Shown one piece after another: positions 1 through 64,000 of a DNA stretch of 64,000 nt. The stretch spans positions 15,165-79,164 of the forward strand of contig CACYNF010000001.1 of the NCBI GenBank assembly GCA_902775595.1, read 5' to 3'. The position numbers and the translations under genes were made by a program. Position 1 is the first letter of the stretch, and each line of letters opens with the position of its first letter. Source of the DNA: an uncultured bacterium. GTDB lineage: Bacteria; Verrucomicrobiota; Kiritimatiellia; RFP12; UBA1067. Below the pieces are notes generated by a model. It searched no databases. It saw only the letters and a list, made by a program, of their open reading frames with translations, and had not been told where the DNA came from.

Positions 1-584
1 TCCTTGAGGGGGGCTATGATGCCGTCCATCGAGAAGACGCCGTCGGTGACGATGAGCTTGAAGCGCGCACCGGCCTCTGCCGCCGCCTGCAGCTGCTTTT
101 CGAGGTCGGCCATGTCGCCGTTCGCGTATCGGAAGCGCTTCGCCTTGCAGAGACGGACGCCGTCGATGATCGAGGCGTGGTTGAGAGCGTCGGAGATGAT
201 CGCGTCGTCGGGCCCGAGAAGCGCCTCGAAGACGCCTCCGTTCGCGTCGAAGCAGGAACCGAAGAGAATGCAGTCGTCGGTCTTGGTGAAGTCCGCGACG
301 ACGCGCTCGAGCTGCTTGTGGAGCGAGTCCGTTCCGCAGATGAAGCGGACGGAGCCCATGCCGTAGCCGTACTTCGCGGTCGCCTCGCGCGACGCCTCGA
401 TTATCTCGGGGTGGTTCGCGAGCCCGAGATAGTTGTTCGCGCACATGTTGAGAAGCTTCGTGCCGTTCTCGAGGACGACGTTGGAGCCTTGGGGGGTCGC
501 GATGATCTTCTCGTTCTTGTAGAGGCTCTTCGCCTTGAGGTCAGCTATCGTCTCCTGGAGATGCGCCTGGAACTTTCCGTACAT
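1..584 (-). CDS. kbl: 2-amino-3-ketobutyrate CoA ligase / glycine C-acetyltransferase (5' part; 3' end runs off the window)
   Basis: Not in the ORF track because it is open-ended. My own minus-strand translation from ATG 584 gives MYGKFQAHLQETIADLKAKSLYKNEKIIATPQGSNVVLENGTKLLNMCANNYLGLANHPEIIEASREATAKYGYGMGSVRFICGT..., the pattern of a PLP-dependent AONS/Kbl-family enzyme. It starts 15 nt after the tdh stop. Confidence 0.85.
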   Translation of the reverse strand, partial: MYGKFQAHLQETIADLKAKSLYKNEKIIATPQGSNVVLENGTKLLNMCANNYLGLANHPEIIEASREATAKYGYGMGSVRFICGTDSLHKQLERVVADFTKTDDCILFGSCFDANGGVFEALLGPDDAIISDALNHASIIDGVRLCKAKRFRYANGDMADLEKQLQAAAEAGARFKLIVTDGVFSMDGIIAPLK

Positions 585-599
585 TTTCGCCTTCCTTTC

Positions 600-1625
600 T
601 TATTCCCAGTCGAGGATCACCTTGCCGGACTTGCCCGACATCATCGCCTCGAAGCCCTTTTCGTAGTCGGTGTACTTGAAGCGGTGGGTGATGACGGGCG
701 AGATGTCGAGACCACCCTGGATCATCGCCCCCATCTTGTACCACGTCTCGAACATTTCCCGCCCGTAGATGCCCTTGATCTTGAGGCCCTTCCAGACGAT
801 GTGGTTCCAGTTGACCTTCGTGTCGGGCCCGTGGATGCCGAGGAGCGCGATCCTGCCGCCGGTGTTCATCGACTCGATCATCTGGTGGAGGCACGGACCC
901 GCGCCCGACATCTCGAGACCGACGTCGAAGCCCTCGACCATGCCGAGCTCCTTCATCACGTCCTCGAGCTTCTCGTTCCTCGCGTTCACCGTGCGCGTCG
1001 CGCCGAGGCGCCTCGCGAGGTTGAGGCGGTAGTCGTTCACGTCGACTACGACGACGTTCCGCGCGCCGACGTACTTCGATATCCCCGCCGCCATGATGCC
1101 AATCGGGCCCGCGCCAGTAATCAGGACGTCTTCGCCGACCATGTTGAACGAAAGCGCCGTGTGCGTCGCGTTTCCGAACGGGTCGAAGATGGAGTAGAGC
1201 TCGTCGTCGATCGACGGATCGCAGTGCCACACGTTCGACTCGGGGATGCAGAGATACTCGGCGAAGGCACCGTCGCGGTTCACGCCGACGCCCTTCGTCT
1301 CGCGGCAGAGGTGGCGCTGCCCGGCGCGGCAGTTGCGGCAGTGGCCGCACACGATGTGCCCTTCGCCGCTCACGCGCTCGCCGACCTTCACGCTCTTGAC
1401 GTTCGAGCCGACCTCCACGACCTCGCCGACATATTCGTGGCCGATGGTAAGCGGCGGCTTGATCTCCTCCTGCGCCCAGGAGTTCCACTCGTAGATGTGG
1501 ACGTCGGTTCCGCAGATCGCAGTCTTCTTGATCTTGATGAGAACGTCGTTTATGCCCATCTCGGGCATCGGCTTCTCAACCAGTTCCACGCCCTTCTTCG
1601 GCGCGACCTTCGCTATGGCTTTCAT
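600..1625 (-). CDS. tdh: L-threonine 3-dehydrogenase
   Basis: ORF 600..1937 trimmed to ATG 1625 ([12 protein letters not shown]). Zn-ADH motifs are present: [27 protein letters not shown] and ITGAGPIG. At 341 aa it has typical Tdh length, and it is paired with kbl. Confidence 0.93.
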
Positions 1626-1675
1626 CTTTCGGCGTCTCCAGTTTGGTGTTTTGCAGATCATGCGGCGCGGCGGCG

Positions 1676-2695
1676 TCACAGGCCGCCCATTATGAGCGAG
1701 CCGAACGTCGAGATCGGCGTCGTGTCGCGGTAGTTGTCGAGGACCTGCCGGACGTCCTTTATGATGCCCTGCACCTCGTCGTACATCGCCTGGTCCGTCG
1801 CGAGCTTTCCGAGAGTTCCCTCGCCGTTCTTGAGCTTCTCGGAGACCTCGTTCAGGTTTGCGAGGAGCTTGTTCGCGCCGGTCATTATCTCGGCGACGTC
1901 CTTGTCCATATTCTCTGGAAGCTTTATCTGCTCGCACGCCTTCTTGAACGACGCGACGGAGTCCTTGAGGTCGGCGTAGAGGTCTGCGTCGGGCGAAAGG
2001 AGCTTTCCGACAGTGCCCTCACCCGCCTTGATCCTCTCGGATATCTCAGCGGCGTTCGCGAGCATGCGCCTCGCGTCGGCGACGGCGTTGGTCGTCTCGG
2101 CGTAAATCGGGTCGTCCGGGGCGAGCAGCCGGCCGAGCATTCCCTCCCCCTGCTCGAGGCGCCTCGCGATCTCCTTTGCGGAGGAACTCACTGCCTCGAC
2201 GTTCGTTATGATCGTGTTGACGCTCTCGCTGCTCGTGAGCGACTTAAGGTTCTTCGCGATGTCGGCCATGTCGCGCATCCAGTCGCTCGGCGTCTCGCCT
2301 ACGAGCGTCTGCGCCGCGATGTCAACGATCTCGCCCTCGCCCTCTTCGAGCATAAGGAACTGCCCGCCGAGCATGGAGAGGCTGCACACCGAGATCCTGT
2401 AGCCCTCGCGCAGGACGACCGACTTGTCGACCTCGATCTTGACGACAAGGTTCGATGGCGTCACAAGGATGTCCTCCACGCCGCCGACCTTTGTGCCGCG
2501 GTACATGACGTTGTCGTGCTCCTTGAGGCCGCCGACGCCGTTGAATGCGATGTTCGCAATGACCTTCTGGCGACCCTTCAGGACGTCCACGCCCGAGATT
2601 ATGATCGTGAAGTACACGAGGAGCGCGAGAACCGCGACCATGAACAGCCCCACGATCGCCTCTGAAAAAACGTCGTTGTTCCTTCTTCTTCTCAT
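1676..2695 (-). CDS. MlaD-like MCE-domain protein (lipid-asymmetry ABC transporter substrate-binding component)
   Basis: ORF 1676..2776 trimmed to ATG 2695, which forms an ATGA overlap with the upstream ATPase stop. It has an N-terminal TM helix ([20 protein letters not shown]), an MCE core, and C-terminal repeated GEG(T/M)LGKL helices. Confidence 0.85.
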
Positions 2696-3438
2696 ATCGT
2701 TTCGCCTTTCATCGCCGCGAGGAACTCCCTCACGTCTGGGTTTGTGGACTGCGTGAACTCGGCCGGCGTCGAGCACTCGACCACCCTGCCGCCTTTAAGC
2801 AGAAGTATCCGGTCGGCTATGTCAAGCGCGCCCTGCATGTCGTGCGTGACGACAATCGAGGTGATGCCAAGTTCCTTGTTCAGCTTCTTTATCAGCCGAT
2901 TGATCGTAATAGACGTCACGGGGTCGAGCCCCGACGTCGGCTCGTCGTAGAGGACGATGTCGGACTCGCGCACGACGGCGCGGGCAAGACCGGCGCGCTT
3001 CTGCATTCCACCGGAGATTTCGGCAGGATACTTGTCGGCTGCCGCCGTGAGCTCGACCGCCCTGAGCGCATGCCTGACGCGCACCGCGATCTCGAGGTCT
3101 GAAAGCTTAGTGCACTCCTCAAGCGGCAGCGCGACATTCTCGGCGACGGTCATCCACGCGAGAAGCGCACCGCCCTGGAAGAGATAGCCGATGCGGTCGC
3201 GGATCTTCACGAGCTCGTCGTCGCCGCACGAGGATATGTCCACGCCGTCGACTATAACGCTGCCGGAAGTCGGGGTGAGGAGCCGGACGAGGTGCTTCAG
3301 CGTGACGGACTTGCCCGTCCCCGAAGGGCCGACGACGCAGAGAACCTCGCCCTTCTCGACGGAAAAGGTAACGCCGTTCAGGACGGGAACCCCGTTGAAC
3401 TTCTTGACGACGTCTCTGAACTCGATCAGACTGCTCAC
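2692..3438 (-). CDS. MlaF-like ABC transporter ATP-binding protein
   Basis: 248 aa with Walker A GPSGTGKS, signature ISGGMQKR and Walker B IVLYDEPTSGLD. The start reads GTG in the sequence. Confidence 0.9.
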   Translation of the reverse strand: MSSLIEFRDVVKKFNGVPVLNGVTFSVEKGEVLCVVGPSGTGKSVTLKHLVRLLTPTSGSVIVDGVDISSCGDDELVKIRDRIGYLFQGGALLAWMTVAENVALPLEECTKLSDLEIAVRVRHALRAVELTAAADKYPAEISGGMQKRAGLARAVVRESDIVLYDEPTSGLDPVTSITINRLIKKLNKELGITSIVVTHDMQGALDIADRILLLKGGRVVECSTPAEFTQSTNPDVREFLAAMKGETI

Positions 3439-3453
3439 TTCACGACTTTCAAC

Positions 3454-4272
3454 TTATCTGTAGAACACCCTCGTTATCATATAGCCGAACATGAGGATGA
3501 GGAGGAAGTTGACGATGACGCTCCGCTGCGTGGCGCGGCCGACGCCCGTCGCGCCGAGGTTCGTGCCGAAGCCCTCCGCGATCGACACGGTGCCGATGAG
3601 GACGCCGAACACGCCGGCCTTGAGGAGCCCGACGAAAAGATCCTTGGTCTCGGCGATGGAGAGCGCGCTCGAGATGTACTGCTGGAAGAAGACGTTCAGC
3701 TGCGTCGAGCCGACGATGCCGCCGCCGAGCGTGCCGATCACGCTGCAGTAGAACGCGAGGATCGGCGACATGACGAGCAGGGCGAGAAGACGCGGGGCGG
3801 CGAGATACCGAATCGGCGAAATGGACATTATCTCAAGCGCCGCGATCTCGTCGTTGACCTTCATCGTGCCGATCTCAGCCGCAATCGCGGAGCCGACGCA
3901 CGCGGCAAGGCTTATGCCGCACGCGAACGGCCCCATTTCCCTGAGAAGCGTCAGCATCACGGCCGCGCCGAGGTATATCTCCTGGTTGAAGCGCCTGAGC
4001 TCAAGCCCGACCTGGAGCGCGAGAATCATGCCGATGAAGAGCGAGACGACCGTTATGACGGGAAGCGTCCTTATTCCGACGACATAGAGCTGCGCGGCGA
4101 AGTCGACGCGTCCCGAACGCCTAAGCAGAACCGACGGGAACGCGGCGAACGACGACACGAGTATCCTCGCCGTCCAGCCGAGCGTGGAGAGGAACTGGAG
4201 CAGATGCCGCGAAAGCGCCTGCGTGCGAGAACGCGGCGCATCGTCCCACATCGGCTCTCTTACTATCGTCAT
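3454..4272 (-). CDS. MlaE-like ABC transporter permease
   Basis: 272 aa polytopic membrane protein with an MlaE/Ttg2B-type core (EIGTMKVNDEIAALEIMSISP). Its ATG overlaps the upstream stop (ATGA). Confidence 0.88.
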   Translation of the reverse strand: MTIVREPMWDDAPRSRTQALSRHLLQFLSTLGWTARILVSSFAAFPSVLLRRSGRVDFAAQLYVVGIRTLPVITVVSLFIGMILALQVGLELRRFNQEIYLGAAVMLTLLREMGPFACGISLAACVGSAIAAEIGTMKVNDEIAALEIMSISPIRYLAAPRLLALLVMSPILAFYCSVIGTLGGGIVGSTQLNVFFQQYISSALSIAETKDLFVGLLKAGVFGVLIGTVSIAEGFGTNLGATGVGRATQRSVIVNFLLILMFGYMITRVFYR

Positions 4273-5039
4273 TCGGTCTTGGCCGGCGCCTCGGGCGCGG
4301 CAGGAGCCTCGGGCGCGGCAGGAGCCGCCGGCTCGGCGGGCGTCTCGGCCTTGGGCGCCTCGGCCGCCGGCTTCTTTTCGGAATCCTTCGCGCCCTCGGC
4401 CTCAAGCTGCTTCTGGGCCGCGTCGGCGGCCTCGAAGAGCGAGCGTTCGGCGCGCTTCTCGTAGCGCTTCACGATTGCGAGCGTGGACTCGACGCGCGCC
4501 TTGGAAAGCTCGTCGTCGCCAACCGACCCCTTGAGGGCCTCGAGGGCCTCGATCGCCTTGTCGCGGTTTCCGGCCTGCGCGACGCAGCGCGCGGAGCCGA
4601 GCTTCGCCGTGAGCGCGAGGAACGACTTCTCGTTCGCCTCGGCGAACGCGTCGAAGGCCTTCTGCGCCTCGTCAAACCTGCCGAGGCCCTCAAGACACTG
4701 CGCCTTGCCGACCGCAACGACGTCGGCGAACCCGTCGGGGGCCTTGCCGTCGAGCGATTCGTAGATCTCGAGCGCGGAGTCGTAGTTGGCGGAATCGAAA
4801 TAGCTCTTGGCGAGGCGGAGCCTGAGCACGCCCTCGGCCTTCGAGCCCTTGAACTTCGCGGCCGCGTCCTCGAGCTCCTCGGTCGTGTAGGCGCTGGAGA
4901 CGGACTCCGCCGCCGCCGCGCGCCTGTCGCGGACGTACTTCCTCACGCCGTGGTACCCTGCCACCACGATGCCGGCCGCGAGGAGCCACGGGAGGATTGA
5001 CTTGACTTCCTGGATGAACTGCTCTAGTTCTTCGTTCAT
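4269..5039 (-). CDS. membrane-anchored TPR-like protein with a Pro/Ala/Glu-rich tail
   Basis: ORF 4269..5429 trimmed to MNEELEQFIQEVKSILPWLLAAGIVVAGY, giving an ATGA overlap with the pcnB stop. It has one TM helix, TPR-like helical repeats and the tail AEPAAPAAPEAPAAPEAPAKTE. Confidence 0.6.
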   Translation of the reverse strand: MNEELEQFIQEVKSILPWLLAAGIVVAGYHGVRKYVRDRRAAAAESVSSAYTTEELEDAAAKFKGSKAEGVLRLRLAKSYFDSANYDSALEIYESLDGKAPDGFADVVAVGKAQCLEGLGRFDEAQKAFDAFAEANEKSFLALTAKLGSARCVAQAGNRDKAIEALEALKGSVGDDELSKARVESTLAIVKRYEKRAERSLFEAADAAQKQLEAEGAKDSEKKPAAEAPKAETPAEPAAPAAPEAPAAPEAPAKTE

Positions 5040-6235
5040 TTGTTGTTGCCTTTCTCTTCGTATAGGTCCGCCCATTCGTTTAGGGCGCTTTCGTCCCTGT
5101 TTTCGGCGCGCAGGACTATGCGATTGTAGTCGAGCGCGTCGAGGAAGTCCCTGTTGTGCACGAACCGCGCCTTGCCCTTCTGGGGCTTCGCGGTGAGCCG
5201 CCTGCGGCTTTCCATCAGGAGAACCGCCGTGAAATATGTCGCCTTCGGTATCTTCAGGGCAGACATCATCGTCTGCATGATGCGCCGCCCCGCGCCGTCC
5301 TTCCCGTCCTCCTCGAGCATCGTCGTCATGAGGACCGCGGCGCGGAGCCCGTTGGAGACCTCGAACCCCTTCTCCGCCATCATCAGCTCGTACTTGTCCA
5401 GGGAGGCGAGGTACTTCCACGCGAGGCATTTCTTACCGCCGGCGCGGTCGATGTGCGCGGAGAGGTCCGGCAGGAGGTCGGCGAGAAGCCCCGTCTCCCA
5501 CATGAGGCGGAACGCGTCCGCGCTCTTTCCGTAGGGGAAGAGGCGGAACACCTCCTCGCAAACCCGCGGCGTCGCGGCCGTCAGGATGCAGGAGTGGTAT
5601 TTCTTCATCGCGGCAAGCGTCTTGCGCTCGATCGTGAAGCCGAGGCGCGACGCGAACTTGACGGCGCGCATCATGCGCACCGGGTCCTCCTGGAAGCGTA
5701 TCTCCGGGTCGCCTATCGCGCGGATGATCTTCTTCTCGATGTCCTTCATGCCGCCGACCCAGTCGACGACGCTGAAGTCCTTGATGTTGTAGAAAAGCCC
5801 GTTCACCGTGAAGTCGCGGCGGTAGGCGTCGGTCTCGGGCGTGCCGAAGGTGTTGTCCTCGACAGGGCCCTCTGCGGCGTGCTCGATGATCTCGCCGACG
5901 GTCTGGGAGTTCTGGCGGAATGTCGCCGTCTCTATCACCTTGTCGCCGAACCTGACGTGCGCAAGGCGGAAGCGCCGCCCGATGAGGAAGCAGTTGCGAA
6001 ACGCCCGCTTGACTTCGTTCGGCTTCGCGGAGGTCCCGACGTCGAAGTCCTTGGGCTTGCGGCCCATCAGCAGATCGCGAACCCCGCCGCCGACGAGATA
6101 TGCCGTATAGCCCAGGCTGGAGAGGCGGTAGAGCACCTTCAAGGCGTCAGGATCGATGTTTTTCCGCGAAACACAGTGGTCCGCCCGCTTGTAGACGGTC
6201 GGCTTCCTTGTTTTCTTCTTCAAAAAATCGAACAT
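5036..6235 (-). CDS. pcnB: poly(A) polymerase I (PcnB / CCA-adding enzyme family nucleotidyltransferase)
   Basis: 399 aa with GGGVRDLLMGRKPKDFDV and RRDFTVNGLFY nucleotidyltransferase motifs. The basic N-terminus and overall length are typical of PcnB. Confidence 0.8.
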   Translation of the reverse strand: MFDFLKKKTRKPTVYKRADHCVSRKNIDPDALKVLYRLSSLGYTAYLVGGGVRDLLMGRKPKDFDVGTSAKPNEVKRAFRNCFLIGRRFRLAHVRFGDKVIETATFRQNSQTVGEIIEHAAEGPVEDNTFGTPETDAYRRDFTVNGLFYNIKDFSVVDWVGGMKDIEKKIIRAIGDPEIRFQEDPVRMMRAVKFASRLGFTIERKTLAAMKKYHSCILTAATPRVCEEVFRLFPYGKSADAFRLMWETGLLADLLPDLSAHIDRAGGKKCLAWKYLASLDKYELMMAEKGFEVSNGLRAAVLMTTMLEEDGKDGAGRRIMQTMMSALKIPKATYFTAVLLMESRRRLTAKPQKGKARFVHNRDFLDALDYNRIVLRAENRDESALNEWADLYEEKGNNK

Positions 6236-6243
6236 TAGGGTAT

Positions 6244-6252
6244 ATTATACCA
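6244..6252 (-). promoter_or_regulatory. extended -10 box TGGTATAAT, 9 nt from the pcnB ATG (candidate leaderless mRNA)
   Basis: The plus strand reads attatacca. The last T of TATAAT is at 6244 and the A of the ATG at 6235. Confidence 0.6.
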
Positions 6253-6365
6253 TAATCGGGGCGAGTATGGGGGCGCGAAAAACGGCGCAATGGAATCGCG
6301 CCTGAGATTATGGTGCGGACGAAGTTGCGGAACAGGAGAATAGTTGGAGTTGGAGAGATGGAGCC

Positions 6366-6394
6366 GTGTAGAACATGTAGAACGTGTAGAAAAC
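6366..6394. repeat. three tandem 9-mers RTGTAGAAC
   Basis: gtgtagaac atgtagaac gtgtagaaaac, read directly. It lies between the CotH-like gene stop and the pcnB promoter. Confidence 0.6.
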
Positions 6395-6425
6395 ACAGAG
6401 CTGCGGCGAATTTGCCGCGGCTCTG
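6386..6425 (-). terminator. rho-independent terminator downstream of the CotH-like gene
   Basis: A 12-bp stem, CAGAGCTGCGGC/GCCGCGGCTCTG (6396-6425), is followed on the minus strand by TGTTTTCT. Confidence 0.6.
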
Positions 6426-6504
6426 AGCGAGATGCTGGCGCTGTGCATCAGTAGATGCAGAACATCATGCCGTTGGCCACGCCCTACTTTCGCATTATCG
6501 GCTA

Positions 6505-9500
6505 TTATTCGACGCCGGGTCCGTTCGTAAATCCGAAGAAGAATGCCGCCGGCAGATTCTTCAATTCATCTGGAATCGTCACCGTGGCCGTTCCGCTTTC
6601 CACGTTGATGTCGGAGACCGTCACCTCGATTTCGCTGAACTCCTTCACCAAGAGATCTGTCTTGTATAGCAGCGTCAGCGTAGCCGTGGTTCCGCTCTCG
6701 GGCGGGATCATGCTGGCCGAAATCGCCAGGGTTCCGACCGCTGGATCGGGCGTGCCGAAGGTCAGAGGCTTGCTCGCGTCGTAGTCGGCATCTTCTTCGG
6801 CAAGGATCACGAACCCTTCTGCGGACTTCGCGCCGATATGGCCGGTCTCTGGGACGAGAACCGTCCACTGCGAGGGTTCCGTCACCTCGTCTCCGAATCC
6901 GAGGGCAAGGAAGGAACCGCCCTGCTGGTTGGCGGCCTCGAAGCCCTCCCACTTCGTCTCGACGTGGCAATGCTGCCCCAGCGTGCCGTTCGCGTCGTAG
7001 ATATAGACGTCCGGCTTGCCGTTCTTGATCTTGGCCTCCGGCCACCAGTCGGCTCGGTCGAAGCGGATCGTGCCGCCGGGCGCGAGCGTGCCCTCGCCGA
7101 CCGTGAACTCGAAGTCTGTGCCGGAGACGCGGACGCCCGCCAGGTCGAGCGTGACTTCGGCGGAGCAGTTGGTCAGGACGATGTATTCGCCCGTGTCGCC
7201 GTCGCCCGCCGGCTTGGGCATGAGCTCGAGGACGCGGAGGTTGCGCGAGACGTCGGTCGGCTCGACGAGCTTGAAGACTTCCACTCCGGCGGCGTCCTTG
7301 AAGAAGAGCGAACTGACGCTTCCGTCGAACGCCGCGTTGCCGACGAGCATTTCGTCGGTGAGATTCGCGAGGTTCGCCTCGACGTATGCCTTGCGGTCGG
7401 CGGCGACGATCAGGACGCCGTGCGCGTCGATGACGGTGCCGGGCGCCATCGTGTAGCTCACGGAGCCGGAGAGGACCCAGCCGCTCACGTCGACGGCGAC
7501 GTCGTTGTCGTTGGTGATGACGAGCGCCGTCTGATTCGCCGCGTCGAAGAGCGTGGATCCGCCCTCGTTTACGTAGGTGTTCACGACCGCGAAGCCAGCG
7601 CGGAGGGTCTCGGTCGGCGCCTGCGATTCGGGGATGCCAGCGTTCTTGTCCCAGGCGTAGCCGATCGTCTTGGCCGTGTTGGTCTCGCTGTGCGTCACGA
7701 ACAGGTGCGTGCGGCGCGGCTCGATGTAGTTGTCCCAGAGGTCGTCGAGGCCGTTCGGGGTGATTTCGTTGCCGTCGGCGTCCCAGTTGAAGCGTGGCGT
7801 GTTCTTCCAGACCCAGATTTCCGAATTGGCGTAGGTCTTACCCGAGGCGGACGACTGCTCCCAGTGCATCTGGTCGAGCCGGGCATCCTCCCATTCGGCG
7901 TCGGTCACCATCTGGACCCACTGCCAGAACGGCGTGTCCTCCTTGGCGGTGCCGGGCGCTTTAAGGACTTCGTCCATGAGCGTCCTGAGGCGCCGCAGAT
8001 ACATGCGTCGGAAACGGGCGTCCTGGTAGATCGCGTCGATCGCGCGGTTGCCGCGGCAGGTGGACGAACCGATGGCGCCGCCGATCACATCGCCGCCCTC
8101 GCTCTTGTGGGCCATGATGCGGTAGCCGCCGTAGAGCGGGTGCGCCTTGAACCAGTCCTCGTCGGCGAGCGGGCCGATCTGCCCGATCCCGTCGTCCTTG
8201 TAGAACTGGCCCCACGAGCTGTTGAGGTCGTAGGCGAGCGGCATCCAGGTGCCGGTGCCGTTCACGTCGTAGTAGGCGGAGATGTTGGCCCACGTGTCGT
8301 CGGTCTCGGTCGTGATGCGCGCGACGGCGAGGTAGTGGAGCCACGCGGGCAGGTCGAAGTGCTTCACGACCTTGCGCGAGAGCGCCGCGTTGTCAAGCGC
8401 GGAGTCGTCGTCGGTCTCGTTGACGGACGAGCCAGCCAGGTCGTTGCAGAGCGCCTTGAGGACGGTCTGCGAGGTGCTGTCGGTCTCGTGGCCGTCGTCC
8501 GGCGTCTTCTTTTCGGGCGTCCCGGTCGTGGCGTAGTTCGCGAACGTGCCGACGTTCTTGTAGGCGTAGCCCTCGGGGTCGAGGCCGTAGTAGTCCTCGA
8601 TGAGCTCGTCCGTGAAGCGGTTCGAGTGGAACGCCATCTCGTAGAACGCGCCGTTGAGCTGCAGGCGCACCGGGTAGTCGAACGGCACGAGGCAGCCGGC
8701 GTCGCGGAACACCTGGAAGGAGAGCGCCTGGCGGATGTGCGCCGGGTCGGGGTATTCGGCGATGAAGGAGGTCTTGCGGATTTCTTCGACCGTCTGTCCC
8801 GTCACCGGGTCGGTGCAGGTGAGCGGCTGGCTCTTGTTGAACCTGAGGCCGTGCGACTTCTTCTTCCAACCACCCGACGTGTTGCCCCGGAGGTCGATGC
8901 GGACGTTGTCGTAGTAGAAGCCAGTCGAGCCGTCGTAGATGCCGACGCGCGCGTTGTATGGGACGAGCGTCTTGTTCTGCTTGTCGGCGTCGATGTCCAT
9001 CTGCGCGACGCTGTTCGCGTCGGCGAAGAGGTGGAAGGTCTGCAGGTTCGCGGAGACCTGGTCCGCCGTCGGGGCGACGATCGTGCCGTAGTATTGGTAG
9101 GAGCCGTCGGGATCGCAGAAGGACGGGCTGCGCCACGTGCGGCCCTGCGCGTCCTCGATGACGGCGGCCCACCGCAGCAGATGGCCGGCGGCGGGCACGG
9201 CCGCGGCGGAAATCGTGTCGGCGTAGGTCTGGCCGGCGCCCTTCTTGTCGTAGGCCCCGGCCGCCATCGCAACGGCGTTCGTGACCTCGTCGCCGAAGTC
9301 GGCGCGGTAGATGAGCTTGACCGAGACGATCTGGTCGCCCTCCATGGCGGAAACCGGGTTCACGGCGAACGAGACGGCGTAGTCCTGCCCGTTCGTCGCC
9401 TGGGCGAAGGCGTTCCAGTCCACGAGCTTGTGCTTGACGCCGTAGAGCGGGCCGATGTTCGGGCCGTAGGGGATGGCGCCGGAAAGGTCACCGTTGTCGG

Positions 9501-11070
9501 CGCCCTGCGTCGGCGTATCGACGATGTAGCGCACCGTCGCGGCGCCGGCGGGTATCACAGTTTCGGACGTGACGCTCGTCTCGACATGCGCAGTTCCTGC
9601 GAACGAATACGATCCCGCTGCCTGGACCTCCGGCGAAACGAGCCACGAGAGCGTATGCTCTCCCGCGCCGTTGACTTCCACGGGCTCTCCGGCGGCGATT
9701 GCCACGCCATCGAGCGCGAGGGCAAGCGCCTCGTCGCTGCCAGTCGCCGTGAAGGTGACGGAAACAGCGCCTTCCGGCGTATTCAACGGCTGCGAGCCTT
9801 CGATCTTGTCCGGGCCGTCCCACGCGGCGATCTGCGTAATCTCATTATCTGTGAGTTCGCGCGCGAAGATCTGCGGGCGAACCTCCACGCCGGTGAACAC
9901 GGCGGTGGCCGCACTTGGCGCAGTAGCAGCCGTGCCAGTACCAGTCCCTTCGGTATCGACCAACGCCGAGCCGTCGAGGAACACGGCGTAGCGCGCACCG
10001 GCAGAACGTCCGAGGATAAGCGCGACATGGTGCCATGCGCCGTCGAAGAGGCCTCCCGAAGCCGAGGCGACGGCATTCCCGCCGCGGTCCGCGACGAGCG
10101 CGCCGGACGAGTCGAGCCAAAGCGAAACAGACCCGGAATCGACGGAGTTCTCGCTTTGTGCGGCAAAAAGCGACACATAGCCGCCGGCCGCCGGCGCGGC
10201 GGATGCGGGGGCGAAGAACCAGAGGGACACCGAAACGCTCTCGGCGTTCTCGAGCTCGTTCGTCGTGGCGATGGTGACGATATAGTCGTCTTCTCCAGTG
10301 GCGGACGCCGCGTTCGCGAAGTCAAGCGCGCGCACACGCTCCACGTCGTTCGCGTCGCTCGCCGATGCACGTTCGACAACGGCTTCGTCGATCGTGTAGT
10401 TTCCGTCGGCAACGGACGCGATATCCTCGTCGTCAGCAAGCGGCTCCTTCCACGCAAGGGCTTCTTCTGAAGTCCAGGACTGCGAAGCCGAGAGAACGTC
10501 CGCAACCGATTCGACGATGGTCGTCTCGGTGTGCGTGTGCTGCTCGCTTGCGGGTCCTGCGGCAATGCTCTTTCCCTTCGCGAGGTCAACGGGGATGATG
10601 AACGTATCGACCACCTCGCCCGACTCGGACGCGGAATAGTCGACAAGGCGGACTATCGGATACTTCTTCGGGTTCACCTTGAACGGCACGACGACCATCG
10701 TGCCGCCGTTCGTTTCGTCAGGATACGCCTCCGGCGTCGTGCCGTCGGCGCCGTTTTCGTAGTCCTCGCTCGTCCAGAGGACGACGCGGGCGCCGGCCGC
10801 GACGGTCTGCGAAGGCAGGCGGTCGAACTTGCCGGCAACCGCCTCCTTGCCGCGGTTGAAGCGCTGCAGCTCGTAGTTCGCGAGGTCCACCGCCTGGTCG
10901 GACGTGTTCACGAGCTCGACCCAGCCGGACTTCTTTCCGTTCGGGTCGGGCGCATCGACAATATCGCCGTTGACAGTCATCCCCGGCTGCGGGCAGATTT
11001 CCGATATCCTCAGTTGCGCCGAGGCGGACATGGCCATCAAGGCCGCCAGTACGGGAAGAGCATATTTCAT
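6505..11070 (-). CDS. giant secreted protein: lamin-tail (LTD) domains + LamG-like + CotH kinase-like domain
   Basis: Signal peptide MKYALPVLAALMAMSASA. One LTD motif near the N-terminus (LRISEICPQP...GWVELVN) and two more near the C-terminus (ALVITNDNDVAVDVSGWVL, LRVLELMPKP). CotH-like core: VRIDLRGNTSGGWKKKSHGLRF and YPVRLQLNGAFYEMAFHSNRFTDELIEDYYG. ATG 11070, with GGAGG upstream, is preferred over the track's GTG 11076. Confidence 0.8.
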   Translation of the reverse strand: MKYALPVLAALMAMSASAQLRISEICPQPGMTVNGDIVDAPDPNGKKSGWVELVNTSDQAVDLANYELQRFNRGKEAVAGKFDRLPSQTVAAGARVVLWTSEDYENGADGTTPEAYPDETNGGTMVVVPFKVNPKKYPIVRLVDYSASESGEVVDTFIIPVDLAKGKSIAAGPASEQHTHTETTIVESVADVLSASQSWTSEEALAWKEPLADDEDIASVADGNYTIDEAVVERASASDANDVERVRALDFANAASATGEDDYIVTIATTNELENAESVSVSLWFFAPASAAPAAGGYVSLFAAQSENSVDSGSVSLWLDSSGALVADRGGNAVASASGGLFDGAWHHVALILGRSAGARYAVFLDGSALVDTEGTGTGTAATAPSAATAVFTGVEVRPQIFARELTDNEITQIAAWDGPDKIEGSQPLNTPEGAVSVTFTATGSDEALALALDGVAIAAGEPVEVNGAGEHTLSWLVSPEVQAAGSYSFAGTAHVETSVTSETVIPAGAATVRYIVDTPTQGADNGDLSGAIPYGPNIGPLYGVKHKLVDWNAFAQATNGQDYAVSFAVNPVSAMEGDQIVSVKLIYRADFGDEVTNAVAMAAGAYDKKGAGQTYADTISAAAVPAAGHLLRWAAVIEDAQGRTWRSPSFCDPDGSYQYYGTIVAPTADQVSANLQTFHLFADANSVAQMDIDADKQNKTLVPYNARVGIYDGSTGFYYDNVRIDLRGNTSGGWKKKSHGLRFNKSQPLTCTDPVTGQTVEEIRKTSFIAEYPDPAHIRQALSFQVFRDAGCLVPFDYPVRLQLNGAFYEMAFHSNRFTDELIEDYYGLDPEGYAYKNVGTFANYATTGTPEKKTPDDGHETDSTSQTVLKALCNDLAGSSVNETDDDSALDNAALSRKVVKHFDLPAWLHYLAVARITTETDDTWANISAYYDVNGTGTWMPLAYDLNSSWGQFYKDDGIGQIGPLADEDWFKAHPLYGGYRIMAHKSEGGDVIGGAIGSSTCRGNRAIDAIYQDARFRRMYLRRLRTLMDEVLKAPGTAKEDTPFWQWVQMVTDAEWEDARLDQMHWEQSSASGKTYANSEIWVWKNTPRFNWDADGNEITPNGLDDLWDNYIEPRRTHLFVTHSETNTAKTIGYAWDKNAGIPESQAPTETLRAGFAVVNTYVNEGGSTLFDAANQTALVITNDNDVAVDVSGWVLSGSVSYTMAPGTVIDAHGVLIVAADRKAYVEANLANLTDEMLVGNAAFDGSVSSLFFKDAAGVEVFKLVEPTDVSRNLRVLELMPKPAGDGDTGEYIVLTNCSAEVTLDLAGVRVSGTDFEFTVGEGTLAPGGTIRFDRADWWPEAKIKNGKPDVYIYDANGTLGQHCHVETKWEGFEAANQQGGSFLALGFGDEVTEPSQWTVLVPETGHIGAKSAEGFVILAEEDADYDASKPLTFGTPDPAVGTLAISASMIPPESGTTATLTLLYKTDLLVKEFSEIEVTVSDINVESGTATVTIPDELKNLPAAFFFGFTNGPGVE

Positions 11071-11085
11071 CGACACACCCTCCCC

Positions 11086-13908
11086 TTACCAGACCAGGAA
11101 CATCGTTCCGCGGACAGCGCTGCTCTGCGGGCAGGTCAGGAACTCCGGGTCGGAAACCGTGGCGTTTTCGGCAAACGCCCAGTCATCCGAGACCGAGCCG
11201 TTCTTGACGCGGATTTCGTCGAGCGAGCCCTTGAAGCCGATGGCGCTGCCGCCGGCGGCGTCGTAGGAGTTGCCGAAGGAGAACGGGTCGCCCGTTCCGA
11301 CGGGCAGGAGCCCCGTAAAGGTCGTCGACTGCGTCGAATCGCCCGACTTGTAGTTGGAATGCGTCGCACGCGCGCCTGCGACGTGGGCGTAGGTCGGGTT
11401 CGGGCTCGCGTTGAACGAGAACGACAGGTGCGTCCACGTGTCGCTCCAGGAGGTCTCGACGCCGCTGCCGGGCTCGACCTTGATGTACTGGTCGAAGCCG
11501 GCGCCGTTCAGCGTCGGGTTGCCGCGAACTTCGACGACGGGGGTCGTGGCGGAGACGCCGGAAACCGTCGAGACGTTCAGACCCGTCGCCTGGTCGCTCA
11601 CGTTGCTGCGGTTGCCGAAAAGACGCTCGGCGTTCTGCGGCGCCCGCGTTTCGCTGTGCTTGGCCCAGAAGGAGACCGTCATGTTCGCGAGGCTGTCGAG
11701 GTAGTCCTCGAAGTCGTCGACCGCGATGCGCGCCTGGTTGCCGTCGGCCGCCTCGTCGACGAGGCGCGCGGCGCCGACCGCGCCGGTGACCTGGTTCGCG
11801 ACGCCGGCGTCCGATCCGTTCGCGAGAACGCCGGTGCCGGAGAGCCCCTGAACGGTCGAGCCCGCGAAGGCGGGGCCGTCCTCGCCGAGGTGGAGAACCG
11901 CGACGTAGCCCGCCGTGCGCCAGAGCGCAGGCGCGAGGTTCGGCGCCGTCCAGCCCGCGTTGCCCGAGGCGAGCGTCAGCGTGGCGTCCTGCGCGAGCGA
12001 AGGCATCAGCACCCAGACGAGCGACTCGTCCGTCGCGCTCCACGTGTCTATTTCATAAGGCAGGAACGCGCCGTTCGCATCGAAGAACGCCATCTCGGCG
12101 GCGTCGGCGACCGTCCCGGCGGGGATGCGCACGAGCACCGGGAAATTCGCGATGGCGGACTTGTTCGCGTCGTAGCCCGCCACCTTGTAGACGATGGTCG
12201 AATCGAAGTCGGCGACGGCGGGCGGAAGCCAGTCCTCGATCGTCGCCGTCCCGGTCGTGCCGACGAGGTAGAGTCCGGCCGGATCGGGGACGAGGGACAG
12301 CGTCTTGTCGCCCGAGGCGAGATCAATCACGGCCTCGACGGGAACCGTCGCGGAGGCGACGCCCTCGGGGATCGTCACCGTGCGCACCATCTCGCGGAAG
12401 TTGTCGAACTCCGTCGCCGTGCCGGAGAGCGTGAAGGAAATCGTGACGGGGCCGCCCGGCACGCCGGTGTCGGAGGCGTTGCCGCGCGAAACCGTGAAGA
12501 CGCCCGAGCCGCCGTTCTCGGACATCGCCGCCGGCGCCGTGATGTCGATCTCGCCGTTGAAGAACGTGCCGACACCCTCGCGCAGGACTGACTCCGAGCC
12601 CTTCCTGCCGAGGACCGCGAAGGAGTAGATCTTGTTCGCCGTGAGACCCGTCGGCGTGCAGGTGTAGAACGTGTCGGGGTCGCCGTCCACGCCCGTCGCG
12701 TTGTCGAGTGCGTTCGTGACGGCGTTGCCGCTGCGGTCGGTGAAGACGGCGTAGAGATCGCAGTCCTCGCCTTCGTCCATGTTCGCGTGGAACACGAACT
12801 GGTTGTTCGACTTCGTGACGAACGGCACGGAGTTGAAGACGGGGGCTCCTTCAACCGGCGGGTGGCCCGGCAGCAGCGAGAGGAAGATCTTGCCCTTGTG
12901 GTTGCCGTCATTCGGGTTGATCGCGTAAACGGCAGGGTCGGACAGGTCGTAGTCCGCCGGATCGACGCCCGCCGGGTCGTTGCCCGAGGCGAGCGACCCG
13001 ATGCCCAGGCCGCACGCCGTCATGGCGTTCGTCCAGCCGTCGAAGTAGTCGATGTAGACGTAGTTCGTCACGCAGGCCGAGGCGGCGCTCGTCCAGAACG
13101 TGTTCTTGACGAAGCCCGATGTCGGCGCCGGGCCGTACCACTCGACGGTGTGCAGCTTGTCGCAGCGCTCGAAGACGCCCTTGGTGTTGTCCATGCTGTC
13201 GACGCCCGACCCCTGTACACCGAACGAGGTCAGCTTCGGGCCGATCACGACCTTCGTGATGTCCACGTCCATGTAGAACGCGGCCGACTGGAGCGTCTCG
13301 ACGCCGCGCAGCTCGATTTCGCCGGAGAGCTTCATCGGCGTGGTGCCGTCCCATTTGGAGTGGTGGGCGAACGCGCCCGTTTGGACGGTCTTCACCGACG
13401 GCGGCAGCGACGGCGTGAAGGAGAGGTTGCCGAACGTCGAGTTGAACGCGCTCGCGCCGATGTACTCAAGCTTGTTGCCGAGCGTGAAGCCCGTGAAGCC
13501 CGTCGCGTAGCCGAACGCCGCGTCGCCGATGTTCGTGACGGACGTGAGGGAGAGCGTCCCCGACACGGCCTTGTTGTTGTAGAACGCCCAGGGGGCGACC
13601 TCGACGATCGTCCACTCGTTGTCCTCGCCGTCCACGATGGGCTGCGTGAGGTCGAACGAGCCGCTGTAGGTCTGGCTGTTGTTGGGCAGCGCGTTCGAAC
13701 GCGTGTTGCCAGTCCGGCCGAGCATGAGCGTCCGGTCGGCGGTACTCTTCACGGTCATGTTGAGCGTGTGGGTGCCGTCGGTCATCGTGACGTCGCCCGA
13801 TGTGCCGGACAGCGTCCAGTCCGCCTGCGCGGCGAACGCGAACAGCAACGAGGCGAGCGCGCTAAGTGCGCATTTCCACCCCGTGATTATGTCAATGTAT
13901 CTCTTCAT
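11086..13908 (-). CDS. secreted protein: BspA-type LRR + Calx-beta-like + DUF2341 + LamG
   Basis: Signal peptide ...SLLFAFAAQA. LRR_5-like segment IGDAAFGYATGFTGFTLGNKLEYIGASAFN. DUF2341 motif FPVLVRIPAG...FLPYEIDTWSATDESLVWVLMPSL. LamG closing strand FKGSLDEIRVKNGSVSDDW. Confidence 0.75.
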   Translation of the reverse strand: MKRYIDIITGWKCALSALASLLFAFAAQADWTLSGTSGDVTMTDGTHTLNMTVKSTADRTLMLGRTGNTRSNALPNNSQTYSGSFDLTQPIVDGEDNEWTIVEVAPWAFYNNKAVSGTLSLTSVTNIGDAAFGYATGFTGFTLGNKLEYIGASAFNSTFGNLSFTPSLPPSVKTVQTGAFAHHSKWDGTTPMKLSGEIELRGVETLQSAAFYMDVDITKVVIGPKLTSFGVQGSGVDSMDNTKGVFERCDKLHTVEWYGPAPTSGFVKNTFWTSAASACVTNYVYIDYFDGWTNAMTACGLGIGSLASGNDPAGVDPADYDLSDPAVYAINPNDGNHKGKIFLSLLPGHPPVEGAPVFNSVPFVTKSNNQFVFHANMDEGEDCDLYAVFTDRSGNAVTNALDNATGVDGDPDTFYTCTPTGLTANKIYSFAVLGRKGSESVLREGVGTFFNGEIDITAPAAMSENGGSGVFTVSRGNASDTGVPGGPVTISFTLSGTATEFDNFREMVRTVTIPEGVASATVPVEAVIDLASGDKTLSLVPDPAGLYLVGTTGTATIEDWLPPAVADFDSTIVYKVAGYDANKSAIANFPVLVRIPAGTVADAAEMAFFDANGAFLPYEIDTWSATDESLVWVLMPSLAQDATLTLASGNAGWTAPNLAPALWRTAGYVAVLHLGEDGPAFAGSTVQGLSGTGVLANGSDAGVANQVTGAVGAARLVDEAADGNQARIAVDDFEDYLDSLANMTVSFWAKHSETRAPQNAERLFGNRSNVSDQATGLNVSTVSGVSATTPVVEVRGNPTLNGAGFDQYIKVEPGSGVETSWSDTWTHLSFSFNASPNPTYAHVAGARATHSNYKSGDSTQSTTFTGLLPVGTGDPFSFGNSYDAAGGSAIGFKGSLDEIRVKNGSVSDDWAFAENATVSDPEFLTCPQSSAVRGTMFLVW

Positions 13909-13948
13909 GAACTACATCCTTAGTTTATTTTAAATTTGACCATAGAAA

Positions 13949-16900
13949 TCAACGAAGTTTCAAGACGAAGTTGCCGCGACGGATGACGACGGAGCCTCCG
14001 CCCCCAGATGAACTGTCCTCGACAGATGCGCCCAGCCCCGCGAGAGCCGCGGCGGAATAGGTGCCAGACTTGAGCTTGTTCGTAACAGCGCCGGAATCCG
14101 TCACCCAGTAGAATTCCCTGAGTGTGAGCGCATGGCCCTCAAGATCGAGAAACGCCGTGTCGTCGGCGAGCGTGACGGACTCGGCGCGGAAATCCGCGTT
14201 CACCGCCGCGCGTCCGTAGTTCGCGATCTCGTAGTGCGCTTTCTTGTAGTCCCTGAGGCTGTCGCCGCCGTAGCCGAGAGAGACCATTTCCGTCGTGTTG
14301 GTGTTGACGGGCGATTTGTTCTTGATTCTGCTCGTGATGTACCCCGCGTTCACCGGATCCATCGCAATGCGGATGATGCCGCCCTTCTCGCCGTCCGCGG
14401 CCGTTTCGAGATAGACCGTACCAGCTGAGGCGTCGCAGACAGCATTCGTTCCGCCCTTCCACCAGCTGCCGCCGCCCGCCTCGATGCGCCCCGCGAAATC
14501 CGAGAAGTCCGCGCCGGGTGCCGTGAGGCGGACGGCAATGCGCCCGCCCGCGCCCGCCCGGTCGTCGTAGTTGCCGCCATTGGCCCGCATCGTCCCGGCG
14601 CCGACGAGCCGGCCGGCCGTGACGTTGATGGCGCCGCCGACGCCGCCGGTCCGGCCGCCGTTGTTGGCCCTCGCTTCGGGAAGTCCGCTCGCGAGCGCGG
14701 TGCCGTCGAGCCGGAGCGTGCCGTCCACCCGGCATGCGATCGCGCCGCCTCCGGTCCGATTCCCTTCGGCGGTGCAGCCGGGGAGCCGCGGGTCGAAGAC
14801 GGAGTCGTAGGCGCGGGAAAGGGGCGCGCCGGACTCGTCGCGCCCGACGTAGAACGCGCGGCCGCCATGTGCGGTGGCGCCGAGCATGCCGCTCGTCGCG
14901 CCAAGCGACTCCTTGACGAAACCGCAGTCAGTCGCACGCAGCCAGCTATCTGATGTAACGGTCAGGTCGCCGCGAACCTCGAAGGAGCAGACTGGGAAAA
15001 TCGCGAGCGTATCCGAATTGTCGACGTTGCCGGTCAGCGGATGGAAGCCGATGGCGGCGTTGTTCGAGACGGCGACGCTGCCCGAGAAGACGAAATTCGT
15101 CCAGGGGACGAACATCCAGCGGTCCGCGATCGTCTGGTCGCCGGCACCGATGTTGAGCGCACCGCCCTCGTAGCGCAGGCCGCCGAGCGCCTCCGGGTCC
15201 GTCTCCATCCCGTAGCAGCTCGCGAGACCTCCGGGAAGCGTGAGCGTCGTTCCTACCGGGACACGCAAAAAGCCGCGGTGTCCGAACTCGATGGCGTCGA
15301 ACGTCCAGTTGCCCTCGTCCGTGACCGACGGGCAGCGCCAGAAAGTCGGATATTGCCCGAGTTCAGGGCCGTTCGCATTGGCCTGCTGTGCAATCACGAG
15401 AAGTCCGTTCGGGCGCGTCGCGTCGCGGAAGACGACCGTGCCGGAACCGCCGCCGTAGCGGGCGACCCAGTTGTCGGTGGGCGAGCCCATCCAGTAGCCC
15501 TCGGCGGAAATGGCGTCGAAGGTCGAACGGTCAACCGGGACGCGCGTGACGATCGCAACGCGCCCGCCCGTTCCCTTGTAGTTGCTGTCAACTGTGACTT
15601 GGTAGTCAGTATCAAAACTAATCCCTTCCTCCCTGAGTCCAGTCCCCATGGCAGTGATGCGTCCGGTCCCGGAAAGCGTGTCGGCCCTGAGGAACACCGA
15701 CCCCCCCGCGCCCAAAGCGCCGCCGTAATCGCCATTTTTGGTGAAACCGGAACTGGCATCCCAGGCATCTGAACGAATCGTTCCATCAACCACGGCCGCG
15801 CCGGACACTTCAATATAAATCGCGCCGCCCCCCTTGCCGTTCGCCTTATTGGAGGCGTTGGCGTGGAATGGCATGCCGATGTGAACCGGTTCGCGCGGGT
15901 CGCCGTAGCAGGGCGGGGAGTCCGCGTTCATCCGGCCGCCGTGGGAGCAGCCGGGAACACGCGAGCCATTGACGGTCACATAGTAGCCCTTGCCGCGCGC
16001 GTCAATCACGCCGCCCGCGCCGACGTGCAGCGAGCCGGCCGAGATGCAGATGCGGTAGGTCTCGTTGGCCTTCAGATCGCCCAGCCAGTCCCAGTTCGCA
16101 TCGTGATAGGTCGCCATTGTGCGCGACTGCGGATGTGTGAGGGAGCCTCCGTCGACGACCATCGCGCCCGTGACGGTCAGGCACTCGAAATCGCCCTTCC
16201 CGGGGAATGTCGTGCACAGCGTGTTTGTGCCGGTAAAGGTGGAGAACTGCGTCCAGGACGCGACCGTGTGCGAGGCGGCGGCGTCCCATTCACAGGCGGC
16301 GTTCGAGAGCTGTCCGTCGAAGACGACATGCTCGTCGGAGTGCGGCGCGTGGCCGAGCGACCAGTTGGCGTCAACCGAGGCGAGGCCATCGGCGGCCGCC
16401 TTCCATGCATTGACCGCGCCGTTGACGATCGTCAGCGTCGCAGAGCCCGCCGAAGACGAAATCCCGTAGAGTCCGGACGCGAGCGTAAGCGTCACCGTCG
16501 CGTCGGCGGTCACGGCGCTGTCGAGAAGCGGCACGACCGCGACGTCAACCGAAGCCGCGCCGTCGGGAATCGTCACGACATGCGGAACGGATTCGTAGGT
16601 CTGCCCTTCGGCGGCGGTGCCGTCGAGCGTGAACGCCACGACGAGATCGTTCGCGGTGTCGGCGCGCGTGATGCGGAACGCCCCCGGCACAAGCCCGGCC
16701 TCGTTCGCGTCGGACACCTTCGAGACAGAGAGATCGCCGGTGTAGAGCGCCGTGGCGCCGGAAGCGGAAGACGTCAGCCTGTCTGCGGATTCCGCGACAA
16801 CCGTGTACGTGTAGGTCGTGTCGTCCGCAAGACGTGAAATAATCCCCGAATACGTCTTCGGCAGCGAAGCGTCCGCACTGGTCATTGGGAATGCGTTTGC

Positions 16901-18169
16901 GCCGATGACGCACGAAATGGCGACAGCGTCGACATCAGACACGACGACAGACACGGTAAACGATCCGTCCGCGTTTCTCGCAGCCGTCGGCGTCGCAAGG
17001 TTCGGCGCACCGGTAAGCTGGGCCGCGCCGTACTCAAGGAACGCGGCATTCGCCATCGAATCGTATTCGGCCTTCTGCCAGTCGTCTGAAGTCGCGACGC
17101 CGCGCAGCCGCACTTCGTCGATGACTCCCTTCCAGCTTCTGTCGCCTTCAGCTCCGTTGTATCCGTCCGTGTCGTTGCCGAAAACCCAGTACATGTCGTT
17201 GTCGGTAGCCTTGCTGAAGTGCGAACCCGCGCCGCCAATTAGTGCGCCGTCCTGATAGACGCTGGCCGAGCTCCCGTCGAACACGAACACGAGATATGAC
17301 CACGTGTTCTTGAGCGTGGAGACGGAAACGCTGTTGGCGTCGTCATTGCCGTTGTTGCCGCCGCGTAGGTCAAGCGCGTCCTTGGCATTCCGCATCTCGA
17401 TGGCGATGCAGCCGTTAGTGGAACCTGACGCATCACGCTTGTAGAACAGGTGGTCGTAGTAGTAGTCCTGGTTCTTGTGCCAGAACCAGCCGGAGATCGT
17501 GAATACGCCGTTGAACTTCGTGCAGTCTTGCGAGCCATCGACATAGATGCCGCCAATCTTGTTCTTTGCATCGGACGAATCGGAAATCTGCCGTCCGCCG
17601 CCTACCTTTCCGGCGACGCCGAGCGTAGTCGGCGTGTTTGCGCCGTCAAGCGCCGAGCCGTTCGCAGTCGAGTTCGCGGAAGTTCCGCCCGCTCCCGCTT
17701 CGCCGAGATGCCAGACTCCGGCGTAGTCTGCGCTCCACGGATTTTCCGCGTTCATGGCCTTGCCAGACGACCCGGAACCCCAGAACATCGCGAACTGCGT
17801 CCCGTTCGTCATCTCCGGCAGCCGCACCCAGACGAGCGACTCGCCGAACGCGTCCCACGTGTCGATCTCGTAGGCGAGACCGTTGCCCTGCATGTCGGTG
17901 AAGCCGATGTCGATGTCGGCGAGATCGGTTGCCGCCGCGTTCTTCACGTCTCTATAGAAGAAGCCGCCGATGCCGGTGCCGGCCGTCTCGTCGCGCTCCG
18001 CGATGCGCACGAGGACGGGAAAGTTCTCAAGCGTCGACTGCCCTGCGTAGCCGTCTACCGTCAGCACGGCTCCCTTTGCGAATTCAGCGCTCTGCGGACG
18101 CGGCAACGCGGCATCTGCCGTCGCCGCGAACGCAAGCGACAGTACCACAAGAATGCAGCGTTTCCTCAT
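13949..18169 (-). CDS. giant secreted protein: DUF2341 + LamG + Calx-beta-like + Gly-rich beta-helix-like region
   Basis: ATG 18169 gives the canonical signal peptide MRKRCILVVLSLAFAATADA; the track start at 18187 is GTG. DUF2341 motif FPVLVRIAER...LAYEIDTWDAFGESLVWVRLPEM. LamG strand WKGVIDEVRLRGVATSDDW. Confidence 0.75.
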   Translation of the reverse strand: MRKRCILVVLSLAFAATADAALPRPQSAEFAKGAVLTVDGYAGQSTLENFPVLVRIAERDETAGTGIGGFFYRDVKNAAATDLADIDIGFTDMQGNGLAYEIDTWDAFGESLVWVRLPEMTNGTQFAMFWGSGSSGKAMNAENPWSADYAGVWHLGEAGAGGTSANSTANGSALDGANTPTTLGVAGKVGGGRQISDSSDAKNKIGGIYVDGSQDCTKFNGVFTISGWFWHKNQDYYYDHLFYKRDASGSTNGCIAIEMRNAKDALDLRGGNNGNDDANSVSVSTLKNTWSYLVFVFDGSSASVYQDGALIGGAGSHFSKATDNDMYWVFGNDTDGYNGAEGDRSWKGVIDEVRLRGVATSDDWQKAEYDSMANAAFLEYGAAQLTGAPNLATPTAARNADGSFTVSVVVSDVDAVAISCVIGANAFPMTSADASLPKTYSGIISRLADDTTYTYTVVAESADRLTSSASGATALYTGDLSVSKVSDANEAGLVPGAFRITRADTANDLVVAFTLDGTAAEGQTYESVPHVVTIPDGAASVDVAVVPLLDSAVTADATVTLTLASGLYGISSSAGSATLTIVNGAVNAWKAAADGLASVDANWSLGHAPHSDEHVVFDGQLSNAACEWDAAASHTVASWTQFSTFTGTNTLCTTFPGKGDFECLTVTGAMVVDGGSLTHPQSRTMATYHDANWDWLGDLKANETYRICISAGSLHVGAGGVIDARGKGYYVTVNGSRVPGCSHGGRMNADSPPCYGDPREPVHIGMPFHANASNKANGKGGGAIYIEVSGAAVVDGTIRSDAWDASSGFTKNGDYGGALGAGGSVFLRADTLSGTGRITAMGTGLREEGISFDTDYQVTVDSNYKGTGGRVAIVTRVPVDRSTFDAISAEGYWMGSPTDNWVARYGGGSGTVVFRDATRPNGLLVIAQQANANGPELGQYPTFWRCPSVTDEGNWTFDAIEFGHRGFLRVPVGTTLTLPGGLASCYGMETDPEALGGLRYEGGALNIGAGDQTIADRWMFVPWTNFVFSGSVAVSNNAAIGFHPLTGNVDNSDTLAIFPVCSFEVRGDLTVTSDSWLRATDCGFVKESLGATSGMLGATAHGGRAFYVGRDESGAPLSRAYDSVFDPRLPGCTAEGNRTGGGAIACRVDGTLRLDGTALASGLPEARANNGGRTGGVGGAINVTAGRLVGAGTMRANGGNYDDRAGAGGRIAVRLTAPGADFSDFAGRIEAGGGSWWKGGTNAVCDASAGTVYLETAADGEKGGIIRIAMDPVNAGYITSRIKNKSPVNTNTTEMVSLGYGGDSLRDYKKAHYEIANYGRAAVNADFRAESVTLADDTAFLDLEGHALTLREFYWVTDSGAVTNKLKSGTYSAAALAGLGASVEDSSSGGGGSVVIRRGNFVLKLR

Positions 18170-18223
18170 ATGTCCAGCCCCCAACACTCGACAAAACTAC
18201 AAATGTACTTTTACCGTTTCGGC

Positions 18224-18232
18224 ATTGTACCA
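18224..18232 (-). promoter_or_regulatory. extended -10 box TGGTACAAT upstream of the 1406-aa surface protein gene
   Basis: The plus strand reads attgtacca. It is a one-mismatch variant of the recurrent TGGTATAAT. Confidence 0.4.
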
Positions 18233-18268
18233 CTTGTGAGACAAAACTGTCAAGCCTGTCTGCTCAGC

Positions 18269-19366
18269 TCAGCGCTGGCGGCGGAAAAGGTAGATGCCGA
18301 CGGCGAGGAACACGAGATGCGGCAGAACCGCTGCGAGGATAGGCGGGATCCAGCCGATGTCCGAGCAGACCATGCAGCCCATTACAAGGCCGTAGAACGC
18401 GAAGAACATTGCGAGCGCACCGACAATGCCCTTGAACACGCTCTGCCGCCCCGAGGCAATGCCGGCGGGGATGGCGAAAAGCGTGATCACGAGGCAGGCG
18501 AGGGGCGCCGTGATCTGGGCCCATGTGTCGTAGCTGTACTTCCTGCGCATCTTCTCGGAGAGGTCGGGGTGGTGCCTCATGTATCTCAGCCGGTCCGCGA
18601 CCGAGTTGTAGGCCCAGTCCCTGTTCTGCATGATGAAGTCCCCCGGACGCTCCCCGAACTGCGGGAACGACCTCGTTGAAAGCGCGTCGAGCTCGGGCGT
18701 CGGCGAGGCGACCTCGCGGCCGGACGCGTCATAGTGCTGCACAGTCACGCCCGTCATCCACCACTCGCCGTCGAGGTAGTCGGCGCGATCCGCGGAGACG
18801 TTCATGAGCCGGGCGCCGTTCGGCCTGTCTATCGTGACGCGCACGTCCTTGAGGTGCTCGCCGTACGCGTCGAGCATCACGTCTATCGACCATGTCCTGT
18901 CGGCCTTGGCGTTTCGGAAGACGATGTTGTCGGCACGCGCCGCCTTCGCGACCTCGAACCTCTCGTTGCGGAGCTGCTTCGCCCACTGCGCGACCCGCGG
19001 CACGTACCACTCGTCGACCCACGCGACGAAGCAGGCCATCGCGAGGGCGACGGCGAGGAGCGGCTTCACTATCGTGAAGAAGCTGATGCCGTTCGCGCGC
19101 ATCGCGACGATCTCGGAGTGGCGGCAGAACGTCCACATCGTGTAGAGCGTCGCGAGCATGAGCGCCGCAGGCGCGAGATACTGGAAGAACGGCGCGAGGT
19201 AGGCGCAGAAGTACTTGACGACGGTCAGGGCCGGCGGCTTTGCGTCTGCAATGCGCGAAAACGATCCCGAGAGCTCGAAGAGGACATAGATAGAGACGAA
19301 CCCGCACAGACAGTAGAAGAGCGGGACGAGGAACTCCCTGAAGACGTATCGCGTCAGTATTCGCAT
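18269..19366 (-). CDS. LptF/LptG-family LPS export permease
   Basis: 365 aa with a YjgP/YjgQ pattern: MRILTRYVFREFLVPLFYCL, a periplasmic beta-jellyroll middle and C-terminal TM helices. Confidence 0.85.
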   Translation of the reverse strand: MRILTRYVFREFLVPLFYCLCGFVSIYVLFELSGSFSRIADAKPPALTVVKYFCAYLAPFFQYLAPAALMLATLYTMWTFCRHSEIVAMRANGISFFTIVKPLLAVALAMACFVAWVDEWYVPRVAQWAKQLRNERFEVAKAARADNIVFRNAKADRTWSIDVMLDAYGEHLKDVRVTIDRPNGARLMNVSADRADYLDGEWWMTGVTVQHYDASGREVASPTPELDALSTRSFPQFGERPGDFIMQNRDWAYNSVADRLRYMRHHPDLSEKMRRKYSYDTWAQITAPLACLVITLFAIPAGIASGRQSVFKGIVGALAMFFAFYGLVMGCMVCSDIGWIPPILAAVLPHLVFLAVGIYLFRRQR

Positions 19367-19374
19367 GTCGGTAA

Positions 19375-19383
19375 ATTATACCA
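19375..19383 (-). promoter_or_regulatory. extended -10 box TGGTATAAT, 9 nt from the lptF/G ATG (candidate leaderless)
   Basis: attatacca on the plus strand; ATG at 19366. Confidence 0.6.
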
Positions 19384-19467
19384 CAATCCGGCGTTCCCGT
19401 GTGCGCCACGAAAGAAAAGGGCGCGGCAGATGTGCCGCGCCCTTCCCTGTGCATCTATACGCAAACG

Positions 19468-20508
<1,041 letters not shown>

Positions 20509-20579
20509 TTAAGAATGCCACGCCAGCCCATAGCGCGCTGAGCCGTCAGGCGAGGCTCGCGACGGGCCGACGCCCCACT

Positions 20580-20810
20580 TCACGCCTTGACGACCTTGCC
20601 CGCCTTGATGCAGCGGGCGCAGACTGTCATGCGCTTCGTGTTGCCCTTGCCGTCCGTCGCGCGGACGGTCTGGAGGTTCGGAAGGAAGCGGCGCTTCGTG
20701 ATGCCGGTCGTGTGGAGACCGATGCCGCCCTTGTACTTCGGCGAACCCTTGCGGACGACGACATTGCCGACCGAAGGCCCCTTGCCGCAGATTTCACAGA
20801 CTCTTGACAT
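20580..20810 (-). CDS. rpmB: 50S ribosomal protein L28
   Basis: 76 aa: MSRVCEICGKGPSVGNVVV...RRFLPNLQ. Confidence 0.93.
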   Translation of the reverse strand: MSRVCEICGKGPSVGNVVVRKGSPKYKGGIGLHTTGITKRRFLPNLQTVRATDGKGNTKRMTVCARCIKAGKVVKA

Positions 20811-20834
20811 TTTCGTGTTCCTTTCGTCTGGGGG

Positions 20835-22595
20835 TTAGTTGGACTCGCCGGGCTGCCACTCGACGTTGGCGAAGGCGTTGTCGAACGCGGCGGAAAGACC
20901 GCCGAGCGACTCGCTGCCGGCCGTCTTGGTGGAGCCGGTCGCGGGAGTCTCGCCCGCGGCCTCCGCCTCGAGGGCCTTGACTTCGTCCTCGGTCATCGAC
21001 ATCGCGCGGATGGAGAGCCCTATGCGGCGCTCTGCGCGGTCGACCTTGACAACCCTGGCCTCGACCTCCTGGCCGACGTCGAGAGCGTCCTTGACCTTCT
21101 CGACGCGCTGGTCGGAGATCTGGGAGATGTGGACGAGACCGTCAACGCCGTCCTCGAGCTCGACGAACGCGCCGAACGAGGCGACCTTGGAGACCTTGCC
21201 CTTGACGACCATGCCGACCGGGTACTTGGTGGCGATTTCCGTCCACGGATCGGTCTGGGCCTGCTTGAGGCCGAGGGAGATGCGCTGCTCCTTCGGGTTG
21301 ACGTCGAGAACGACCGCCTCGACTTCCTGGCCCTTCTGGAGGCACTCCGACGGATGGTTGATCTTCCTCGTCCAGCTCATGTCGCTGACGTGGATCATGC
21401 CGTCGATGCCCTCCTCGAGCTCGACGAACGCGCCGTAGGCCGTGAAGTTGCGGACCTTGCCCTTGACCTTCGAGCCGACCGGGAAGCGGTCCTGGACCGT
21501 ATCCCAGGGGTTGTCCTGCGTCTGGCGGATGCCGAGGGCGATCTTCTGGTTCTCGACGTCGATCGAGAGAACGACGACCTGGACCTCGTCGCCGACGGAG
21601 AGCATGTCGCTCGCGCGGGCGACGCGCTTCGTCCAGCTGAACTCGGAGATGTGGACGAGACCTTCGATGCCGGGGGCGATCTCGACGAACGCGCCGTAGG
21701 CGGCGAGGTTGACGACCTTGCCCATGACGCGCGCTCCGACCGGGAACTGGTCCTGAATCGCGTCCCACGGATTGGGCATCGTCTGCTTGAGGCCGAGCGA
21801 CACGCGCTCGCGCTCGCGGTCCACGTCGAGGACCATGACGTCGAGCTCCTGGCCGACCTTGATGAGCTCGCTCGGGTGCTTGACGCGGGCCCAGCTCATG
21901 TCGGTGATGTGGAGGAGTCCGTCGATGGCGTCCTCGATCGAGACGAACGCGCCGAAGTCGGTGATGTTCTTCACGCGGCCCTTGCGGATCTCGCCCTTCT
22001 GGAGCGAGGCGAGGAGCTCGGCCTTCTTCTCGGCCTGCACGCCCTCGATGAGCTCGCGGCGCGAGACGATGAGGTTGCGGCGCTCGTTTGAAATCTTGAT
22101 GACCTTGAAGTCGTAGGTCTGCCCGACGTAGGGCTCGAGGTCCTTGACCGGGGTGACTTCGATCTGGCTGCCGGGGAGGAACGCCTCCACGTCGTCGATC
22201 TGGACGAGGAGACCGCCGCGGACGGCGCTCTTGATCGTGCCCGTGACGACGCATCCCTCGACATAGCGCTCGAGGATCTTCTCCCAGCGGATCTTCTCGT
22301 CAGCGGCGCGCTTGGAGAGGACGACCATGCCGGTCTTGTCGTTCTCGAGCTCGCGGAGCATGACCGTGACCTTGTCGCCGGGCTTGACTTCGGCGCCTTC
22401 GCCGAATTCGGAGATGTCGATCGAACCCTCGGACTTGTAGCCGATGTCGATAAAGACGTCGTCGCCCTTGATTGCGCTTACGGTGCCTTCAACGAGGCTG
22501 CCGTTCTTGAACTTCGACTCCTGCCCTGCCTGGGCGAGAAGCTCCGCCATCGCGGCGGACTTTTCTCCCTTGGGAGTCGGCTTTCTGATTGCCAT
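20835..22595 (-). CDS. rpsA: 30S ribosomal protein S1
   Basis: 586 aa with six S1/OB repeats (recurring G.V..I..FGAFV....G..GL.HIS pattern). Confidence 0.96.
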   Translation of the reverse strand: MAIRKPTPKGEKSAAMAELLAQAGQESKFKNGSLVEGTVSAIKGDDVFIDIGYKSEGSIDISEFGEGAEVKPGDKVTVMLRELENDKTGMVVLSKRAADEKIRWEKILERYVEGCVVTGTIKSAVRGGLLVQIDDVEAFLPGSQIEVTPVKDLEPYVGQTYDFKVIKISNERRNLIVSRRELIEGVQAEKKAELLASLQKGEIRKGRVKNITDFGAFVSIEDAIDGLLHITDMSWARVKHPSELIKVGQELDVMVLDVDRERERVSLGLKQTMPNPWDAIQDQFPVGARVMGKVVNLAAYGAFVEIAPGIEGLVHISEFSWTKRVARASDMLSVGDEVQVVVLSIDVENQKIALGIRQTQDNPWDTVQDRFPVGSKVKGKVRNFTAYGAFVELEEGIDGMIHVSDMSWTRKINHPSECLQKGQEVEAVVLDVNPKEQRISLGLKQAQTDPWTEIATKYPVGMVVKGKVSKVASFGAFVELEDGVDGLVHISQISDQRVEKVKDALDVGQEVEARVVKVDRAERRIGLSIRAMSMTEDEVKALEAEAAGETPATGSTKTAGSESLGGLSAAFDNAFANVEWQPGESN

Positions 22596-22741
22596 TTGTG
22601 CTTTTCTTTAGTTTGTTCGTGTGCGCGGTTTTCAGCCGCGTCCGCCCCGTTTTTGGGCGCGGAGCCATATAGTATATCAAAAATGCCCGTCGGAATGCAA
22701 TCAGGGGGGAGAAAAGACGTCGGAGGAAGGAGCCCGGCCGA

Positions 22742-23146
22742 TCACTCGTCGGCGGCAACCGGGCGGCGCAGGCGCTTCACCTCCGAATGCGCATGCTTGT
22801 CGGCGAGCATCTTCTGCTTCTGGCGGCGGCTGCGGCGGCGCTTCTGGCGGCGGATCTTCTCCGCCGCCTGCCGCGCGGCGGACTTGCGGCCGCGCTCGCG
22901 CTCGAGGATGAGCTCCGCGAGCATGCGGCGCGCTAGCCAGCGGTTCGTCTCGCGGCTCCTCGTCTCGCCGCAGCGCACGGAAAGCGCGCTCGGCTCATGC
23001 GAGAGCCGCACTACGTTCGACGTCTTGTTCGTCTTCTGCCCTCCCGGGCCCCCGCCGAGGATGAAGCTCTCTTCGAGATCCTCCTCGAAGACCGACGCCT
23101 CCTCCATGAGGGCGCGTATCTGCGCGATCGTCTCGGGCGAAATCAC
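22742..23146 (-). CDS. small class-I release-factor-domain protein (ArfB/YaeJ-like, GGQ motif)
   Basis: ORF 22742..23554 trimmed to GTG 23146, giving a GTGA overlap with the DUF2062 stop. It has GGPGGQKTNKTSNVVRLSHEP and a Lys/Arg-rich C-terminal tail. 134 aa. Confidence 0.7.
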   Translation of the reverse strand: MISPETIAQIRALMEEASVFEEDLEESFILGGGPGGQKTNKTSNVVRLSHEPSALSVRCGETRSRETNRWLARRMLAELILERERGRKSAARQAAEKIRRQKRRRSRRQKQKMLADKHAHSEVKRLRRPVAADE

Positions 23147-23634
23147 TCGCCGCCCCCGTTCTCCAGCATCCGCGCCTTGCGCTTGGCGCGCCACGCGCGG
23201 GAGCGGACCACCATGCGCTTCACGGCGAAGTAGGCGATGGGCGTGATGACTATCGCCAGGAGAAAGCCCCCGAGGAAGAACGAGGCCATCACCTCCGCAC
23301 CGAGCCTCCTCACCGCCGCCCATGTCCACTCGGTGTTGGCGAGCTTCGAATAGGTGAGGGAGCCTCCGAACAGCAGCCTGTTCACGACGAACGTCTGCGC
23401 AGGGTATATGAAGAATATCGAGACGGGATTCGTGATGAAGGTGCCGAGCGTCGCGCCTATCTTGCTGACGCGCATCATCATCGCGAGCGGAATCGAGATT
23501 ATGAGCTGAAGGCCGAAGGGAACGGCGCAGCCGACGAATACGCCAAGCGCCCACCCGGCGGCGATGTCCTCCGGCGGAAGAGGGTCGTGGACCATCTTCT
23601 CCCTGAGTCGCCGGAAATAGGCGCGCACGTCCAT
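23143..23634 (-). CDS. DUF2062-family membrane protein
   Basis: ORF 23143..24342 trimmed to MDVRAYFRRLREK (ATG 23634). Core sequence AAGWALGVFVGCAVPFGLQLIISIPLAMMMRVSKIGATLGTFITNP. Confidence 0.7.
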   Translation of the reverse strand: MDVRAYFRRLREKMVHDPLPPEDIAAGWALGVFVGCAVPFGLQLIISIPLAMMMRVSKIGATLGTFITNPVSIFFIYPAQTFVVNRLLFGGSLTYSKLANTEWTWAAVRRLGAEVMASFFLGGFLLAIVITPIAYFAVKRMVVRSRAWRAKRKARMLENGGGE

Positions 23635-23636
23635 CG

Positions 23637-24830
23637 TCAGACCGTGTGCACGAAGAGCCCCGAACGGAGTTTCGGCTCGAACCAGGTGGACTTCGGGGGC
23701 ATTATCGCCCCGGCGTCCGCTATCGCCATCATCTCCTCGACGGTGACGGGCTCCATCGCGAACGCGACGGCGTTTTCGCCCGAGTCGACCTTCGCGGCAA
23801 GCGCCGCGTCGCCGCGTATCCCGCCCATGAAGGAAATCCTCTTGTCTGTTCGCGGGTCGCCGATTCCGAGGACCGGCGCGAGCAGATTGTCCTGCAGATA
23901 GCTCACGTCGAGCGACGAGACGACGTCGGCCCCGGCGGGGACGTCCCACGAAAGATCGAACCACTTCCCGCGGAAGTACATGCGGCAGTTGCGCGACCCC
24001 CTCTGCCCGATCGCGAAGTTCTCGCTGACGCGCGACATGAACTCGTAGTCGGAAAGGCCGTTTAGATCCGCGACAAGCCGGTTGTACGCGAGGATCTTGA
24101 GCTGGCTGGCGGGGAAAGCGACGGCGAGGAAGTACCTGCTCTCGCCCTCGAAGCCGCGCTCCTTCGCGTAGCGCGACGCCGCTGCGCTGCGGTGGTGGCC
24201 GTCGGCGATGTAGGCGACGGGGATGCGCGCGAAGAGCTCCTGCAGCTCGTCGGCCATGCAGGACGAGGCCGGTGCGATCTCCCAGACCGTGTGGCCTATG
24301 CCGTCGTCCGCGACGAAGTCGTAGAGAGGCTCGTTCCTGCATGCGGCGGCGACGATCTCGTCTATGGCCCTGTCGTCGCGGTAGGTGAGGAACGCCGGGC
24401 CCGTGTGCGCCTGCAGCGTCTCGATGTGGCGCGTGCGGTCGTCCTCCTTGTCCTTCCTCGTCTTCTCGTGCTGCTTGAGGACGCCGGCGAGGTAGTCCTG
24501 GGTGTCGAAGGTGGCGACTATGCCCGTCTGGCTGTGAGAGCCCATCGTCTGGCGGTAGGCGTAGAACTTCGGCTCCGCGTCGCGCACGAGAGTGCCGTCC
24601 GCGACGAGCGCGTCAAGCGCCTTCTTCGCCTGGGCGTACGCCTCGGGCGAGGAGCAGTCGGTCCCGTCCGGAAGGTCTATCTCGGGGCGGGAGACGTGGA
24701 GAAAGCTCTTGGGGTTGCCGGCGGCGAGGGCCTTGGCCTCGGCCGTGTCGACCACATCATAAGGAACGGACGCGACAAGCGCCGCGTCCCCCCGGTTCGG
24801 CCTCACGGCCGCGAATGGATGTATGTTCAT
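23637..24830 (-). CDS. DUF1015-family protein
   Basis: 397 aa starting MNIHPFAAVRPN..., with the conserved IADGHHRSAAA. This is the whole-length pattern of DUF1015. Confidence 0.8.
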   Translation of the reverse strand: MNIHPFAAVRPNRGDAALVASVPYDVVDTAEAKALAAGNPKSFLHVSRPEIDLPDGTDCSSPEAYAQAKKALDALVADGTLVRDAEPKFYAYRQTMGSHSQTGIVATFDTQDYLAGVLKQHEKTRKDKEDDRTRHIETLQAHTGPAFLTYRDDRAIDEIVAAACRNEPLYDFVADDGIGHTVWEIAPASSCMADELQELFARIPVAYIADGHHRSAAASRYAKERGFEGESRYFLAVAFPASQLKILAYNRLVADLNGLSDYEFMSRVSENFAIGQRGSRNCRMYFRGKWFDLSWDVPAGADVVSSLDVSYLQDNLLAPVLGIGDPRTDKRISFMGGIRGDAALAAKVDSGENAVAFAMEPVTVEEMMAIADAGAIMPPKSTWFEPKLRSGLFVHTV

Positions 24831-24836
24831 CTTTTC

Positions 24837-25448
24837 TCAGAAGCCGACGTTGAGGATCGGCATGAACTGGAACTCAGCGTCGCGGATTATGTTGACAAGC
24901 CCGAGCTGGAAGCCGTACATCGTCTCGCTGCGGTTGATGAGGCCGATCTGCAGGCCCTGCGAGTCGCCGGAGACGTTGATCAGTCCGAACTGCACGCCGC
25001 GGTGGCTCATCGACTCGTTCCAGAGGCCGACCTGGATGCCGAAGAGGTCGCCGCGCGCGACGGAGTTGTAGCAGCCGACCTGGATGCCGGCGCAGGAATC
25101 CCTGACGTCGTTCCTGAGCACGTTGAGCTGCACGCCCTCGAAATACTCGGAACGGCCCCAGAGGCCCACGTCGAACCCGGTGACGTTCTCCTGCTTGGTG
25201 GAGCAGGGCACGGTTATGCGGAGCCCGACAAGGTCGGGGGTCTCGGGGAAGTCCCATATCGCGATGAAGGCGGGCCACAGCGCGACGTTCTTGCGCGGTG
25301 CGTCAACCTTTACTGCGAGTCCCCCGTTGTCGTCAGTGGCGAGATCTTCAGCTACATCCTCGACCGTAACCACTTCAGGTTCCGCGGGCGCGGCCCAGGA
25401 AGGAAGCGCGAAAGCGGCAAGCGCGGCGATTGCAATGAGTTTCTTCAT
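24837..25448 (-). CDS. secreted repeat protein (G-x-Q-x-G-L-x-N type beta repeats)
   Basis: Signal peptide MKKLIAIAALAAFALPSWA, followed by the repeats GVQLNVLRN, GIQVGCYN, GIQVGLWN, GVQFGLIN, GLQIGLIN and GFQLGLVN. Confidence 0.65.
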   Translation of the reverse strand: MKKLIAIAALAAFALPSWAAPAEPEVVTVEDVAEDLATDDNGGLAVKVDAPRKNVALWPAFIAIWDFPETPDLVGLRITVPCSTKQENVTGFDVGLWGRSEYFEGVQLNVLRNDVRDSCAGIQVGCYNSVARGDLFGIQVGLWNESMSHRGVQFGLINVSGDSQGLQIGLINRSETMYGFQLGLVNIIRDAEFQFMPILNVGF

Positions 25449-25509
25449 ATGTCACTCCTATTGGCTGTATTGCGGTTATTATAAACTATTCCCGTCGTTT
25501 TGGCAACCG

Positions 25510-26004
25510 TCATTCTACGACGACTTTGCGAATCACGACGGCCTCCTCTGGCACGTTCTCGTGGGGCCCCACCGATCTCGTGCGCGACTTTGCTATCGCG
25601 TCCACCACCTCCATGCCGTCTGTCACGCGGCCGAAGACGGCATAGCCGTAGCCCCGCGCCGTGGGAGCCGTGAAGTCGAGAAAGCCGTTGTCCACGAGAT
25701 TGATGAAGAACTGGCTCGTCGCGGAGTTAGGGTCCATCGTGCGGGCCATCGCGATGGTGCCGCGCGCGTTCGAAAGCCCGTTCATCGATTCGATCATGAT
25801 CGGCGTGCGAGTCTCCTTCTGGTTCATGTCGCGCGTGAAGCCGCCGCCCTGGATCATGAACCCGTCTATGACGCGGTGGAAGATCGTGCCGTCGTAGAAG
25901 CCGCTCTTCGCGTATTCCGCGAAGTTCGCGACTGTCGCCGGGGCCTTCTCGCCGTCAAGTTCGAGCGTTATCGTGCCCTTTGAAGTCTCAATGGTAGCTT
26001 TCAT
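25510..26004 (-). CDS. ppiB: peptidyl-prolyl cis-trans isomerase, cyclophilin type
   Basis: 164 aa with [14 protein letters not shown] and [10 protein letters not shown]. No signal peptide. Confidence 0.93.
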
Positions 26005-26011
26005 GGCGCAG

Positions 26012-26020
26012 ATTATACCA
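26012..26020 (-). promoter_or_regulatory. extended -10 box TGGTATAAT, 8 nt from the ppiB ATG (candidate leaderless)
   Basis: attatacca on the plus strand; ATG at 26004. Confidence 0.6.
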
Positions 26021-27428
26021 AAGTTCCCCGTATCTCTTCAAATGCCTTCGACACCTTCAGGAGCTTCGTCTCCTCGAAAGCGCCACATATGAACTGCACG
26101 CCGACAGGCATCTTCGTGTCGCGCGTGAAGCCCGCGGGAACCGACGACGCGCACACGCCCGCGAGCGCGGACGGAATCGTGAACAGGTCGTTCAGGTACA
26201 TCGTGAGCGGGTCCTGCAGCTCCTTGAACTTGAACGCAGGCGTAGGAGCGCAGGGGGAGAGGAGCGCATCGCACTTCCCGAAGGCCTCGGCAAAGTCGCG
26301 CGTTATGAGCGTCCTGACCTTCTGCGCGCGCCCGTAGTAGGCGTCGTAGTACCCGCTTGAAAGGACGTAGGTCCCCATGATTATGCGGCGCTTGACCTCG
26401 GGACCGAAGCCCTCGGCGCGCGACTTCGTGTAGAGGGAGAACACGTCCTTAGACTCGGCGGAGCGGTGCCCGTAGCGAACGCCGTCGAACCTCGCGAGGT
26501 TCGCGCTCGCCTCGGCGGGCGCTATGATGTAGTAGACGGCCATCGCGTACTCGGTGTGCGGGAGCGACACCTCGACGAGCTCCGCGCCGGACTGCTCGCA
26601 CTTCGCGAGCGCCTCCTCGGTGATGCGCTTCACCTCGGGATCCATGCCCTTGACGTCGAAATACTCCTTCGCGACGCCGATGCGAACGCCCTTCATGGAC
26701 GCGCCCTCGATCGCCGCCGCGTAGTCCGGAACCGGATCCCTCGGCGTCGTGCCGTCCATCTCGTCGTGCCCCGCGAGCGCGCCCAGGAGAATCGCCGCGT
26801 CCTCCACCGACTTCGTCATCGGCCCGACCTGGTCGAGCGAGCTCGCGAAGGCGGTGACCCCGTAGCGGCTCACGCGGCCGTACGACGGCTTCACGCCGAC
26901 GCAGTTGCAGAAGCTCGCCGGCTGGCGTATCGACCCGCCGGTGTCCGTTCCGAGGGCCGCGATGCAGAGGTTGCCGCCGACCGCAGCCGCGCTGCCGCCG
27001 GAGCTGCCGCCGGGAACGCGCGAGAGGTCGTAGGGGTTGCGCGTCACGCCAAGCCCTGAGTTCTCAGTCGACGAACCCATCGCGAACTCGTCCATGTTGA
27101 CGCGCCCCGCGGGGATGAAGCCGTGCGACTTCATGTTCTTGATAACGGTCGCGTCGTACGGCGAGACATAGCCCTTCAATATCTTCGACGCGCACGTGCA
27201 CGGCTGGCCCGCGACGTTGATGAGGTCCTTGACCGCGATCGGCACTGCCTTCGGGTTTGCGCGGGCGAGCTCAAGCGCCTGCTCCTCGTCGAAGGTGAGG
27301 TAGGCGCCGATCTCCGCGTTCTTCGCATGGCAGCGGTCGATGACCGCCTGCGTCAGCTCGACGGAGGAGAACTCGCCCTTCGCGATCCCCTCCCGCGCCG
27401 CCTTGATTCCAAGTTCAAAGAGTTCCAT
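26013..27428 (-). CDS. gatA: Asp-tRNA(Asn)/Glu-tRNA(Gln) amidotransferase subunit A
   Basis: 471 aa with the amidase signature [11 protein letters not shown]...[12 protein letters not shown]. It follows gatC after 3 nt. Confidence 0.95.
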
Positions 27429-27431
27429 ACG

Positions 27432-27722
27432 TCAGCTCTCCGCCCCTTCTACGATCTTCGGAAGCAGGAATTCGTCGCCCACGCGCTCGGGCGCGTTGGC
27501 AAGGGCCGCTTCGCGGTCCAGCGACGGCCTCACGACGTCCTCGCGGAACGCGTTGACGAGCGTGCGCCCGTGCATCATCGGCTCGACGCCCTCGACGTCG
27601 ACCTCCGAAATCTTCTCCACGTACTTCACGATGTTCTCGAGCTGCGGCTGGAACACCGCCTTCTCCTCGTCGGTGAGCTCGAGCCGCGCCAGCTCCGCCA
27701 CATACGCAACGTCAATTTTCAT
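27432..27722 (-). CDS. gatC: Asp-tRNA(Asn)/Glu-tRNA(Gln) amidotransferase subunit C
   Basis: 96 aa: MKIDVAYVAELARLELTDEEK...FREDVV. Confidence 0.9.
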   Translation of the reverse strand: MKIDVAYVAELARLELTDEEKAVFQPQLENIVKYVEKISEVDVEGVEPMMHGRTLVNAFREDVVRPSLDREAALANAPERVGDEFLLPKIVEGAES

Positions 27723-27724
27723 TA

Positions 27725-27743
27725 CTGACTCCTGACTCCTGAC
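27725..27743 (-). repeat. tandem heptamer GTCAGGA (about 3 copies) forming the gatC leader and SD region
   Basis: The minus strand reads GGGGTCAGGAGTCAGGAGTCAGTAATG. Confidence 0.55.
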
Positions 27744-27752
27744 CCCTAACTT

Positions 27753-28922
27753 TTACCTAATCCACGTCGGGGTGATCCAGTTGCCGGCGGCGCGGAACAG
27801 CTGCCGCGGCTCGTCGCCGCCGTCTTCCTTCTCGACGGAGTCGACGACGAAAAGCGCCTTGTCGCGCCCGGCGACGAGATGGCGGCCGTCGCGCGACCAC
27901 ACGGGATGCTCCCAGCTGCCGGGCGAGGTCACGAGCTTCGCGGACTGTTCGCCTGCCTTCGGGTCCATCACCGCGATCTGGGCAAGCCCGCCCCGCTTGG
28001 TGATGTAGGTGATGCGGCCGTCGGCGCCCCAGTCCGGATCGACGTTCTGCGAACCCTTCGAGGTAAGGCGGCGCTTCGCCTTCGTCGCGACATCGACGAC
28101 GTAGATCTGCGGGTGGCGCGTCTCGTCGGAGACATAGGCGATCTGCGTACCGTCGGGACTCCACGTCGGCTGCCCCTCGCTCGCCGTCCTGGTGTTGGTG
28201 AGCCGGGTGTAGCGCCCGCCGGAGAGGACGTAGAGCTCGGGATTGCCCTGGAACGACGCCGCGATCGCAACCTTGGTGCCGTCGGGCGAAATCGCCGCAG
28301 GAGACGAGATCCCCTTGAGGTTGAACGCAAGCTTGCGCTCTCCCGTCTCGACGTTGTGCTCGAAGATCTGCTGGCCGCCGTTTAGGTAGCCGATGTAGTA
28401 TACGGTCTTGGCGTCCTTCCAGCGGGGACCGACCGCGGCCTTGCCGTCGCTCGTCAGCTGGCGGACGTCCTGGCCGTCGGGGTAGCACATGCAGAGCTCG
28501 GAAGACTGCGGGCTCTTGCGCGAGACGAACACGATGCGGTCGCAGGCAAAGCCCTTCTGCCCGTCCTCCGACATCGCGGCGCACATGGCGTCGCTCATGC
28601 GGCGCGCGGCCATCCTGATCGACTTGTCGTCGCCGGCGGGCGTCGGCGCTCCGACCGACCTGCCTGCGCCCGAAGCCGTGACGGTGCCGCCTATCGCGCC
28701 CGTCACCTTGATTGCGCCGCCGTTCTCGACCTGGAAGCATCCGGTGAGCTCGAGGTTGCGCCTGAGGGTCTTCGCATAGGTGTCGGATCCTGCGCCCGTC
28801 ACGCTGATGGAGACCGTCTTCTTCTTGTGCAGCCCGACGCCGGTGACGTCGACTATGGTCGCGCAGTTCCCGGCGATCGCCGCCGCAACCGCACACGCAA
28901 AAACCAAGGTTTTATTTGTCAT
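27753..28922 (-). CDS. TolB-like beta-propeller periplasmic protein
   Basis: 389 aa with a signal peptide, an N-terminal TolB-like domain and WD40-like blades (SPDGTKVA, SPDGTQIAYVS, WSRDGRHL). Confidence 0.75.
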   Translation of the reverse strand: MTNKTLVFACAVAAAIAGNCATIVDVTGVGLHKKKTVSISVTGAGSDTYAKTLRRNLELTGCFQVENGGAIKVTGAIGGTVTASGAGRSVGAPTPAGDDKSIRMAARRMSDAMCAAMSEDGQKGFACDRIVFVSRKSPQSSELCMCYPDGQDVRQLTSDGKAAVGPRWKDAKTVYYIGYLNGGQQIFEHNVETGERKLAFNLKGISSPAAISPDGTKVAIAASFQGNPELYVLSGGRYTRLTNTRTASEGQPTWSPDGTQIAYVSDETRHPQIYVVDVATKAKRRLTSKGSQNVDPDWGADGRITYITKRGGLAQIAVMDPKAGEQSAKLVTSPGSWEHPVWSRDGRHLVAGRDKALFVVDSVEKEDGGDEPRQLFRAAGNWITPTWIR

Positions 28923-28988
28923 GTCTTTCCCCTTTCAACTTCTGCTTTAAACTTTGCTCTTCAAACTTTCAACTTTCAACTTTAAACT
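28923..28988 (-). repeat. AT-rich degenerate tandem octamer (AAAGTTKR) spacer between argJ and the tolB-like gene
   Basis: The minus strand reads AAAGTTTAAAGTTGAAAGTTGAAAGTTTGAAGAGCAAAGTTTAAAGCAGAAGTTGAAAGGGGAAAGACATG. The same word family occurs at 45675-45761. Confidence 0.65.
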
Positions 28989-30209
28989 TTACGTCGTGTA
29001 ATCCGCGTTGATGTGGACGTAGTCGAGCGAAAAGTCGCATGTGTAGATCGAGCTCTCGAATTTTCCGAGATGAAGGTCGACGGTCACGGTGAAGGCGTCC
29101 TTCTTCATGACCTTCGCGAGTTTCGCGAGCTGTCTTTCGTCGGCGATCCTGCCGCGGCGGAAAGCCCACTCCCGGTCGTAGAACACCTCCGCCTGCATGT
29201 CCGAGACCTCCGCGCCGGAGTACCCGACGGCCGCGAGAACGCGGCCCCAGTTGGGGTCCTTCCCGAACCAGCTCGTCTTCGCGAGCGGGCTCTTCGCGAC
29301 GGCCCTCGCGGCGCGTTCGGCGTCCCTCTCGCTCTTCGCGCCCTTCACGGTCACCGTCACGAACTTCGTCGCCCCCTCGCCGTCCGTCGCCATCTGCTTC
29401 GCGAGCGACACGCACACCGCCTCGAGCGCCTCGAGGAACGCGTCGAAGTCCTTTCCCGGCTTGTCGACTTCGCGGTTTCCGGCCTTGCCCGACGCGAGGA
29501 GGAACACGGAGTCGTTCGTCGACTCGTCTCCGTCCACGACGAGGCGGTTGAAGCTCTTCCCGACGGCGAGCTGCAGCGCGCGCTTCAGCATCCGCGGCGA
29601 AACCGCCGCGTCCGTAGTCACGAAGCCGAGCATCGTCGCCATGTTGGGCTCGATCATCCCCGAGCCCTTGGACATCCCGCCGACCGTCACCTTCCTGCCG
29701 CCGACCACAGTCGTGACGCAGGCCTGCTTTGGACGGGTGTCGGTCGTCATGATCGCCTTCGTCGCCTCGAGCCCGTGAGCCGCCGTGCGCCCGAGCGCGC
29801 CCTTTGCGAGCTTCATCCCCGCGAGAAGACGGTCCATGGGAAGACGCCGGCCGATGACGCCGGTCGACGCGACGAGAACGTGGTGCGGATCGATCCCGAG
29901 CTCACCGGCCGTGACGAGCGCCGAGAGGCGCGCGTCCGCGAGACCTCCCTCGCCCGTGCACGCGTTGGCGCAGCCCGAGTTCGCGAGAATCGCCTGGATG
30001 CGCCCGCCCCTGATCACCGAGCGGTCGTACACGACGGGCGCCGCAGCGACCTTGTTGGTGGTGAAAAGCGCGGCTGCGGCGCACGGCTCGTCGGCGACTA
30101 TCAGCGCGACGTCGTTGCGTCCCCTGTACTTCACTTCCGCCGCGACTCCCGCCGCGCGAAACCCCTTCGCGGAGCAGACTCCGCCCTTGATTTTCCTGCA
30201 GGCTGCCAT
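28989..30209 (-). CDS. argJ: bifunctional ornithine acetyltransferase / N-acetylglutamate synthase
   Basis: 406 aa with the autoprocessing site region KGSGMIEPNMATMLGFVTTDA and an ending of ADYTT. Confidence 0.93.
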   Translation of the reverse strand: MAACRKIKGGVCSAKGFRAAGVAAEVKYRGRNDVALIVADEPCAAAALFTTNKVAAAPVVYDRSVIRGGRIQAILANSGCANACTGEGGLADARLSALVTAGELGIDPHHVLVASTGVIGRRLPMDRLLAGMKLAKGALGRTAAHGLEATKAIMTTDTRPKQACVTTVVGGRKVTVGGMSKGSGMIEPNMATMLGFVTTDAAVSPRMLKRALQLAVGKSFNRLVVDGDESTNDSVFLLASGKAGNREVDKPGKDFDAFLEALEAVCVSLAKQMATDGEGATKFVTVTVKGAKSERDAERAARAVAKSPLAKTSWFGKDPNWGRVLAAVGYSGAEVSDMQAEVFYDREWAFRRGRIADERQLAKLAKVMKKDAFTVTVDLHLGKFESSIYTCDFSLDYVHINADYTT

Positions 30210-30217
30210 TTGCGGAT

Positions 30218-30226
30218 ATTATACCA
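30218..30226 (-). promoter_or_regulatory. extended -10 box TGGTATAAT, 9 nt from the argJ ATG (candidate leaderless)
   Basis: attatacca on the plus strand; ATG at 30209. It is part of a 15-bp perfect inverted repeat with the pfk promoter. Confidence 0.6.
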
Positions 30227-30271
30227 TATTTGGCGGCGGGCGAAGGTCTGATCTTCGGCATCCCGCAAATA

Positions 30272-30280
30272 TGGTATAAT
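30272..30280 (+). promoter_or_regulatory. extended -10 box TGGTATAAT, 10 nt from the pfk ATG (candidate leaderless)
   Basis: tggtataat on the plus strand; ATG at 30290. Confidence 0.6.
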
Positions 30281-30289
30281 CTAGGGGCT

Positions 30290-31474
30290 ATGAAAAAGAT
30301 GAATATGGTCATCGCCCAGTCGGGCGGCCCCTCAATGGTAATCAACCAGTCGCTCGTCGGCGCAGTGCTCGAGGCCCGCAAGTCGCCGAAGATCGGCAGA
30401 ATACTCGGCGCGCGCCACGGCATACTCGGGATCCTCGGAAACGACTACATCGACCTCAGGAAACCGTCCGCGAAAAAGCTCGAGGCAATCGCCGAAACCC
30501 CGTCGTCCGCGCTCGGCAGCTGCCGCAGGAAGCCGGACGCCGCGGACTGCCGCGCCATCTTCGAGGCGTTCAGGAAGCTTAACGTCGGCTACTTCTTCTA
30601 CATCGGCGGCAACGACTCCGCGGACGCCGCGCGCATCGTCGCGGAAGAGGCCGAGAAAGAGGGATATCCTCTCGTCGTCTACCACATCCCGAAGACGATC
30701 GACAACGATCTGCGCTCCTGCGACCACACGCCCGGCTTCGGGTCGGCGGCAAGGTTCGTCGCGAGCGCGATCCGCGGCGACGACCTGGACAACAGGGCGC
30801 TTGGCGGCGTGAAGATCGACATAATCATGGGCCGCGACGCGGGCTTTCTCACCGCCGCGTCTGCGCTCGCCCGAGTGAGGCCAGACGACGGCCCGCATCT
30901 CATCTACCTTCCCGAGGTTCCGTTCTCCGAGGCGAAGTTCATAAAGGACGTGAAATCCGCGCTCGGGAAGTTCGGCCGCTGCGTCTGCGCCGTTTCCGAG
31001 GGCATCCGCGGCAGGGACGGCGTTCCCATGGGCGCGAAGCTCGGCTCAGGGGAAAAAGACAGCCACGGAAACGTGCAGATGTCCGGCACTGGTGCGCTCG
31101 GCGATGCGCTCGCCCGCGTCCTCAAGGAGAAGGCGAAGGTAAAGCGCGTGCGCGCCGACACCTTCGGGTACCTCCAGCGCTCGTTCCCGGGAATCGCCTC
31201 GAAGGTCGACCAGGCCGAGGCGCGCGCGGCAGGATCGGCGGCGGTCAAGGCCGCGCTCAAGGGCGACCTCACGAAGGGAACGATCGCCATCGTCCGCGAG
31301 GAGTCGAAGAGATACCGCGTGGCGTTCGCCCCCGTTCCGATCAGGAACGCCGCGAAATACACGCGTTCGGTGCCGAAGGAATACATCGCAAGAAACGGAC
31401 ACGACGTGACGGAGGCGTTTCTCTCATACGCCCGCCCGATCGTCGGCGATCTGCCGCGCTGCGAGACGTTCTGA
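30290..31474 (+). CDS. 6-phosphofructokinase family enzyme (ATP versus PPi dependence unresolved)
   Basis: ORF 30230..31474 trimmed to ATG 30290 (MKKMNMVIAQSGGPS). It has IGGNDS and the signature PKTIDNDL. This is the only supported plus-strand gene. Confidence 0.85.
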   Translation: MKKMNMVIAQSGGPSMVINQSLVGAVLEARKSPKIGRILGARHGILGILGNDYIDLRKPSAKKLEAIAETPSSALGSCRRKPDAADCRAIFEAFRKLNVGYFFYIGGNDSADAARIVAEEAEKEGYPLVVYHIPKTIDNDLRSCDHTPGFGSAARFVASAIRGDDLDNRALGGVKIDIIMGRDAGFLTAASALARVRPDDGPHLIYLPEVPFSEAKFIKDVKSALGKFGRCVCAVSEGIRGRDGVPMGAKLGSGEKDSHGNVQMSGTGALGDALARVLKEKAKVKRVRADTFGYLQRSFPGIASKVDQAEARAAGSAAVKAALKGDLTKGTIAIVREESKRYRVAFAPVPIRNAAKYTRSVPKEYIARNGHDVTEAFLSYARPIVGDLPRCETF

Positions 31475-31494
31475 CGGGCGCCGCCTGCATCCCC

Positions 31495-32268
31495 TCAGTA
31501 GAACACCTTCCAGAGGAAGAGTCCGCGCGCGGGCGCGGTCTCTACGCGGGCGGTGCGCGGCAAATGCGCCGCGAGGAGCTCCTTCACCGCCTCGGGGCGC
31601 TCGTTGCCCTTCCCGACCGAAATGAGAAAACCGACCATGGACCTCACCTGCTTGTAGAGAAAGCCGTCGCCGCGCACGACGAAGGTGTAGCGAGGCCCCG
31701 ACTTCTTGACCTCGAACGAGAATATGCTGCGCACAGTCGAGTCGAGGACGCGGTCGGGATTCGCAGCGAACGAGACGAAGTCGTGCTTCCCCACGAAATA
31801 CGCCGCCGCCTTCTGCATCGCGGCGAGGTCGAGCGGACGGTGGCAGAAGGTCCAGTAGGGCGCGAGGTGCGGAGGCATGATGTCCGCCTGGTACAGCTGG
31901 TAGCGGTACTCCTTCCCCTTCGCGGAGAGCCGCGCGTCGAAGTCCTCCTTTGCGTAGGCCGCCTTGAGGAACCGCACGGCGTCGGGAAGCCTCGCGTTCG
32001 CGGCGCGCACGAGGTTCTTCGGCGGAATCGGCTTCGTGAGGTGGAAGTGTCCGACGAACCCCTTCGCATGCACCCCCGCGTCCGTCCGGGACGAGCCAAA
32101 CACCCTGACCGGCGCGCCGTCGAGCGACGCCAGGACATCCTCGACTACCTGCTGGATGCCGACGGCGTTCTCCTGGTACTGCCATCCGGAATACGCCGTA
32201 CCGTCGTAGGCAATCACGACGCGGTATTTCCGCATCCACGCGTCTGTTTTCTTCTCTCCCTTCTGCAT
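31495..32268 (-). CDS. truA: tRNA pseudouridine(38-40) synthase
   Basis: ORF 31495..32322 trimmed to ATG 32268 (MQKGEKK), which sits 7 nt from a TGGTATAAT box. Motifs YDGTAYSGWQ and the catalytic GSSRTDAGVHA are present. Confidence 0.9.
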   Translation of the reverse strand: MQKGEKKTDAWMRKYRVVIAYDGTAYSGWQYQENAVGIQQVVEDVLASLDGAPVRVFGSSRTDAGVHAKGFVGHFHLTKPIPPKNLVRAANARLPDAVRFLKAAYAKEDFDARLSAKGKEYRYQLYQADIMPPHLAPYWTFCHRPLDLAAMQKAAAYFVGKHDFVSFAANPDRVLDSTVRSIFSFEVKKSGPRYTFVVRGDGFLYKQVRSMVGFLISVGKGNERPEAVKELLAAHLPRTARVETAPARGLFLWKVFY

Positions 32269-32274
32269 GGGGAC

Positions 32275-32283
32275 ATTATACCA
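32275..32283 (-). promoter_or_regulatory. extended -10 box TGGTATAAT, 7 nt from the truA ATG (candidate leaderless)
   Basis: attatacca on the plus strand; ATG at 32268. Confidence 0.6.
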
Positions 32284-32352
32284 TTTTCCACCCTGCCGTG
32301 GTTTTAGCCACAAAGGACACAAAGAGCACAGAATGCACTCTTTACGACTCGG

Positions 32353-33615
32353 TCAATTGCCGTCTTCTATGTCAAAAGAGACATTTGGGAACGCCCGCTC
32401 GGCCTTGGCGCGAATGCTCGGGCACTTTCTGACTGCAATTGTCGCCAGCTGTTCGGAACGCACCCACGCAGTAGGATCATCTGCGCAGAGATGCGTGAAT
32501 GTAAGCGCCGCGCCCAGCATCGCACAGCCCCAAGACTCATCGTCGAAGCCGACGCCGTCTGCCGTCTTTCCGGTCGTCCTCGCCTTCTCGATTAAACCGA
32601 CGACCAGCTCGTTCATGTTGGAGTGGTAGCGCGCATAAAACACTTGCCAGGAGATGCATTCTTCCTTCTTCTTGTCCGACGAGAGGAGGCGCAGGCCGCT
32701 TCCATCGGAGGACAGCACTTCGAATCCCCTGAGCTTGCCCTTGTGGAACACGACGCCCTTGGCGTTTGCCGCGAACAGCTTGTGTACAGACTCCATCAGG
32801 TCGATCCTGAATAGTGCATCATGCAACAGCGTCTTGTGTTTGTCTTTTGTGACAGCTTTCTCCGCCTCAAGCAACATCCCTTTAAACTTCTCCCACTGAA
32901 GCGTTCCCAGCACATGCAGCGACATGACCGACTCGATCTTTCCACGGACAATGTAGTCTTCTTTCTCATCCAATAGATTATCCACTACTGTTTGAGGCGC
33001 TGGATCATAGATTATGACTTTTTGGTGCAAGGCGTAAGCTGCATCCATCACAATGGCGTCTACATGCGAACGGAAGCGGCTGGACATCCCGACGATTGCA
33101 GCTATGTCCTGAGACTGCTTTACGGCGTTAAACGAATCCGAACAGTCCACCACCCTCTGGACAACCATCGCCAACGTCGCCGCGTTCGTAATCGACATGC
33201 CTTCAATCTCGGCAAGTTCGGAGACCAATGGTTCAAGAGCGGACTTCACACGGGCTTTCGCTTCTCGCGCAGCAACAAGTTGCGTTCCTTCTTCGGCGAG
33301 TTTCGATTCGGCCTCCGCCAGTATCTGCCGAACCTCCCCGTCCGTCGATTTTTCCCACTGCCGCCGCAAGCTCGCCACCTTGTTTGTCGCACTTGCGAAA
33401 CACTTCTCCCCCTCCGCGACCATCAAGTCCAGTTTCGACGAGAATCGCCGAATGTTGCCTTGCAGTTCGCGGACAGTAGACAAGGCCTTGGCGCCAGTCG
33501 CCTCAATATGCTCCCTGCGCTCCCTTTCGCGATTCAGGCGGTCGCTGTAGATTAAACCTATAGCGGCAGCACCGACAAGGCAAAGCGCTTCGGCGATAAC
33601 GACAGACTTCCTCAT
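32353..33615 (-). CDS. hypothetical membrane-anchored coiled-coil protein
   Basis: ORF 32353..33849 trimmed to ATG 33615 (MRKSVVIAEALCLVGAAAIGLIY), giving an ATGA overlap with the manC stop. I recognise no family. GC is visibly lower than in the neighbouring genes. Confidence 0.6.
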   Translation of the reverse strand: MRKSVVIAEALCLVGAAAIGLIYSDRLNRERERREHIEATGAKALSTVRELQGNIRRFSSKLDLMVAEGEKCFASATNKVASLRRQWEKSTDGEVRQILAEAESKLAEEGTQLVAAREAKARVKSALEPLVSELAEIEGMSITNAATLAMVVQRVVDCSDSFNAVKQSQDIAAIVGMSSRFRSHVDAIVMDAAYALHQKVIIYDPAPQTVVDNLLDEKEDYIVRGKIESVMSLHVLGTLQWEKFKGMLLEAEKAVTKDKHKTLLHDALFRIDLMESVHKLFAANAKGVVFHKGKLRGFEVLSSDGSGLRLLSSDKKKEECISWQVFYARYHSNMNELVVGLIEKARTTGKTADGVGFDDESWGCAMLGAALTFTHLCADDPTAWVRSEQLATIAVRKCPSIRAKAERAFPNVSFDIEDGN

Positions 33616-34628
33616 CTCTTGAACAGCTTCTTCATCTCGGTGAGGCGAGACTTGTCGGCGACGAGAACCGCGTCGGGGGTCGTGACGACGACGAGGTTTC
33701 TGACGCCGAGAAGCGAGATGCGCGCAGAGCGGGCGACGCAGATGTTGCCCTCCGCCTCGACGACCGTGCACGGCCCTTCGCGGACGTTGCCGCGCGCGTC
33801 GTGCGGGAAGTACTTGTCGAACGCGGCAAAGCTGCCGACGTCGTCCCACCCGAAGTCGCCCGGCACCACCTCGACGTTCTTCGCCTTCTCCATCACGGCG
33901 TAGTCGAAGCTGATCTTGGGGAGCGCGGAATAAAGCCTTGCAAGCCCCGCAGGCGCGATGGATTTCTCGCTCGCGCCGATGTTCGCCAGCTTCTCCAGCT
34001 CTGGGGCATGCGCGGCAAATGCGCCGCGGAACACCGAAGCGCGGGCGATGAACATTCCGGCATTCCAGAGATATCCTGCCTTGACGTACTTCTTCGCCTT
34101 TTCAGCGTCCGGCTTCTCGACGAACGCGCGCGTCTTGGGCGAGATGTATCCGAAGCACGTCGCGGGGTAGTCGGGCTTGATGCCGATCGTAACGATCGCG
34201 TCCCTGCGCCGCGCAAGCGCGACGGCCTTCTTCACCGCCTTGCAGAACTCCTTCGGCTTCGCGACCATCTGGTCGCTCGAGAAGAAGCCGATCACAGGGT
34301 CGTCCGCTCCTGCGGCGAGTCCCACGCCGAGCGCGACCGCGGCGCCTGTGTCGCGGCGCATCGGCTCGCCGACGATGTTGCCCTTCGGGACCTCGGGGAG
34401 CTCCTTCCGCGTCGCGGCGACGAGGCTCTTCGTCGTCACCACGAATGCGTCTTCGGGCGCGACGAGTCCGTCAAGCCTCGCGAGCGCCTGCCTGATTAGG
34501 CTTTCGCCTCCGAAGACGCGCAGAAACTGCTTCGGACGCTCCGGCGTCGAAAGCGGCCAAAACCGCTCGCCCGAACCGCCTGCGAGAATGACTGCCTTGA
34601 AAGTCCCGGATATCCGTCCCTCTTTCAT
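33612..34628 (-). CDS. mannose-1-phosphate guanylyltransferase (nucleotidyltransferase family)
   Basis: MKEGRISGTFKAVILAGGSGERFWPLS..., with the G-x-G-x-R-x-W-P-L signature. ATG 34628 has AGGAGGGG upstream. The alternative ATG 34673 forms an ATGA overlap with the upstream stop. Confidence 0.85.
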   Translation of the reverse strand: MKEGRISGTFKAVILAGGSGERFWPLSTPERPKQFLRVFGGESLIRQALARLDGLVAPEDAFVVTTKSLVAATRKELPEVPKGNIVGEPMRRDTGAAVALGVGLAAGADDPVIGFFSSDQMVAKPKEFCKAVKKAVALARRRDAIVTIGIKPDYPATCFGYISPKTRAFVEKPDAEKAKKYVKAGYLWNAGMFIARASVFRGAFAAHAPELEKLANIGASEKSIAPAGLARLYSALPKISFDYAVMEKAKNVEVVPGDFGWDDVGSFAAFDKYFPHDARGNVREGPCTVVEAEGNICVARSARISLLGVRNLVVVTTPDAVLVADKSRLTEMKKLFKR

Positions 34629-34669
34629 TTTGTCGCCCCTCCTGTCTGATAAGATTTTCCGTCTTGCCT

Positions 34670-35242
34670 TCATTCAACTTGCCCCTCCCAAGAAGGGGCC
34701 CCGTATATCCGCCGTAAGTTAGATTCTATCTGCGCGACATTGACCGGCAGGGAAATCACCGTTGGCATTTCGCGCACGAGCCCCCTGGTGATGCAGACCT
34801 CTATCTGCGGTCCCTTGTCAGCAATCTCCTTTTTGATTGCGATAGCGGCAACGCGTTGCCCAGACATGCGGATTTCAATGAATCCGCCCTCGTACGAAAG
34901 CCGAAATACATCGCCTTTCCTAGTGAATCCCCTCGATTCAAGTTTCAACTCAGAGTTCCTGCAAGGGGAGACATTGGCAGCCAAAGAGCCATCAATCAAA
35001 AGCCTGAACGAACAATCCGTAATTTCCACTTGGCGTTGGCAATCAATATACAAATCGGTAACCTCGTCACTTCCCTGGCCCCGAGTCTCGAACCAGGCGC
35101 CAATTCTTTGATAGTACAACATGTACGCGCTTGATTTTGAGGAAGCACATCCAGTAAACGCCGCCATCGCGATGCCGCAGCAGACGAGCAACGCCTTCAA
35201 GCCGCAGCAGACGTGAGACTTCTTCACCTCGACCGCCTGCAT
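34670..35242 (-). CDS. hypothetical lipoprotein
   Basis: 190 aa with a signal peptide and lipobox (AMAAFTGCASS). No family recognised. Visibly lower GC. Confidence 0.6.
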   Translation of the reverse strand: MQAVEVKKSHVCCGLKALLVCCGIAMAAFTGCASSKSSAYMLYYQRIGAWFETRGQGSDEVTDLYIDCQRQVEITDCSFRLLIDGSLAANVSPCRNSELKLESRGFTRKGDVFRLSYEGGFIEIRMSGQRVAAIAIKKEIADKGPQIEVCITRGLVREMPTVISLPVNVAQIESNLRRIYGAPSWEGQVE

Positions 35243-35246
35243 GCTT

Positions 35247-36686
35247 TCACGTCCTTTTCCCCCTGAAGTCGAGAAGGTGTCCGATGAGATAGCGGAGGCC
35301 GCGATAGTAGAAAGCGAAATTGAACAGGTTGCGGCGGAAGAGGTGCCACAGCGCGCCGGGCTGGAGGAAGCCGCGGTACACCTTGCGGATCGCGCACTTG
35401 ATTTCGTCCTCCGTGGCGAGCGGCGTCTTCGTTATCGCGCGGCGCATGTCGTACTCGTCCCAGTCGAGCGTGTTGAGTCCGCCCGTGGCCTTTAGCTCCT
35501 TGAAAAGCGGCGTTCCTGGATATGGAATCGTCAGCGTGCACTGCAAGGTCTTCGCCCAGCCCTTCGCGAGGAGCTTGCGCGCGAGGGCGACGGTGTTGGC
35601 GATTTCCTTTGGACCCTCCCAGGCGTGTCCGAACATGAAGGTGACGTGTACGTCGAGCCCTGCCTCGGTCGCCCATTTCGCGCCCTTCTCGACATCCTCG
35701 ACCTTGAGCGCCTTGCAGAAGCGGTCGAGCGTCTCCTGGTTCGCGGACTCAACGCCGAAGAGGACAAACTGGAAGCCGGCCTTTCGCATGAGCTTGTAGT
35801 CGTCCAAGGTGAGCCGACCGAAGCGCATGTTGCAGTCGATGCGGACCTTCTTGTTAAGACCGCGCGAAATCATCTCGTTGCAGAAGTCGGTGAGCCACTG
35901 TCCGACAGGGAAGGAACCCGAGTCGTCCATGATCTCCTTCACGCCGTACTTCGAGACGAGATACTCGATTTCGTCGACAACGTCCTTCACCTTGCGGACG
36001 CGGTAGCGGGGATAGAGCGTTGTCCAGCTGCAGAAGGTGCACTTGCCGTGCCAGCAGTCGCGGCCCGACATGATGTAGGTGCCGGGCTTACGGCGGAAGT
36101 TGCCGTTCTTCTCGGCGTAAAGCTCCCAGTGAACGAGATCGCGGTCTATCCAAGGGGCGTCGGCGATGGAGTCCTTCAGGGCAAACGGCTGAACGCCTTT
36201 GGGGCAGCCGGCGGCGATGAAATCGATAAGCCCGAAATCCCAGTCGCCGCCGGGGATCACCGCCCAGACGCCGGGCTTCTCGATCGACTCCTCCGGAAGC
36301 GCGGTGACATGGTCGCCAACAAGTATAAACTTAACATCCGTGGGCAAGGGTGCGGGACCGCCCGAGGTCCCGTCCATTCCACCCGGCAAATGTTCCGCAA
36401 TCCATTTCCAATGCCGCTTGACGACCGGCGTCTTCGTCTCGAGGACTACAAGGTCGGGATGAAACTCGGCGAGCTTCGCGTCAAACGCCTCGGGCGAGAG
36501 CTCCGAGGCGATGCCGTCCAGGAAGAGAACTTCGTGCCCGGCCTTCTTCAGCATCGTAGCCGCTGTAGCGGGCACGACGGGGAAGATGTAGGTCGGGCGC
36601 GAGAACCACTGGAACTGGCGGTTCTGAGTGAGAAGCGCGACCCCTTTCTCGCTTTTGAACGGCGGGTAGGCGATCGCGATTCTCAT
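35247..36686 (-). CDS. B12-binding-domain radical SAM protein
   Basis: 479 aa with an N-terminal cobalamin-binding-like Rossmann domain (MRIAIAYPPF...GHEVLFLDG), the cluster motif GRDCWHGKCTFCSW, and LFGVESANQETL. Confidence 0.8.
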   Translation of the reverse strand: MRIAIAYPPFKSEKGVALLTQNRQFQWFSRPTYIFPVVPATAATMLKKAGHEVLFLDGIASELSPEAFDAKLAEFHPDLVVLETKTPVVKRHWKWIAEHLPGGMDGTSGGPAPLPTDVKFILVGDHVTALPEESIEKPGVWAVIPGGDWDFGLIDFIAAGCPKGVQPFALKDSIADAPWIDRDLVHWELYAEKNGNFRRKPGTYIMSGRDCWHGKCTFCSWTTLYPRYRVRKVKDVVDEIEYLVSKYGVKEIMDDSGSFPVGQWLTDFCNEMISRGLNKKVRIDCNMRFGRLTLDDYKLMRKAGFQFVLFGVESANQETLDRFCKALKVEDVEKGAKWATEAGLDVHVTFMFGHAWEGPKEIANTVALARKLLAKGWAKTLQCTLTIPYPGTPLFKELKATGGLNTLDWDEYDMRRAITKTPLATEDEIKCAIRKVYRGFLQPGALWHLFRRNLFNFAFYYRGLRYLIGHLLDFRGKRT

Positions 36687-36756
36687 AGGCTGGTTTCCGA
36701 AACGGGCAAACGCGTCAAGCCGTCAGGCTTTAGCCGCACGCCCATTTCGCACCACA

Positions 36757-37695
36757 TTACCACTTGTATCCGAGGCCGACGATGTAGCGGAAGTCGCTCG
36801 ACTTGCGGCCGACGGAAGGCATGGAGTTGTATTCCCACTCGATCTTCGCGAGGAGGTCGAAGTCCATGATGATCTTCGTCGTTATGCCGACGTCCGCCTT
36901 GATGAGGTGGTTGTCGAAGTCGTCGACCTGCGGGAGGAACTCGAGGTTGTGGAAGGTCTCGATGTCGGGGTTCCACTTCGGGAAGTACTTGAGGTGGTGC
37001 GCGTAGCGGAGCGTCGCGTAGCTCTTCTCGGCATCGGGATCCTTCACCTTGTAGTCCACGCGGATCCACGCCGCGCCGAGTTCCTGGTTGAAGCTCAAGG
37101 TTCCGATCGACCAGAGCTCGTGCTTCTCGAACCACTGGTAGCCAAGACCACCGCCGAGCCTCAGGCGGAAGTCGAGGCCGGCGATGTCGTCAACCTCGTA
37201 GCGGCCGTTCTCGTAGGTGTAGAACGCCTTGCTCCAGAAGTGGTCGTGCTGGCCCTCGATCTCCCAGCGGTCGGTCGACTTCTCGCGGGTGTCCTTGGAG
37301 GTGCCCGTCTCGCTGTAGTAGTAGCCGAAGTCGAAGTTCACACGGTCGTCGTCCCAGCGGCGGTTGAGGTTCGCTATGATCGAGGCATTGTTCTTATAGG
37401 TGTTGCCGCGGGCGCTCTCGTAGGCGACGTTGATCGAGCCGTGCCATGTCTCCGGCGGCTTCTCCTCGAGCGGCAGCGCCGAGACCTCGACCTTCTTCTC
37501 CTCGGCCGTCTCGACGAACGCGACCTTGTCGGCCGGGAGCTCTACGTCGCCGAGATCGTCGGACGTGAACTTGACCTTGTCGCCGGCGATGACAGCACCG
37601 GAACCCGTGAGAACCGACCCGGACTTCATGACGACCCTGTCGGCGAATGCGGAGGCGGCAGCGATTGCCGCGAACGCGAGTATCAGTCTTTTCAT
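36757..37695 (-). CDS. DUF481-family outer-membrane beta-barrel protein
   Basis: 312 aa with the signal peptide MKRLILAFAAIAAASAFA, alternating beta-strand pattern, and a terminal aromatic ending, IVGLGYKW. Confidence 0.75.
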   Translation of the reverse strand: MKRLILAFAAIAAASAFADRVVMKSGSVLTGSGAVIAGDKVKFTSDDLGDVELPADKVAFVETAEEKKVEVSALPLEEKPPETWHGSINVAYESARGNTYKNNASIIANLNRRWDDDRVNFDFGYYYSETGTSKDTREKSTDRWEIEGQHDHFWSKAFYTYENGRYEVDDIAGLDFRLRLGGGLGYQWFEKHELWSIGTLSFNQELGAAWIRVDYKVKDPDAEKSYATLRYAHHLKYFPKWNPDIETFHNLEFLPQVDDFDNHLIKADVGITTKIIMDFDLLAKIEWEYNSMPSVGRKSSDFRYIVGLGYKW

Positions 37696-39276
37696 TTATT
37701 TTTCCTTTTTGTAGTTTGGATCCTTGACGAAAGGTATCCACGAAGACGTTTCAGAACGCGGCGGCGGCAGAGGATCCTCCGCCTGCTCCTCGAGCGACCT
37801 CAAGTCGAGCGAGCTTATCCCCTCGAGGTTCTTCTCCGGACGGTCGCCGGGCTCGAGCTTCTGGCCCTTGGTGTACTGACGCCCGAGCACTGCGTTCTTC
37901 GGAAGCCCGGAGTCCTTCTGCATGTTGCCCGGATCCACAAGGCCGACCGTGACGAAGACGATGATTTCCTTCTGCTGCTTCTTGCGCGCGCGCGAGCCGA
38001 AGATCCGCGGGCCTATCCACGGGATGTCCCTCAGAAGCGGGATGCCGGTATCGACCTGCTCCTCGACGGTCCGCGAAAGCCCGCCGATCACCGCCGTCGT
38101 GCCGCTCGCCATGGCGAACTCGGTGACGAGGCGCTGGACCTCGATGACGGGATATCTCGCGGAGATTGTGCCGCTGTCGGAGTCGGCCGATTCGGTGCCG
38201 GACTCGACCCAGCCGTTCTGCGACGAGATTGTCGGGACGATGGACACGCTGATGAGGCCGTTGGTGCCTATCCTCGGCGTCACGTCGAGGGAGATGCCCC
38301 AGCTGAAGAACGCCTCGTTCGCGAACATCATCTTGTCCTCTCCCGGGATCGCAGCCATCTGCATGTCGAGGTCGAGCGAATCGCCGCCGGAGTTCGTCGT
38401 GCGCTTCGCGGCGATCTTGACGTTGGGGTACTTCGTCGTCATGTCGACGGTCGCCTTCTTGCCGGACGAGACGATGATCTTCGGATTGGAGAATATGCGC
38501 GCGTCCTCGCTCCCCTCGAGCGCGGAGAGGACGATGTACATCTGCGAGAAGTCCAGGGTGCCGTTGAAGTAGGCGATGTCTCCGTCTGCGCCGCCGACGA
38601 GCGACGAGCCGGAAAGACTGTACGACGTGCCGTCGGGCATCTTGCGGGAGTAGTCCTGCACGCCCTTGCCAAGGCGGTTCTTCTGGATTCCGCCGGCGAG
38701 GGACACCGCGCCCTTCATGCCGTCGAGCATCGACCAGTCTATGCCGATGTCGTGGAACACGTCATTGGAGAGCTCGACAAAGCGCGCTTCGATGTACACC
38801 TGCTTCGGCTCGACGTCGACCTCGCGTATAACCTGCTCGCAGGCATCGAGAATCACCGCCGGGGCCGTAATCATCACGGAATTCGATTCCGGGAAGGCGA
38901 TTGCCATCCTGTTGATCTTCCATGTCACGCCGAAGTCGCCGGACCAGGTGGAGTTGAGCTTCGCCGCGACATCCTCGGCGGAAGCGTGCGCGAGGTGGAA
39001 CGTCCTTGTCGATATGCGGCGGCGGGCGAGCGACGCCTCTGCCTCGGCCCTCTCCTGTGCTGCAGCCGCGACACGGACCTCCTCGGCTGCGCGCGCCGCG
39101 GCGGACGCGATGACAACGGCGTTGGAGAGCGAGACGGCGTCTACGTCTGGCGACGCGACCAAATCGCCCACAACGGGATCGGCCGGATCGGCCGCCTCAA
39201 CGCCGACAGCCGCGGAATCGGCGGCCAGCAGGGGCAGAAACGACAGCAACGACAGGTATAAAACAGCTTTCCTCAT
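37696..39276 (-). CDS. secretin (GspD/PilQ family) outer-membrane channel
   Basis: ATG 39276 gives MRKAVLYLSLLSFLPLLA; the track start 39282 is TTG. Secretin C-domain: TAVIGGLSRTVEEQVDTGIPLLRDIPWIGPRIFGS. Its stop abuts the DUF481 ATG with 0 nt between them. Confidence 0.85.
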   Translation of the reverse strand: MRKAVLYLSLLSFLPLLAADSAAVGVEAADPADPVVGDLVASPDVDAVSLSNAVVIASAAARAAEEVRVAAAAQERAEAEASLARRRISTRTFHLAHASAEDVAAKLNSTWSGDFGVTWKINRMAIAFPESNSVMITAPAVILDACEQVIREVDVEPKQVYIEARFVELSNDVFHDIGIDWSMLDGMKGAVSLAGGIQKNRLGKGVQDYSRKMPDGTSYSLSGSSLVGGADGDIAYFNGTLDFSQMYIVLSALEGSEDARIFSNPKIIVSSGKKATVDMTTKYPNVKIAAKRTTNSGGDSLDLDMQMAAIPGEDKMMFANEAFFSWGISLDVTPRIGTNGLISVSIVPTISSQNGWVESGTESADSDSGTISARYPVIEVQRLVTEFAMASGTTAVIGGLSRTVEEQVDTGIPLLRDIPWIGPRIFGSRARKKQQKEIIVFVTVGLVDPGNMQKDSGLPKNAVLGRQYTKGQKLEPGDRPEKNLEGISSLDLRSLEEQAEDPLPPPRSETSSWIPFVKDPNYKKEK

Positions 39277-39290
39277 TTTCAAGAAGACAA

Positions 39291-39299
39291 ATTATACCA
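39291..39299 (-). promoter_or_regulatory. extended -10 box TGGTATAAT upstream of the secretin gene
   Basis: attatacca on the plus strand. It lies 15 nt from ATG 39276 and 9 nt from TTG 39282. Confidence 0.55.
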
Positions 39300-39301
39300 A
39301 A

Positions 39302-39811
39302 TCAGCCCCTGAAGATAAAGAATTTGCGGGCAAAAAAGTTGAGCAGAAACGAAACCACGACCTCGATCACGACCGCCGCCGAAGTCATCACCCCCATAAA
39401 CCTGATCAAGGCGCTCTGGACGACGAGCGCAAACGCGGTCGCAATGGCGGCGACGCCGAAGAACATGCCGAACTCGATATACCAGCGGAACCTCCCGGGG
39501 CGGAACACGAACGCGCGGTTCATGAGCCAGCAGAAGATGTTCGCGAAGACGAACCCGACCGCCGTGGCGACGCCGGCGAGGAACCAGCGCGACGCATACC
39601 ACGGCTCGGCGCCCGTGAACTCCGCGCCAGGAAGCCCCAGCAGCCTGACCGCCGTGTCGTCGGCAGTCAGGCACCTTAGGCACGTCGACGCCAAGGCGTA
39701 GAAGACGGCGAACTGGACACAGGTCGCCGCCACGCCAATGGCGCCGTACTTTACGAACTGCGCGAAAGGCCCGCAGTCATGCGAGAGAAAACGCCGTACG
39801 GCCTCTCTCAC
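39302..39811 (-). CDS. GtrA-family membrane protein
   Basis: ORF 39302..40855 trimmed to GTG 39811, giving a GTGA overlap with the upstream stop. Sequence FAQFVKYGAIGVAATCVQFAVFYAL... ends with ARKFFIFRG. Four TM helices. Confidence 0.75.
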   Translation of the reverse strand: MREAVRRFLSHDCGPFAQFVKYGAIGVAATCVQFAVFYALASTCLRCLTADDTAVRLLGLPGAEFTGAEPWYASRWFLAGVATAVGFVFANIFCWLMNRAFVFRPGRFRWYIEFGMFFGVAAIATAFALVVQSALIRFMGVMTSAAVVIEVVVSFLLNFFARKFFIFRG

Positions 39812-41235
39812 GCAAGCCCCATCTTCCCAAGGTCGACCGAAAGATCGCCGAGCGGGGCGGTGGTCTTCCACGCTCCGCGCGTGAAGTCGGGGATGTCCAT
39901 CGACGCGCTGCGGTTCCTGACGGACTTCTCGCTCAGTTCGCACAGGCAGCACCAGCTCGCGAGGTCGTAGACGTTCTGGTCGAGCGGGAGGCCGTTCTGC
40001 ATGCAGTAGGCGAGGCGAAGGACCATGAGGAAGTCCATTCCGCCGTGGCCGCCCATCTTCTTGGCCATCTCGCCGGACTGCTTCCAGAGCGGATGCATGA
40101 ACTCCTTGCGGATCTGCTCGGCCTTTTCGTTCGAGAAGAACGAGTGGGCGCCTGCGCCGGGCTTGTCCTCCCACGCGACGCGGTAGGGATAGTCGGCGAG
40201 GATGCCCTTCGTGCCGGTGATCGTGTTGATGCGGCTGTAGGGACGCGGCGAGCTCACGTCGTGCTGGATCATGATCGAGCGGCCCTTCTTCGTCTTGATG
40301 AGCATGGTGTTCATGTCGCCCATCTCGATCTTGAGGCCGGGCTTCCACTTGTGGTCCGGGTACGCCGCCTTCGCGTAGGCCTCGAAGTTGAACTGGTTGG
40401 ACTCGAGCGACACGAGGTAGTCGAAGCAGTCGCCGCGGTTGACGTCCATGTACCAGCAGATCGGCCCAAGCCCGTGGGTCGTGTACTGGTTGCCCTTGTG
40501 GACGGCATTGTGGCGGAGGCGCCAGAAATCCCAGTACGCCGCGACCTTGTTCTTGTCGTCCCATCCCGGGCTGCTCTCTATCCAGTCGCCGTAGTTGTAG
40601 CTCCTCAAGTCGTGGATGTACGCGCCCTCCGCATGGACGAGGTCGCCGAGCTTGCCAAGGCGGCAGAGGTTCAAGGCGAGCATCTCGATCTCGCCGTAGC
40701 AGCAGTTCTCGAGCTGCATGCAGTGGCGCTTGAGCCTCTCGGAAGTCTCGACGAGCTCCCAGCATTCGTCGACGGTGAACGCGGCAGGAACCTCTGTCGC
40801 GACGTGCTTGCCGGCGTTCATTGCGTAGAGCGCGATAGGAACGTGGAGCTCCCACGGCGTCGCGTTGTAGACGAGATCGACGTTCTCGTCGTCACAGAGC
40901 TTCTTCCACTCCTCGTCGCCGCCTGTGTAGACCTTCGGCGCGGGACGGCCCGCCTTCTCGATCGCCGCGAGCGTGCTCTTGACACGCAGGGCGTTCAGGT
41001 CGCAGATCGCGGTTATCTCGCAGCCGGGAATCGCGTTGAAGCCGGTTACGCCGGCCTGCCCGCGGCCGAGGCCGATTATGCCGACCCTCAGCTTCTTGAA
41101 CGGCTTGTCGGCGTAGGTCGCCATGGACCCCCCGTCGCCGAAGCCGAAGCCCTTTGTCGTGGAGCAGCCGACGACTGCCGCCGCCGCGCCCATCCACGCC
41201 GCACCCTTGAGAAACTCCCTGCGATCTGTTTTCAT
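39808..41235 (-). CDS. Tat-signal Gfo/Idh/MocA-family oxidoreductase (GH109-like)
   Basis: 475 aa with a twin-arginine leader MKTDRREFLKGAAWMGAAAAV and a Rossmann domain LRVGIIGLGRGQ. The overall layout resembles NAD-dependent GH109 glycosidases. Confidence 0.8.
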   Translation of the reverse strand: MKTDRREFLKGAAWMGAAAAVVGCSTTKGFGFGDGGSMATYADKPFKKLRVGIIGLGRGQAGVTGFNAIPGCEITAICDLNALRVKSTLAAIEKAGRPAPKVYTGGDEEWKKLCDDENVDLVYNATPWELHVPIALYAMNAGKHVATEVPAAFTVDECWELVETSERLKRHCMQLENCCYGEIEMLALNLCRLGKLGDLVHAEGAYIHDLRSYNYGDWIESSPGWDDKNKVAAYWDFWRLRHNAVHKGNQYTTHGLGPICWYMDVNRGDCFDYLVSLESNQFNFEAYAKAAYPDHKWKPGLKIEMGDMNTMLIKTKKGRSIMIQHDVSSPRPYSRINTITGTKGILADYPYRVAWEDKPGAGAHSFFSNEKAEQIRKEFMHPLWKQSGEMAKKMGGHGGMDFLMVLRLAYCMQNGLPLDQNVYDLASWCCLCELSEKSVRNRSASMDIPDFTRGAWKTTAPLGDLSVDLGKMGLA

Positions 41236-41265
41236 GTTGAAGTATCCTCCGTTTTGAATGGCGAC

Positions 41266-41274
41266 ATTATACCA
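41266..41274 (-). promoter_or_regulatory. extended -10 box TGGTATAAT upstream of the GH109-like gene (31-nt leader with GGAGGA)
   Basis: attatacca on the plus strand. SD GGAGGA is at about 41245-41250 and the ATG at 41235. Confidence 0.6.
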
Positions 41275-41303
41275 TAAATTTCAGGAGCATGCGCCTGTTG
41301 ATT

Positions 41304-44300
41304 TCACGGCGCCTGCCCGAGCAGAAGGCGGACCGGGCCCAAAAGGCCGGATTTGACCGGCTCCTCCCCGTCGCCGAAATAGTCCCAGCTCGTGAACGCC
41401 ACGCGGTTCGTCGCGGGACGCGAGCCGTCCGGACGCCACGCCCAGCCGGGGATGCGCTTAAGTCCCCTCCCGCAGAACGACTGCGTGCCAGACATGTCGC
41501 TCTGGTGGGTCCTGGCGGGCCCCCACTCGCAGTCGTCGTCCGGAAGCACATGGTCGCCGAGAAGCCTGTTGTGCCACCCGTTTACGACCTCGACCTCAAG
41601 TTCGTTCTCTCCCTGCCGCGCAGCGTCAAGCGTCGCCACCTCGAACGGCGCGTGCCACGCGACGCCGAGGTCGCGCCCGTTGAGACGAACCCGCGCGATG
41701 TCCGCGACATCTCCGAGATCGATCTTCCGGGCGGCCTTCGCGTCCTCCTTCGAAAGCTCGAGGCGCACGCGGTACATCGCCGCCCCGGAGAAGTATCGCA
41801 CGCCCGGGATGCCGGAGTCGGACCACGAGGAAAGGCCCTTCATCTCCAGCGGGGAGGCAGGTGCGCCGCGCCCGGGCTCAAATACGACGGACCACGTCCC
41901 GCCGACCGGCAGGCTGCGCGCAGTTTCGCGGCGGCGGCTTTCCGGCCAGGCGGCGCCGCGGCGGAACGTCACGAAGACCGACTCCTGCGGACCGAGCTTC
42001 ATCGGAAGGCGCACATAGCCGTCGACGGGATCGACGATTCCGAGAAACTCCGTCTCTCCCGTCCCGGGATACCAGAGCTCCGCCTGCCCTTCGGCGCGGA
42101 AATCGGCCGCAAAGGAAACTTCGCCCATGGAGACGTTAGCGACAAAGAAAAGCGCATTGCCGTCGGCGAGCCGACGCGCCGTTCCGAGAACGGGCCCGTC
42201 CGGTCCGACCGAAACCCCGCCAACTACGCAGAACGGACGCTTCGGCAGCTCGTCGCCCTCGCCAAGGACTTCTACGCCGGCCCTGCGCGCGCGTTCCACG
42301 GCCGCGGCACATTCGCCGCGCAGCGCTTCGGGGACGGCAAGAAACGGATAGGAACGGCCGGACTCGCGCACAACCGCGCGCCCGGCGGCGAAGTCTACGC
42401 CTGTCAGGAAGACACGCCGCGGCACGACGTCGACCCCGTCGGTGATGCCTCGGAAATCCTCGACCGCGAGAACGTCGATCGTCTCCTCGCCACGCTGCAG
42501 GCGCTCCTGGCATCGCGCAAGATAGGCGAAGAACGCCTTGCCGGGCTCGAACCACGTCTGGTTCTCCCCGAAGTGGGCGCCCCAGTAGCCCATGTTCATG
42601 CCGGGCTTGCGGCAGGCGGGAAACGGCTGGTGCACCCAGTGGTGCAGGAACATGCAGTTGACGCCGCGGGCAAACGACGCGTCCGTGCAGGCCTTGAAGT
42701 CGCGCGGTGCGAGAACGTACGGATCCTGGAACGGCATCGCCGTGTAGGCCTCGGCAGCAAGGATGCGCCGCCCCATCGCGCGCCCTACGGCGCCGCCGAG
42801 CTGCGGACTCCCGCCGACCGTGCCTTCCGGCACCCAGAACGGACGAGCCCCCCAGAACTCCGTCGTCGGCACGTCGCTCGCGCACGCCGCCTCGCATCTG
42901 TCGAACGGCCCGCCATAGGGCTCCACGACGAACATCATGCCCTTTTCGTGGATGCGCTCGCGGAACACCCGGTAGTGCCGCTCGGTCGAAAGCTCGCCGA
43001 CGGTGCGCGCCATGTCCGCCTTGATTTTCCCGGCCCCCTCCCGCGTCGCGCCGACATACGCGGGAAGAAGCGGAAGCGGGTCGTATCCGCGGCGCCTCGC
43101 GAACTCGTCGCGGAAGTCGTCCGTCCAGTCATACGGCCCCGCCTCGTAGCTGTCCATCAGCATGAAATCGAGCCCGACGTCTTTCGCGAGCACATGGTCG
43201 AGATGCAGATTGACGGCCTTCGCGCTCATCTTGTCGGCCTCGAGGCATCTGCCGACGAGCGACTTCGCGACCGGCATGCACTGCGAGCCCGTGCACGTGT
43301 AGCCGAAGCGGTAGACCATGCCGTCCCTCTCCACCGTGCCGACATCGCGGTAGAAGCCGAGATTCGCTTCGGGCCGCGCGGGCGCGGCGCCCTTCTCCGC
43401 GACCGTCCATACGAGTTTCTTCATCGCGTTCTCAGGCGTGATCCACGGCCCGCCAGAGACGGTGTAGCCGGGACAGTTGTGCATCCCCATCTTAAGCCCG
43501 CGCTTCTTCGCCTCGCGCGCCGCGAACGCGACATACTCCCACCATTTCCCCCCGCCGAACTCGAAATCCTCCATCGTGTCGTCATCATAGCCGTAGGCCG
43601 GGACTTCGGAACAGGGGCCGCGCGCGACCTGGAATATCACGGCGCCGCCGATGCCGGCCCCCTTCATGGCGTCGAGGTCGCGGACAATCCCCTCCTTGGA
43701 AACCGCGGTTCCGCACCAGTGCCACCAGACAAATGGCTTTGCGCAGGGCCCGTTCGCACGGCACGCCGGAGGGCGCGAGATCAGATCGTCGACCATGTCG
43801 CGGAGCTTCGCCTTCGAAGTCCTCTCGACAAGCACGCCGTGCGGTCCGTTCCCGGCCCTGGCCCAGACGTTGGACCCCGTCTTGGGGTCGACGGACATCG
43901 TGCCGCGCTCCAGGCCGAAGTCGCGTTCCCACCCGCGCACAGCGGCAAGCACCGTCAGTTCGTCCCACGAGGGACGGCCGCGGCGCTCTTCGTTCCAGAC
44001 CTTCATGCAGCGGACGAACGCCTCCGCCACCGGCCCCGAAGCAGCCCCCTGCCGCGCCGTTGGGATTCCCGTCAGGACATCCGCGCCGAGGTTGAAGTCG
44101 ACGAAAAACACGGGGACAGGGCTTTCGCCGATCGCCTTGGCGGAGGATTCCGCGTCCATCCGGAGGTTGCATTCCATCCCATCCGGCAGGACGCCGCCCA
44201 TCGCGTACCACGCCTTGACCTTCTTCGCGACGAGTTCGCGGCCGGAGAGCGGAGATATGCCGTCGGCTTCCGTCTCCAGAAGGCGGCGGACGTTCGTGAG

Positions 44301-44762
44301 GAATCCGACGGTGCAGATCGTGACGGATCCGTCGGGAGAGCCGGCGAGCGCGCGGCGGTAGATTTCGTTCGCGTCCGGCGCGGAGTCGGTCGAGGGGTGG
44401 CGCAACGACCACTTCCGCGCCGCGACCATGTCGGAGAAGACTTCGCCGACGCCGTTGAGCTCGGTGCCGAACCGAAAGCCGATGTCCCTGCAGACGCCCA
44501 TCGGGATGTCCGCGCGTCCGTACTCCGCGTTTATCGTCTCGCACATTCCGAGCGCCGGAGAACTGCGCGAGGACGACACGACGGCGAGGATTTCGCATTC
44601 TCCGGCGTCGGCGAGCGCGTTGAGGGCCGCAAGCGCGCCGACGTCGTCGTAGTCCCCGCACATATCGGTGTCGAAGATGATGCGCGCGCGGTCGGCGCGC
44701 ACAGCCGACGCCGACAACGCCAGGAGAGCGGCATATGCCAAAGCTGAAAGAGTTCTTGCCAT
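41304..44762 (-). CDS. secreted fusion: nucleoside-hydrolase-like domain + large glycoside hydrolase (GH106-like/GH2-sugar-binding-type C-terminus)
   Basis: 1152 aa with a signal peptide. IUNH motif IIFDTDMCGDYDDVGAL. Hydrolase core PFVWWHWCGTAVSKEGIVRDLDAMKGAGIGGAVIF. C-terminal sequence VRLNGRDLGVAW...VVNGWHNRLLGD. Confidence 0.7.
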   Translation of the reverse strand: MARTLSALAYAALLALSASAVRADRARIIFDTDMCGDYDDVGALAALNALADAGECEILAVVSSSRSSPALGMCETINAEYGRADIPMGVCRDIGFRFGTELNGVGEVFSDMVAARKWSLRHPSTDSAPDANEIYRRALAGSPDGSVTICTVGFLTNVRRLLETEADGISPLSGRELVAKKVKAWYAMGGVLPDGMECNLRMDAESSAKAIGESPVPVFFVDFNLGADVLTGIPTARQGAASGPVAEAFVRCMKVWNEERRGRPSWDELTVLAAVRGWERDFGLERGTMSVDPKTGSNVWARAGNGPHGVLVERTSKAKLRDMVDDLISRPPACRANGPCAKPFVWWHWCGTAVSKEGIVRDLDAMKGAGIGGAVIFQVARGPCSEVPAYGYDDDTMEDFEFGGGKWWEYVAFAAREAKKRGLKMGMHNCPGYTVSGGPWITPENAMKKLVWTVAEKGAAPARPEANLGFYRDVGTVERDGMVYRFGYTCTGSQCMPVAKSLVGRCLEADKMSAKAVNLHLDHVLAKDVGLDFMLMDSYEAGPYDWTDDFRDEFARRRGYDPLPLLPAYVGATREGAGKIKADMARTVGELSTERHYRVFRERIHEKGMMFVVEPYGGPFDRCEAACASDVPTTEFWGARPFWVPEGTVGGSPQLGGAVGRAMGRRILAAEAYTAMPFQDPYVLAPRDFKACTDASFARGVNCMFLHHWVHQPFPACRKPGMNMGYWGAHFGENQTWFEPGKAFFAYLARCQERLQRGEETIDVLAVEDFRGITDGVDVVPRRVFLTGVDFAAGRAVVRESGRSYPFLAVPEALRGECAAAVERARRAGVEVLGEGDELPKRPFCVVGGVSVGPDGPVLGTARRLADGNALFFVANVSMGEVSFAADFRAEGQAELWYPGTGETEFLGIVDPVDGYVRLPMKLGPQESVFVTFRRGAAWPESRRRETARSLPVGGTWSVVFEPGRGAPASPLEMKGLSSWSDSGIPGVRYFSGAAMYRVRLELSKEDAKAARKIDLGDVADIARVRLNGRDLGVAWHAPFEVATLDAARQGENELEVEVVNGWHNRLLGDHVLPDDDCEWGPARTHQSDMSGTQSFCGRGLKRIPGWAWRPDGSRPATNRVAFTSWDYFGDGEEPVKSGLLGPVRLLLGQAP

Positions 44763-44771
44763 ACCCGCGCT

Positions 44772-45674
44772 TCAGGACTGGACGCAGCCCTCTTTCTTCA
44801 GGTAGCCGCGCGCGCTTTCCGTCGCGTCGTCGGCCATCTCGGGCGTCGCCTGCACGCCCGCGAACTTGACGAGATCGGCGGACTCGAGGAACCGCCTCAG
44901 CTCCTCGCTCCTCATCCCGCGCGAGCCGATCTCCTCGAAGAACTCCTCCGTCGTCATGTGCGGCGCGCGGATGCCGTACTTGCGCTGGACGTAGCGGCGG
45001 ACGACCATCGTGAGCTCGACGTAGAAGTCCTTGTATCGCCCGCGCCCGGGGAGCCCCTTCTTGAGAAGACGGTCAAGCTCCACCCACGCGCGCTCGATCG
45101 GGCTCATCCTGTGCTCCTTGATGCGGCGGGCGAGATAGCGCAGCAGGAACCACGCGGCCGCAACCACGGCGGCGACGGCGAAGAGCGCGAGCGCGCACCA
45201 GCCGACAAGCTTCCACGAAAGCGGAGGCAGGTCCTTCTGCGGGTCGGCCTCCATGTCGCCGGTCACCGTCTCGCGGGCCGGCGGGGCCTCGAAGTAGACA
45301 GGCCCCGCGACAAACGAAAGCGAGCCCTCGTCCGCCGCAGTCGACAGAAGCTTCGGAGAGGCGGTCACGGCAAACGGCGCGATCTTGTAGACGTCGGCGC
45401 ACGGCTCCGGAACGAGCTTCCAGTTGACGGTCTCGACGAGAGAGCCGTCCGCGTTCTTCACGGGCTTCCCGGCGAAGTCCTCGGCAAGCGAAAAGCCGCG
45501 CACCCGGTCGCGGAGATCGGGGACTGACGCCTTTACGTCCTTCGGCGTCTTCATCGTCACCGTAAGAAAGACGCTCCGCCCCGGATCGATCTGCGTGCGG
45601 TCGGCATCGACCTTGAGGTCGATCCCGTTCCGGCTCATCTCCAGAACCGTCGCTGCTATAAGGACTGAAATCAT
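44772..45674 (-). CDS. DUF4381/BatD-like membrane protein (MoxR operon member)
   Basis: 300 aa with a central TM helix (WKLVGWCALALFAVAAVVAAAWFLL) and a C-terminal helical part. It sits after the MoxR and DUF58 genes. Confidence 0.65.
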   Translation of the reverse strand: MISVLIAATVLEMSRNGIDLKVDADRTQIDPGRSVFLTVTMKTPKDVKASVPDLRDRVRGFSLAEDFAGKPVKNADGSLVETVNWKLVPEPCADVYKIAPFAVTASPKLLSTAADEGSLSFVAGPVYFEAPPARETVTGDMEADPQKDLPPLSWKLVGWCALALFAVAAVVAAAWFLLRYLARRIKEHRMSPIERAWVELDRLLKKGLPGRGRYKDFYVELTMVVRRYVQRKYGIRAPHMTTEEFFEEIGSRGMRSEELRRFLESADLVKFAGVQATPEMADDATESARGYLKKEGCVQS

Positions 45675-45761
45675 AAGCAGAATCCCACCTTTAAACTTTC
45701 AACCTCAAACTTTCACCTTTACACTTCAAACTTCAAACATCAAACTTTAAACTCTCCCACC
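45675..45761 (-). repeat. AT-rich degenerate tandem octamer (AAGTTTGA/AAAGTTTR) spacer between the DUF58 and DUF4381 genes
   Basis: The minus strand reads GAGAGTTTAAAGTTTGATGTTTGAAGTTTGAAGTGTAAAGGTGAAAGTTTGAGGTTGAAAGTTTAAAGGTGGGATT. It is related to 28923-28988. Confidence 0.65.
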
Positions 45762-46670
45762 CTACCTTTTCCTTGCGCGGCGCTTGAAGAGAGCGCGGAC
45801 ACCGTCGATGTACGGCCTGTCCGTCGCGATGTCGAGGGTGTCTATCCCAGTCTTGCGGAAGAACTTCGTCAGCTCCTCGCGGTCGCTTTCCGCCTTTTCC
45901 GCGAACGACTTCCTGACCTTCGCGCTCGAGGTGTCGACGAGCATGAGCTCTCCGGTCTCTGAGTCCTCGAGCTCGACGAGCCCGACGTCGGGAAGCACGC
46001 TTTCCGCGGGATCGGACACGGGCACGCATATCATGTCGTGGTGCCGCGCCGTCGCCCGGAGAAGCCGCGCAAGGCCGTCCGCGGCAGATGCGCCGCGCGA
46101 GCCGGCGATGAAGTCGCTTACGAGGAAGACGACTGCGCGTCGCTTCTGCACGCCGTTCAGGAACTTCAGGACCCCCTCGACGTCAGTGCCGCCCTTCGCC
46201 TCGTCCTCCGCGGCGAGAACCTCGCGGACAAGCCGCATCACGGAGTCGCGCCCCTTGCGCGGAGGGATGTACTTGACGATCCTGTCGGAGAAGAGGACGA
46301 GGCCGATCTTGTCCTGGTTGCGTATCGCGGTGAGGGCGAGAAGCGCCGTCACCTCTGCGGCGAGTTCCATCTTGGAGCGCGACCTCGAGCCGTAACTCTG
46401 CGAGCCGGATACGTCGACGAGGAAGAGGATCGTGAGTTCGCGCTCCTCGGAGTAGCGCTTGATGTACGGGACGCCTGTCCGCGCGGTGACGTTCCAGTCG
46501 ATCGTCCTGACGTCGTCTCCGGCGATGTAGGGCCGCACCTCGTCGAATTCGACGCCCTGGCCCTTGAACGTGGAGTGGTAGTCACCGGCCAGCTGGTCGT
46601 CGATGAGCCGGTTGGTGAGGATTCGTATCTTCCCCACCTTCGCCATCAATTCCTTTACGTCAGTCGCCAT
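45762..46670 (-). CDS. DUF58-domain protein (vWA-like, MoxR partner)
   Basis: 302 aa: GDYHSTFKGQGVEFDEVRPYIAGDDVRTIDWNVTAR...LFLVDVSGS. Confidence 0.88.
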   Translation of the reverse strand: MATDVKELMAKVGKIRILTNRLIDDQLAGDYHSTFKGQGVEFDEVRPYIAGDDVRTIDWNVTARTGVPYIKRYSEERELTILFLVDVSGSQSYGSRSRSKMELAAEVTALLALTAIRNQDKIGLVLFSDRIVKYIPPRKGRDSVMRLVREVLAAEDEAKGGTDVEGVLKFLNGVQKRRAVVFLVSDFIAGSRGASAADGLARLLRATARHHDMICVPVSDPAESVLPDVGLVELEDSETGELMLVDTSSAKVRKSFAEKAESDREELTKFFRKTGIDTLDIATDRPYIDGVRALFKRRARKR

Positions 46671-46727
46671 TTTATAAATCTCAACAGCTGATCTATGCGC
46701 ACTTTGCGTTCTTTGCGGCTAAAATAC

Positions 46728-47690
<963 letters not shown>

Positions 47691-47691
47691 T

Positions 47692-49608
47692 TTATTTCTC
47701 CTTGTGTTGTCTGAAATCGCGTATCATGTCCTTTACGACGGCCCAGCGCTCGCGCCTTATCTGCTTGACCGCGTTCGAAAGCCGCAGCCTGTCCATTACG
47801 GCCTCCCTGTCGCCGGTCGCTGGCAGCGCCCCGCGCAGGGCCTTGAAATGCGCCTCCCAGAACGACCTTACGAAGTCCTGCAGTATGTCCGTCGCGCTCA
47901 TGCCGCTCGACTCCGTCTTTCCGGCCCCAACGAGGACGGCGTCAAACCACTCCCCCTCCCTCTGCCCGAGGCTCGCCGCGAAGGTCGCGAACACGTCCTC
48001 TCCGCTGGCCGCCTCCATGCGCCAGGTCTCGACGAACCGCCACGTGAAGGCGTGGGCGAAGACCTCGCGCGGCAGGAACTCGCCTATCATGCCGTCAAGC
48101 GTCCTGTCGCGCTCGTTCGACATGAGGAACTCCATGAACGCCGTCTCCCGCGGCGGCGGCGGCGCGACTTCTGCGGCGTCGGCCGCAGAAGGAGTCGGAA
48201 GTCTGGAGTCGAGAGCTGAAATCCGGCTGTCCACATCGTCCTCATCGGCAGAAAGTTCCTGCGCGGCGGATGGCTGGTGGCGTGGAGCGGCGGCCTTTTT
48301 CCTCCTGACCGCCTCAAGCTCCTCCGCAAGCGCGGCGGACGGGAGCCCCAGGAGCTTCGACGCCTCGCCGACCATGCTCGCCCTCAAGACCGCCGACGGA
48401 CATGCGGCAATCGTCGCGAGGACCGCCTTCGAGACGCGCGCCACGGCGTCGATCGACGACGGATCCGCCTCCTTCGCGCGCTCGACGCGGCACTGGAAGG
48501 ATATTATCGACTCGCCCTTCTCCAAGAGCGCGCGGAATTGCCCGGCACCTTTCGTCCTCAGGAACGAATCAGGGTCGTCGCCGTCGGGAAGGGAGACTAC
48601 GCGCACGGGAATCTCCGCCGCGAGCAGCATGCCCGCCGAACGAATGGTCGCCTTGTGGCCCGCCGCATCGTCGTCATAGACGAGGACCGCCTGGCTCGCG
48701 ACGCGCTTGAGCATCCTCACGTGCTCGTCGGTGAACGCCGTTCCCTGCCCGGCGACGGCGTTCGCGAAGCCGCTCGCATGGAGGCGAATGCAGTCGATCT
48801 GCCCTTCGCAGACTATCACCTCGCAGTGGGGGTCCTTCCCGATCGCGCGGCCCGCGCGGTCGAACCCGAAGAGGACGTTGGACTTCTTGAAGATCGCCGT
48901 CTCCGGGGAATTCACGTACTTGCCGGAGTTCTTCTTCTCGACAAGCTGCCGCCCCGAGAACGCGACGACCCTGCCCTGCTTGTCGCGCACGGGAAACATA
49001 AGCCGCCCGCCGAAGCGGTGGTAGCCGCTGTCGCCCGGCCTGTTCGGCGCCTTGACGACGCCTGCGGCCTCGAGCTCTTCCGGCGTGTACTTGTACTTCT
49101 CGGCCCAGCGCAGGATGTTCGCGACGCCGTTCGGCGCGTAGCCGATCCCCCAGTCCTCCGCGACGGCGCCGGCGAGGGCGCGGCTCTCAAGGTATTTCCG
49201 CGCGGTCTCGCCCTCCTTCGCCTGAAGGAGGCAGCGGCGGTAGAACGCGGCGAGCTCGGCCATCAGCGAGTAGAGGCGCTTGCGGAGGCCCGCGTTGGGG
49301 TCTTCGGCCTCCTCGATCTTGACGCCGCACTGCTCGGCGAGCTTCTTCACGGCCTCGACGAACGTGAGGCCCTCCTGCTTCTGCACGAACTTGATTGCAT
49401 CGCCCGACTCGCCGCAGCCGAAGCAGTGGTAGAACCCCTTGGACGAATTGATGTTGAAGGACGGGGTCTTCTCGTGGTGGAACGGGCAGCACGCCTTCGC
49501 CGTCGCCCCGGCGTGCTTCACCTGTATGCCGTACGACGATATCAGTTCGGCGAGGTCGATCCTCGACTTGATATCCTCGATTACAGACTCTGTGATTCCC
49601 ATTGCCAT
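47692..49608 (-). CDS. dnaG: DNA primase
   Basis: ORF 47692..49716 trimmed to ATG 49608 (MAMGITESVIEDIKSRIDL). Zinc ribbon CCPFHHEKTPSFNINSSKGFYHCFGCG, plus a TOPRIM region (VIVCEGQIDCI, YDDDAAG). Confidence 0.93.
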   Translation of the reverse strand: MAMGITESVIEDIKSRIDLAELISSYGIQVKHAGATAKACCPFHHEKTPSFNINSSKGFYHCFGCGESGDAIKFVQKQEGLTFVEAVKKLAEQCGVKIEEAEDPNAGLRKRLYSLMAELAAFYRRCLLQAKEGETARKYLESRALAGAVAEDWGIGYAPNGVANILRWAEKYKYTPEELEAAGVVKAPNRPGDSGYHRFGGRLMFPVRDKQGRVVAFSGRQLVEKKNSGKYVNSPETAIFKKSNVLFGFDRAGRAIGKDPHCEVIVCEGQIDCIRLHASGFANAVAGQGTAFTDEHVRMLKRVASQAVLVYDDDAAGHKATIRSAGMLLAAEIPVRVVSLPDGDDPDSFLRTKGAGQFRALLEKGESIISFQCRVERAKEADPSSIDAVARVSKAVLATIAACPSAVLRASMVGEASKLLGLPSAALAEELEAVRRKKAAAPRHQPSAAQELSADEDDVDSRISALDSRLPTPSAADAAEVAPPPPRETAFMEFLMSNERDRTLDGMIGEFLPREVFAHAFTWRFVETWRMEAASGEDVFATFAASLGQREGEWFDAVLVGAGKTESSGMSATDILQDFVRSFWEAHFKALRGALPATGDREAVMDRLRLSNAVKQIRRERWAVVKDMIRDFRQHKEK

Positions 49609-49621
49609 TGAATTGAAGTAT

Positions 49622-49630
49622 ATTATACCA
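49622..49630 (-). promoter_or_regulatory. extended -10 box TGGTATAAT upstream of dnaG (14 nt to the ATG)
   Basis: attatacca on the plus strand; ATG at 49608. Confidence 0.55.
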
Positions 49631-49658
49631 TACTGAGTGTGTATATGCGCGTCCCCCG

Positions 49659-50076
49659 CCTTGGGTGCAGCGAGCAATTTATGCAGGGAACCCACAAATT
49701 GATGGCACTTGCGCATTGCGCATATATTGGCATATATGTGTTTTGCGCTGACGCGCGACCGCAGGGGCGGCGGTGGTGACGCGACTGGCGAGGCATCGCC
49801 TCAAGCCATGTCGCGGCGACACTGCCGAATGTTGCCACAAGGCAACGCGACGTTCGCAAGGTTCGTGGTCGCGCGTCATTCGCCCGCGCCGGCAGGCGTC
49901 GGGTTGCCTGAGCGCGAGATGCACCTGCGGCGAAGCCGTCAGGTCCCCCGACGAGCGAAGCGAGGAGCTTTGCGAAGCAAAGTCGCAAGAGGGTGCGCGC
50001 GAACCCCGAAGGGGCCGCAAGGGGCCGAGCGCCCCCCATCGCATTGACTTTACATAAATAACTCGTTGCACCCAGG
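49659..50076. repeat. about 418-bp GC-rich element bracketed by imperfect ~24-bp inverted repeats (MITE-like or structured RNA)
   Basis: The left arm CCTTGGGTGCAGCGAGCAATTTATG (49659-49683) matches the reverse complement of the right arm 50053-50076 (CCTGGGTGCAACGAGTTATTTATG). The interior holds many short GNRA-type hairpins (gttgcc-acaa-ggcaac, ctttgc-gaa-gcaaag, cccc-gaa-gggg). Confidence 0.45.
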
Positions 50077-50100
50077 ATGCCTCGGCGGAGGCGCGGCGGA

Positions 50101-50988
50101 TCACGGTGCTGCGAACGCGGTTTTCTTGATGCGGGGAATTTCTCCGGAGTCAAGTTTCATGAATGCGAAACACTTTCTGCCGAGGTCCTTGAGAGATGCG
50201 CCGATGAGATAGACGTCCTTGTCGTCGATGATGAGAAACCTGTCATGGAAAGACTCATTGTACCGGACGGCAAGCTTCGGGTACTGGGCGTTGAAGGTCG
50301 CAATGTCGGCAGGGGAAATCTTATGGTGCGGGACATGCTTCTTGTCATAGTGCCCCGAAGTGAAGACCGTCACCTTCACTCCTTTGCCTTTCTTTGCAAG
50401 GAGATCAAGCGTCTCCGGCGTCGCCCAGTTGTCGATGAGGATAATCGACCGCTTTGCGGTCTGGATCAGTTTCAGCACCAGCGCCCGCGCGTCCCACAAT
50501 TGTCCGTCGTAGAATACACCTTGAATAGGCGGCAAGGCGGTTTGTAACACAAGATTGATTTGCTCCTCATGCTTGAGGACTTTCTGCTCCAATCGTGCAA
50601 ATCGCTCGTTGACGGCATATCCGCGCAAAACATACTCTTTCAGAATTCTATTAGCCCACTGCCTGAATCTGGTACCAATTACTGATTTTACGCGATACCC
50701 GACGGAAATAATTACATCTAGACTATATAGGGCCACTGGTCTGTCCGAGGTTGCAATTTGCAAATAATGCAAATTGCTTTCCTTGTCCAGCTCACACTCA
50801 GAAAAAATGTTCTTTATGTGCCGACTTATTACAGATACATCGCGTTGAAACAGCTCGCACAACTGCGCCTGCGTCAGCCACACCGTCTCGTTTTCAAGAC
50901 GGACGGCGAGCCTGATTGTGTCGTCCGGCTGATAGACGACGATTTCGTTCTTGGGCTCAGGCAGATTACGCGGTTGATTATTGTTCAT
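50101..50988 (-). CDS. RhuM-family protein
   Basis: ORF 50101..51129 trimmed to ATG 50988 (MNNNQPRNLPEPKNEIVVYQ), with GGAGGT upstream. Sequence VWLTQAQLCELFQRDVSVISRHIKNIF...VGYRVKSVIGTRFRQWANRILKEY. The C-terminal part has a degenerate PLD-like motif, HDRFLIIDDKDVYLIGASLKDLG. Confidence 0.8.
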   Translation of the reverse strand: MNNNQPRNLPEPKNEIVVYQPDDTIRLAVRLENETVWLTQAQLCELFQRDVSVISRHIKNIFSECELDKESNLHYLQIATSDRPVALYSLDVIISVGYRVKSVIGTRFRQWANRILKEYVLRGYAVNERFARLEQKVLKHEEQINLVLQTALPPIQGVFYDGQLWDARALVLKLIQTAKRSIILIDNWATPETLDLLAKKGKGVKVTVFTSGHYDKKHVPHHKISPADIATFNAQYPKLAVRYNESFHDRFLIIDDKDVYLIGASLKDLGRKCFAFMKLDSGEIPRIKKTAFAAP

Positions 50989-51016
50989 GGCAATACCTCC
51001 ATTAGGATGCCCTCGA

Positions 51017-51199
51017 TCAACGCGACTGGCCGTTCGAGCCGAAGCCGCGGAAGATTTCGGCGAAACCTGGCGGAAGGTCCTTGAGAAGATCCTCGCCGCT
51101 CTTGCCGACGTCATCCCTCGCGCAGACATAGTTCCTGCACATTATTCCATCGCGCCAAGGGCATGTTCCCGTTGCGCACTTCGGACAGATTTGCTCCAT
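51017..51199 (-). CDS. small Cys-rich (zinc-ribbon-like) hypothetical protein
   Basis: ORF 51017..51283 trimmed to MEQICPKCATGTCPWRDGIMCRNYVC..., with AGGAG about 8 nt upstream. It lies 28 nt upstream of rhuM. Confidence 0.4.
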   Translation of the reverse strand: MEQICPKCATGTCPWRDGIMCRNYVCARDDVGKSGEDLLKDLPPGFAEIFRGFGSNGQSR

Positions 51200-51570
51200 G
51201 ATTGGACTCCTATTCCTTTTGTCGTTTCCGACGCACTGCGCGGCCGAACGACGGCCGCAGGATACAATGCGCCTATGACGCATTTTCGGAATAGGCGATG
51301 CCTCGCCAGTTGCCGACGACGCTTAGGCCGCGCATCTCGCGCTCAAGCCCGCGGAGGAAGCCTCCTCCATCGCGTTCCCAATCGGCCGCCGCGGTTCCCG
51401 ACATCAACGCCCCCTCCCGGACCGTCCGCCCACCCTTCAGGCTTTTCGATCCGTTCTCAGCGAGACTCCATCGGTTTCAACCCAACGGCTTTCAAGGCCC
51501 CCGTTCGTACCTCTGTCGCCACAGAGTTCAATTCCGGAGAGCAGATATATTGTCTCATATTTGCACCGGG

Positions 51571-51599
51571 GGCGCAAGGGCGTGCGCCAACTTTTTTGG
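51571..51599 (+). terminator. plus-strand intrinsic-terminator-like hairpin + T-tract in a gene-less gap
   Basis: GGCGCA-AGGGCG-TGCGCC followed by AACTTTTTTGG. No supportable plus-strand CDS lies upstream. Confidence 0.4.
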
Positions 51600-51617
51600 A
51601 AAACTTTGCGCCATGTT

Positions 51618-52163
51618 TTATTCTGCGCCCGCGGGCAAACGCTCGCCGCTGGGCACGTCCCCAGGCAACAGGCGAAGGGACTTGTGCGACAGCGCGAACT
51701 GGATTACGGACTGGATTCCCTCGAATTTCTTTGGCGCAGTGCCAACGGCAAATCTCTCTATGGTCTTGTCGCCCGCTCGCAACCGCAGATAATATGCCGT
51801 CGCATCAAGCGGCGACGCGGCCTGCCCATCGTTGATGCCCGGCCAGGCCTCGACATGTGCCTGTTCGACATTATGTACGAGTCTTCGCCACTCACGCCCT
51901 TCAAGGGCAAGATCCAACCGCATCCCGTCAAACCGGCAGGATTCCCAGCCCATGGCGTCATGCAATCCACACTTGAACCGAAACCGCCGCGCATTGAAAT
52001 CGATCCACATCTCCACCATCACCTCATCTGGGATGCGGCTTTCGTGGTAATAGAGCGAGTCGACTTTCTCGCCGTTTTCAAGCACAAGCGCATCGCGGTA
52101 GGCGCATCCACCCACCGCAAGCAGCGCCAAAGCCATCGCGAGGCATTTCACTATCGGCGACAT
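51618..52163 (-). CDS. hypothetical lipoprotein
   Basis: 181 aa with a signal peptide and lipobox, MSPIVKCLAMALALLAVGGCA. No family recognised. Confidence 0.6.
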   Translation of the reverse strand: MSPIVKCLAMALALLAVGGCAYRDALVLENGEKVDSLYYHESRIPDEVMVEMWIDFNARRFRFKCGLHDAMGWESCRFDGMRLDLALEGREWRRLVHNVEQAHVEAWPGINDGQAASPLDATAYYLRLRAGDKTIERFAVGTAPKKFEGIQSVIQFALSHKSLRLLPGDVPSGERLPAGAE

Positions 52164-52223
52164 CCCTTTCTATCCCTTACTCGTTCCCCGCGGCAAAATC
52201 TGACCATTTTGCAACTTCGCATC

Positions 52224-52352
52224 TCAGAACGGCATGTCGCCGTCGTCGGGTTTTGGCGGCAGGCCGCTCGGGTCCGCCGCGGACTTGAATCGTTCGACAC
52301 GGCACGTCTCAGTAGACGCAAGCAGTTTTTCCAATTCGCTCTTCGTTATCAT
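52224..52352 (-). CDS. 42-aa micro-ORF (AlbA_2/Schlafen-like N-terminal stub ending in an SSB-tail-like DDGDMPF)
   Basis: My own translation gives MITKSELEKLLASTETCRVERFKSAADPSGLPPKPDDGDMPF*. It has AGGAGG 5 nt upstream and its own TGGTATAAT box. It is below the ORF-track size cut-off. Confidence 0.4.
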   Translation of the reverse strand: MITKSELEKLLASTETCRVERFKSAADPSGLPPKPDDGDMPF

Positions 52353-52369
52353 AGCCTCCTTATCACAAA

Positions 52370-52378
52370 ATTATACCA
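52370..52378 (-). promoter_or_regulatory. extended -10 box TGGTATAAT upstream of the micro-ORF
   Basis: attatacca on the plus strand, 18 nt from ATG 52352 with AGGAGG in between. Confidence 0.55.
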
Positions 52379-52408
52379 TATTCACACCTTCACCACATCC
52401 GGTCACCC

Positions 52409-53176
52409 TCACTTACTGCGAGTTCGCTTTTTGCCGAATTGGGCACTTCGCAGCTTCTCAAATTCTCCGCGCCAGTCATCGCCCTTCATCTTCCCTGCAG
52501 CAGCCATCATCTCGACAATCTCCTTTGCTCCGCGTTGGTAGTCAACGATATTCGTAAAAGCGTCAACCGAAACCCTACGGGGCATTGATTGATCCGCGTC
52601 ATCACTCCGCCAAAAGCCACGATTGCTCCCCGGCGGCAATTCAGTATCTACCAGGTACACTCTGGCTTTCGGGTTCCCGATTGTGATGCCAAGCAACTTG
52701 TTGTACTCGGAATCTTCTTCCTCGGACTCCATATACATGGTATTCATCACATCACAATATACACAACCGGAGTCATCAATCCAATCAATGCCCGCATGCG
52801 AGGGAAACTTGAAATTCGCCAACACATCATCTGTGTAATTCCACCGTACGCGCACTTCGTCGCCATTTGCAATGAGCCGCCCGCCGTCTTCCGGCGATTC
52901 ACCCTGAAAGCAGACAGTTCCGGACAACCGATATTTGCGCGGACGCAACACCTTGTCATTCAGGTACTTAATCCACCCAATGTAACCGTAGAACTTCTCA
53001 CCTTCATCCCACTCGATGCTGCGGCCATCACCACCGACTCGCCATTGGCACCAGATACTAGGCATCACACGATCATCATGCCGAGAGTCGCGGATCTCCT
53101 CAATGATTTCGAATGTCCGATCGTCGATCCTCTTGTTGAGCGTAAACACACCCGAGAATTTCGTATTGTAGCCCAT
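52409..53176 (-). CDS. hypothetical protein (255 aa), last gene of a three-gene operon
   Basis: MGYNTKFSGVFTLNKRIDDRTFEIIEEI...WCQWRVGGDGRSIEWDEGEKFYGYIGWIKYL... I recognise no family. Its ATG lies 1 nt after the ORF6N stop. Confidence 0.65.
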   Translation of the reverse strand: MGYNTKFSGVFTLNKRIDDRTFEIIEEIRDSRHDDRVMPSIWCQWRVGGDGRSIEWDEGEKFYGYIGWIKYLNDKVLRPRKYRLSGTVCFQGESPEDGGRLIANGDEVRVRWNYTDDVLANFKFPSHAGIDWIDDSGCVYCDVMNTMYMESEEEDSEYNKLLGITIGNPKARVYLVDTELPPGSNRGFWRSDDADQSMPRRVSVDAFTNIVDYQRGAKEIVEMMAAAGKMKGDDWRGEFEKLRSAQFGKKRTRSK

Positions 53177-53177
53177 T

Positions 53178-53741
53178 TTACTTCACCTCCTTAACGATCT
53201 CATGGAGGGAATCGCCGCCCGCTTTCTTAACCCTTCGAACGGTGTGCTTGAGCTTTCCGATGAGAAAGTTGATCTCCAGCGACGATTCGGTTTCCGCCGT
53301 GGTGAGATCGGGCATGACGATGTCCGTCAGCGCCTCGCCGAAATGCCGCATCATGGAGTTGCGCTTCTGAGCGTCTGGTTCCGCGTGCAACGCCAGCAGC
53401 TCACGCTTCATCGCCCTGACCTCGGCATAGGTCTCGATGATGGAAAGCGTCGTGCGCACCGCCTGTTCGCCCTTCAGAATCGTTGCAAGCATATACAGGC
53501 CCTTTTCGGTGAAGACCTTGTAGCCGTGTTTGGAATGATGTCCTTTACCAGGATTGGTCTCTAAGGTCAAAATTTTTGATCTTAGAACCTTGATCTCTTC
53601 CTGCGTCAGCTCCACGACATATCCTGCCGGAAACTTCCCGGGATTGTTTTTGACTGCCTGATTGATTATGCGCGTCTCAACACCATACAGCGCTGCAACG
53701 TCGCGGTCCAGCAGAACTTGCTGGCCGCGGACTTGCAGCAT
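53178..53741 (-). CDS. ORF6N-domain (KilA-N-related) DNA-binding protein
   Basis: 187 aa: VRGQQVLLDRDVAALYGVETRIINQAVKNNPGKFPAGYVVELTQEE is the ORF6N signature. Confidence 0.8.
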   Translation of the reverse strand: MLQVRGQQVLLDRDVAALYGVETRIINQAVKNNPGKFPAGYVVELTQEEIKVLRSKILTLETNPGKGHHSKHGYKVFTEKGLYMLATILKGEQAVRTTLSIIETYAEVRAMKRELLALHAEPDAQKRNSMMRHFGEALTDIVMPDLTTAETESSLEINFLIGKLKHTVRRVKKAGGDSLHEIVKEVK

Positions 53742-53746
53742 GTCTT

Positions 53747-54235
53747 CTATGCCAATACCTGATATTTCAAGTCTGGATAGCCACCGACAAGTCGGGCCAA
53801 AGCGCCTGCGGAATCTATGGCCGCGAACACAACACTCTCTGAATGTTCGAGAATGTAGCGATTGCGGATGGAGGCCGTTCGTACATCGACACGCGCCACA
53901 GACCGAGCAACGGGCGAGATAACCAACAGACGCCCGGAGGCAATGGGCTCACGATAGAGCTTCGGAATGCCCTTCTCGGTCCATAGCTTGCGCGCCAGCA
54001 CCCAAATGACCGGTTGCTTCCCCTGGAGGAGAAACGCCAGCACATCCCTTTCAAGCGGACTCTGAAAGCCGCCCATGACGCACACGCCCTCATCGCGCAT
54101 CTCCGTCGCCCAGTCGTAGCACTTCATGACCGCCTCGGGCGGAACCTTGCGTGACGACAGAAAACCGACCTTGGGCAGATCAAGGATTGACTCATCTCCC
54201 AACGTAGCAATCTGTGCGGACTTGCTCATTCTCAT
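53747..54235 (-). CDS. DprA/Smf-like (SLOG-superfamily) Rossmann-fold protein, short form
   Basis: 162 aa. It is colinear with the DprA Rossmann core: VGFLSSRK.., VMGGFQSPLERDVLAFLLQGKQPVIWVLARKL (compare VSGxAxGIDxxAHxxAL...IAVL), LVISPV....RNRYILEHSESVVFAAID. The canonical GID/AH residues are replaced. Confidence 0.55.
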   Translation of the reverse strand: MRMSKSAQIATLGDESILDLPKVGFLSSRKVPPEAVMKCYDWATEMRDEGVCVMGGFQSPLERDVLAFLLQGKQPVIWVLARKLWTEKGIPKLYREPIASGRLLVISPVARSVARVDVRTASIRNRYILEHSESVVFAAIDSAGALARLVGGYPDLKYQVLA

Positions 54236-54312
54236 CCCTTCTCCATATTTCGCTTCACATTAGCCCCTGTCCTTCACCGAGGTTAGTCATGTTGTTGCCA
54301 ACTGCAAACTTT

Positions 54313-54331
54313 GTGCATTTTGAAAATGCAC
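54313..54331. promoter_or_regulatory. perfect 9+1+9 palindrome GTGCATTTT-G-AAAATGCAC (candidate operator)
   Basis: Read directly. It lies about 80 nt upstream of the DprA-like ATG and 10 nt after the stop of the wHTH stub. The loop is too short for a hairpin. Confidence 0.45.
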
Positions 54332-54340
54332 CATTTCTCC

Positions 54341-54746
54341 TTACTCCGCGTTTCCCTTCGCAACCTCCCAGTGTCCGCCCTTGCGCCCGCCGACTCTCAC
54401 GATCTTGCCTTCGGACTTCAGCTGCGCAAGGTTCTTCTCCACGCCACGCACCGAAAGTCCGACTTCCCTTGCCAGGCGTTCGCGTGTGATGTACGGGTAC
54501 TGGGCGATGAGATCAAGAATCTTTACCACACTTTTTACCATACCTTTTCCCACACTCATCTTCACTTCGGCCAATGCATCACGCAGCGCAAGAAGCATGA
54601 ACTCGATGAACCTTCTGGCATCACCTGTGCGATCAGCAAAGGTGCGTGGCAATCTCCGTTATCTCGGCGACAAGCGAGATCATCTTATCGCTCAAAGTAT
54701 AACTCGGGACTTTCCCGGTTCTCCGCGTCACATTTTTCTTCTTCAT
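54341..54746 (-). pseudogene. Fic-like (or AlbA_2-type regulator) remnant: N-terminal stub + out-of-frame C-terminal winged-helix domain, catalytic core missing
   Basis: The 54633-54746 frame reads MKKKNVTRRTGKVPSYTLSDKMISLVAEITEIATHLC* (Fic_N-like). The 54341-54652 frame reads ...DARRFIEFMLLALRDAL...ILDLIAQYPYITRERLAREVGLSVRGVEKNLAQLKSEGKIVRVGGRKGGHWEV (wHTH). No HPFxxGNGR motif is present. Confidence 0.4.
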
Positions 54747-54923
54747 CCTCAACCTCCTCTTCATATTATATAACATCAGGCCACACCCAACGCCCGCCCG
54801 GTCGCCACCATCGCCCAAAAGCCGCTTGCAATTCTCCTCCAGGCGGCCACCAACTTCACAACCCCGCCCGTTTGATTTTTCTTACTCATATCTTTGCCGG
54901 TCTTCACTTTCTATTTCCTCCAC

Positions 54924-55070
54924 TCATATCATTCGAACTGGCGCCAGTACGACAGACTTCCCCGTCCCGGCCTCGCCCGACACATAGAAGTTCCCGTCCT
55001 GCGCCATGGCAAAGTCAATCGCCGACGCCCGCTTTGGATCAAGTTTCTCTGTTTTCGGCAACCAACTCAT
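54924..55070 (-). pseudogene. truncated P-loop helicase (RecD/Pif1/AAA_30-like) N-terminal stub
   Basis: My own translation gives MSWLPKTEKLDPKRASAIDFAMAQDGNFYVSGEAGTGKSVVLAPVRMI*. The Walker A motif is followed by a stop. Its ATG overlaps the stop of the upstream nuclease gene (ATGA). Confidence 0.5.
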
Positions 55071-55813
55071 GTTATTATAGAAAAATGCGTCTCAGACTTC
55101 AGCAGCCTTTTCAAGCGATTCTGAATACCGCCAATCGTCATCAGTATCTGCGGTTCGAAGATGTTCGCGGGGATATTGTCGTGAATCGTGCAGACGATCT
55201 GCCGCGCAGGGCCGTCCTCCGTCACAAAGGCGGCCTCTCGTCTCGCCCACTGCATGACATTGACCATCGGTCCGCTTTTGACTTCAAACAGATAAAACCG
55301 CTTCTCGATCTGGACGACCAAGTCCATTTCGGTGAACAAGTCCGACTCACCCTTCCGCGTTAACTTGACATTCTGAAACATCTTGTATGCGAGATGATTG
55401 TCCGTGCAGAACTTCCACACCACCGTGGAAATTGCATAGCGGAAGCATTGTTCAGCCCACATCGAGCGGAAGAAGCGCAACTGATGTTCGTTCGAAGGAA
55501 GCTGCACGGAAAAATCACTCTTCTTGTGCGTCCACTCTGTCGCATATCCAATCTTTTCCAGTTCCAAGAGAAAGTTCCGCAAATGTCCACTGTCCTCGGC
55601 ATTCGGCACATGAAACTCGAATGTGCGCTTCTTTGCATTTACCTCCACTGCCAGCTTCGTCAGGAACGGCAGCAACACCCGCTTGTTCCTGAATATCTGC
55701 CGCGCCAGCTTGTAATCCTCGCCCGGCTGCTGGCTGACCTCTTCCTCATTGGCGATCTCGAACCCTCTCTCGCCAACGAACACCGCAAACGCTTTTGTCA
55801 GTTTAGTTGCCAT
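55067..55813 (-). CDS. PD-(D/E)xK nuclease-fold protein, Card1/DUF1887-like C-terminal domain
   Basis: 248 aa: FFRSMWAEQCFRYAI (compare GxWLEEYV) and TEMDLVVQIEKRFYLFEVKSG (D...E-x-K). I do not recognise the N-terminal ~100 aa. Confidence 0.55.
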   Translation of the reverse strand: MATKLTKAFAVFVGERGFEIANEEEVSQQPGEDYKLARQIFRNKRVLLPFLTKLAVEVNAKKRTFEFHVPNAEDSGHLRNFLLELEKIGYATEWTHKKSDFSVQLPSNEHQLRFFRSMWAEQCFRYAISTVVWKFCTDNHLAYKMFQNVKLTRKGESDLFTEMDLVVQIEKRFYLFEVKSGPMVNVMQWARREAAFVTEDGPARQIVCTIHDNIPANIFEPQILMTIGGIQNRLKRLLKSETHFSIIT

Positions 55814-55856
55814 GTCATTCTCCTCTCAGCAGCCTTCCGACCTTTGAATGGTGTCT

Positions 55857-57329
55857 TTACTTTCCAGCATTACCGTTGATAAATTCTTCATAATAAGTGG
55901 TAATTCCCCATCGGAAATCAGAGCAGCCCAACACACCTCTGCGTATGATTTCAGGAGAAACGCCGCACTTCAACAGAACCATTCCCATCATAAAACCCTC
56001 AAGCCAAAAATATGCTGACAGATACATCTTATCGTGTATGAGCGCCTTACTCTCTGAATGGGCAAACCCGTCACGTCGAGTTCGAAGATAATTTGTGTAC
56101 GCCAACCATGCATTGTCATTATCAAGATGAAAGAATGCGCACTTCATATTAAGTCGCGCCAAATCAAACAGCTCCTGAATCTTTGGAGGCTTAAACTTCA
56201 GTCGCCTGTAAAGCCAGTCCTTCAACTCCGGTTTGCTCCCCAACATTGCCAAGACATTGTCTGCATTGGTTTTGTGAACTTGATACCCCGGCATCTCTTC
56301 TCGCTTAAGGTTCAAATCCTCTCCATACAAATTGCGCGCCAAACCCTCAAACATAAAAACGAGCTCCGGAACGCCGCCATATGGGACTGCCGTCTGCCCT
56401 AATCTAAAATAAACAAGGCGCCCACAAATCCCTTCAATTTCATCATTCAACTTGAAATAGTTTTCCACAATACGCGGCAGTTCTTTTTCAACCACATCGT
56501 ATGGAACAAATATATCTTCTCGCTTTAACGGCGTCAACAGCTTCTGCGGCAAAGGCCTTCTATTTAGGTGCCAAGCAACACCTGCTGTTTTCATCGTTCC
56601 GCTCAATGGATAATCAGCCCTTCCACATCGACCATAATGCGTAGCATTCTTCCCAATCAACAGTCCAAAGAAGGAATTCAGACGGTGCTCATAATACTCG
56701 TAGCATCCCGTCTCACCATAATAGGGGAGCAACCCTTTTTTCGACTTAATAAAAACACACGGCTCATGACGCATCGTTTTCCGACTCGTTCCCTCCATTA
56801 TCGACTGAACTGGAAGAAATGCCAAATAAACACGGACGAAGGCATCCTCAAATATCAGTCGATGAGGCTCAACATGCTTTGACTTGCCGTCCTTTGGGCT
56901 GAAACATCCTCGATTCAACCATACATTCAAATTGCTAATGCCAAATGCATAAGACTCAAATGCAATATCTTCAGCAGAATCAAACCCCAAATCTCCAACC
57001 CACATTTCAATAAAACCAAGCTCTGCCGATTCAGTCCCCAACCCAAATCCTCGGCTCATCAGGCTCTGATGCTCAAGACACTTAAGTAATGCTACATGAC
57101 GTACTGGATGAACACACCCGCGCACAAAACCATCAAAATCTTTCGTTTCCCCCGGGTAGCCGAACAATCGCAGCGATGCGCCATCTTCTCCATGAGAAAA
57201 CGCGACCACCCCAGAAGCTTTCGTCTCTGTTCCCGGTCGCCACCAATATCCGCTCGCCCGAAAAGGTTTGAACTCATCATCCAAGCTCACAATCGCGCCA
57301 GCAACTTCATGCTCTTCTTCATCATCCAT
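55857..57329 (-). CDS. ApeA-like HEPN-domain defence protein
   Basis: 490 aa. The N-terminus is ApeA_NTD-like (FRASGYWWRPGTETKASGVVAFSHGEDGASLRLFGY). The C-terminal HEPN motif R-x4-H is in LRTRRDGFAHSES. GAGGAGG lies upstream of the ATG. Confidence 0.6.
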   Translation of the reverse strand: MDDEEEHEVAGAIVSLDDEFKPFRASGYWWRPGTETKASGVVAFSHGEDGASLRLFGYPGETKDFDGFVRGCVHPVRHVALLKCLEHQSLMSRGFGLGTESAELGFIEMWVGDLGFDSAEDIAFESYAFGISNLNVWLNRGCFSPKDGKSKHVEPHRLIFEDAFVRVYLAFLPVQSIMEGTSRKTMRHEPCVFIKSKKGLLPYYGETGCYEYYEHRLNSFFGLLIGKNATHYGRCGRADYPLSGTMKTAGVAWHLNRRPLPQKLLTPLKREDIFVPYDVVEKELPRIVENYFKLNDEIEGICGRLVYFRLGQTAVPYGGVPELVFMFEGLARNLYGEDLNLKREEMPGYQVHKTNADNVLAMLGSKPELKDWLYRRLKFKPPKIQELFDLARLNMKCAFFHLDNDNAWLAYTNYLRTRRDGFAHSESKALIHDKMYLSAYFWLEGFMMGMVLLKCGVSPEIIRRGVLGCSDFRWGITTYYEEFINGNAGK

Positions 57330-57350
57330 TGCAACATCCTCCTCTAAGCG

Positions 57351-57670
57351 TCACAAACATACCCCACACTCCGCCCACACCGCACCAAGTTCATTCGCCA
57401 CATCTTCTAATGTCTTTAGTCCCTGCACCCAGCGCGGATTACGCAAGAATCCATATTCATCCAACAAGACGCCCTTATCTCCAAAAGAAAAAGCATGCTC
57501 GTGATGAACCATCCGAGCATCTACTTTTGAAGTCTCTATCAAATATCGTTCCACACCATTTCCCACTCGATCTTCACCAAATCGTCAAACAACTGCTTGC
57601 AGTTTTCCTGCTTCCAGTCATAGTTTCGCTGATAGACAGGAATGACGAATCGCTTCTTCGATCCGTCCAT
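57351..57670 (-). pseudogene. DUF262 (GmrSD/ParB-like nuclease family) remnant
   Basis: My own translation from ATG 57670 gives MDGSKKRFVIPVYQRNYDWKQENCKQLFDDLVKIEWEMVWNDI*, which contains the IPxYQRxYxW signature. It stops after 43 aa. The adjacent 71-aa ORF (57351-57566) is out of frame and lacks the DGQQR motif. Confidence 0.55.
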
Positions 57671-57762
57671 AAACTCCACTAATCTTGTCTCGTTGCCTTT
57701 CACAAGGAAAACACCTCAATTAATCACGTGCTAAATTGACACCCGTAAGAAGCCCACAAGGC

Positions 57763-58554
57763 TTATTGACAAATTATGTCATACAACTCTTGCAAATCTG
57801 CAGGAATACGATTGTTAACTCTTTGATATTTGGCAATCGACACCGCAAAATCGCGAAGCGACACTTTATCTGCAAAGGCACGTTGCCGAACCTGACCGAA
57901 CAACTCCTTGCCCGGAAATGTCTGCGTCCACATTCCATCATTCAAATTAGACGTGTATCGCATAACTGTAACATGGACCTTTTCTGCGATAGCATCTTTC
58001 GTCAGAGTCTCCTTGGATCGGTCCGTCATTGTGGCCACCCAATTTGCATTCACGATGTATTCACAGGCCTCTTTCTCACTTTTTAAGGAGAACACAGAAG
58101 GATGCTTCGGGAAGTCATCGAAAAATGTCTTGCGAAGATCAGCAATCACATCACAACAGGCGACCGAGTAAACCATTTGACCAGCAATCGCTTTAAGTTC
58201 ACTTTCAAAATCAAATCGAGTATTGGCGGACGCCTTCTCGCATGCTTTCATTGAAACAGCATCAATCAAATAATTCTCTATTTCATGACATGTACCACGG
58301 AAAATCTCCGTTCCTTCTTCATGCCACTTGTCGTGGTTGTCTCGCCCGAAATCCTTATCAATCAGTCCGTATGCGTTCACGCCAGCATGCTTTCGCTCAA
58401 ACGCAACAATGCCCTTGACCGCATGAACACATCCAGCAACCCGTACCTCAACCGAACCTGAATCAAAGACAAAAAGCTCCTTCAGGTATTCTGCCGTCAG
58501 TTCATCCTCCACATAGAGGCGTGCCTTGTATCCCCGCGCCCCAAATCCACTCAC
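57763..58554 (-). CDS. DUF4435 / TOPRIM (OLD-family-like) protein, AriB-like
   Basis: 263 aa: LYVEDELTAEYLKELF, GLIDKDF and CHEIENYL. The GTG start overlaps the ATPase stop (GTGA), with GGAGG 8 nt upstream. Confidence 0.75.
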   Translation of the reverse strand: MSGFGARGYKARLYVEDELTAEYLKELFVFDSGSVEVRVAGCVHAVKGIVAFERKHAGVNAYGLIDKDFGRDNHDKWHEEGTEIFRGTCHEIENYLIDAVSMKACEKASANTRFDFESELKAIAGQMVYSVACCDVIADLRKTFFDDFPKHPSVFSLKSEKEACEYIVNANWVATMTDRSKETLTKDAIAEKVHVTVMRYTSNLNDGMWTQTFPGKELFGQVRQRAFADKVSLRDFAVSIAKYQRVNNRIPADLQELYDIICQ

Positions 58555-60269
58555 AGTACACCTCCCTTCAAGAAGAAACGCTGCGATTCATAGACCGAGT
58601 TCCAGATGTCTTCGGAATGTGTCGCCACCACAAACTGCGATTTGGGAGAAACTTCAAGCAAAACAGGCAACAACAGCCGATGCCACACCTGATTCAAGTG
58701 CAACTCCGGCTCATCCATGAACACAAAGTCATACGGACGGCTTCTAAGTTCCTGTTCGAGTATCAACGCAGCAATCAGGCAGAACAACTCAATTTCTCCT
58801 GAACTGAGCGCGTCCACAGGAATCGGTTTTTCGACGTCTTTCTTCCGCAAAAAAATGTCGAACTTCATCTCACCGGCAATGTCCGCCAAGAACTCCATTT
58901 CCTCATCTGGATAAAACCGCCGCCAAGCCTTGTTCAACCGCTCGAACACCTTCTTGACCGTGTCAGCCATACCCTTGCCGGATGCGTAGCCCGCATATCC
59001 TTGAAGATTCACAAGCATTTGCTTGATGTCCGCAAGATTGTTTTCACCGGACGACACCGTCTGCACAGGATCACCGTTCCCCATCGTCATGCCAAGCCCC
59101 CCAACCAATCTTGGCGCACGCCATGACGAGAGATAGTACATCTTAAGTTTCCGCAACGCCTGAATATCCTCAATGGGCATCGGCAATGCCTGTGACTTCC
59201 CCTTCCCAGTCACAGTGGCATAGAATCCTTTGTTCGCGACATTGGACAGGCGAATCAAATCTCCATTCTCTTCACGAACCAGTTCTATGGAAACTTCACC
59301 CAACGCTGACCCTCGCACATCCTGACGAACGATATTTTGGTACGCCGGATTAAGCGTACTCATGCACGCCTCCAGAACGCTTGTCTTTCCGCTGCCGTTC
59401 AACCCTGCCAAAACACACATGCCATTGGCATCGTGCAAATCAATGTCAACCGACCGAATCGCTCGGTAATCCCTGATTTGAATTCGCGATATCTTCATTG
59501 GACCCAGCTCCTTTGCCTCACCACTTGACCTTGAAAACCGTTTCCTGTCCGTCTCCGCATGTGTCAGCAATTCGGATTCATCCAGCTCCCGCCCGTAAAT
59601 CCGAATGGCATGGATTGTCCCGATAAAACCATTGCTGAACTGCGCCAATTTTGATTTACCTAATCTGACATTATTGATGTATGCTATATCACGATGTTCA
59701 GCCGGGTATGCAGCGCAAAAAATCACCGTACCGTTTACGATAACGCGGAGCAACCGATACTGTCCAGAAATCGACACGCTCAAATGTACCAACGCATCCG
59801 TGGGGACACGTTCAAAACGGCTAATGGCAGATGGCAATGATCCCGCAACCAACGATCCATCACCCCGGCCATACAGCCCATGCTCACTAAAAGGCCCGAC
59901 ATCATGCGCCGACACTATCGAAAACATTCGCGCTTTTGCGGAAATCGTCAGTGCATACTCAATTGTAAAGCCGGTCCTATCTGCTGCATTATAGGCATCA
60001 ATCACATCGCGGAACTGATTAACATCCGTAACCGACATTGATGCCCGTCCATCGAAAAAAGCACCGTTATCAAACCAAGAGACACTCCCCTCGTTGATTG
60101 AAGCACTTCGGCCTTCATGGGCCAAGTCCGCCCATGTTGTCGCATTCAAACTTGTTTGATTCTTAGCGACGTTACAAACACCATCAAACCAAAGCAATAA
60201 TTTGTCGGCGGAATACACATCCTTTTTGGGTTTCGCCGCCCACATCGCTCCACGAGCTCCTATCAGCAT
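58551..60269 (-). CDS. LamG/ConA-like domain fused to an ABC/SMC-type ATPase (AriA-like)
   Basis: A single 572-aa frame. Residues ~20-250 are LamG_3-like (LLLWFDG, FTIEYALTIS, LVHLSVSISGQYRLLRVIVNGTVIF, NGFIGTIHAIRIYGRELDESELL). Residues ~255-572 are the ATPase (MKISRIQIRDYRAIRS, GLNGSGKTS, LSSGEIELF, FVFMDEPELHLN, VATHS). Confidence 0.75.
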   Translation of the reverse strand: MLIGARGAMWAAKPKKDVYSADKLLLWFDGVCNVAKNQTSLNATTWADLAHEGRSASINEGSVSWFDNGAFFDGRASMSVTDVNQFRDVIDAYNAADRTGFTIEYALTISAKARMFSIVSAHDVGPFSEHGLYGRGDGSLVAGSLPSAISRFERVPTDALVHLSVSISGQYRLLRVIVNGTVIFCAAYPAEHRDIAYINNVRLGKSKLAQFSNGFIGTIHAIRIYGRELDESELLTHAETDRKRFSRSSGEAKELGPMKISRIQIRDYRAIRSVDIDLHDANGMCVLAGLNGSGKTSVLEACMSTLNPAYQNIVRQDVRGSALGEVSIELVREENGDLIRLSNVANKGFYATVTGKGKSQALPMPIEDIQALRKLKMYYLSSWRAPRLVGGLGMTMGNGDPVQTVSSGENNLADIKQMLVNLQGYAGYASGKGMADTVKKVFERLNKAWRRFYPDEEMEFLADIAGEMKFDIFLRKKDVEKPIPVDALSSGEIELFCLIAALILEQELRSRPYDFVFMDEPELHLNQVWHRLLLPVLLEVSPKSQFVVATHSEDIWNSVYESQRFFLKGGVL

Positions 60270-60286
60270 AAGATCCCCTCCTTACA

Positions 60287-62146
60287 TTACAACACCACCT
60301 CAGTCTCGTCGCCGCAGATGTTGCGGAGGCGGAGGCGGAGGGGCTTCTTGGAACAAGCGATGGTGCCGTTCCAGTATTTGTTGGTCTTGGTTCCGTTGAG
60401 CCGGACGAGTCCAAACTTGTCGATCAGGATCTCCGCGTCGGAATGCCATGCTCCGGTCTTGCGGGTGCAATCGACCGAAATGGACTCGATCATCTCCAGT
60501 CCCGTCTCGGAGACCTTGATCTCCTTGAACTTCTTGCCGGGCTTTTGATTCAGGAAGCAACGCTCGTTGAACTCGGCGATTCTGCCGCGAACGCGATCCG
60601 AATCGAACTTCTCAATCGTGATGAGATACTTGTTGATCAAATCGTCCTTGTTGTCGCCGATGGAGTATTCAACCGTGTCGTTGACAACCACATCGCCCAG
60701 CACGGATTTGAGGTCGCGCAACTCCACTTTGATCAACGACGTGTCATCTTCCTTGATGATCTTGTTGACTTCTTCCTGGTCGATCTCGATGTAATAGACA
60801 ATGACCTTCTTCGTGCCAGACGGCAAATCAGGCATCGCCTCATGCAAAATCCGGAACATGAGCGGAGCATCCAACACGCGCGTGGTTGAATCCATCAAGT
60901 TCGGAACATAAACAGGAATCATCCCCAACTTGGAATCATGGATCGCCCCTTCCCAGAACGAATCAAGCGCATCCTCATTGCGCAAACCGGGAATAAGTGA
61001 CTTGATTTTATCCATCGTCTGAACTGGATTGCGATAGAGCTGAACTCCATCTTGCACGTCAAGGCATTTGAATGAAGTACCATCAATGGCGCACAACCGA
61101 TCGCGCGTCGTCTGTACCGAGTTGAGACCCACATCAGCATGGATGAACCGCCGCCCCAACTTCGCCGCAGCTGCTGCAGTCGTACCACTCCCACCAAAGA
61201 AGTCTGCGACAATCATCCCCGCATCAGAAGACGCGTTGATTATTCGCTCCAGCAAAGCCTCTGGTTTTTGCGTGGCATAATCAACAGGCTCTTCCTTGTC
61301 GGCTGGCTGCAACATGGACATACGCCACACATCATCAACAGTATACTCATCAGATTCAATGTAAATCACCTTTCCATTCTCATCCTTAGCATTGACAAGC
61401 TTCTGTTCCTCCTTGCTCCAAACACGCTTGATTTGCTTGACCTTTTCAGCTCGCTTTTCCTGAATTGGAGAGAACCTGAACTTATCCCCCTTACAGTAAA
61501 CATAAATTACATCATGATTCGATGCAAATCGCTTCACATTCCCTTGCATCTTATTGTAGTAATGCCAGATAATCTCATTAACAAAATTGTCCTCGCCAAA
61601 AATCTCGTCCATCAGCACTTTCACATAATGACCGATGTGCCAATCAAGATGCACATAGATAGATGCAGTATCGCTCATCACCGATTTGATGGCGCAGAGA
61701 TTCTCATACATCCAGTTGAGATACTTCTCCTTCTCCCACACGTCGCCGTACATCTTTTCCTCAAAGGCGGCGAGACGGTCGTCATCGATCTGTTCGCCCT
61801 CTTCGACCTTGCCAGACTTGCCCTTAAGCGGATTACGCCGGAGATAGACTTTCTTCGCGTAGTCCGCGCCGGACGCAAACGGCGGATCAATGTAAACAAG
61901 GTCAACCTTGACCCCCTTATCCTTCAGGTAGGCGCATGCGCTCAGGCATTCGCCGCGGATCACGAGATTGCCTGTCTTGGCATCCGTACCGACCTGCTCC
62001 TTCAGCTCCATCTCATAACGCGGCATGCCACGGCGAATACGGTCCTTGACCTTGTCATCGCCGTAATAGCGCAACGTACGCGTGAAATTGAGAATCGCCT
62101 GTCCCTTGACCGGATCGGGTGTAAAAGGTATGAATTTCGCGCTCAT
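60287..62146 (-). CDS. Type III-like DNA methyltransferase (Mod; beta-class N6A/N4C MTase) with a long C-terminal extension
   Basis: Motif IV is DLVYIDPPFASG and motif I is ADFFGGSGTTAAAA, in beta-class order. About 280 aa follow motif I. ATG 62146 has AAGGAG upstream; the track start 62149 is GTG. Confidence 0.8.
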   Translation of the reverse strand: MSAKFIPFTPDPVKGQAILNFTRTLRYYGDDKVKDRIRRGMPRYEMELKEQVGTDAKTGNLVIRGECLSACAYLKDKGVKVDLVYIDPPFASGADYAKKVYLRRNPLKGKSGKVEEGEQIDDDRLAAFEEKMYGDVWEKEKYLNWMYENLCAIKSVMSDTASIYVHLDWHIGHYVKVLMDEIFGEDNFVNEIIWHYYNKMQGNVKRFASNHDVIYVYCKGDKFRFSPIQEKRAEKVKQIKRVWSKEEQKLVNAKDENGKVIYIESDEYTVDDVWRMSMLQPADKEEPVDYATQKPEALLERIINASSDAGMIVADFFGGSGTTAAAAAKLGRRFIHADVGLNSVQTTRDRLCAIDGTSFKCLDVQDGVQLYRNPVQTMDKIKSLIPGLRNEDALDSFWEGAIHDSKLGMIPVYVPNLMDSTTRVLDAPLMFRILHEAMPDLPSGTKKVIVYYIEIDQEEVNKIIKEDDTSLIKVELRDLKSVLGDVVVNDTVEYSIGDNKDDLINKYLITIEKFDSDRVRGRIAEFNERCFLNQKPGKKFKEIKVSETGLEMIESISVDCTRKTGAWHSDAEILIDKFGLVRLNGTKTNKYWNGTIACSKKPLRLRLRNICGDETEVVL

Positions 62147-62149
62147 CAC

Positions 62150-64000
62150 TTACTCCTTGAAGAACTTGTTGATCTCATCCACCAGCAACCCCTGCCACTG
62201 ACCGCCCTTGTCTTCCTGCAGATAGAGGTAATCGTATTCGGGAAATCCGTTGCCGCCCTTGTTCTGCGCAAGGAAGGTCGTCTGCATAAACGCCTTGCGC
62301 GACTTGAACGCTGGATCATTGGCGTAGAGTTCGCCCTTGGTTTCGACAATCAGGCACTTGACGATCTTCTTACGCGCCTTGTCCCGCTGGATGATCAGGA
62401 AGTCGGGCGTGTACTGTCCGACGGACTGCTGGATGCCGCCGACCTTGCGATAGCAGCGGATGCGGAACTCGGTAAACGGCGCATCGCCGTTGTAGTAAAT
62501 CTCAAGATGCTTTGATTTCAGCTCGGCCGTGGCAATCGCCCGCTTGAAGAAGTCCCTCTCAAAGCCGCTGTCGGTCTTGTAGGGCAGATAGTGGTAAGAA
62601 TAATCCTTGGCGTTTGCGCCGGACTCTGCACGAGCGATCTTCTCACGATAAAGTGCTGCCGCATCTTCATCTTCCTCTGCGATGGCCTCTTCCAGTCGCT
62701 GACGCCACTTCTCGACATTCGGATTCGTCGTGACCGTGGAGATACCCTTCTCGTCATCGCGAATGATCTGTGCACATTCCTTTTGGTTGGGGAGATATGA
62801 CTTTTCGTCGGCGACAAGCTCCTCACGATGCTCATTCAGATACTGCACATTCAACAGCTTTGCATCAGTCGGAATTTCCTCCTCGTTGACCGTCAGCTTG
62901 CGGCTCGGCCAATAGGCGCGGCGAATTGCAGACCGAATTTCGTCTTGGCGATAGGATGCGGAAAGGACGCTATCACCATCCGAATCCTTGACCGAAATCA
63001 ATTTGAATATCTCACGGAGAATCTTGTCCTCGGCTTTCAATTCCGCAAGCTTAAGTACGCCAAAACTCTCCTTGCTGACCTCCGAAAGCCAAGCCGAATA
63101 GGACATGGCGAACGGACGATCGGCATAAGAGCCATGCGTCGTGGAAATGTCCTTTTTCGTGTCCTTGAAATCGCCGGTGGCGATGGTTTCCGTAGTGCGA
63201 AACCCCTTCAACTTGCGCTTCAAGGCCTTGAGGCGTTCTGCAACCGGAACCTTGTCCACGGCCACATCATCCCCATAGCTGACCTTCAGCTGGTAGAACG
63301 GCAATGTGGGCAGATCGAGCTTCGCCGTGCGGTCATAGCGCTTGATGAGAATACCGTCCGTCACGCCAGACTGGAAGGCCTGAAGAGTCGTGTGCTGCTG
63401 CTGCGCCAGCTGGTCTTCAAGATGCTTTCCGTTGGATGCGTTCAGATAGATCGAGGCCGACTCTTCCGCGGCATTCTCAACCTCTCGCATGCATCGGCAG
63501 GACGTCTGCAAGACCATCTTGCGCGGACAGTCGCCGTCCTGCGAAAGAATAACCCCGGCGAGGCTGCGGCAATCCCAGCCTTCCTTGCCGATCTGCACAA
63601 GCAACACGACACGCTTCTTAGAAAACGCAAAATCGAGCTGCTCGAATTCAAGCTGAGCACCCTCGGGTTCCTTATACTTGGCATTGCCCCGATGGTATTT
63701 GAGGATTGCAGTCGCCGGATCGAGTCCACAGCCTTTGACGATCTTCGCGACCTCGGGATAGACCTCTTCCTCCAACCGATCCACCCCTCCACAGTAAATG
63801 GCCAGCTTGGCGAAACAACCGTTCGCATATTTCTTGCGACCGAACCTCTCAAAGAACTCCTTGACGCCACGACGCACAATGGAAAGTGGCTGGGTGGCCC
63901 CGCTCACCACAGTCACAGTCGGCTTCTTGAGGAAATCACCGACACCACACACCAACGGATAATAGTAGACAGTGCTGGCGATCTCCTCCGTCTTAAACGC
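62150..64000 (-). CDS. Type III restriction enzyme Res subunit (C-terminal 617 aa; 5' end beyond the window)
   Basis: The frame stays open to position 64000. Helicase C-terminal motifs are present (VQIGKEGWDCRSL, LQTSCRCMR). A C-terminal PD-(D/E)xK motif reads YTPDFLIIQ...CLIVETKGE. The stop abuts mod. Confidence 0.75.
   Translation of the reverse strand, partial: AFKTEEIASTVYYYPLVCGVGDFLKKPTVTVVSGATQPLSIVRRGVKEFFERFGRKKYANGCFAKLAIYCGGVDRLEEEVYPEVAKIVKGCGLDPATAILKYHRGNAKYKEPEGAQLEFEQLDFAFSKKRVVLLVQIGKEGWDCRSLAGVILSQDGDCPRKMVLQTSCRCMREVENAAEESASIYLNASNGKHLEDQLAQQQHTTLQAFQSGVTDGILIKRYDRTAKLDLPTLPFYQLKVSYGDDVAVDKVPVAERLKALKRKLKGFRTTETIATGDFKDTKKDISTTHGSYADRPFAMSYSAWLSEVSKESFGVLKLAELKAEDKILREIFKLISVKDSDGDSVLSASYRQDEIRSAIRRAYWPSRKLTVNEEEIPTDAKLLNVQYLNEHREELVADEKSYLPNQKECAQIIRDDEKGISTVTTNPNVEKWRQRLEEAIAEEDEDAAALYREKIARAESGANAKDYSYHYLPYKTDSGFERDFFKRAIATAELKSKHLEIYYNGDAPFTEFRIRCYRKVGGIQQSVGQYTPDFLIIQRDKARKKIVKCLIVETKGELYANDPAFKSRKAFMQTTFLAQNKGGNGFPEYDYLYLQEDKGGQWQGLLVDEINKFFKE

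Follow-up and report, generated by a model that had tools for sequence, protein, structure and literature searches.

Positions 52409-54235 of this DNA raise the question of whether three closely spaced genes on one strand belong to a single functional system. A sequence-only reading had taken them for a sensor, DNA-binder and effector cassette in a defence island, not assignable to any described system. The three genes, their homologs and their neighbourhoods were analysed computationally here, both in the window, i.e. the whole 64,000-nt stretch, and in related loci. The source organism is probably a rumen or gut bacterium of the Kiritimatiellae/Victivallales type. The likely answer is that the stretch is a mosaic of a horizontally acquired, eroding defence island, and that the apparent operon consists of two units with separate histories.

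Three genes in a defence island

Gene 1 (53747-54235, minus strand, 162 aa) encodes a standalone minimal protein with a predicted DprA/SLOG-type Rossmann fold, gene 2 (53178-53741, minus strand, 187 aa) an ORF6N-domain protein of the PDC-S05 type, and gene 3 (52409-53176, minus strand, 255 aa) a two-domain protein. Spacers of 5 nt (53742-53746, minus strand) and 1 nt (53177) separate them, and a perfect 19-bp palindrome, GTGCATTTT-C-AAAATGCAC (54313-54331; 9-nt arms and a 1-nt centre), lies 77 nt upstream of the gene 1 ATG. All of these elements were found in the sequence as first described. Many homologs of each gene and low pairwise dN/dS values identified the three as real genes. These values, 0.03 for gene 2, 0.17 (0.165) for gene 3 and 0.17-0.30 for gene 1 (a range that leaves out the misaligned comparison with locus L043), indicate purifying selection on all three.

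The proposed defence-island context was borne out by composition and by neighbouring genes. GC content falls from 63-66% to 45-55% directly past dnaG, and the neighbours include an ApeA-like gene, a PD-(D/E)xK gene, a PARIS-like AriA/AriB pair and a methylase with an endonuclease. Promoter and terminator scans returned counts no higher than those in shuffled sequence, with no signal standing out within the trio, and the region gave no match in Rfam or tRNA scans.

The palindrome was considered as an operator and ruled out because the count of such elements is not above chance and it is not conserved with gene 1. Seven perfect palindromes with arms of 9 nt or more and loops no longer than 5 nt were counted in the window, compared to about 3.7 in Markov-1 simulations, and this one is not statistically exceptional. 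It sits in a hairpin-rich indel of about 82 nt (54235-54336) that is missing from the 21-nt spacer between a Fic gene and gene 1 in the closest relatives, L038 and L042; in L039 the same segment is longer and carries two further hairpins.

Gene 1 and its partners

The AlphaFold2 (AF2) model of gene 1 (pLDDT 92.8) confidently predicts a DprA-type Rossmann fold. Its top Foldseek matches were the Helicobacter pylori and Streptococcus pneumoniae DprA proteins and ShosA (4LJK, 3UQZ and 8ZVA; E 2e-8 to 1e-7, TM about 0.7), and across the DprA structures 4LJK, 5MLL, 3UQZ and 3MAJ the E values ranged from 2e-8 to 4e-7 with query-normalised TM scores of 0.67-0.71. Next came the molybdenum cofactor carrier protein MCP (6Y01/2IZ7), YpsA (2NX2), LOG proteins (1T35/5ZBL) and the SLOG domain of ThsA (7UXS/6LHX), at E 6e-5 to 5e-3; the modelled fold thus resembles several SLOG families, as membership of the SLOG superfamily implies. 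The assignment of gene 1 as a divergent DprA/SLOG protein is supported by this model. At the sequence level, the match to Pfam DprA (PF02481) reached 15.3 bits, below the 29.6-bit cut-off (E 0.012; profile positions 34-171 of 212), and a profile of 42 gene 1 family members found no DprA chain in the PDB at E<=10. Gene 1 does not have the full DprA architecture: its 162 aa comprise the Rossmann part only, the canonical G-x-A-x-G-I-D ... AH motif is not present, and the GGFQSPLERD stretch said to replace it is indeed found. The FLSSRK and RNRY stretches appear similar to the G-S/T-R and RNR motifs of DprA.

Defence-system libraries were searched as well. PADLOC PsyrA matched gene 1 at E 5.6e-12 over profile positions 123-251 of 398 only. 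No neighbour of gene 1 matched the PsyrT toxin in PADLOC, the sole trace being E 0.046 on a Fic winged-helix (wHTH) remnant; ShosA, which gene 1 resembles in fold alone, and ShosT gave no PADLOC match, and no PRTase domain was found among the neighbours.

The gene 1 family comprises at least 300 clusters, from which 102 copies were sampled. An ORF on the same strand lies upstream within 400 nt in 89 of these copies, at a median gap of 9 nt. The partners upstream or downstream are diverse: a Fic core upstream in 11, RhuM in about 13, AlbA_2 with HATPase_c_4 in about 14, AbiEii in 5, AbiEi in 8 and MmeI-type genes in 8. A fixed partner was ruled out, since the upstream proteins of the first loci were mutually unrelated and 172 clustered neighbours fell into many families. 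Gene 1 assorts independently and follows a wide range of defence genes.

In the window, the former upstream partner is a Fic pseudogene (54337-54863, minus strand), made up of a 5' part that includes the leader (54639-54863) and a 3' wHTH part (54337-54638); a 590-nt internal deletion took the Fic core. Blastn against L038 matched L038 positions 696-916 (90%) and 1507-1807 (96%), and therefore L038 917-1506 is missing from the window. The intact L038 counterpart is a 332-aa protein with Fic and HTH_24 domains, and the pseudogene is also supported by a tblastn match to the C-terminus of the Fic protein in L016. The Fic leader matches two places in L016, which suggested a repeated intergenic element; this was rejected, as no such repeat occurs in the window. 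Further upstream, an N-terminal fragment of a P-loop helicase-like gene (54928-55070, minus strand), with a Walker A GTGKS in its frame translation, ends after about 48 codons and is 89% identical to L041 positions 120-262.

Genes 2 and 3 as an inherited pair

Gene 2 has the ORF6N N-terminal domain that had been recognised in it, matching Pfam ORF6N (PF10543) at E 2.8e-27 (95.3 bits against a 27.8-bit cut-off) over profile positions 5-86 of 86. Additionally, residues 2-173 match PADLOC PDLC04849 (PDC-S05) at E 4.5e-67 over profile positions 15-182 of 183. A second member of the same family was found nearby at 50101-51129 (minus strand), where a RhuM/ORF6N-type N-domain is fused to a PLD-like C-domain (PADLOC PDLC04879, PDC-S05, 3.8e-99; Pfam RhuM 1.7e-17). 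Its PLD part scored 18.6 bits against the 27-bit cut-off of Pfam PLDc_2 and E 0.64 against Nuc (1BYR). The view that the locus cannot be assigned to a described system thus fails for gene 2 and for the nearby RhuM gene, both of which match PDC-S05 in PADLOC, and stands for gene 3.

Gene 3, which had been said to match nothing nameable, gave no Pfam, NCBIfam, PADLOC or PDB match in single-sequence and profile searches. It divides into an N-domain (52832-53176, aa 1-115), one of a large family without a name that spans phages, giant viruses and bacteria, and a C-domain (aa ~125-250) that, judged by MAG names, occurs only within a small clade of Kiritimatiellae/Victivallales-type bacteria from the rumen. 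Full-length homologs form 40 clusters, and a profile search retrieved 2,476 representative clusters, nearly all with the N-domain only. In the AF2 model (pLDDT 73.7) the N-domain is predicted as beta-alpha-beta-beta-alpha-beta. Gene 3, phrog_38666 and the related giant-virus proteins have in common the signature MGY-T-F-G-F ... WCQW ... WDGGEKFY-Y ... G-V-WQGE, and the N-terminal Met-Gly-Tyr is invariant in the N-domain family. The sole library match was phrog_38666 (function unknown; residues 1-111, 3.5e-10). Foldseek against the PDB gave nothing below E 0.1, and in the viral library only uncharacterized giant-virus proteins came up, among them Tupanvirus A0A6N1NUV7 (E 7.5e-8). No match was obtained either when the N-domain was compared by tblastn with 50,697 annotated phage records.

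No catalytic motif or fold match was found that would mark gene 3 as an effector. A PD-(D/E)xK nuclease was considered for the C-domain on account of weak RE_Eco47II and scattered nuclease matches. Pfam RE_Eco47II reached E 0.013 for gene 3 and 8e-4 for P0161, both below the cut-off, and the Foldseek nuclease matches stood at E>=0.11 and TM<=0.22. Several family members have Met or Leu in place of the candidate catalytic lysine, K161. This nuclease assignment was rejected because the lysine is not conserved and no match was significant.

Genes 2 and 3 form a discrete block (52373-53742, minus strand) that is inherited as one unit. The block is 94% identical over 1,373 nt to loci L009-L012, where the flanks differ; homology begins 1 nt before the gene 2 ATG and stops 36 nt past the gene 3 stop. 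In six of 11 distinct contexts, with gene 3 identities of 45-92%, the gene immediately upstream of gene 3 is gene 2-like, and the pairing holds down to 45% identity for gene 3 and 58% for gene 2, at gaps of 23-41 nt. An ORF6N or RhuM gene adjoins gene 3 in 9/11 contexts, compared to a background of about 15% (14/93 gene 1 loci in the same kind of island), although these contexts, drawn from related bacteria, do not count as independent samples. The two genes are adjacent, co-directional and co-inherited with the DNA-binding gene first, as in a toxin-antitoxin layout, and they are probably a small defence or toxin-antitoxin-like module.

Possible, though on balance unlikely, is a wider conserved unit, namely another trio of a gene 2-type ORF6N protein, gene 3 and the ORF6N/RhuM-PLD-like protein. 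It would be a new multi-gene form of RhuM/ORF6N defence, in which gene 3, as a captured phage early-protein domain with a new C-domain, might act as a decoy, sensor or adaptor for a PLD-like effector. The RhuM-PLD-like gene lies downstream of gene 3 in 8/11 contexts. In the window, this usual order is broken by a 181-aa ORF (MSPIVKCLAMALALLAVGGC...; 51618-52163, minus strand), a putative lipoprotein to judge by the signal peptide and lipobox read from its sequence, with no family match. If the wider trio is real, it would also offer a first way into the function of an unnamed domain family with about 2,500 clusters.

Rather improbable is the opposite view, in which every gene is an independent single-gene cassette and the pairing of genes 2 and 3 reflects shared ancestry in one lineage rather than function. 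PDC-S05 is defined as a single-gene candidate, and gene 3 is without a gene 2-like neighbour in 4/10 assessable contexts. Since L030 and L121/122 carry gene 3 without any adjoining ORF6N or RhuM gene, it may work alone. Frequent deletions and chimeras in such arrays also fit independent cassettes, as exemplified by P0039 and by the 138-aa RhuM-PLD deletion derivative in L013-18. Against this stand the block itself, which keeps its 1-nt spacer, its sharp common ends and its nucleotide identity in differing surroundings, the persistence of the pairing in diverged relatives, and the excess of ORF6N/RhuM neighbours over background.

A third explanation, that genes 2 and 3 are a leftover phage or mobile-element regulatory module (an anti-repressor with an early accessory protein) and play no part in defence, appears very unlikely. 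The best PHROG matches of gene 2 are labelled anti-repressors, and for such proteins a mobile-element regulatory origin would fit as well as defence. Likewise, viral contigs carry the N-domain of gene 3 as a small protein on its own, and the domain also occurs in giant viruses and in extended series of short ORFs without annotation, as is typical of the early regions of phages. However, the full-length architecture of gene 3 turned up in bacterial contigs and MAGs but in no viral contig, and purifying selection is strong. Moreover, across the 11 contexts the pair is nowhere flanked by other phage genes, its neighbours being restriction-modification, MmeI-type, SNF2, HNH and AlbA_2 genes.

The junction between genes 1 and 2

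The trio is not conserved as neighbours, which had been named beforehand as an outcome that would refute a three-gene cassette, and homology breaks between genes 1 and 2. In the 10 other distinct gene 3 contexts gene 1 was always missing, and none of the 93 loci of the gene 1 family, 478 kb in all, contained gene 3. The blocks of homology end sharply at 53742/53747 on one side and at 52373/52378 on the other, and homology to loci L013-18 covers only 54229-53747, i.e. the gene 1 ORF alone.

The junction cost gene 2 its 19 N-terminal codons: the L009-12 orthologs, otherwise 99% identical, start with MKNQQSNIVNIDINVVKSR ahead of MLQVRGQQ, and the truncated gene 2 has no recognisable ribosome-binding site at the junction. 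From these alignments, the 5-nt spacer is best read as a recombination or deletion scar and not as an evolved coupling spacer. Only one relative, L038, has the junction in common with the window, and there genes 2 and 3 were later deleted: about nine codons of gene 2 remain, followed by DNA that corresponds to the region downstream of gene 3 in L009-12. The loci L009-12 themselves kept genes 2 and 3 without gene 1.

On its other side, the gene 2-gene 3 block abuts a Schlafen/AlbA_2-type remnant (MITKSELEKLLASTETCRVER...; 52224-52378, minus strand), which runs for 42 codons to a stop and is 87% identical to the 5' end of a 471-aa AlbA_2 + HATPase_c_4 gene in L100/L101. In these two loci a gene 1-like gene is followed by AlbA_2, which had suggested that the block was a clean insertion into a gene 1-AlbA_2 site. 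This was rejected: their gene 1 is a distant paralog (about 50% identity) and the gap to AlbA_2 is about 260 nt, so that L100/L101 do not represent an empty site.

Hardly any credence is left for one functional three-component operon with the SLOG/DprA protein as sensor, the ORF6N protein as DNA binder and gene 3 as effector: its genes lie on one strand at spacers of 5 and 1 nt, each is under purifying selection, the junction is not brand new, being common to L038, and gene 1 family members recur beside ORF6N/RhuM genes in 14/93 loci, but in those loci gene 1 is downstream and not upstream of the ORF6N/RhuM gene, genes 1 and 3 are never together elsewhere, the junction truncates gene 2, and gene 1 on the one hand and genes 2 and 3 on the other persist without each other in L038 and L009-12. 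Because the junction is common to L038, the trio must have stood together over a certain period, and its genes may be co-transcribed. Even so, they come from two pieces of separate inheritance that meet at a deletion scar, and do not constitute a dedicated three-part system.

Proposed origin and roles

In the mosaic that we favour, small one- or two-gene cassettes would have been rearranged and lost, with the breaks at gene boundaries. What is observed here is the mosaic arrangement, the folds and families, the selection and how often the genes occur together; biochemical roles, co-transcription and any defence phenotype are inferred. The first unit would be gene 1, whose partner in this lineage was the Fic + wHTH gene, now dead in the window. 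By analogy with the DprA-like antitoxins ShosA and PsyrA, which counter their toxins indirectly, gene 1 may be an ssDNA- or nucleotide-binding accessory that serves as regulator or damage buffer. ShosA works via ssDNA and RecA and not by direct toxin binding (PMC12961424, PMC11961720). The second unit would be genes 2 and 3, a 1.37-kb block moving as one piece, possibly a toxin-antitoxin-like or abortive-infection-type module in which the ORF6N protein would bind DNA as a sensor or autoregulator and gene 3 would be a partner or effector, possibly with the PLD-like protein.

Current understanding is not overturned by these observations, whose value, if any, is a longer catalogue of defence-island genes in under-studied gut bacteria of the Kiritimatiellae/Victivallales type. 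They show directly that unrelated cassettes of a defence island can end up almost without a spacer through a deletion and so mimic a system, which calls for caution when operons are called from sequence only. Two pairings emerge that can be tested: in one, a minimal DprA/SLOG protein comes after Fic + wHTH; in the other, gene 3 comes after ORF6N, and a RhuM-PLD-like gene may or may not be present as well. Additionally, the very large N-domain family of gene 3, spanning phages, giant viruses and bacteria, is described in no domain database.

Comparison with known systems

Like gene 1, ShosA of ShosTA and PsyrA/RqlI of PsyrTA have a DprA-type Rossmann (SLOG) fold (E 1.2e-7 for ShosA 8ZVA and 2e-8 for DprA 4LJK against the gene 1 model), and gene 1, as in these systems, is found in defence islands directly after toxin-like genes. 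Unlike them, it has no adjoining PRTase or RecQ-like toxin, and its partners vary widely. It is also shorter than ShosA and DprA, lacking the SAM domain and the C-terminal part of the Rossmann domain, so the analogy with ShosA may not hold; from DprA it differs further in having GGFQSPLERD in place of the canonical GxAxGID/AH motif.

Both gene 2 and the RhuM-PLD-like gene match the PDC-S05 models over nearly their full length. One RhuM-type PDC-S05 gene from another organism lowered the plating of T7 and T5 about 1000-fold and protected E. coli against T7, T5 and T4 (PMC12881386), and RhuM has been proposed as a toxin embedded in restriction-modification loci (PMC3710099). The validated member has a full RhuM domain, whereas gene 2 consists of an ORF6N domain and a helical tail only. 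PDC-S05 is a single-gene candidate in PADLOC, whereas here the ORF6N gene usually accompanies gene 3, which is in no PADLOC model, and a second ORF6N/RhuM-PLD-like paralog is often present too.

Genes 2 and 3 resemble type II toxin-antitoxin systems with a DNA-binding first gene, in that both are small, co-directional, separated by 1 nt and carried in one moving block within a defence island, with the DNA-binding gene highly conserved (dN/dS 0.03) and gene 3 evolving faster (0.17). They differ from such systems in that both proteins are larger, gene 3 sometimes occurs without gene 2, and it has no recognisable toxin fold or motif. Finally, phrog_38666 and the Tupanvirus and mimivirus proteins related to the N-domain are standalone or carry other unannotated extensions, whereas gene 3 has an additional clade-specific C-domain of about 130 aa and resides in bacterial defence islands.

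Genes and defence-island setting

All three minus-strand ORFs described in the sequence-only reading were recovered at 53747-54235 (gene 1, 162 aa), 53178-53741 (gene 2, 187 aa) and 52409-53176 (gene 3, 255 aa), with spacers of 5 nt and 1 nt as claimed. They are real genes, with 40 homolog clusters for gene 3 and at least 300 for gene 1, and pairwise dN/dS values against the closest orthologs of 0.03 for gene 2, 0.165 for gene 3 (both halves alike) and 0.17-0.30 for gene 1. The gene-level descriptions also held, namely a divergent DprA/SLOG protein at the fold level, an ORF6N protein and a protein of unnamed family. Gene 2 clearly matched ORF6N (Pfam, E 2.8e-27) and, near full-length, the PADLOC candidate defence family PDC-S05 (E 4.5e-67); its relatives are labelled anti-repressors in PHROGs.

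The proposed defence-island setting was confirmed by both composition and gene content. GC content drops from 63-66% to 45-55% right after dnaG (47692-49716) and remains low until the window end, with every gene of this part on the minus strand. The first is a RhuM/ORF6N-PLD-like gene (50101-51129; PDC-S05, E 3.8e-99), followed in window order by a lipoprotein-like ORF, the trio, a PD-(D/E)xK/NERD-like gene (248 aa), an ApeA-NTD1 gene (490 aa; candidate defence family PDC-S58), a PARIS-like pair of AAA_21/AriA and DUF4435/AriB genes (57763-60269) and an N6/N4 methylase with a putative endonuclease. The ApeA N-terminal-domain protein and the PD-(D/E)xK/NERD-like protein that follows it (55067-57329) may constitute another two-gene defence module. 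The PARIS-like ATPase has AAA_21/AAA_15 and AriA/PtuA-type matches, its DUF4435 partner matches AriB, and an additional N-terminal region of ~250 aa, unusual for AriA, weakly matches a concanavalin-like lectin domain (Laminin_G_3). Elsewhere in the window, two 1,152-aa ORFs overlap almost completely on opposite strands (41289-44762); the one on the minus strand genuinely encodes a glycoside hydrolase (GH106 with a nucleoside hydrolase domain), and its plus-strand counterpart is probably a shadow ORF of high-GC DNA.

The trio is not a conserved unit

The suggestion that the trio forms a sensor, DNA-binder and effector system was refuted, as the genes are not conserved as neighbours and homology breaks between genes 1 and 2. 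Gene 1 was absent from all 10 other distinct gene 3 contexts (gene 3 identity 43-92%), and gene 3 from all 93 gene 1 homolog loci (478 kb in total). In nucleotide comparisons, the block 53742-52373 was 94% identical to the related loci L009-L012, beginning 1 nt ahead of the gene 2 ATG and ending 36 nt past the gene 3 stop, with unrelated flanks on both sides. For the gene 1 loci L013-L018, nucleotide homology was confined to the gene 1 ORF (54229-53747).

The gene 2 ortholog of L009-L012 (99% identical) has 19 more N-terminal codons, MKNQQSNIVNIDINVVKSR, in whose place the 3' end of gene 1 stands in the window, which makes the 5-nt spacer a scar of recombination or deletion. The start codon of gene 2 in the window is an internal Met that lacks an obvious ribosome-binding site. 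This junction is common only to the window and locus L038, where gene 2 stops after ~9 codons and is joined to DNA lying ~95 nt downstream of gene 3 in L009-L012; genes 2 and 3 are gone from this lineage, which retained gene 1. In five further close orthologs of gene 1, the downstream DNA is unrelated. In L010 and L011, a serine recombinase gene was observed close to the gene 2-gene 3 block.

Altogether, the island is eroding and the locus is a mosaic of defence-island cassettes that assort independently of one another; gene 1 goes with a dead upstream Fic gene, not with genes 2 and 3. Directly upstream of the L038 ortholog of gene 1 (91% identity) is an intact 332-aa Fic + wHTH gene, relative to which the window copy (54337-54863) carries a precise internal deletion of 590 nt; the Fic catalytic core is gone and the reading frame is shifted (54863-54639 corresponds to L038 696-916, and 54638-54337 to L038 1507-1807). 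The 103-aa wHTH ORF of the window results from this deletion. Other remnants are a ~48-codon piece of a P-loop helicase-like gene upstream of the Fic pseudogene and 42 codons of a Schlafen/AlbA_2 gene directly after the gene 2-gene 3 block. The ~100-nt Fic leader (54737-54842) occurs twice in locus L016, upstream of Fic (870-948) and of the next gene 1 copy (1952-2055), and may be a portable promoter or leader common to cassettes of the lineage.

The perfect palindrome noted ahead of the trio was found at 54313-54331 (GTGCATTTT-C-AAAATGCAC) and is unremarkable, the window holding 7 comparable perfect palindromes versus ~3.7 in Markov-1 simulations. It lies inside a ~82-nt indel between Fic and gene 1 (54235-54336) that is missing from the 21-nt spacer of loci L038 and L042. 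The indel is longer in locus L039 (560-700), with three hairpins compared to the single perfect 19-bp palindrome of the window, and could be a small mobile or REP-like element.

Genes 2 and 3 as a probable functional pair

The gene 2-gene 3 pair is the best-supported functional sub-unit of the locus. Gene 3 was found in 11 distinct contexts, the window included, which share ancestry and are not independent samples. In 6 of these, the gene immediately upstream is a gene 2-like ORF6N gene, and in 8 a PLD-like gene with an ORF6N or RhuM front is found downstream; the window is one of the 8, with the AlbA_2 remnant and the lipoprotein-like ORF in between. At least one of these gene types adjoins gene 3 in 9/11 contexts, the exceptions being L030 and L121/122, compared to ORF6N or RhuM genes in 14 of 93 gene 1 loci (~15%) in islands of this type; gene 3 is therefore strongly, but not obligately, associated with these genes. 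The PLD label itself is weak (Pfam, 18.6 bits against a 27-bit cut-off; Nuc 1BYR, E 0.64).

The pair probably works with a RhuM/ORF6N-PLD-like paralog. A RhuM-type PDC-S05 gene protected E. coli from T7, T5 and T4 (PMC12881386), and an earlier study proposed that RhuM is a toxin embedded within restriction-modification loci (PMC3710099). We infer that the pair would represent a variant of the PDC-S05 family working in a toxin-antitoxin-like or abortive-infection-type manner.

Same-strand ORF6N/RhuM-PLD-like arrays (e.g., homolog P0039, L013:3078-3494, L001:8822-9510 and L026) also hold N-terminal fragments, internal-deletion derivatives such as a 138-aa RhuM-PLD, and a chimera of gene 3 residues 1-93 with an ORF6N-PLD C-terminus, which suggests frequent recombination among these paralogs.

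A large unnamed domain family in gene 3

Gene 3 had no relative in Pfam, NCBIfam, PADLOC or the PDB, and its sole library match was of residues 1-111 to the function-unannotated phrog_38666. A profile search of 1.84 billion representatives returned 2,476 clusters at E<=1e-3. Of their representatives, only two were full-length, the others covering residues 1 to ~115. A second search gave 1,507 clusters; each was labelled hypothetical, and a Pfam domain was found in none. This N-domain (52832-53176, aa 1-115) is also present in L032-L037 and L118-L120. Its very large unnamed family is the most notable by-product of this analysis.

Invariant residues comprise Met-Gly-Tyr at the extreme N-terminus (M1, G2, Y3) and several aromatics and glycines (F7, W45, F62, W68, G86, G92, G99), and part of the family has a long insertion behind the first helix. 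The predicted beta-alpha-beta-beta-alpha-beta fold with a hairpin had no PDB match by sequence or structure and no Pfam family; its only structural matches were uncharacterized Tupanvirus and mimivirus proteins. The family spreads over phages, these giant viruses, Chloroflexota (Dictyobacter) and many metagenomes, with standalone copies in viral contigs and in long co-directional series of small unannotated ORFs resembling phage early regions. The C-terminal half is limited to ~40 clusters of rumen and gut metagenomic origin, with Kiritimatiellae and Victivallales among the MAG labels. Its assignment as a PD-(D/E)xK nuclease was considered and rejected.

Gene 1 and known DprA-like systems

By sequence, gene 1 scored 15.3 bits against Pfam DprA, under the 29.6-bit cut-off, its family profile matched no DprA chain in the PDB, and PADLOC PsyrA was matched over part of the model only (5.6e-12). 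The AF2 model was confident (pLDDT 92.8), and the DprA/SLOG label holds at the fold level because the best Foldseek matches were DprA Rossmann domains (4LJK, 3UQZ, 3MAJ) and ShosA (8ZVA), with E 2e-8 to 4e-7 and TM ~0.7, followed by other SLOG families.

Among 102 family copies surveyed, a same-strand ORF ends <=400 nt upstream in 89, at a median gap of 9 nt (<=30 nt in 59). The partners were Fic + wHTH genes with intact or partial core (11 copies; gene 1 identity 43% to 91%), RhuM (~13), AlbA_2 + HATPase_c_4 (~14, mostly downstream), AbiEii upstream (5) and AbiEi downstream (8), MmeI-type enzymes (8), a Lys/Ala-rich protein (6), PIN (3) and many singletons. Given these diverse partners and short upstream gaps, gene 1 is a promiscuous trailing gene of defence cassettes. 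Loci L016, L025, L050 and L057 each carry two copies a few kb apart behind different defence genes; in L016 these are Fic and a truncated RhuM-PLD, and in L025 a wHTH + TM protein and AbiEii.

Membership of gene 1 in DprA proper, ShosTA or PsyrTA was not supported, the canonical motif being replaced and a SAM domain lacking; neither a PRTase nor a RecQ-like toxin accompanies it. Among the DprA-like proteins of defence systems, those studied best are antitoxins. ShosA, which binds both ssDNA and RecA, neutralises its toxin without itself binding the toxin (PMC11961720, PMC12961424). By analogy, gene 1 would act as a buffer or regulator with no need to touch its partner, which would fit the varied partners, or it may be a nucleotide-ligand sensor like the SLOG domain of ThsA.

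Follow-up and report, generated by a model that had tools for sequence, protein, structure and literature searches.

The window analysed here, a 64-kb stretch of DNA, carries a gene in which a small LamG-type protein and an ABC ATPase are joined in a single reading frame, followed by the gene of a candidate DUF4435/TOPRIM nuclease. In the explanation that we favour, held with about as much confidence as doubt, the locus would be a PARIS-like abortive-infection module to which an exapted phage LamG protein has been added as a sensor. The sequence analysis shows the gene structure, the fold, the purifying selection, the affinity of the LamG part to phage proteins, the motifs for catalysis and the setting in a defence island, each of which is described below.

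The fusion gene consists of 572 codons (58551-60269, minus strand, ORF reading of the window) in one frame that opens with the ATG at 60269, and encodes, in this order, a predicted ConA/LamG jelly-roll of about 245 aa, a linker of about 12-13 aa and an ABC ATPase of 315 aa. The features of the locus are as follows.

57763-58554, minus strand: candidate DUF4435/TOPRIM effector, 263 aa (Pfam DUF4435, PADLOC AriB/AriAB, invariant acidic residues)
58267-58287, minus strand: stretch containing the acidic site E93-N94 of the DUF4435 partner (alignment)
58348-58368, minus strand: stretch containing the acidic site D66xD68 of the partner (alignment)
58501-58518, minus strand: stretch containing the acidic site E16 of the partner (alignment)
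58551-58554, minus strand: GTGA overlap of the ATPase stop and the GTG start of the DUF4435 gene, with GGGAGGTG immediately upstream
58554-59498, minus strand: ABC/SMC-type ATPase module, aa 258-572 (Pfam, PADLOC, PDB comparisons, motifs)
58614-58628, minus strand: H-loop VATHS, aa 548-552 (motif reading)
58692-58727, minus strand: Walker B FVFMDEPELHLN, aa 515-526 (motif reading)
58782-58808, minus strand: signature LSSGEIELF, aa 488-496 (motif reading)
59100-59135, minus strand: family motif YLSSWRAPRLVG (motif reading)
59379-59405, minus strand: Walker A GLNGSGKTS, aa 289-297 (motif reading)
59499-59537, minus strand: linker FSRSSGEAKELGP, aa 245-257 (ends of standalone homologues, low pLDDT)
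59508-59513, minus strand: internal AAGGAG, codons K253-E254, 9 nt ahead of the ATG of M258
59538-60269, minus strand: LamG/ConA-like jelly-roll module, aa 1-244 (Pfam, HMM search, alignment, AF2, Foldseek, dN/dS)
60277-60283, minus strand: Shine-Dalgarno sequence AAGGAGG, 7 nt upstream of the fusion ATG
60287-62149, minus strand: N6_N4 DNA methyltransferase, type III Mod-like (Pfam 2e-44; PADLOC MTase_III 1.6e-50)
62150-64000, minus strand: Res-like helicase/endonuclease, 3' part only, as the gene runs past the end of the window (983 aa in relatives)

An earlier note on this DNA, made from the letters alone, had described the single 572-codon frame with its upstream Shine-Dalgarno sequence and the overlap of the ATPase stop with the start of the 263-aa DUF4435/TOPRIM gene, and both descriptions were borne out. 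The stop/start overlap was also found in three orthologous loci (L001-L003), as ATGA in L002, and is read as translational coupling of the two genes, which in all orthologues are separate ORFs with an intervening stop. At the other end, the Mod methyltransferase gene lies directly upstream of the fusion gene in the same operon, and the Shine-Dalgarno sequence of the latter falls in the 17-nt gap past the Mod stop codon. The core of this context, GTAAGGAG (methyltransferase stop plus Shine-Dalgarno), was the same in loci L001-L004, and the promoter scan gave no promoter-like site above chance in the gap; promoter and terminator scans in general remained at chance level.

The module resides in a low-GC defence island (GC 0.45-0.55, vs 0.62-0.68 in the flanking chromosome), in the order Res-Mod-[LamG::ATPase]-DUF4435-GmrSD and with an ApeA-like gene also among its neighbours. 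Synteny of Mod and the fusion gene was kept in every locus long enough to reveal it (L001, L039, L040, L042-44). The L004 locus was considered as an independent fusion and rejected, since 57 nt of the shared sequence upstream are still there, the final 45 nt of Mod among them, pointing to deletion or relocation. The short gap with its Shine-Dalgarno sequence and no promoter-like site, the constant Res-Mod-fusion synteny and the Mod remnant in L004 would all suit a module that guards the adjacent, co-transcribed type III-like Res-Mod as a back-up, in the way of classical PARIS against anti-restriction, with LamG recognizing a phage anti-restriction protein and not a virion component, and the trigger of PARIS is indeed an anti-restriction protein, Ocr (PMC11464382). 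We regard such a guard function as unlikely, given that the module persists without Res-Mod in L004, that the unfused family is found without restriction-modification neighbours and that the relatives of the LamG part belong to the structural modules of phages and not to their early or anti-defence regions.

The assignment of the N-terminal part to a LamG_3/ConA jelly-roll, claimed in the earlier note for about 250 aa, was substantiated by HMM links and structure prediction, the Pfam match itself being sub-threshold (Laminin_G_3, PF13385, 20.3 bits vs a cutoff of 27.6, E 6.7e-4). One fusion orthologue has a precomputed PF13385 match, marked 'weak' in the locus table, and exhaustive HMM search linked aa 1-257 to proteins above the Laminin_G_3 threshold (P0091, P0130, P0074). 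A usable AF2 model of the domain (pLDDT 70, pTM 0.75) was obtained with a 29-sequence family alignment; with six sequences, pLDDT was 41. The structural comparison of this model with Foldseek, a check the earlier note had proposed, retrieved ConA-like lectin domains with E values of 1e-10 to 1e-13, probability 1.0 and TM around 0.6. Matches in the PDB comprised the trans-sialidase lectin domain (1.6e-10), a phage tailspike (1.4e-8) and neurotoxin Hc domains, and those in BFVD comprised phage LamG-like, virion structural and minor tail proteins (1e-13 to 1e-9). Thus, aa 1-244 are predicted to adopt the jelly-roll ConA/LamG fold.

The presence among the best structural matches of the trans-sialidase lectin domain, AbnA domain 4, GH54 arabinofuranosidase and the ganglioside-binding neurotoxin Hc, along with the fact that GmrSD, a neighbour in the relatives, targets modified DNA, could indicate that LamG binds a glycan cue, such as glycosylated phage DNA or an accumulating envelope precursor, and not a protein. 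However, no sugar-binding residues were identified in the LamG module, the ConA-like fold is just as common in protein binding, and the long loop formed by aa 116-152 was modelled with low pLDDT, so that a carbohydrate sensor seems to us improbable.

The earlier note had also allowed for an upstream frame that is not translated. Against this, the N-terminal part gave a dN/dS of 0.15-0.20 at dS of up to 0.64, was free of indels and exists in 19 different versions of the 572-aa protein. The low dN/dS, the absence of indels and stops in these 19 sequences and the strong Shine-Dalgarno sequence of the gene indicate that the LamG frame is kept by selection and, as far as can be read from the alignments, that the N-terminal part is translated and under purifying selection. 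Identity among the 19 versions was 77-100% in the LamG part and 91-100% in the ATPase part, and therefore the former evolves faster. Sensor domains tend toward faster evolution.

With respect to its origin, the LamG module aligns end to end with standalone proteins of 230-260 aa (21-28% identity), which share with it an N-terminal MxxGARxAxW (fusion aa 1-10), a C-terminal RxYxRxL...NYxxDKxRF, and the closing strand plus helix (fusion aa 213-244). Signal peptides are absent from these proteins and from the fusion, and present in host-type multi-LamG proteins. The standalone family was found in nine IMG/VR contigs (e.g. L010-L018), often as tandem paralogues, near genes for tail fibre, tail, internal virion, terminase and major head proteins; its 'tail module' label refers to this gene neighbourhood only. 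In L010, L012, L014 and L019, proteins of 170-190 aa are encoded upstream of the phage LamG genes. The HMM of the standalone family (A3) covers fusion positions 1-239, with a score that is partly circular given that A3 includes fusion sequences, and independent support for the kinship comes from the fusion-only profile A1, which retrieves the standalone proteins. By these sequence criteria the LamG module is a full-length member of the phage tail-module standalone family. Since LamG domains of this subfamily also occur in secreted host proteins, a host origin of the fused domain keeps some small probability. Other searches around the domain were less productive: a word-indexed homology search with aa 1-257 returned near-identical fragments only, the mid-length matches of the subfamily contained Laminin_G_3 alone, with no fusion to defence domains, and P0166 turned out to be a fragment of a multi-LamG protein. 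The giant proteins encoded at 6.5-18.2 kb, for which LamG had been proposed earlier as the signature domain, showed Laminin_G_3 in one of the three (13949-18187) and not in the other two, and a copy of these proteins was rejected as the source of the LamG module, there being no match to the A1 or A3 HMM at E<=1e-3.

The survey of the fusion and its gene neighbourhoods, suggested in the earlier note, located LamG::ATPase fusions in close relatives only (LamG identity of at least 77%), probably rumen/gut Kiritimatiellae. Metagenomes contain more than 60 variants of the fusion. Scans of genomes and metagenomes for divergent fusions yielded standalone relatives or near-identical copies only; one match that seemed to reach into the linker (L026) was discarded for lack of a convincing ORF. 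The distant ATPase homologues were all unfused and of around 320 aa, with an overlapping TOPRIM-type partner gene in the three loci read, and MAG GCA_024405255.1 carries both the fused and the unfused form. Judging from this distribution, the fusion is young, narrow and restricted to one clade, and the unfused ATPase of about 320 aa is the widespread form. No separate LamG gene was found upstream of the unfused homologues in L006-L009, and an ancestral three-gene operon (LamG, ATPase, partner) was rejected for that reason.

The junction itself appears to preserve a scar of the event. The standalone homologues terminate at ...RF(N/G/S)LP, exactly where the fusion linker starts, and pLDDT drops below 50 at aa 248-257 of the AF2 model. 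The internal AAGGAG was unchanged in all four orthologues compared, the next two codons varying synonymously, and reads as a relic of the ribosome-binding site of the ancestral ATPase gene. Its retention 9 nt upstream of the start codon of the former ATPase gene suggests that the fusion arose when a stop codon was lost, and the linker probably corresponds to the former stop codon and intergenic spacer of two ancestral genes. The site may still function in ribosome binding and could yield a LamG-less isoform. It is therefore conceivable, if hardly probable in our opinion, that the working ATPase is the 315-aa internal-start product and the long form a tolerated or regulatory by-product, as the constancy of AAGGAG next to synonymous changes and the size at which all distant homologues function (around 320 aa) would allow. 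What speaks against a passenger role is the dN/dS maintained over 257 codons, the intactness of the frame at a sequence divergence of up to 23%, and the strong Shine-Dalgarno sequence that the long form has of its own; in addition, any LamG protein translated from the long mRNA must be a fusion, there being no intervening stop.

The Walker A, signature, Walker B and H-loop elements of an ABC/SMC ATPase were all located where the earlier note had placed them. Pfam matches were above the gathering scores for AAA_21 (3.6e-16) and AAA_15 (2e-15), with SMC_N at 1.1e-11. When compared with the PDB, the ATPase family profile gave E values of 1e-25 to 1e-20 for chains of PtuA type and 1.5e-13 for AriA, with weak matches to an OLD-family nuclease (6p74) and GajA; the closest solved or modelled ATPases were of PtuA type (9n69, 9e8z, 9vkz, 8ee4), and PtuA was also the best PADLOC model (1e-24). 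The earlier suspicion that the module is shorter than AriA was correct, 315 aa vs 464 aa in the solved protein, and with around 150 aa less an AriA-like hexameric scaffold may fail to form.

The partner scored 27.9 bits against Pfam DUF4435 (PF14491), marginally over the cutoff of 27, and matched the PADLOC models AriB (8e-9) and AriAB (8e-11). Pfam and PADLOC gave DUF4435, AriB and AriAB only, with no HNH match, and comparison with all PDB chains, solved AriB included, gave no sequence match even by profile. Residues E16, D66, D68, E93 and N94 were invariant in seven homologues down to 15% identity. The metal-binding acidic residues of the AriB TOPRIM domain are E26, D88, E90 and E122 (PMC11464382), and E16/D66/D68/E93 of the partner match them by order and spacing, not by structural superposition. 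The partner is thus a candidate DUF4435 TOPRIM nuclease with intact acidic catalytic residues. The generic similarity of the ATPase to Rad50, RecF and SMC heads, and the abundance of glycosidase genes in this genome, might evoke a housekeeping ATPase of ABC/SMC-like type that carries a lectin tag and serves, for instance, in DNA repair or carbohydrate metabolism. We consider this extremely improbable in view of the TOPRIM/DUF4435 partner, the far stronger matches to PADLOC defence models than to housekeeping ones, the position in a low-GC island between restriction-modification and GmrSD/ApeA-like genes, and the patchy distribution.

Taking the preferred reading of a PARIS-like module with an added sensor, its defence activity, the sensor role of LamG, the trigger and the nuclease substrate are what we infer, as follows. 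The core would be a two-gene, translationally coupled ATPase-nuclease pair of the PARIS/Septu/OLD kind, in which the ABC ATPase would hold and control the DUF4435 TOPRIM nuclease. In one young Kiritimatiellae lineage the whole upstream gene of a small LamG protein lacking a signal peptide would have become fused to the ATPase gene, most likely by loss of its stop codon, the old spacer and ribosome-binding site turning into the linker. The LamG module, being homologous to a phage tail-module protein, is proposed to act as an additional infection sensor that binds a phage component, for example whatever the LamG protein of the phage itself has as its partner or ligand. Such binding would cause an ATP-dependent conformational change that frees the TOPRIM nuclease, which by analogy with AriB might cut tRNA or another nucleic acid and abort the infection. 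As the unfused ATPases presumably do their work with no LamG part, LamG would not be required for the core mechanism. A more specific version, possible but doubtful at present, is that LamG is a molecular mimic that docks on the partner of the phage LamG protein (tail fibre, baseplate or chaperone) and frees the nuclease via the ATPase, in which case the trigger would be contact with the tail partner and not an anti-restriction protein. If true, this would be a defence system in which a structural gene captured from a virus serves to sense virion assembly. The internal start, having been retained, might in addition give mixed oligomers of long and short ATPase that tune sensitivity.

The locus bears on how PARIS, Septu, OLD and Gabija ATPase/nuclease systems gain new trigger specificities. 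It offers a natural experiment, in that the core module exists both on its own and with a discrete add-on that evolves faster, that is traceable to a gene family of phage tail modules and whose fusion scar is visible. Should LamG set specificity, a host would here clearly have captured a structural gene of a virus for use in immune sensing, and the domain would also give a portable recognition module for engineering. The locus also points to a large uncharacterized family of small LamG proteins, amplified in tandem, in gut/rumen phages.

Among known systems, PARIS is the closest in architecture. Reportedly described by Rousset in 2022, it combines the ABC ATPase AriA with the DUF4435/TOPRIM protein AriB, and its specificity is thought to sit in poorly conserved AriA pores. 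AriA, with its coiled-coil insertions, builds a hexameric scaffold in which AriB is sequestered; a phage anti-restriction protein activates the system, and the freed nuclease cleaves tRNA. The likeness lies in the adjacent genes for an AAA_15/AAA_21-type ABC ATPase and a DUF4435 TOPRIM protein, in the conserved TOPRIM acidic residues, in the defence island beside restriction genes and in the matches of PADLOC AriA, AriB and AriAB models to the two proteins; the differences are the shorter ATPase, closer in sequence to PtuA, the partner without a sequence match to solved AriB, and the extra N-terminal LamG module of about 245 aa. The earlier label 'PARIS-type' therefore holds for the architecture (ATPase plus DUF4435) and not for the ATPase sequence, which appears nearer to PtuA (1e-25) than to AriA; judged by profile scores, the ATPase does not group with AriA over other defence ABC ATPases, and for this reason a PARIS-style release mechanism is here an analogy. 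The 11 PARIS clades and the merged AriAB form have been described with no mention of a LamG module (PMC11464382, Burman 2024). The literature searched contained nothing relevant on LamG/ConA-like domains in defence systems of the PARIS, Septu or ABC-ATPase kind, and neither it nor the PADLOC, Pfam and NCBIfam models described a LamG-bearing ATPase of PARIS, Septu or OLD type, in agreement with the earlier claim that no N-terminal lectin fold was known in such systems.

The PtuA-PtuB pairs of Septu and retrons share with the module their ATPase type, and some PtuA proteins have N-terminal extensions. However, the partner here is a TOPRIM/DUF4435 protein and not the HNH protein PtuB, there is no retron RT or ncRNA, and the ATPase is around 100-200 aa shorter than PtuA. 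OLD and Gabija GajA proteins also pair an ABC ATPase with a TOPRIM nuclease, in a single chain, whereas here the two are encoded by separate genes and the TOPRIM is of DUF4435 type. Finally, the standalone phage LamG proteins have the same predicted fold as the fused module, but they are free, often tandem, and encoded in phage structural modules, while the domain described here forms one chain with a chromosomal defence ATPase.

The fused gene and its partner lie on the reverse strand of the window, with the following reading frames and modules.

58551-60269, reverse strand: LamG::ATPase open reading frame, 572 codons without interruption
60277-60283, reverse strand: Shine-Dalgarno sequence AAGGAGG, 7 nt upstream of the ATG at 60269
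aa 258-572 of the fusion: ABC-ATPase module (Walker A aa 289-297, signature 488-496, Walker B 515-526, H-loop 548-552)
57763-58554, reverse strand: DUF4435/TOPRIM open reading frame, 263 aa, GTG start overlapping the fusion stop (GTGA)

The AAGGAGG is located within the 17-nt gap that follows the stop codon of the DNA methyltransferase gene (Mod). The frame, start and ribosome-binding site read in the earlier note were borne out, as were the complete set of ABC-ATPase motifs and the overlap with the DUF4435 protein; residues 258-572 score above the Pfam thresholds of AAA_21, AAA_15 and SMC_N, and the partner just passes that of DUF4435 (27.9 bits against 27) and matches the PADLOC models AriB (8e-9) and AriAB (8e-11).

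The proposal that the N-terminal part is a translated domain of one protein agrees with its pattern of substitution. For three related fusion loci, L001-L003, the full DNA is available; their proteins are 88-95% identical, the loci are collinear with zero indels, and dN/dS (Nei-Gojobori; dS up to 0.64) is 0.15-0.20 for codons 1-257, the LamG part, 0.055-0.10 for the ATPase and 0.13-0.21 for the DUF4435 gene. At least 19 different sequences, each exactly 572 aa long, belong to the clusters around the fusion proteins; their identity to the window protein is 77-100% over the N-terminal part, where 100 of 257 columns vary, and 91-100% over the ATPase part, where 65 of 315 do. Because of these dN/dS values, the absence of indels and the column variability, we conclude that the N-terminal reading frame is kept by selection and evolves about two times faster than the ATPase. 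None of the 19 full-length sequences has a stop codon between the two parts, so translation from M1 can only yield a fusion protein.

The linker (FSRSSGEAKELGP) carries in its DNA an AAGGAG, 9 nt ahead of the M258 ATG, where every unfused ATPase homologue begins (MKISRIQ...). The simplest history suggested by this arrangement would be the loss of a stop codon: a LamG gene directly upstream of the ATPase gene would have lost its stop, turning spacer and ribosome-binding site into linker. No extant three-gene intermediate, with a separate LamG gene upstream of an unfused ATPase, was found in the loci read. The retained internal site could permit a 315-aa isoform, and the fusion might then be largely passive, the short isoform doing the work. 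The AAG-GAG codons are identical in four orthologues and the two codons that follow show synonymous changes, a weak sign of constraint given that only four sequences are compared, and the 315-aa database entries, being products of truncated contigs, are uninformative on this point. The selection data disfavor a passive fusion, which we consider improbable.

The match of aa 1-257 to Pfam Laminin_G_3 is below threshold (20.3 bits against 27.6), and the LamG assignment made in the earlier note therefore needed independent support. AlphaFold2 gave no usable model with six near-identical sequences (pLDDT 41), while a 29-sequence alignment of the LamG family yielded a beta-sandwich with a closing C-terminal helix (pLDDT 70, pTM 0.75), in which aa 1-14, the loop 116-152 and the linker 248-257 are disordered. 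In Foldseek searches against the PDB this model matched trypanosomal trans-sialidases in their lectin-like domain (E 1.6e-10, TM ~0.6), a cyanopodophage tailspike (E 1.4e-8), a carbohydrate-binding domain of arabinanase AbnA and the Hc domains of clostridial neurotoxins; among predicted viral structures its matches (E 1e-13 to 1e-9) were 'LamG-like jellyroll' proteins of phages, a virion structural protein of S-PM2 and a minor tail protein. A ConA/LamG fold is thus confirmed at the level of the predicted structure. Sensing of a glycan cue by such a domain seems unlikely to us. The loop aa 116-152 (59814-59924), with pLDDT <50, is nearly invariant among fusion orthologues and missing or different in standalone phage LamG proteins, which makes it a candidate for binding or docking.

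When aa 1-257 were searched exhaustively by HMM against 1.84 billion representative proteins, 186 relatives came up, of two kinds: big secreted proteins of 700-2300 aa, which carry classical signal peptides and several repeats of Laminin_G_3, and standalone proteins of 230-260 aa, which align with the fused domain from first to last residue and end two or three residues past the start of the fusion's linker. The latter share with the fusion the N-terminus M-x-x-G-A-R-x-A-x-W, then YxxDGLxxxxDGxxN, and the closing strand and helix RxYxRxLxxxEIxxNYxxDKxRF. Neither they nor the fusion have a signal peptide, which in the fusion would fit a cytoplasmic ATPase. Phages carry the standalone family: it is encoded on nine IMG/VR viral contigs, often as tandem paralogues, of which a 251-kb contig (L016, 1293-8997) has eight and a 57-kb contig (L011, 5084-9763) five or six, and PHROG annotates its neighbors as tail fibre, tail, internal virion protein, terminase and major head protein. 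The family is uncharacterized and lies within tail-fibre or structural modules. In species-representative genomes the family occurs in rumen and gut MAGs of Kiritimatiellae, Lentisphaerales, Clostridia and Bacilli. In one locus (L019) the LamG gene stands at the end of an apparent prophage, with nothing behind it but small ORFs, then a short Mg-chelatase fragment (in our own reading ComM-like) and core genes, recA and recQ among them. In another, the 110-kb phage-like contig L021, two standalone LamG paralogues lie 3 kb downstream of a textbook diversity-generating retroelement (3555-5292), in which all 14 mismatches between the repeats fall on template adenines.

L021, 3555-3682: variable repeat (VR), 3' end of a 581-aa gene
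L021, 3826-3953: template repeat (TR)
L021, 4162-5292: RVT_1 reverse transcriptase

As an added trigger receptor, the LamG of the fusion could mimic the tail-module LamG protein of the phage itself and hence bind the partner with which that protein assembles, a version that we think less likely than not. The earlier note had linked the LamG of the fusion to the host's giant proteins at 6.5-18.2 kb; this link was dropped, as none matched the LamG domain HMMs at E<=1e-3 and only one of the three contains Laminin_G_3. These proteins are heterogeneous and LamG is not their common signature.

6505-11076, reverse strand: LTD and CotH kinase
11086-13908, reverse strand: LRR_5 and DUF2341
13949-18187, reverse strand: DUF2341 and Laminin_G_3

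The fusion clade has a conserved island, Res (983 aa)-Mod-LamG::ATPase-DUF4435-GmrSD (711 aa). The GmrSD gene is intact (GmrSD_N and GmrSD_C) in three related loci (L042-L044) and reduced to a 54-aa stub in L040 and in the window, whose homology to L001 and L002 stops at 57566. GC content at ~50-64 kb is 0.45-0.55 vs 0.62-0.68 in the adjoining chromosome.

57539-57703, reverse strand: GmrSD_N (DUF262) stub, 54 aa
55857-57329: ApeA_NTD1/PDC-S58-like gene beyond the stub, likewise in L040
55067-55813: NERD/PD-(D/E)xK-like gene downstream of the ApeA-like gene
54341-54652: HTH gene
53747-54235: PsyrA/DprA-like fragment, 162 aa

A scan found no promoter-like site above chance between Mod and the fusion gene. 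In the related locus L004, where glycosidase genes precede the module, no more than 57 nt of the usual upstream sequence remain. LamG might recognize an anti-restriction protein, the module guarding the co-transcribed Res-Mod, to which we give little credence; a role outside defense is highly improbable. Within Mod (60287-62149, reverse strand; 620 to 673 aa among loci), a central block (61283-61584) cannot be aligned with L001 or L039, both flanks being 89-97% identical, which looks like an exchanged target-recognition domain.

Outside the narrow fusion clade, ATPase homologues show at most 44% identity and are all 315-345 aa long, a few with C-terminal extensions; YFSSWRAP is an invariant motif particular to this family. 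All three unfused loci read (one each from a Kiritimatiellae MAG, a Planctomycetes MAG and a metagenome) have the ATPase followed by an overlapping 270-290-aa gene. One product (L006) matches DUF4435 weakly and two (L007, L008) have no Pfam match on record; all three align to the window partner and keep its TOPRIM residues. E16, D66-x-D68 and E93-N94 are invariant in seven partner proteins, down to 15% identity, with the acidic residues in the same order and spacing as E26, D88, E90 and E122 of AriB (PMC11464382). Fused and unfused forms occur together in the Kiritimatiellae MAG GCA_024405255.1, and L006 (434-10815) is a defense-island-like cluster that also encodes an AAA_21, an ATPase_2/DUF234 and a Fic protein.

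L004, 9944-10481: fused LamG::ATPase of GCA_024405255.1, cut by the contig end
L007, 6001-7831: unfused 322-aa ATPase paralogue and partner of the same genome
L006, 6001-7823 and 8879-10815: two different ATPase and DUF4435-type pairs in tandem

The window thus encodes, in a defense island, a translated LamG::ABC-ATPase translationally coupled to a protein of TOPRIM type whose catalytic residues are intact; the LamG module has phage affinity and evolves faster. Our leading reading, to which we give about even odds, is that LamG is an added trigger receptor. By analogy with PARIS (PMC11464382), the ATPase would hold the nuclease inactive, binding of a trigger together with ATP would release or activate it, and cleavage of nucleic acid, possibly tRNA, would abort infection. 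The fusion is real and selected, yet phylogenetically narrow and recent. It is well suited as a starting point for experiments, since the candidate sensor can be traced to a phage origin, the scar of the fusion is visible and fused forms exist alongside unfused ones.

Domain accretion on defense ATPases is expected in general. No PARIS-, Septu- or OLD-type ATPase with a LamG domain was described in the literature searched, and Pfam, NCBIfam and PADLOC hold no model for this architecture. Of the PARIS-type label given in the earlier note the architecture stood and the sequence did not: the ATPase family is nearer to PtuA-type ATPases (profile E 1e-25 to 1e-20) than to AriA (1.5e-13), than which the window module is, as proposed, shorter (by 150 aa), and no solved chain, AriB among them, matches the partner in sequence. 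Membership of PARIS is therefore not proven; the pair is PARIS-like in architecture and probably so in logic.
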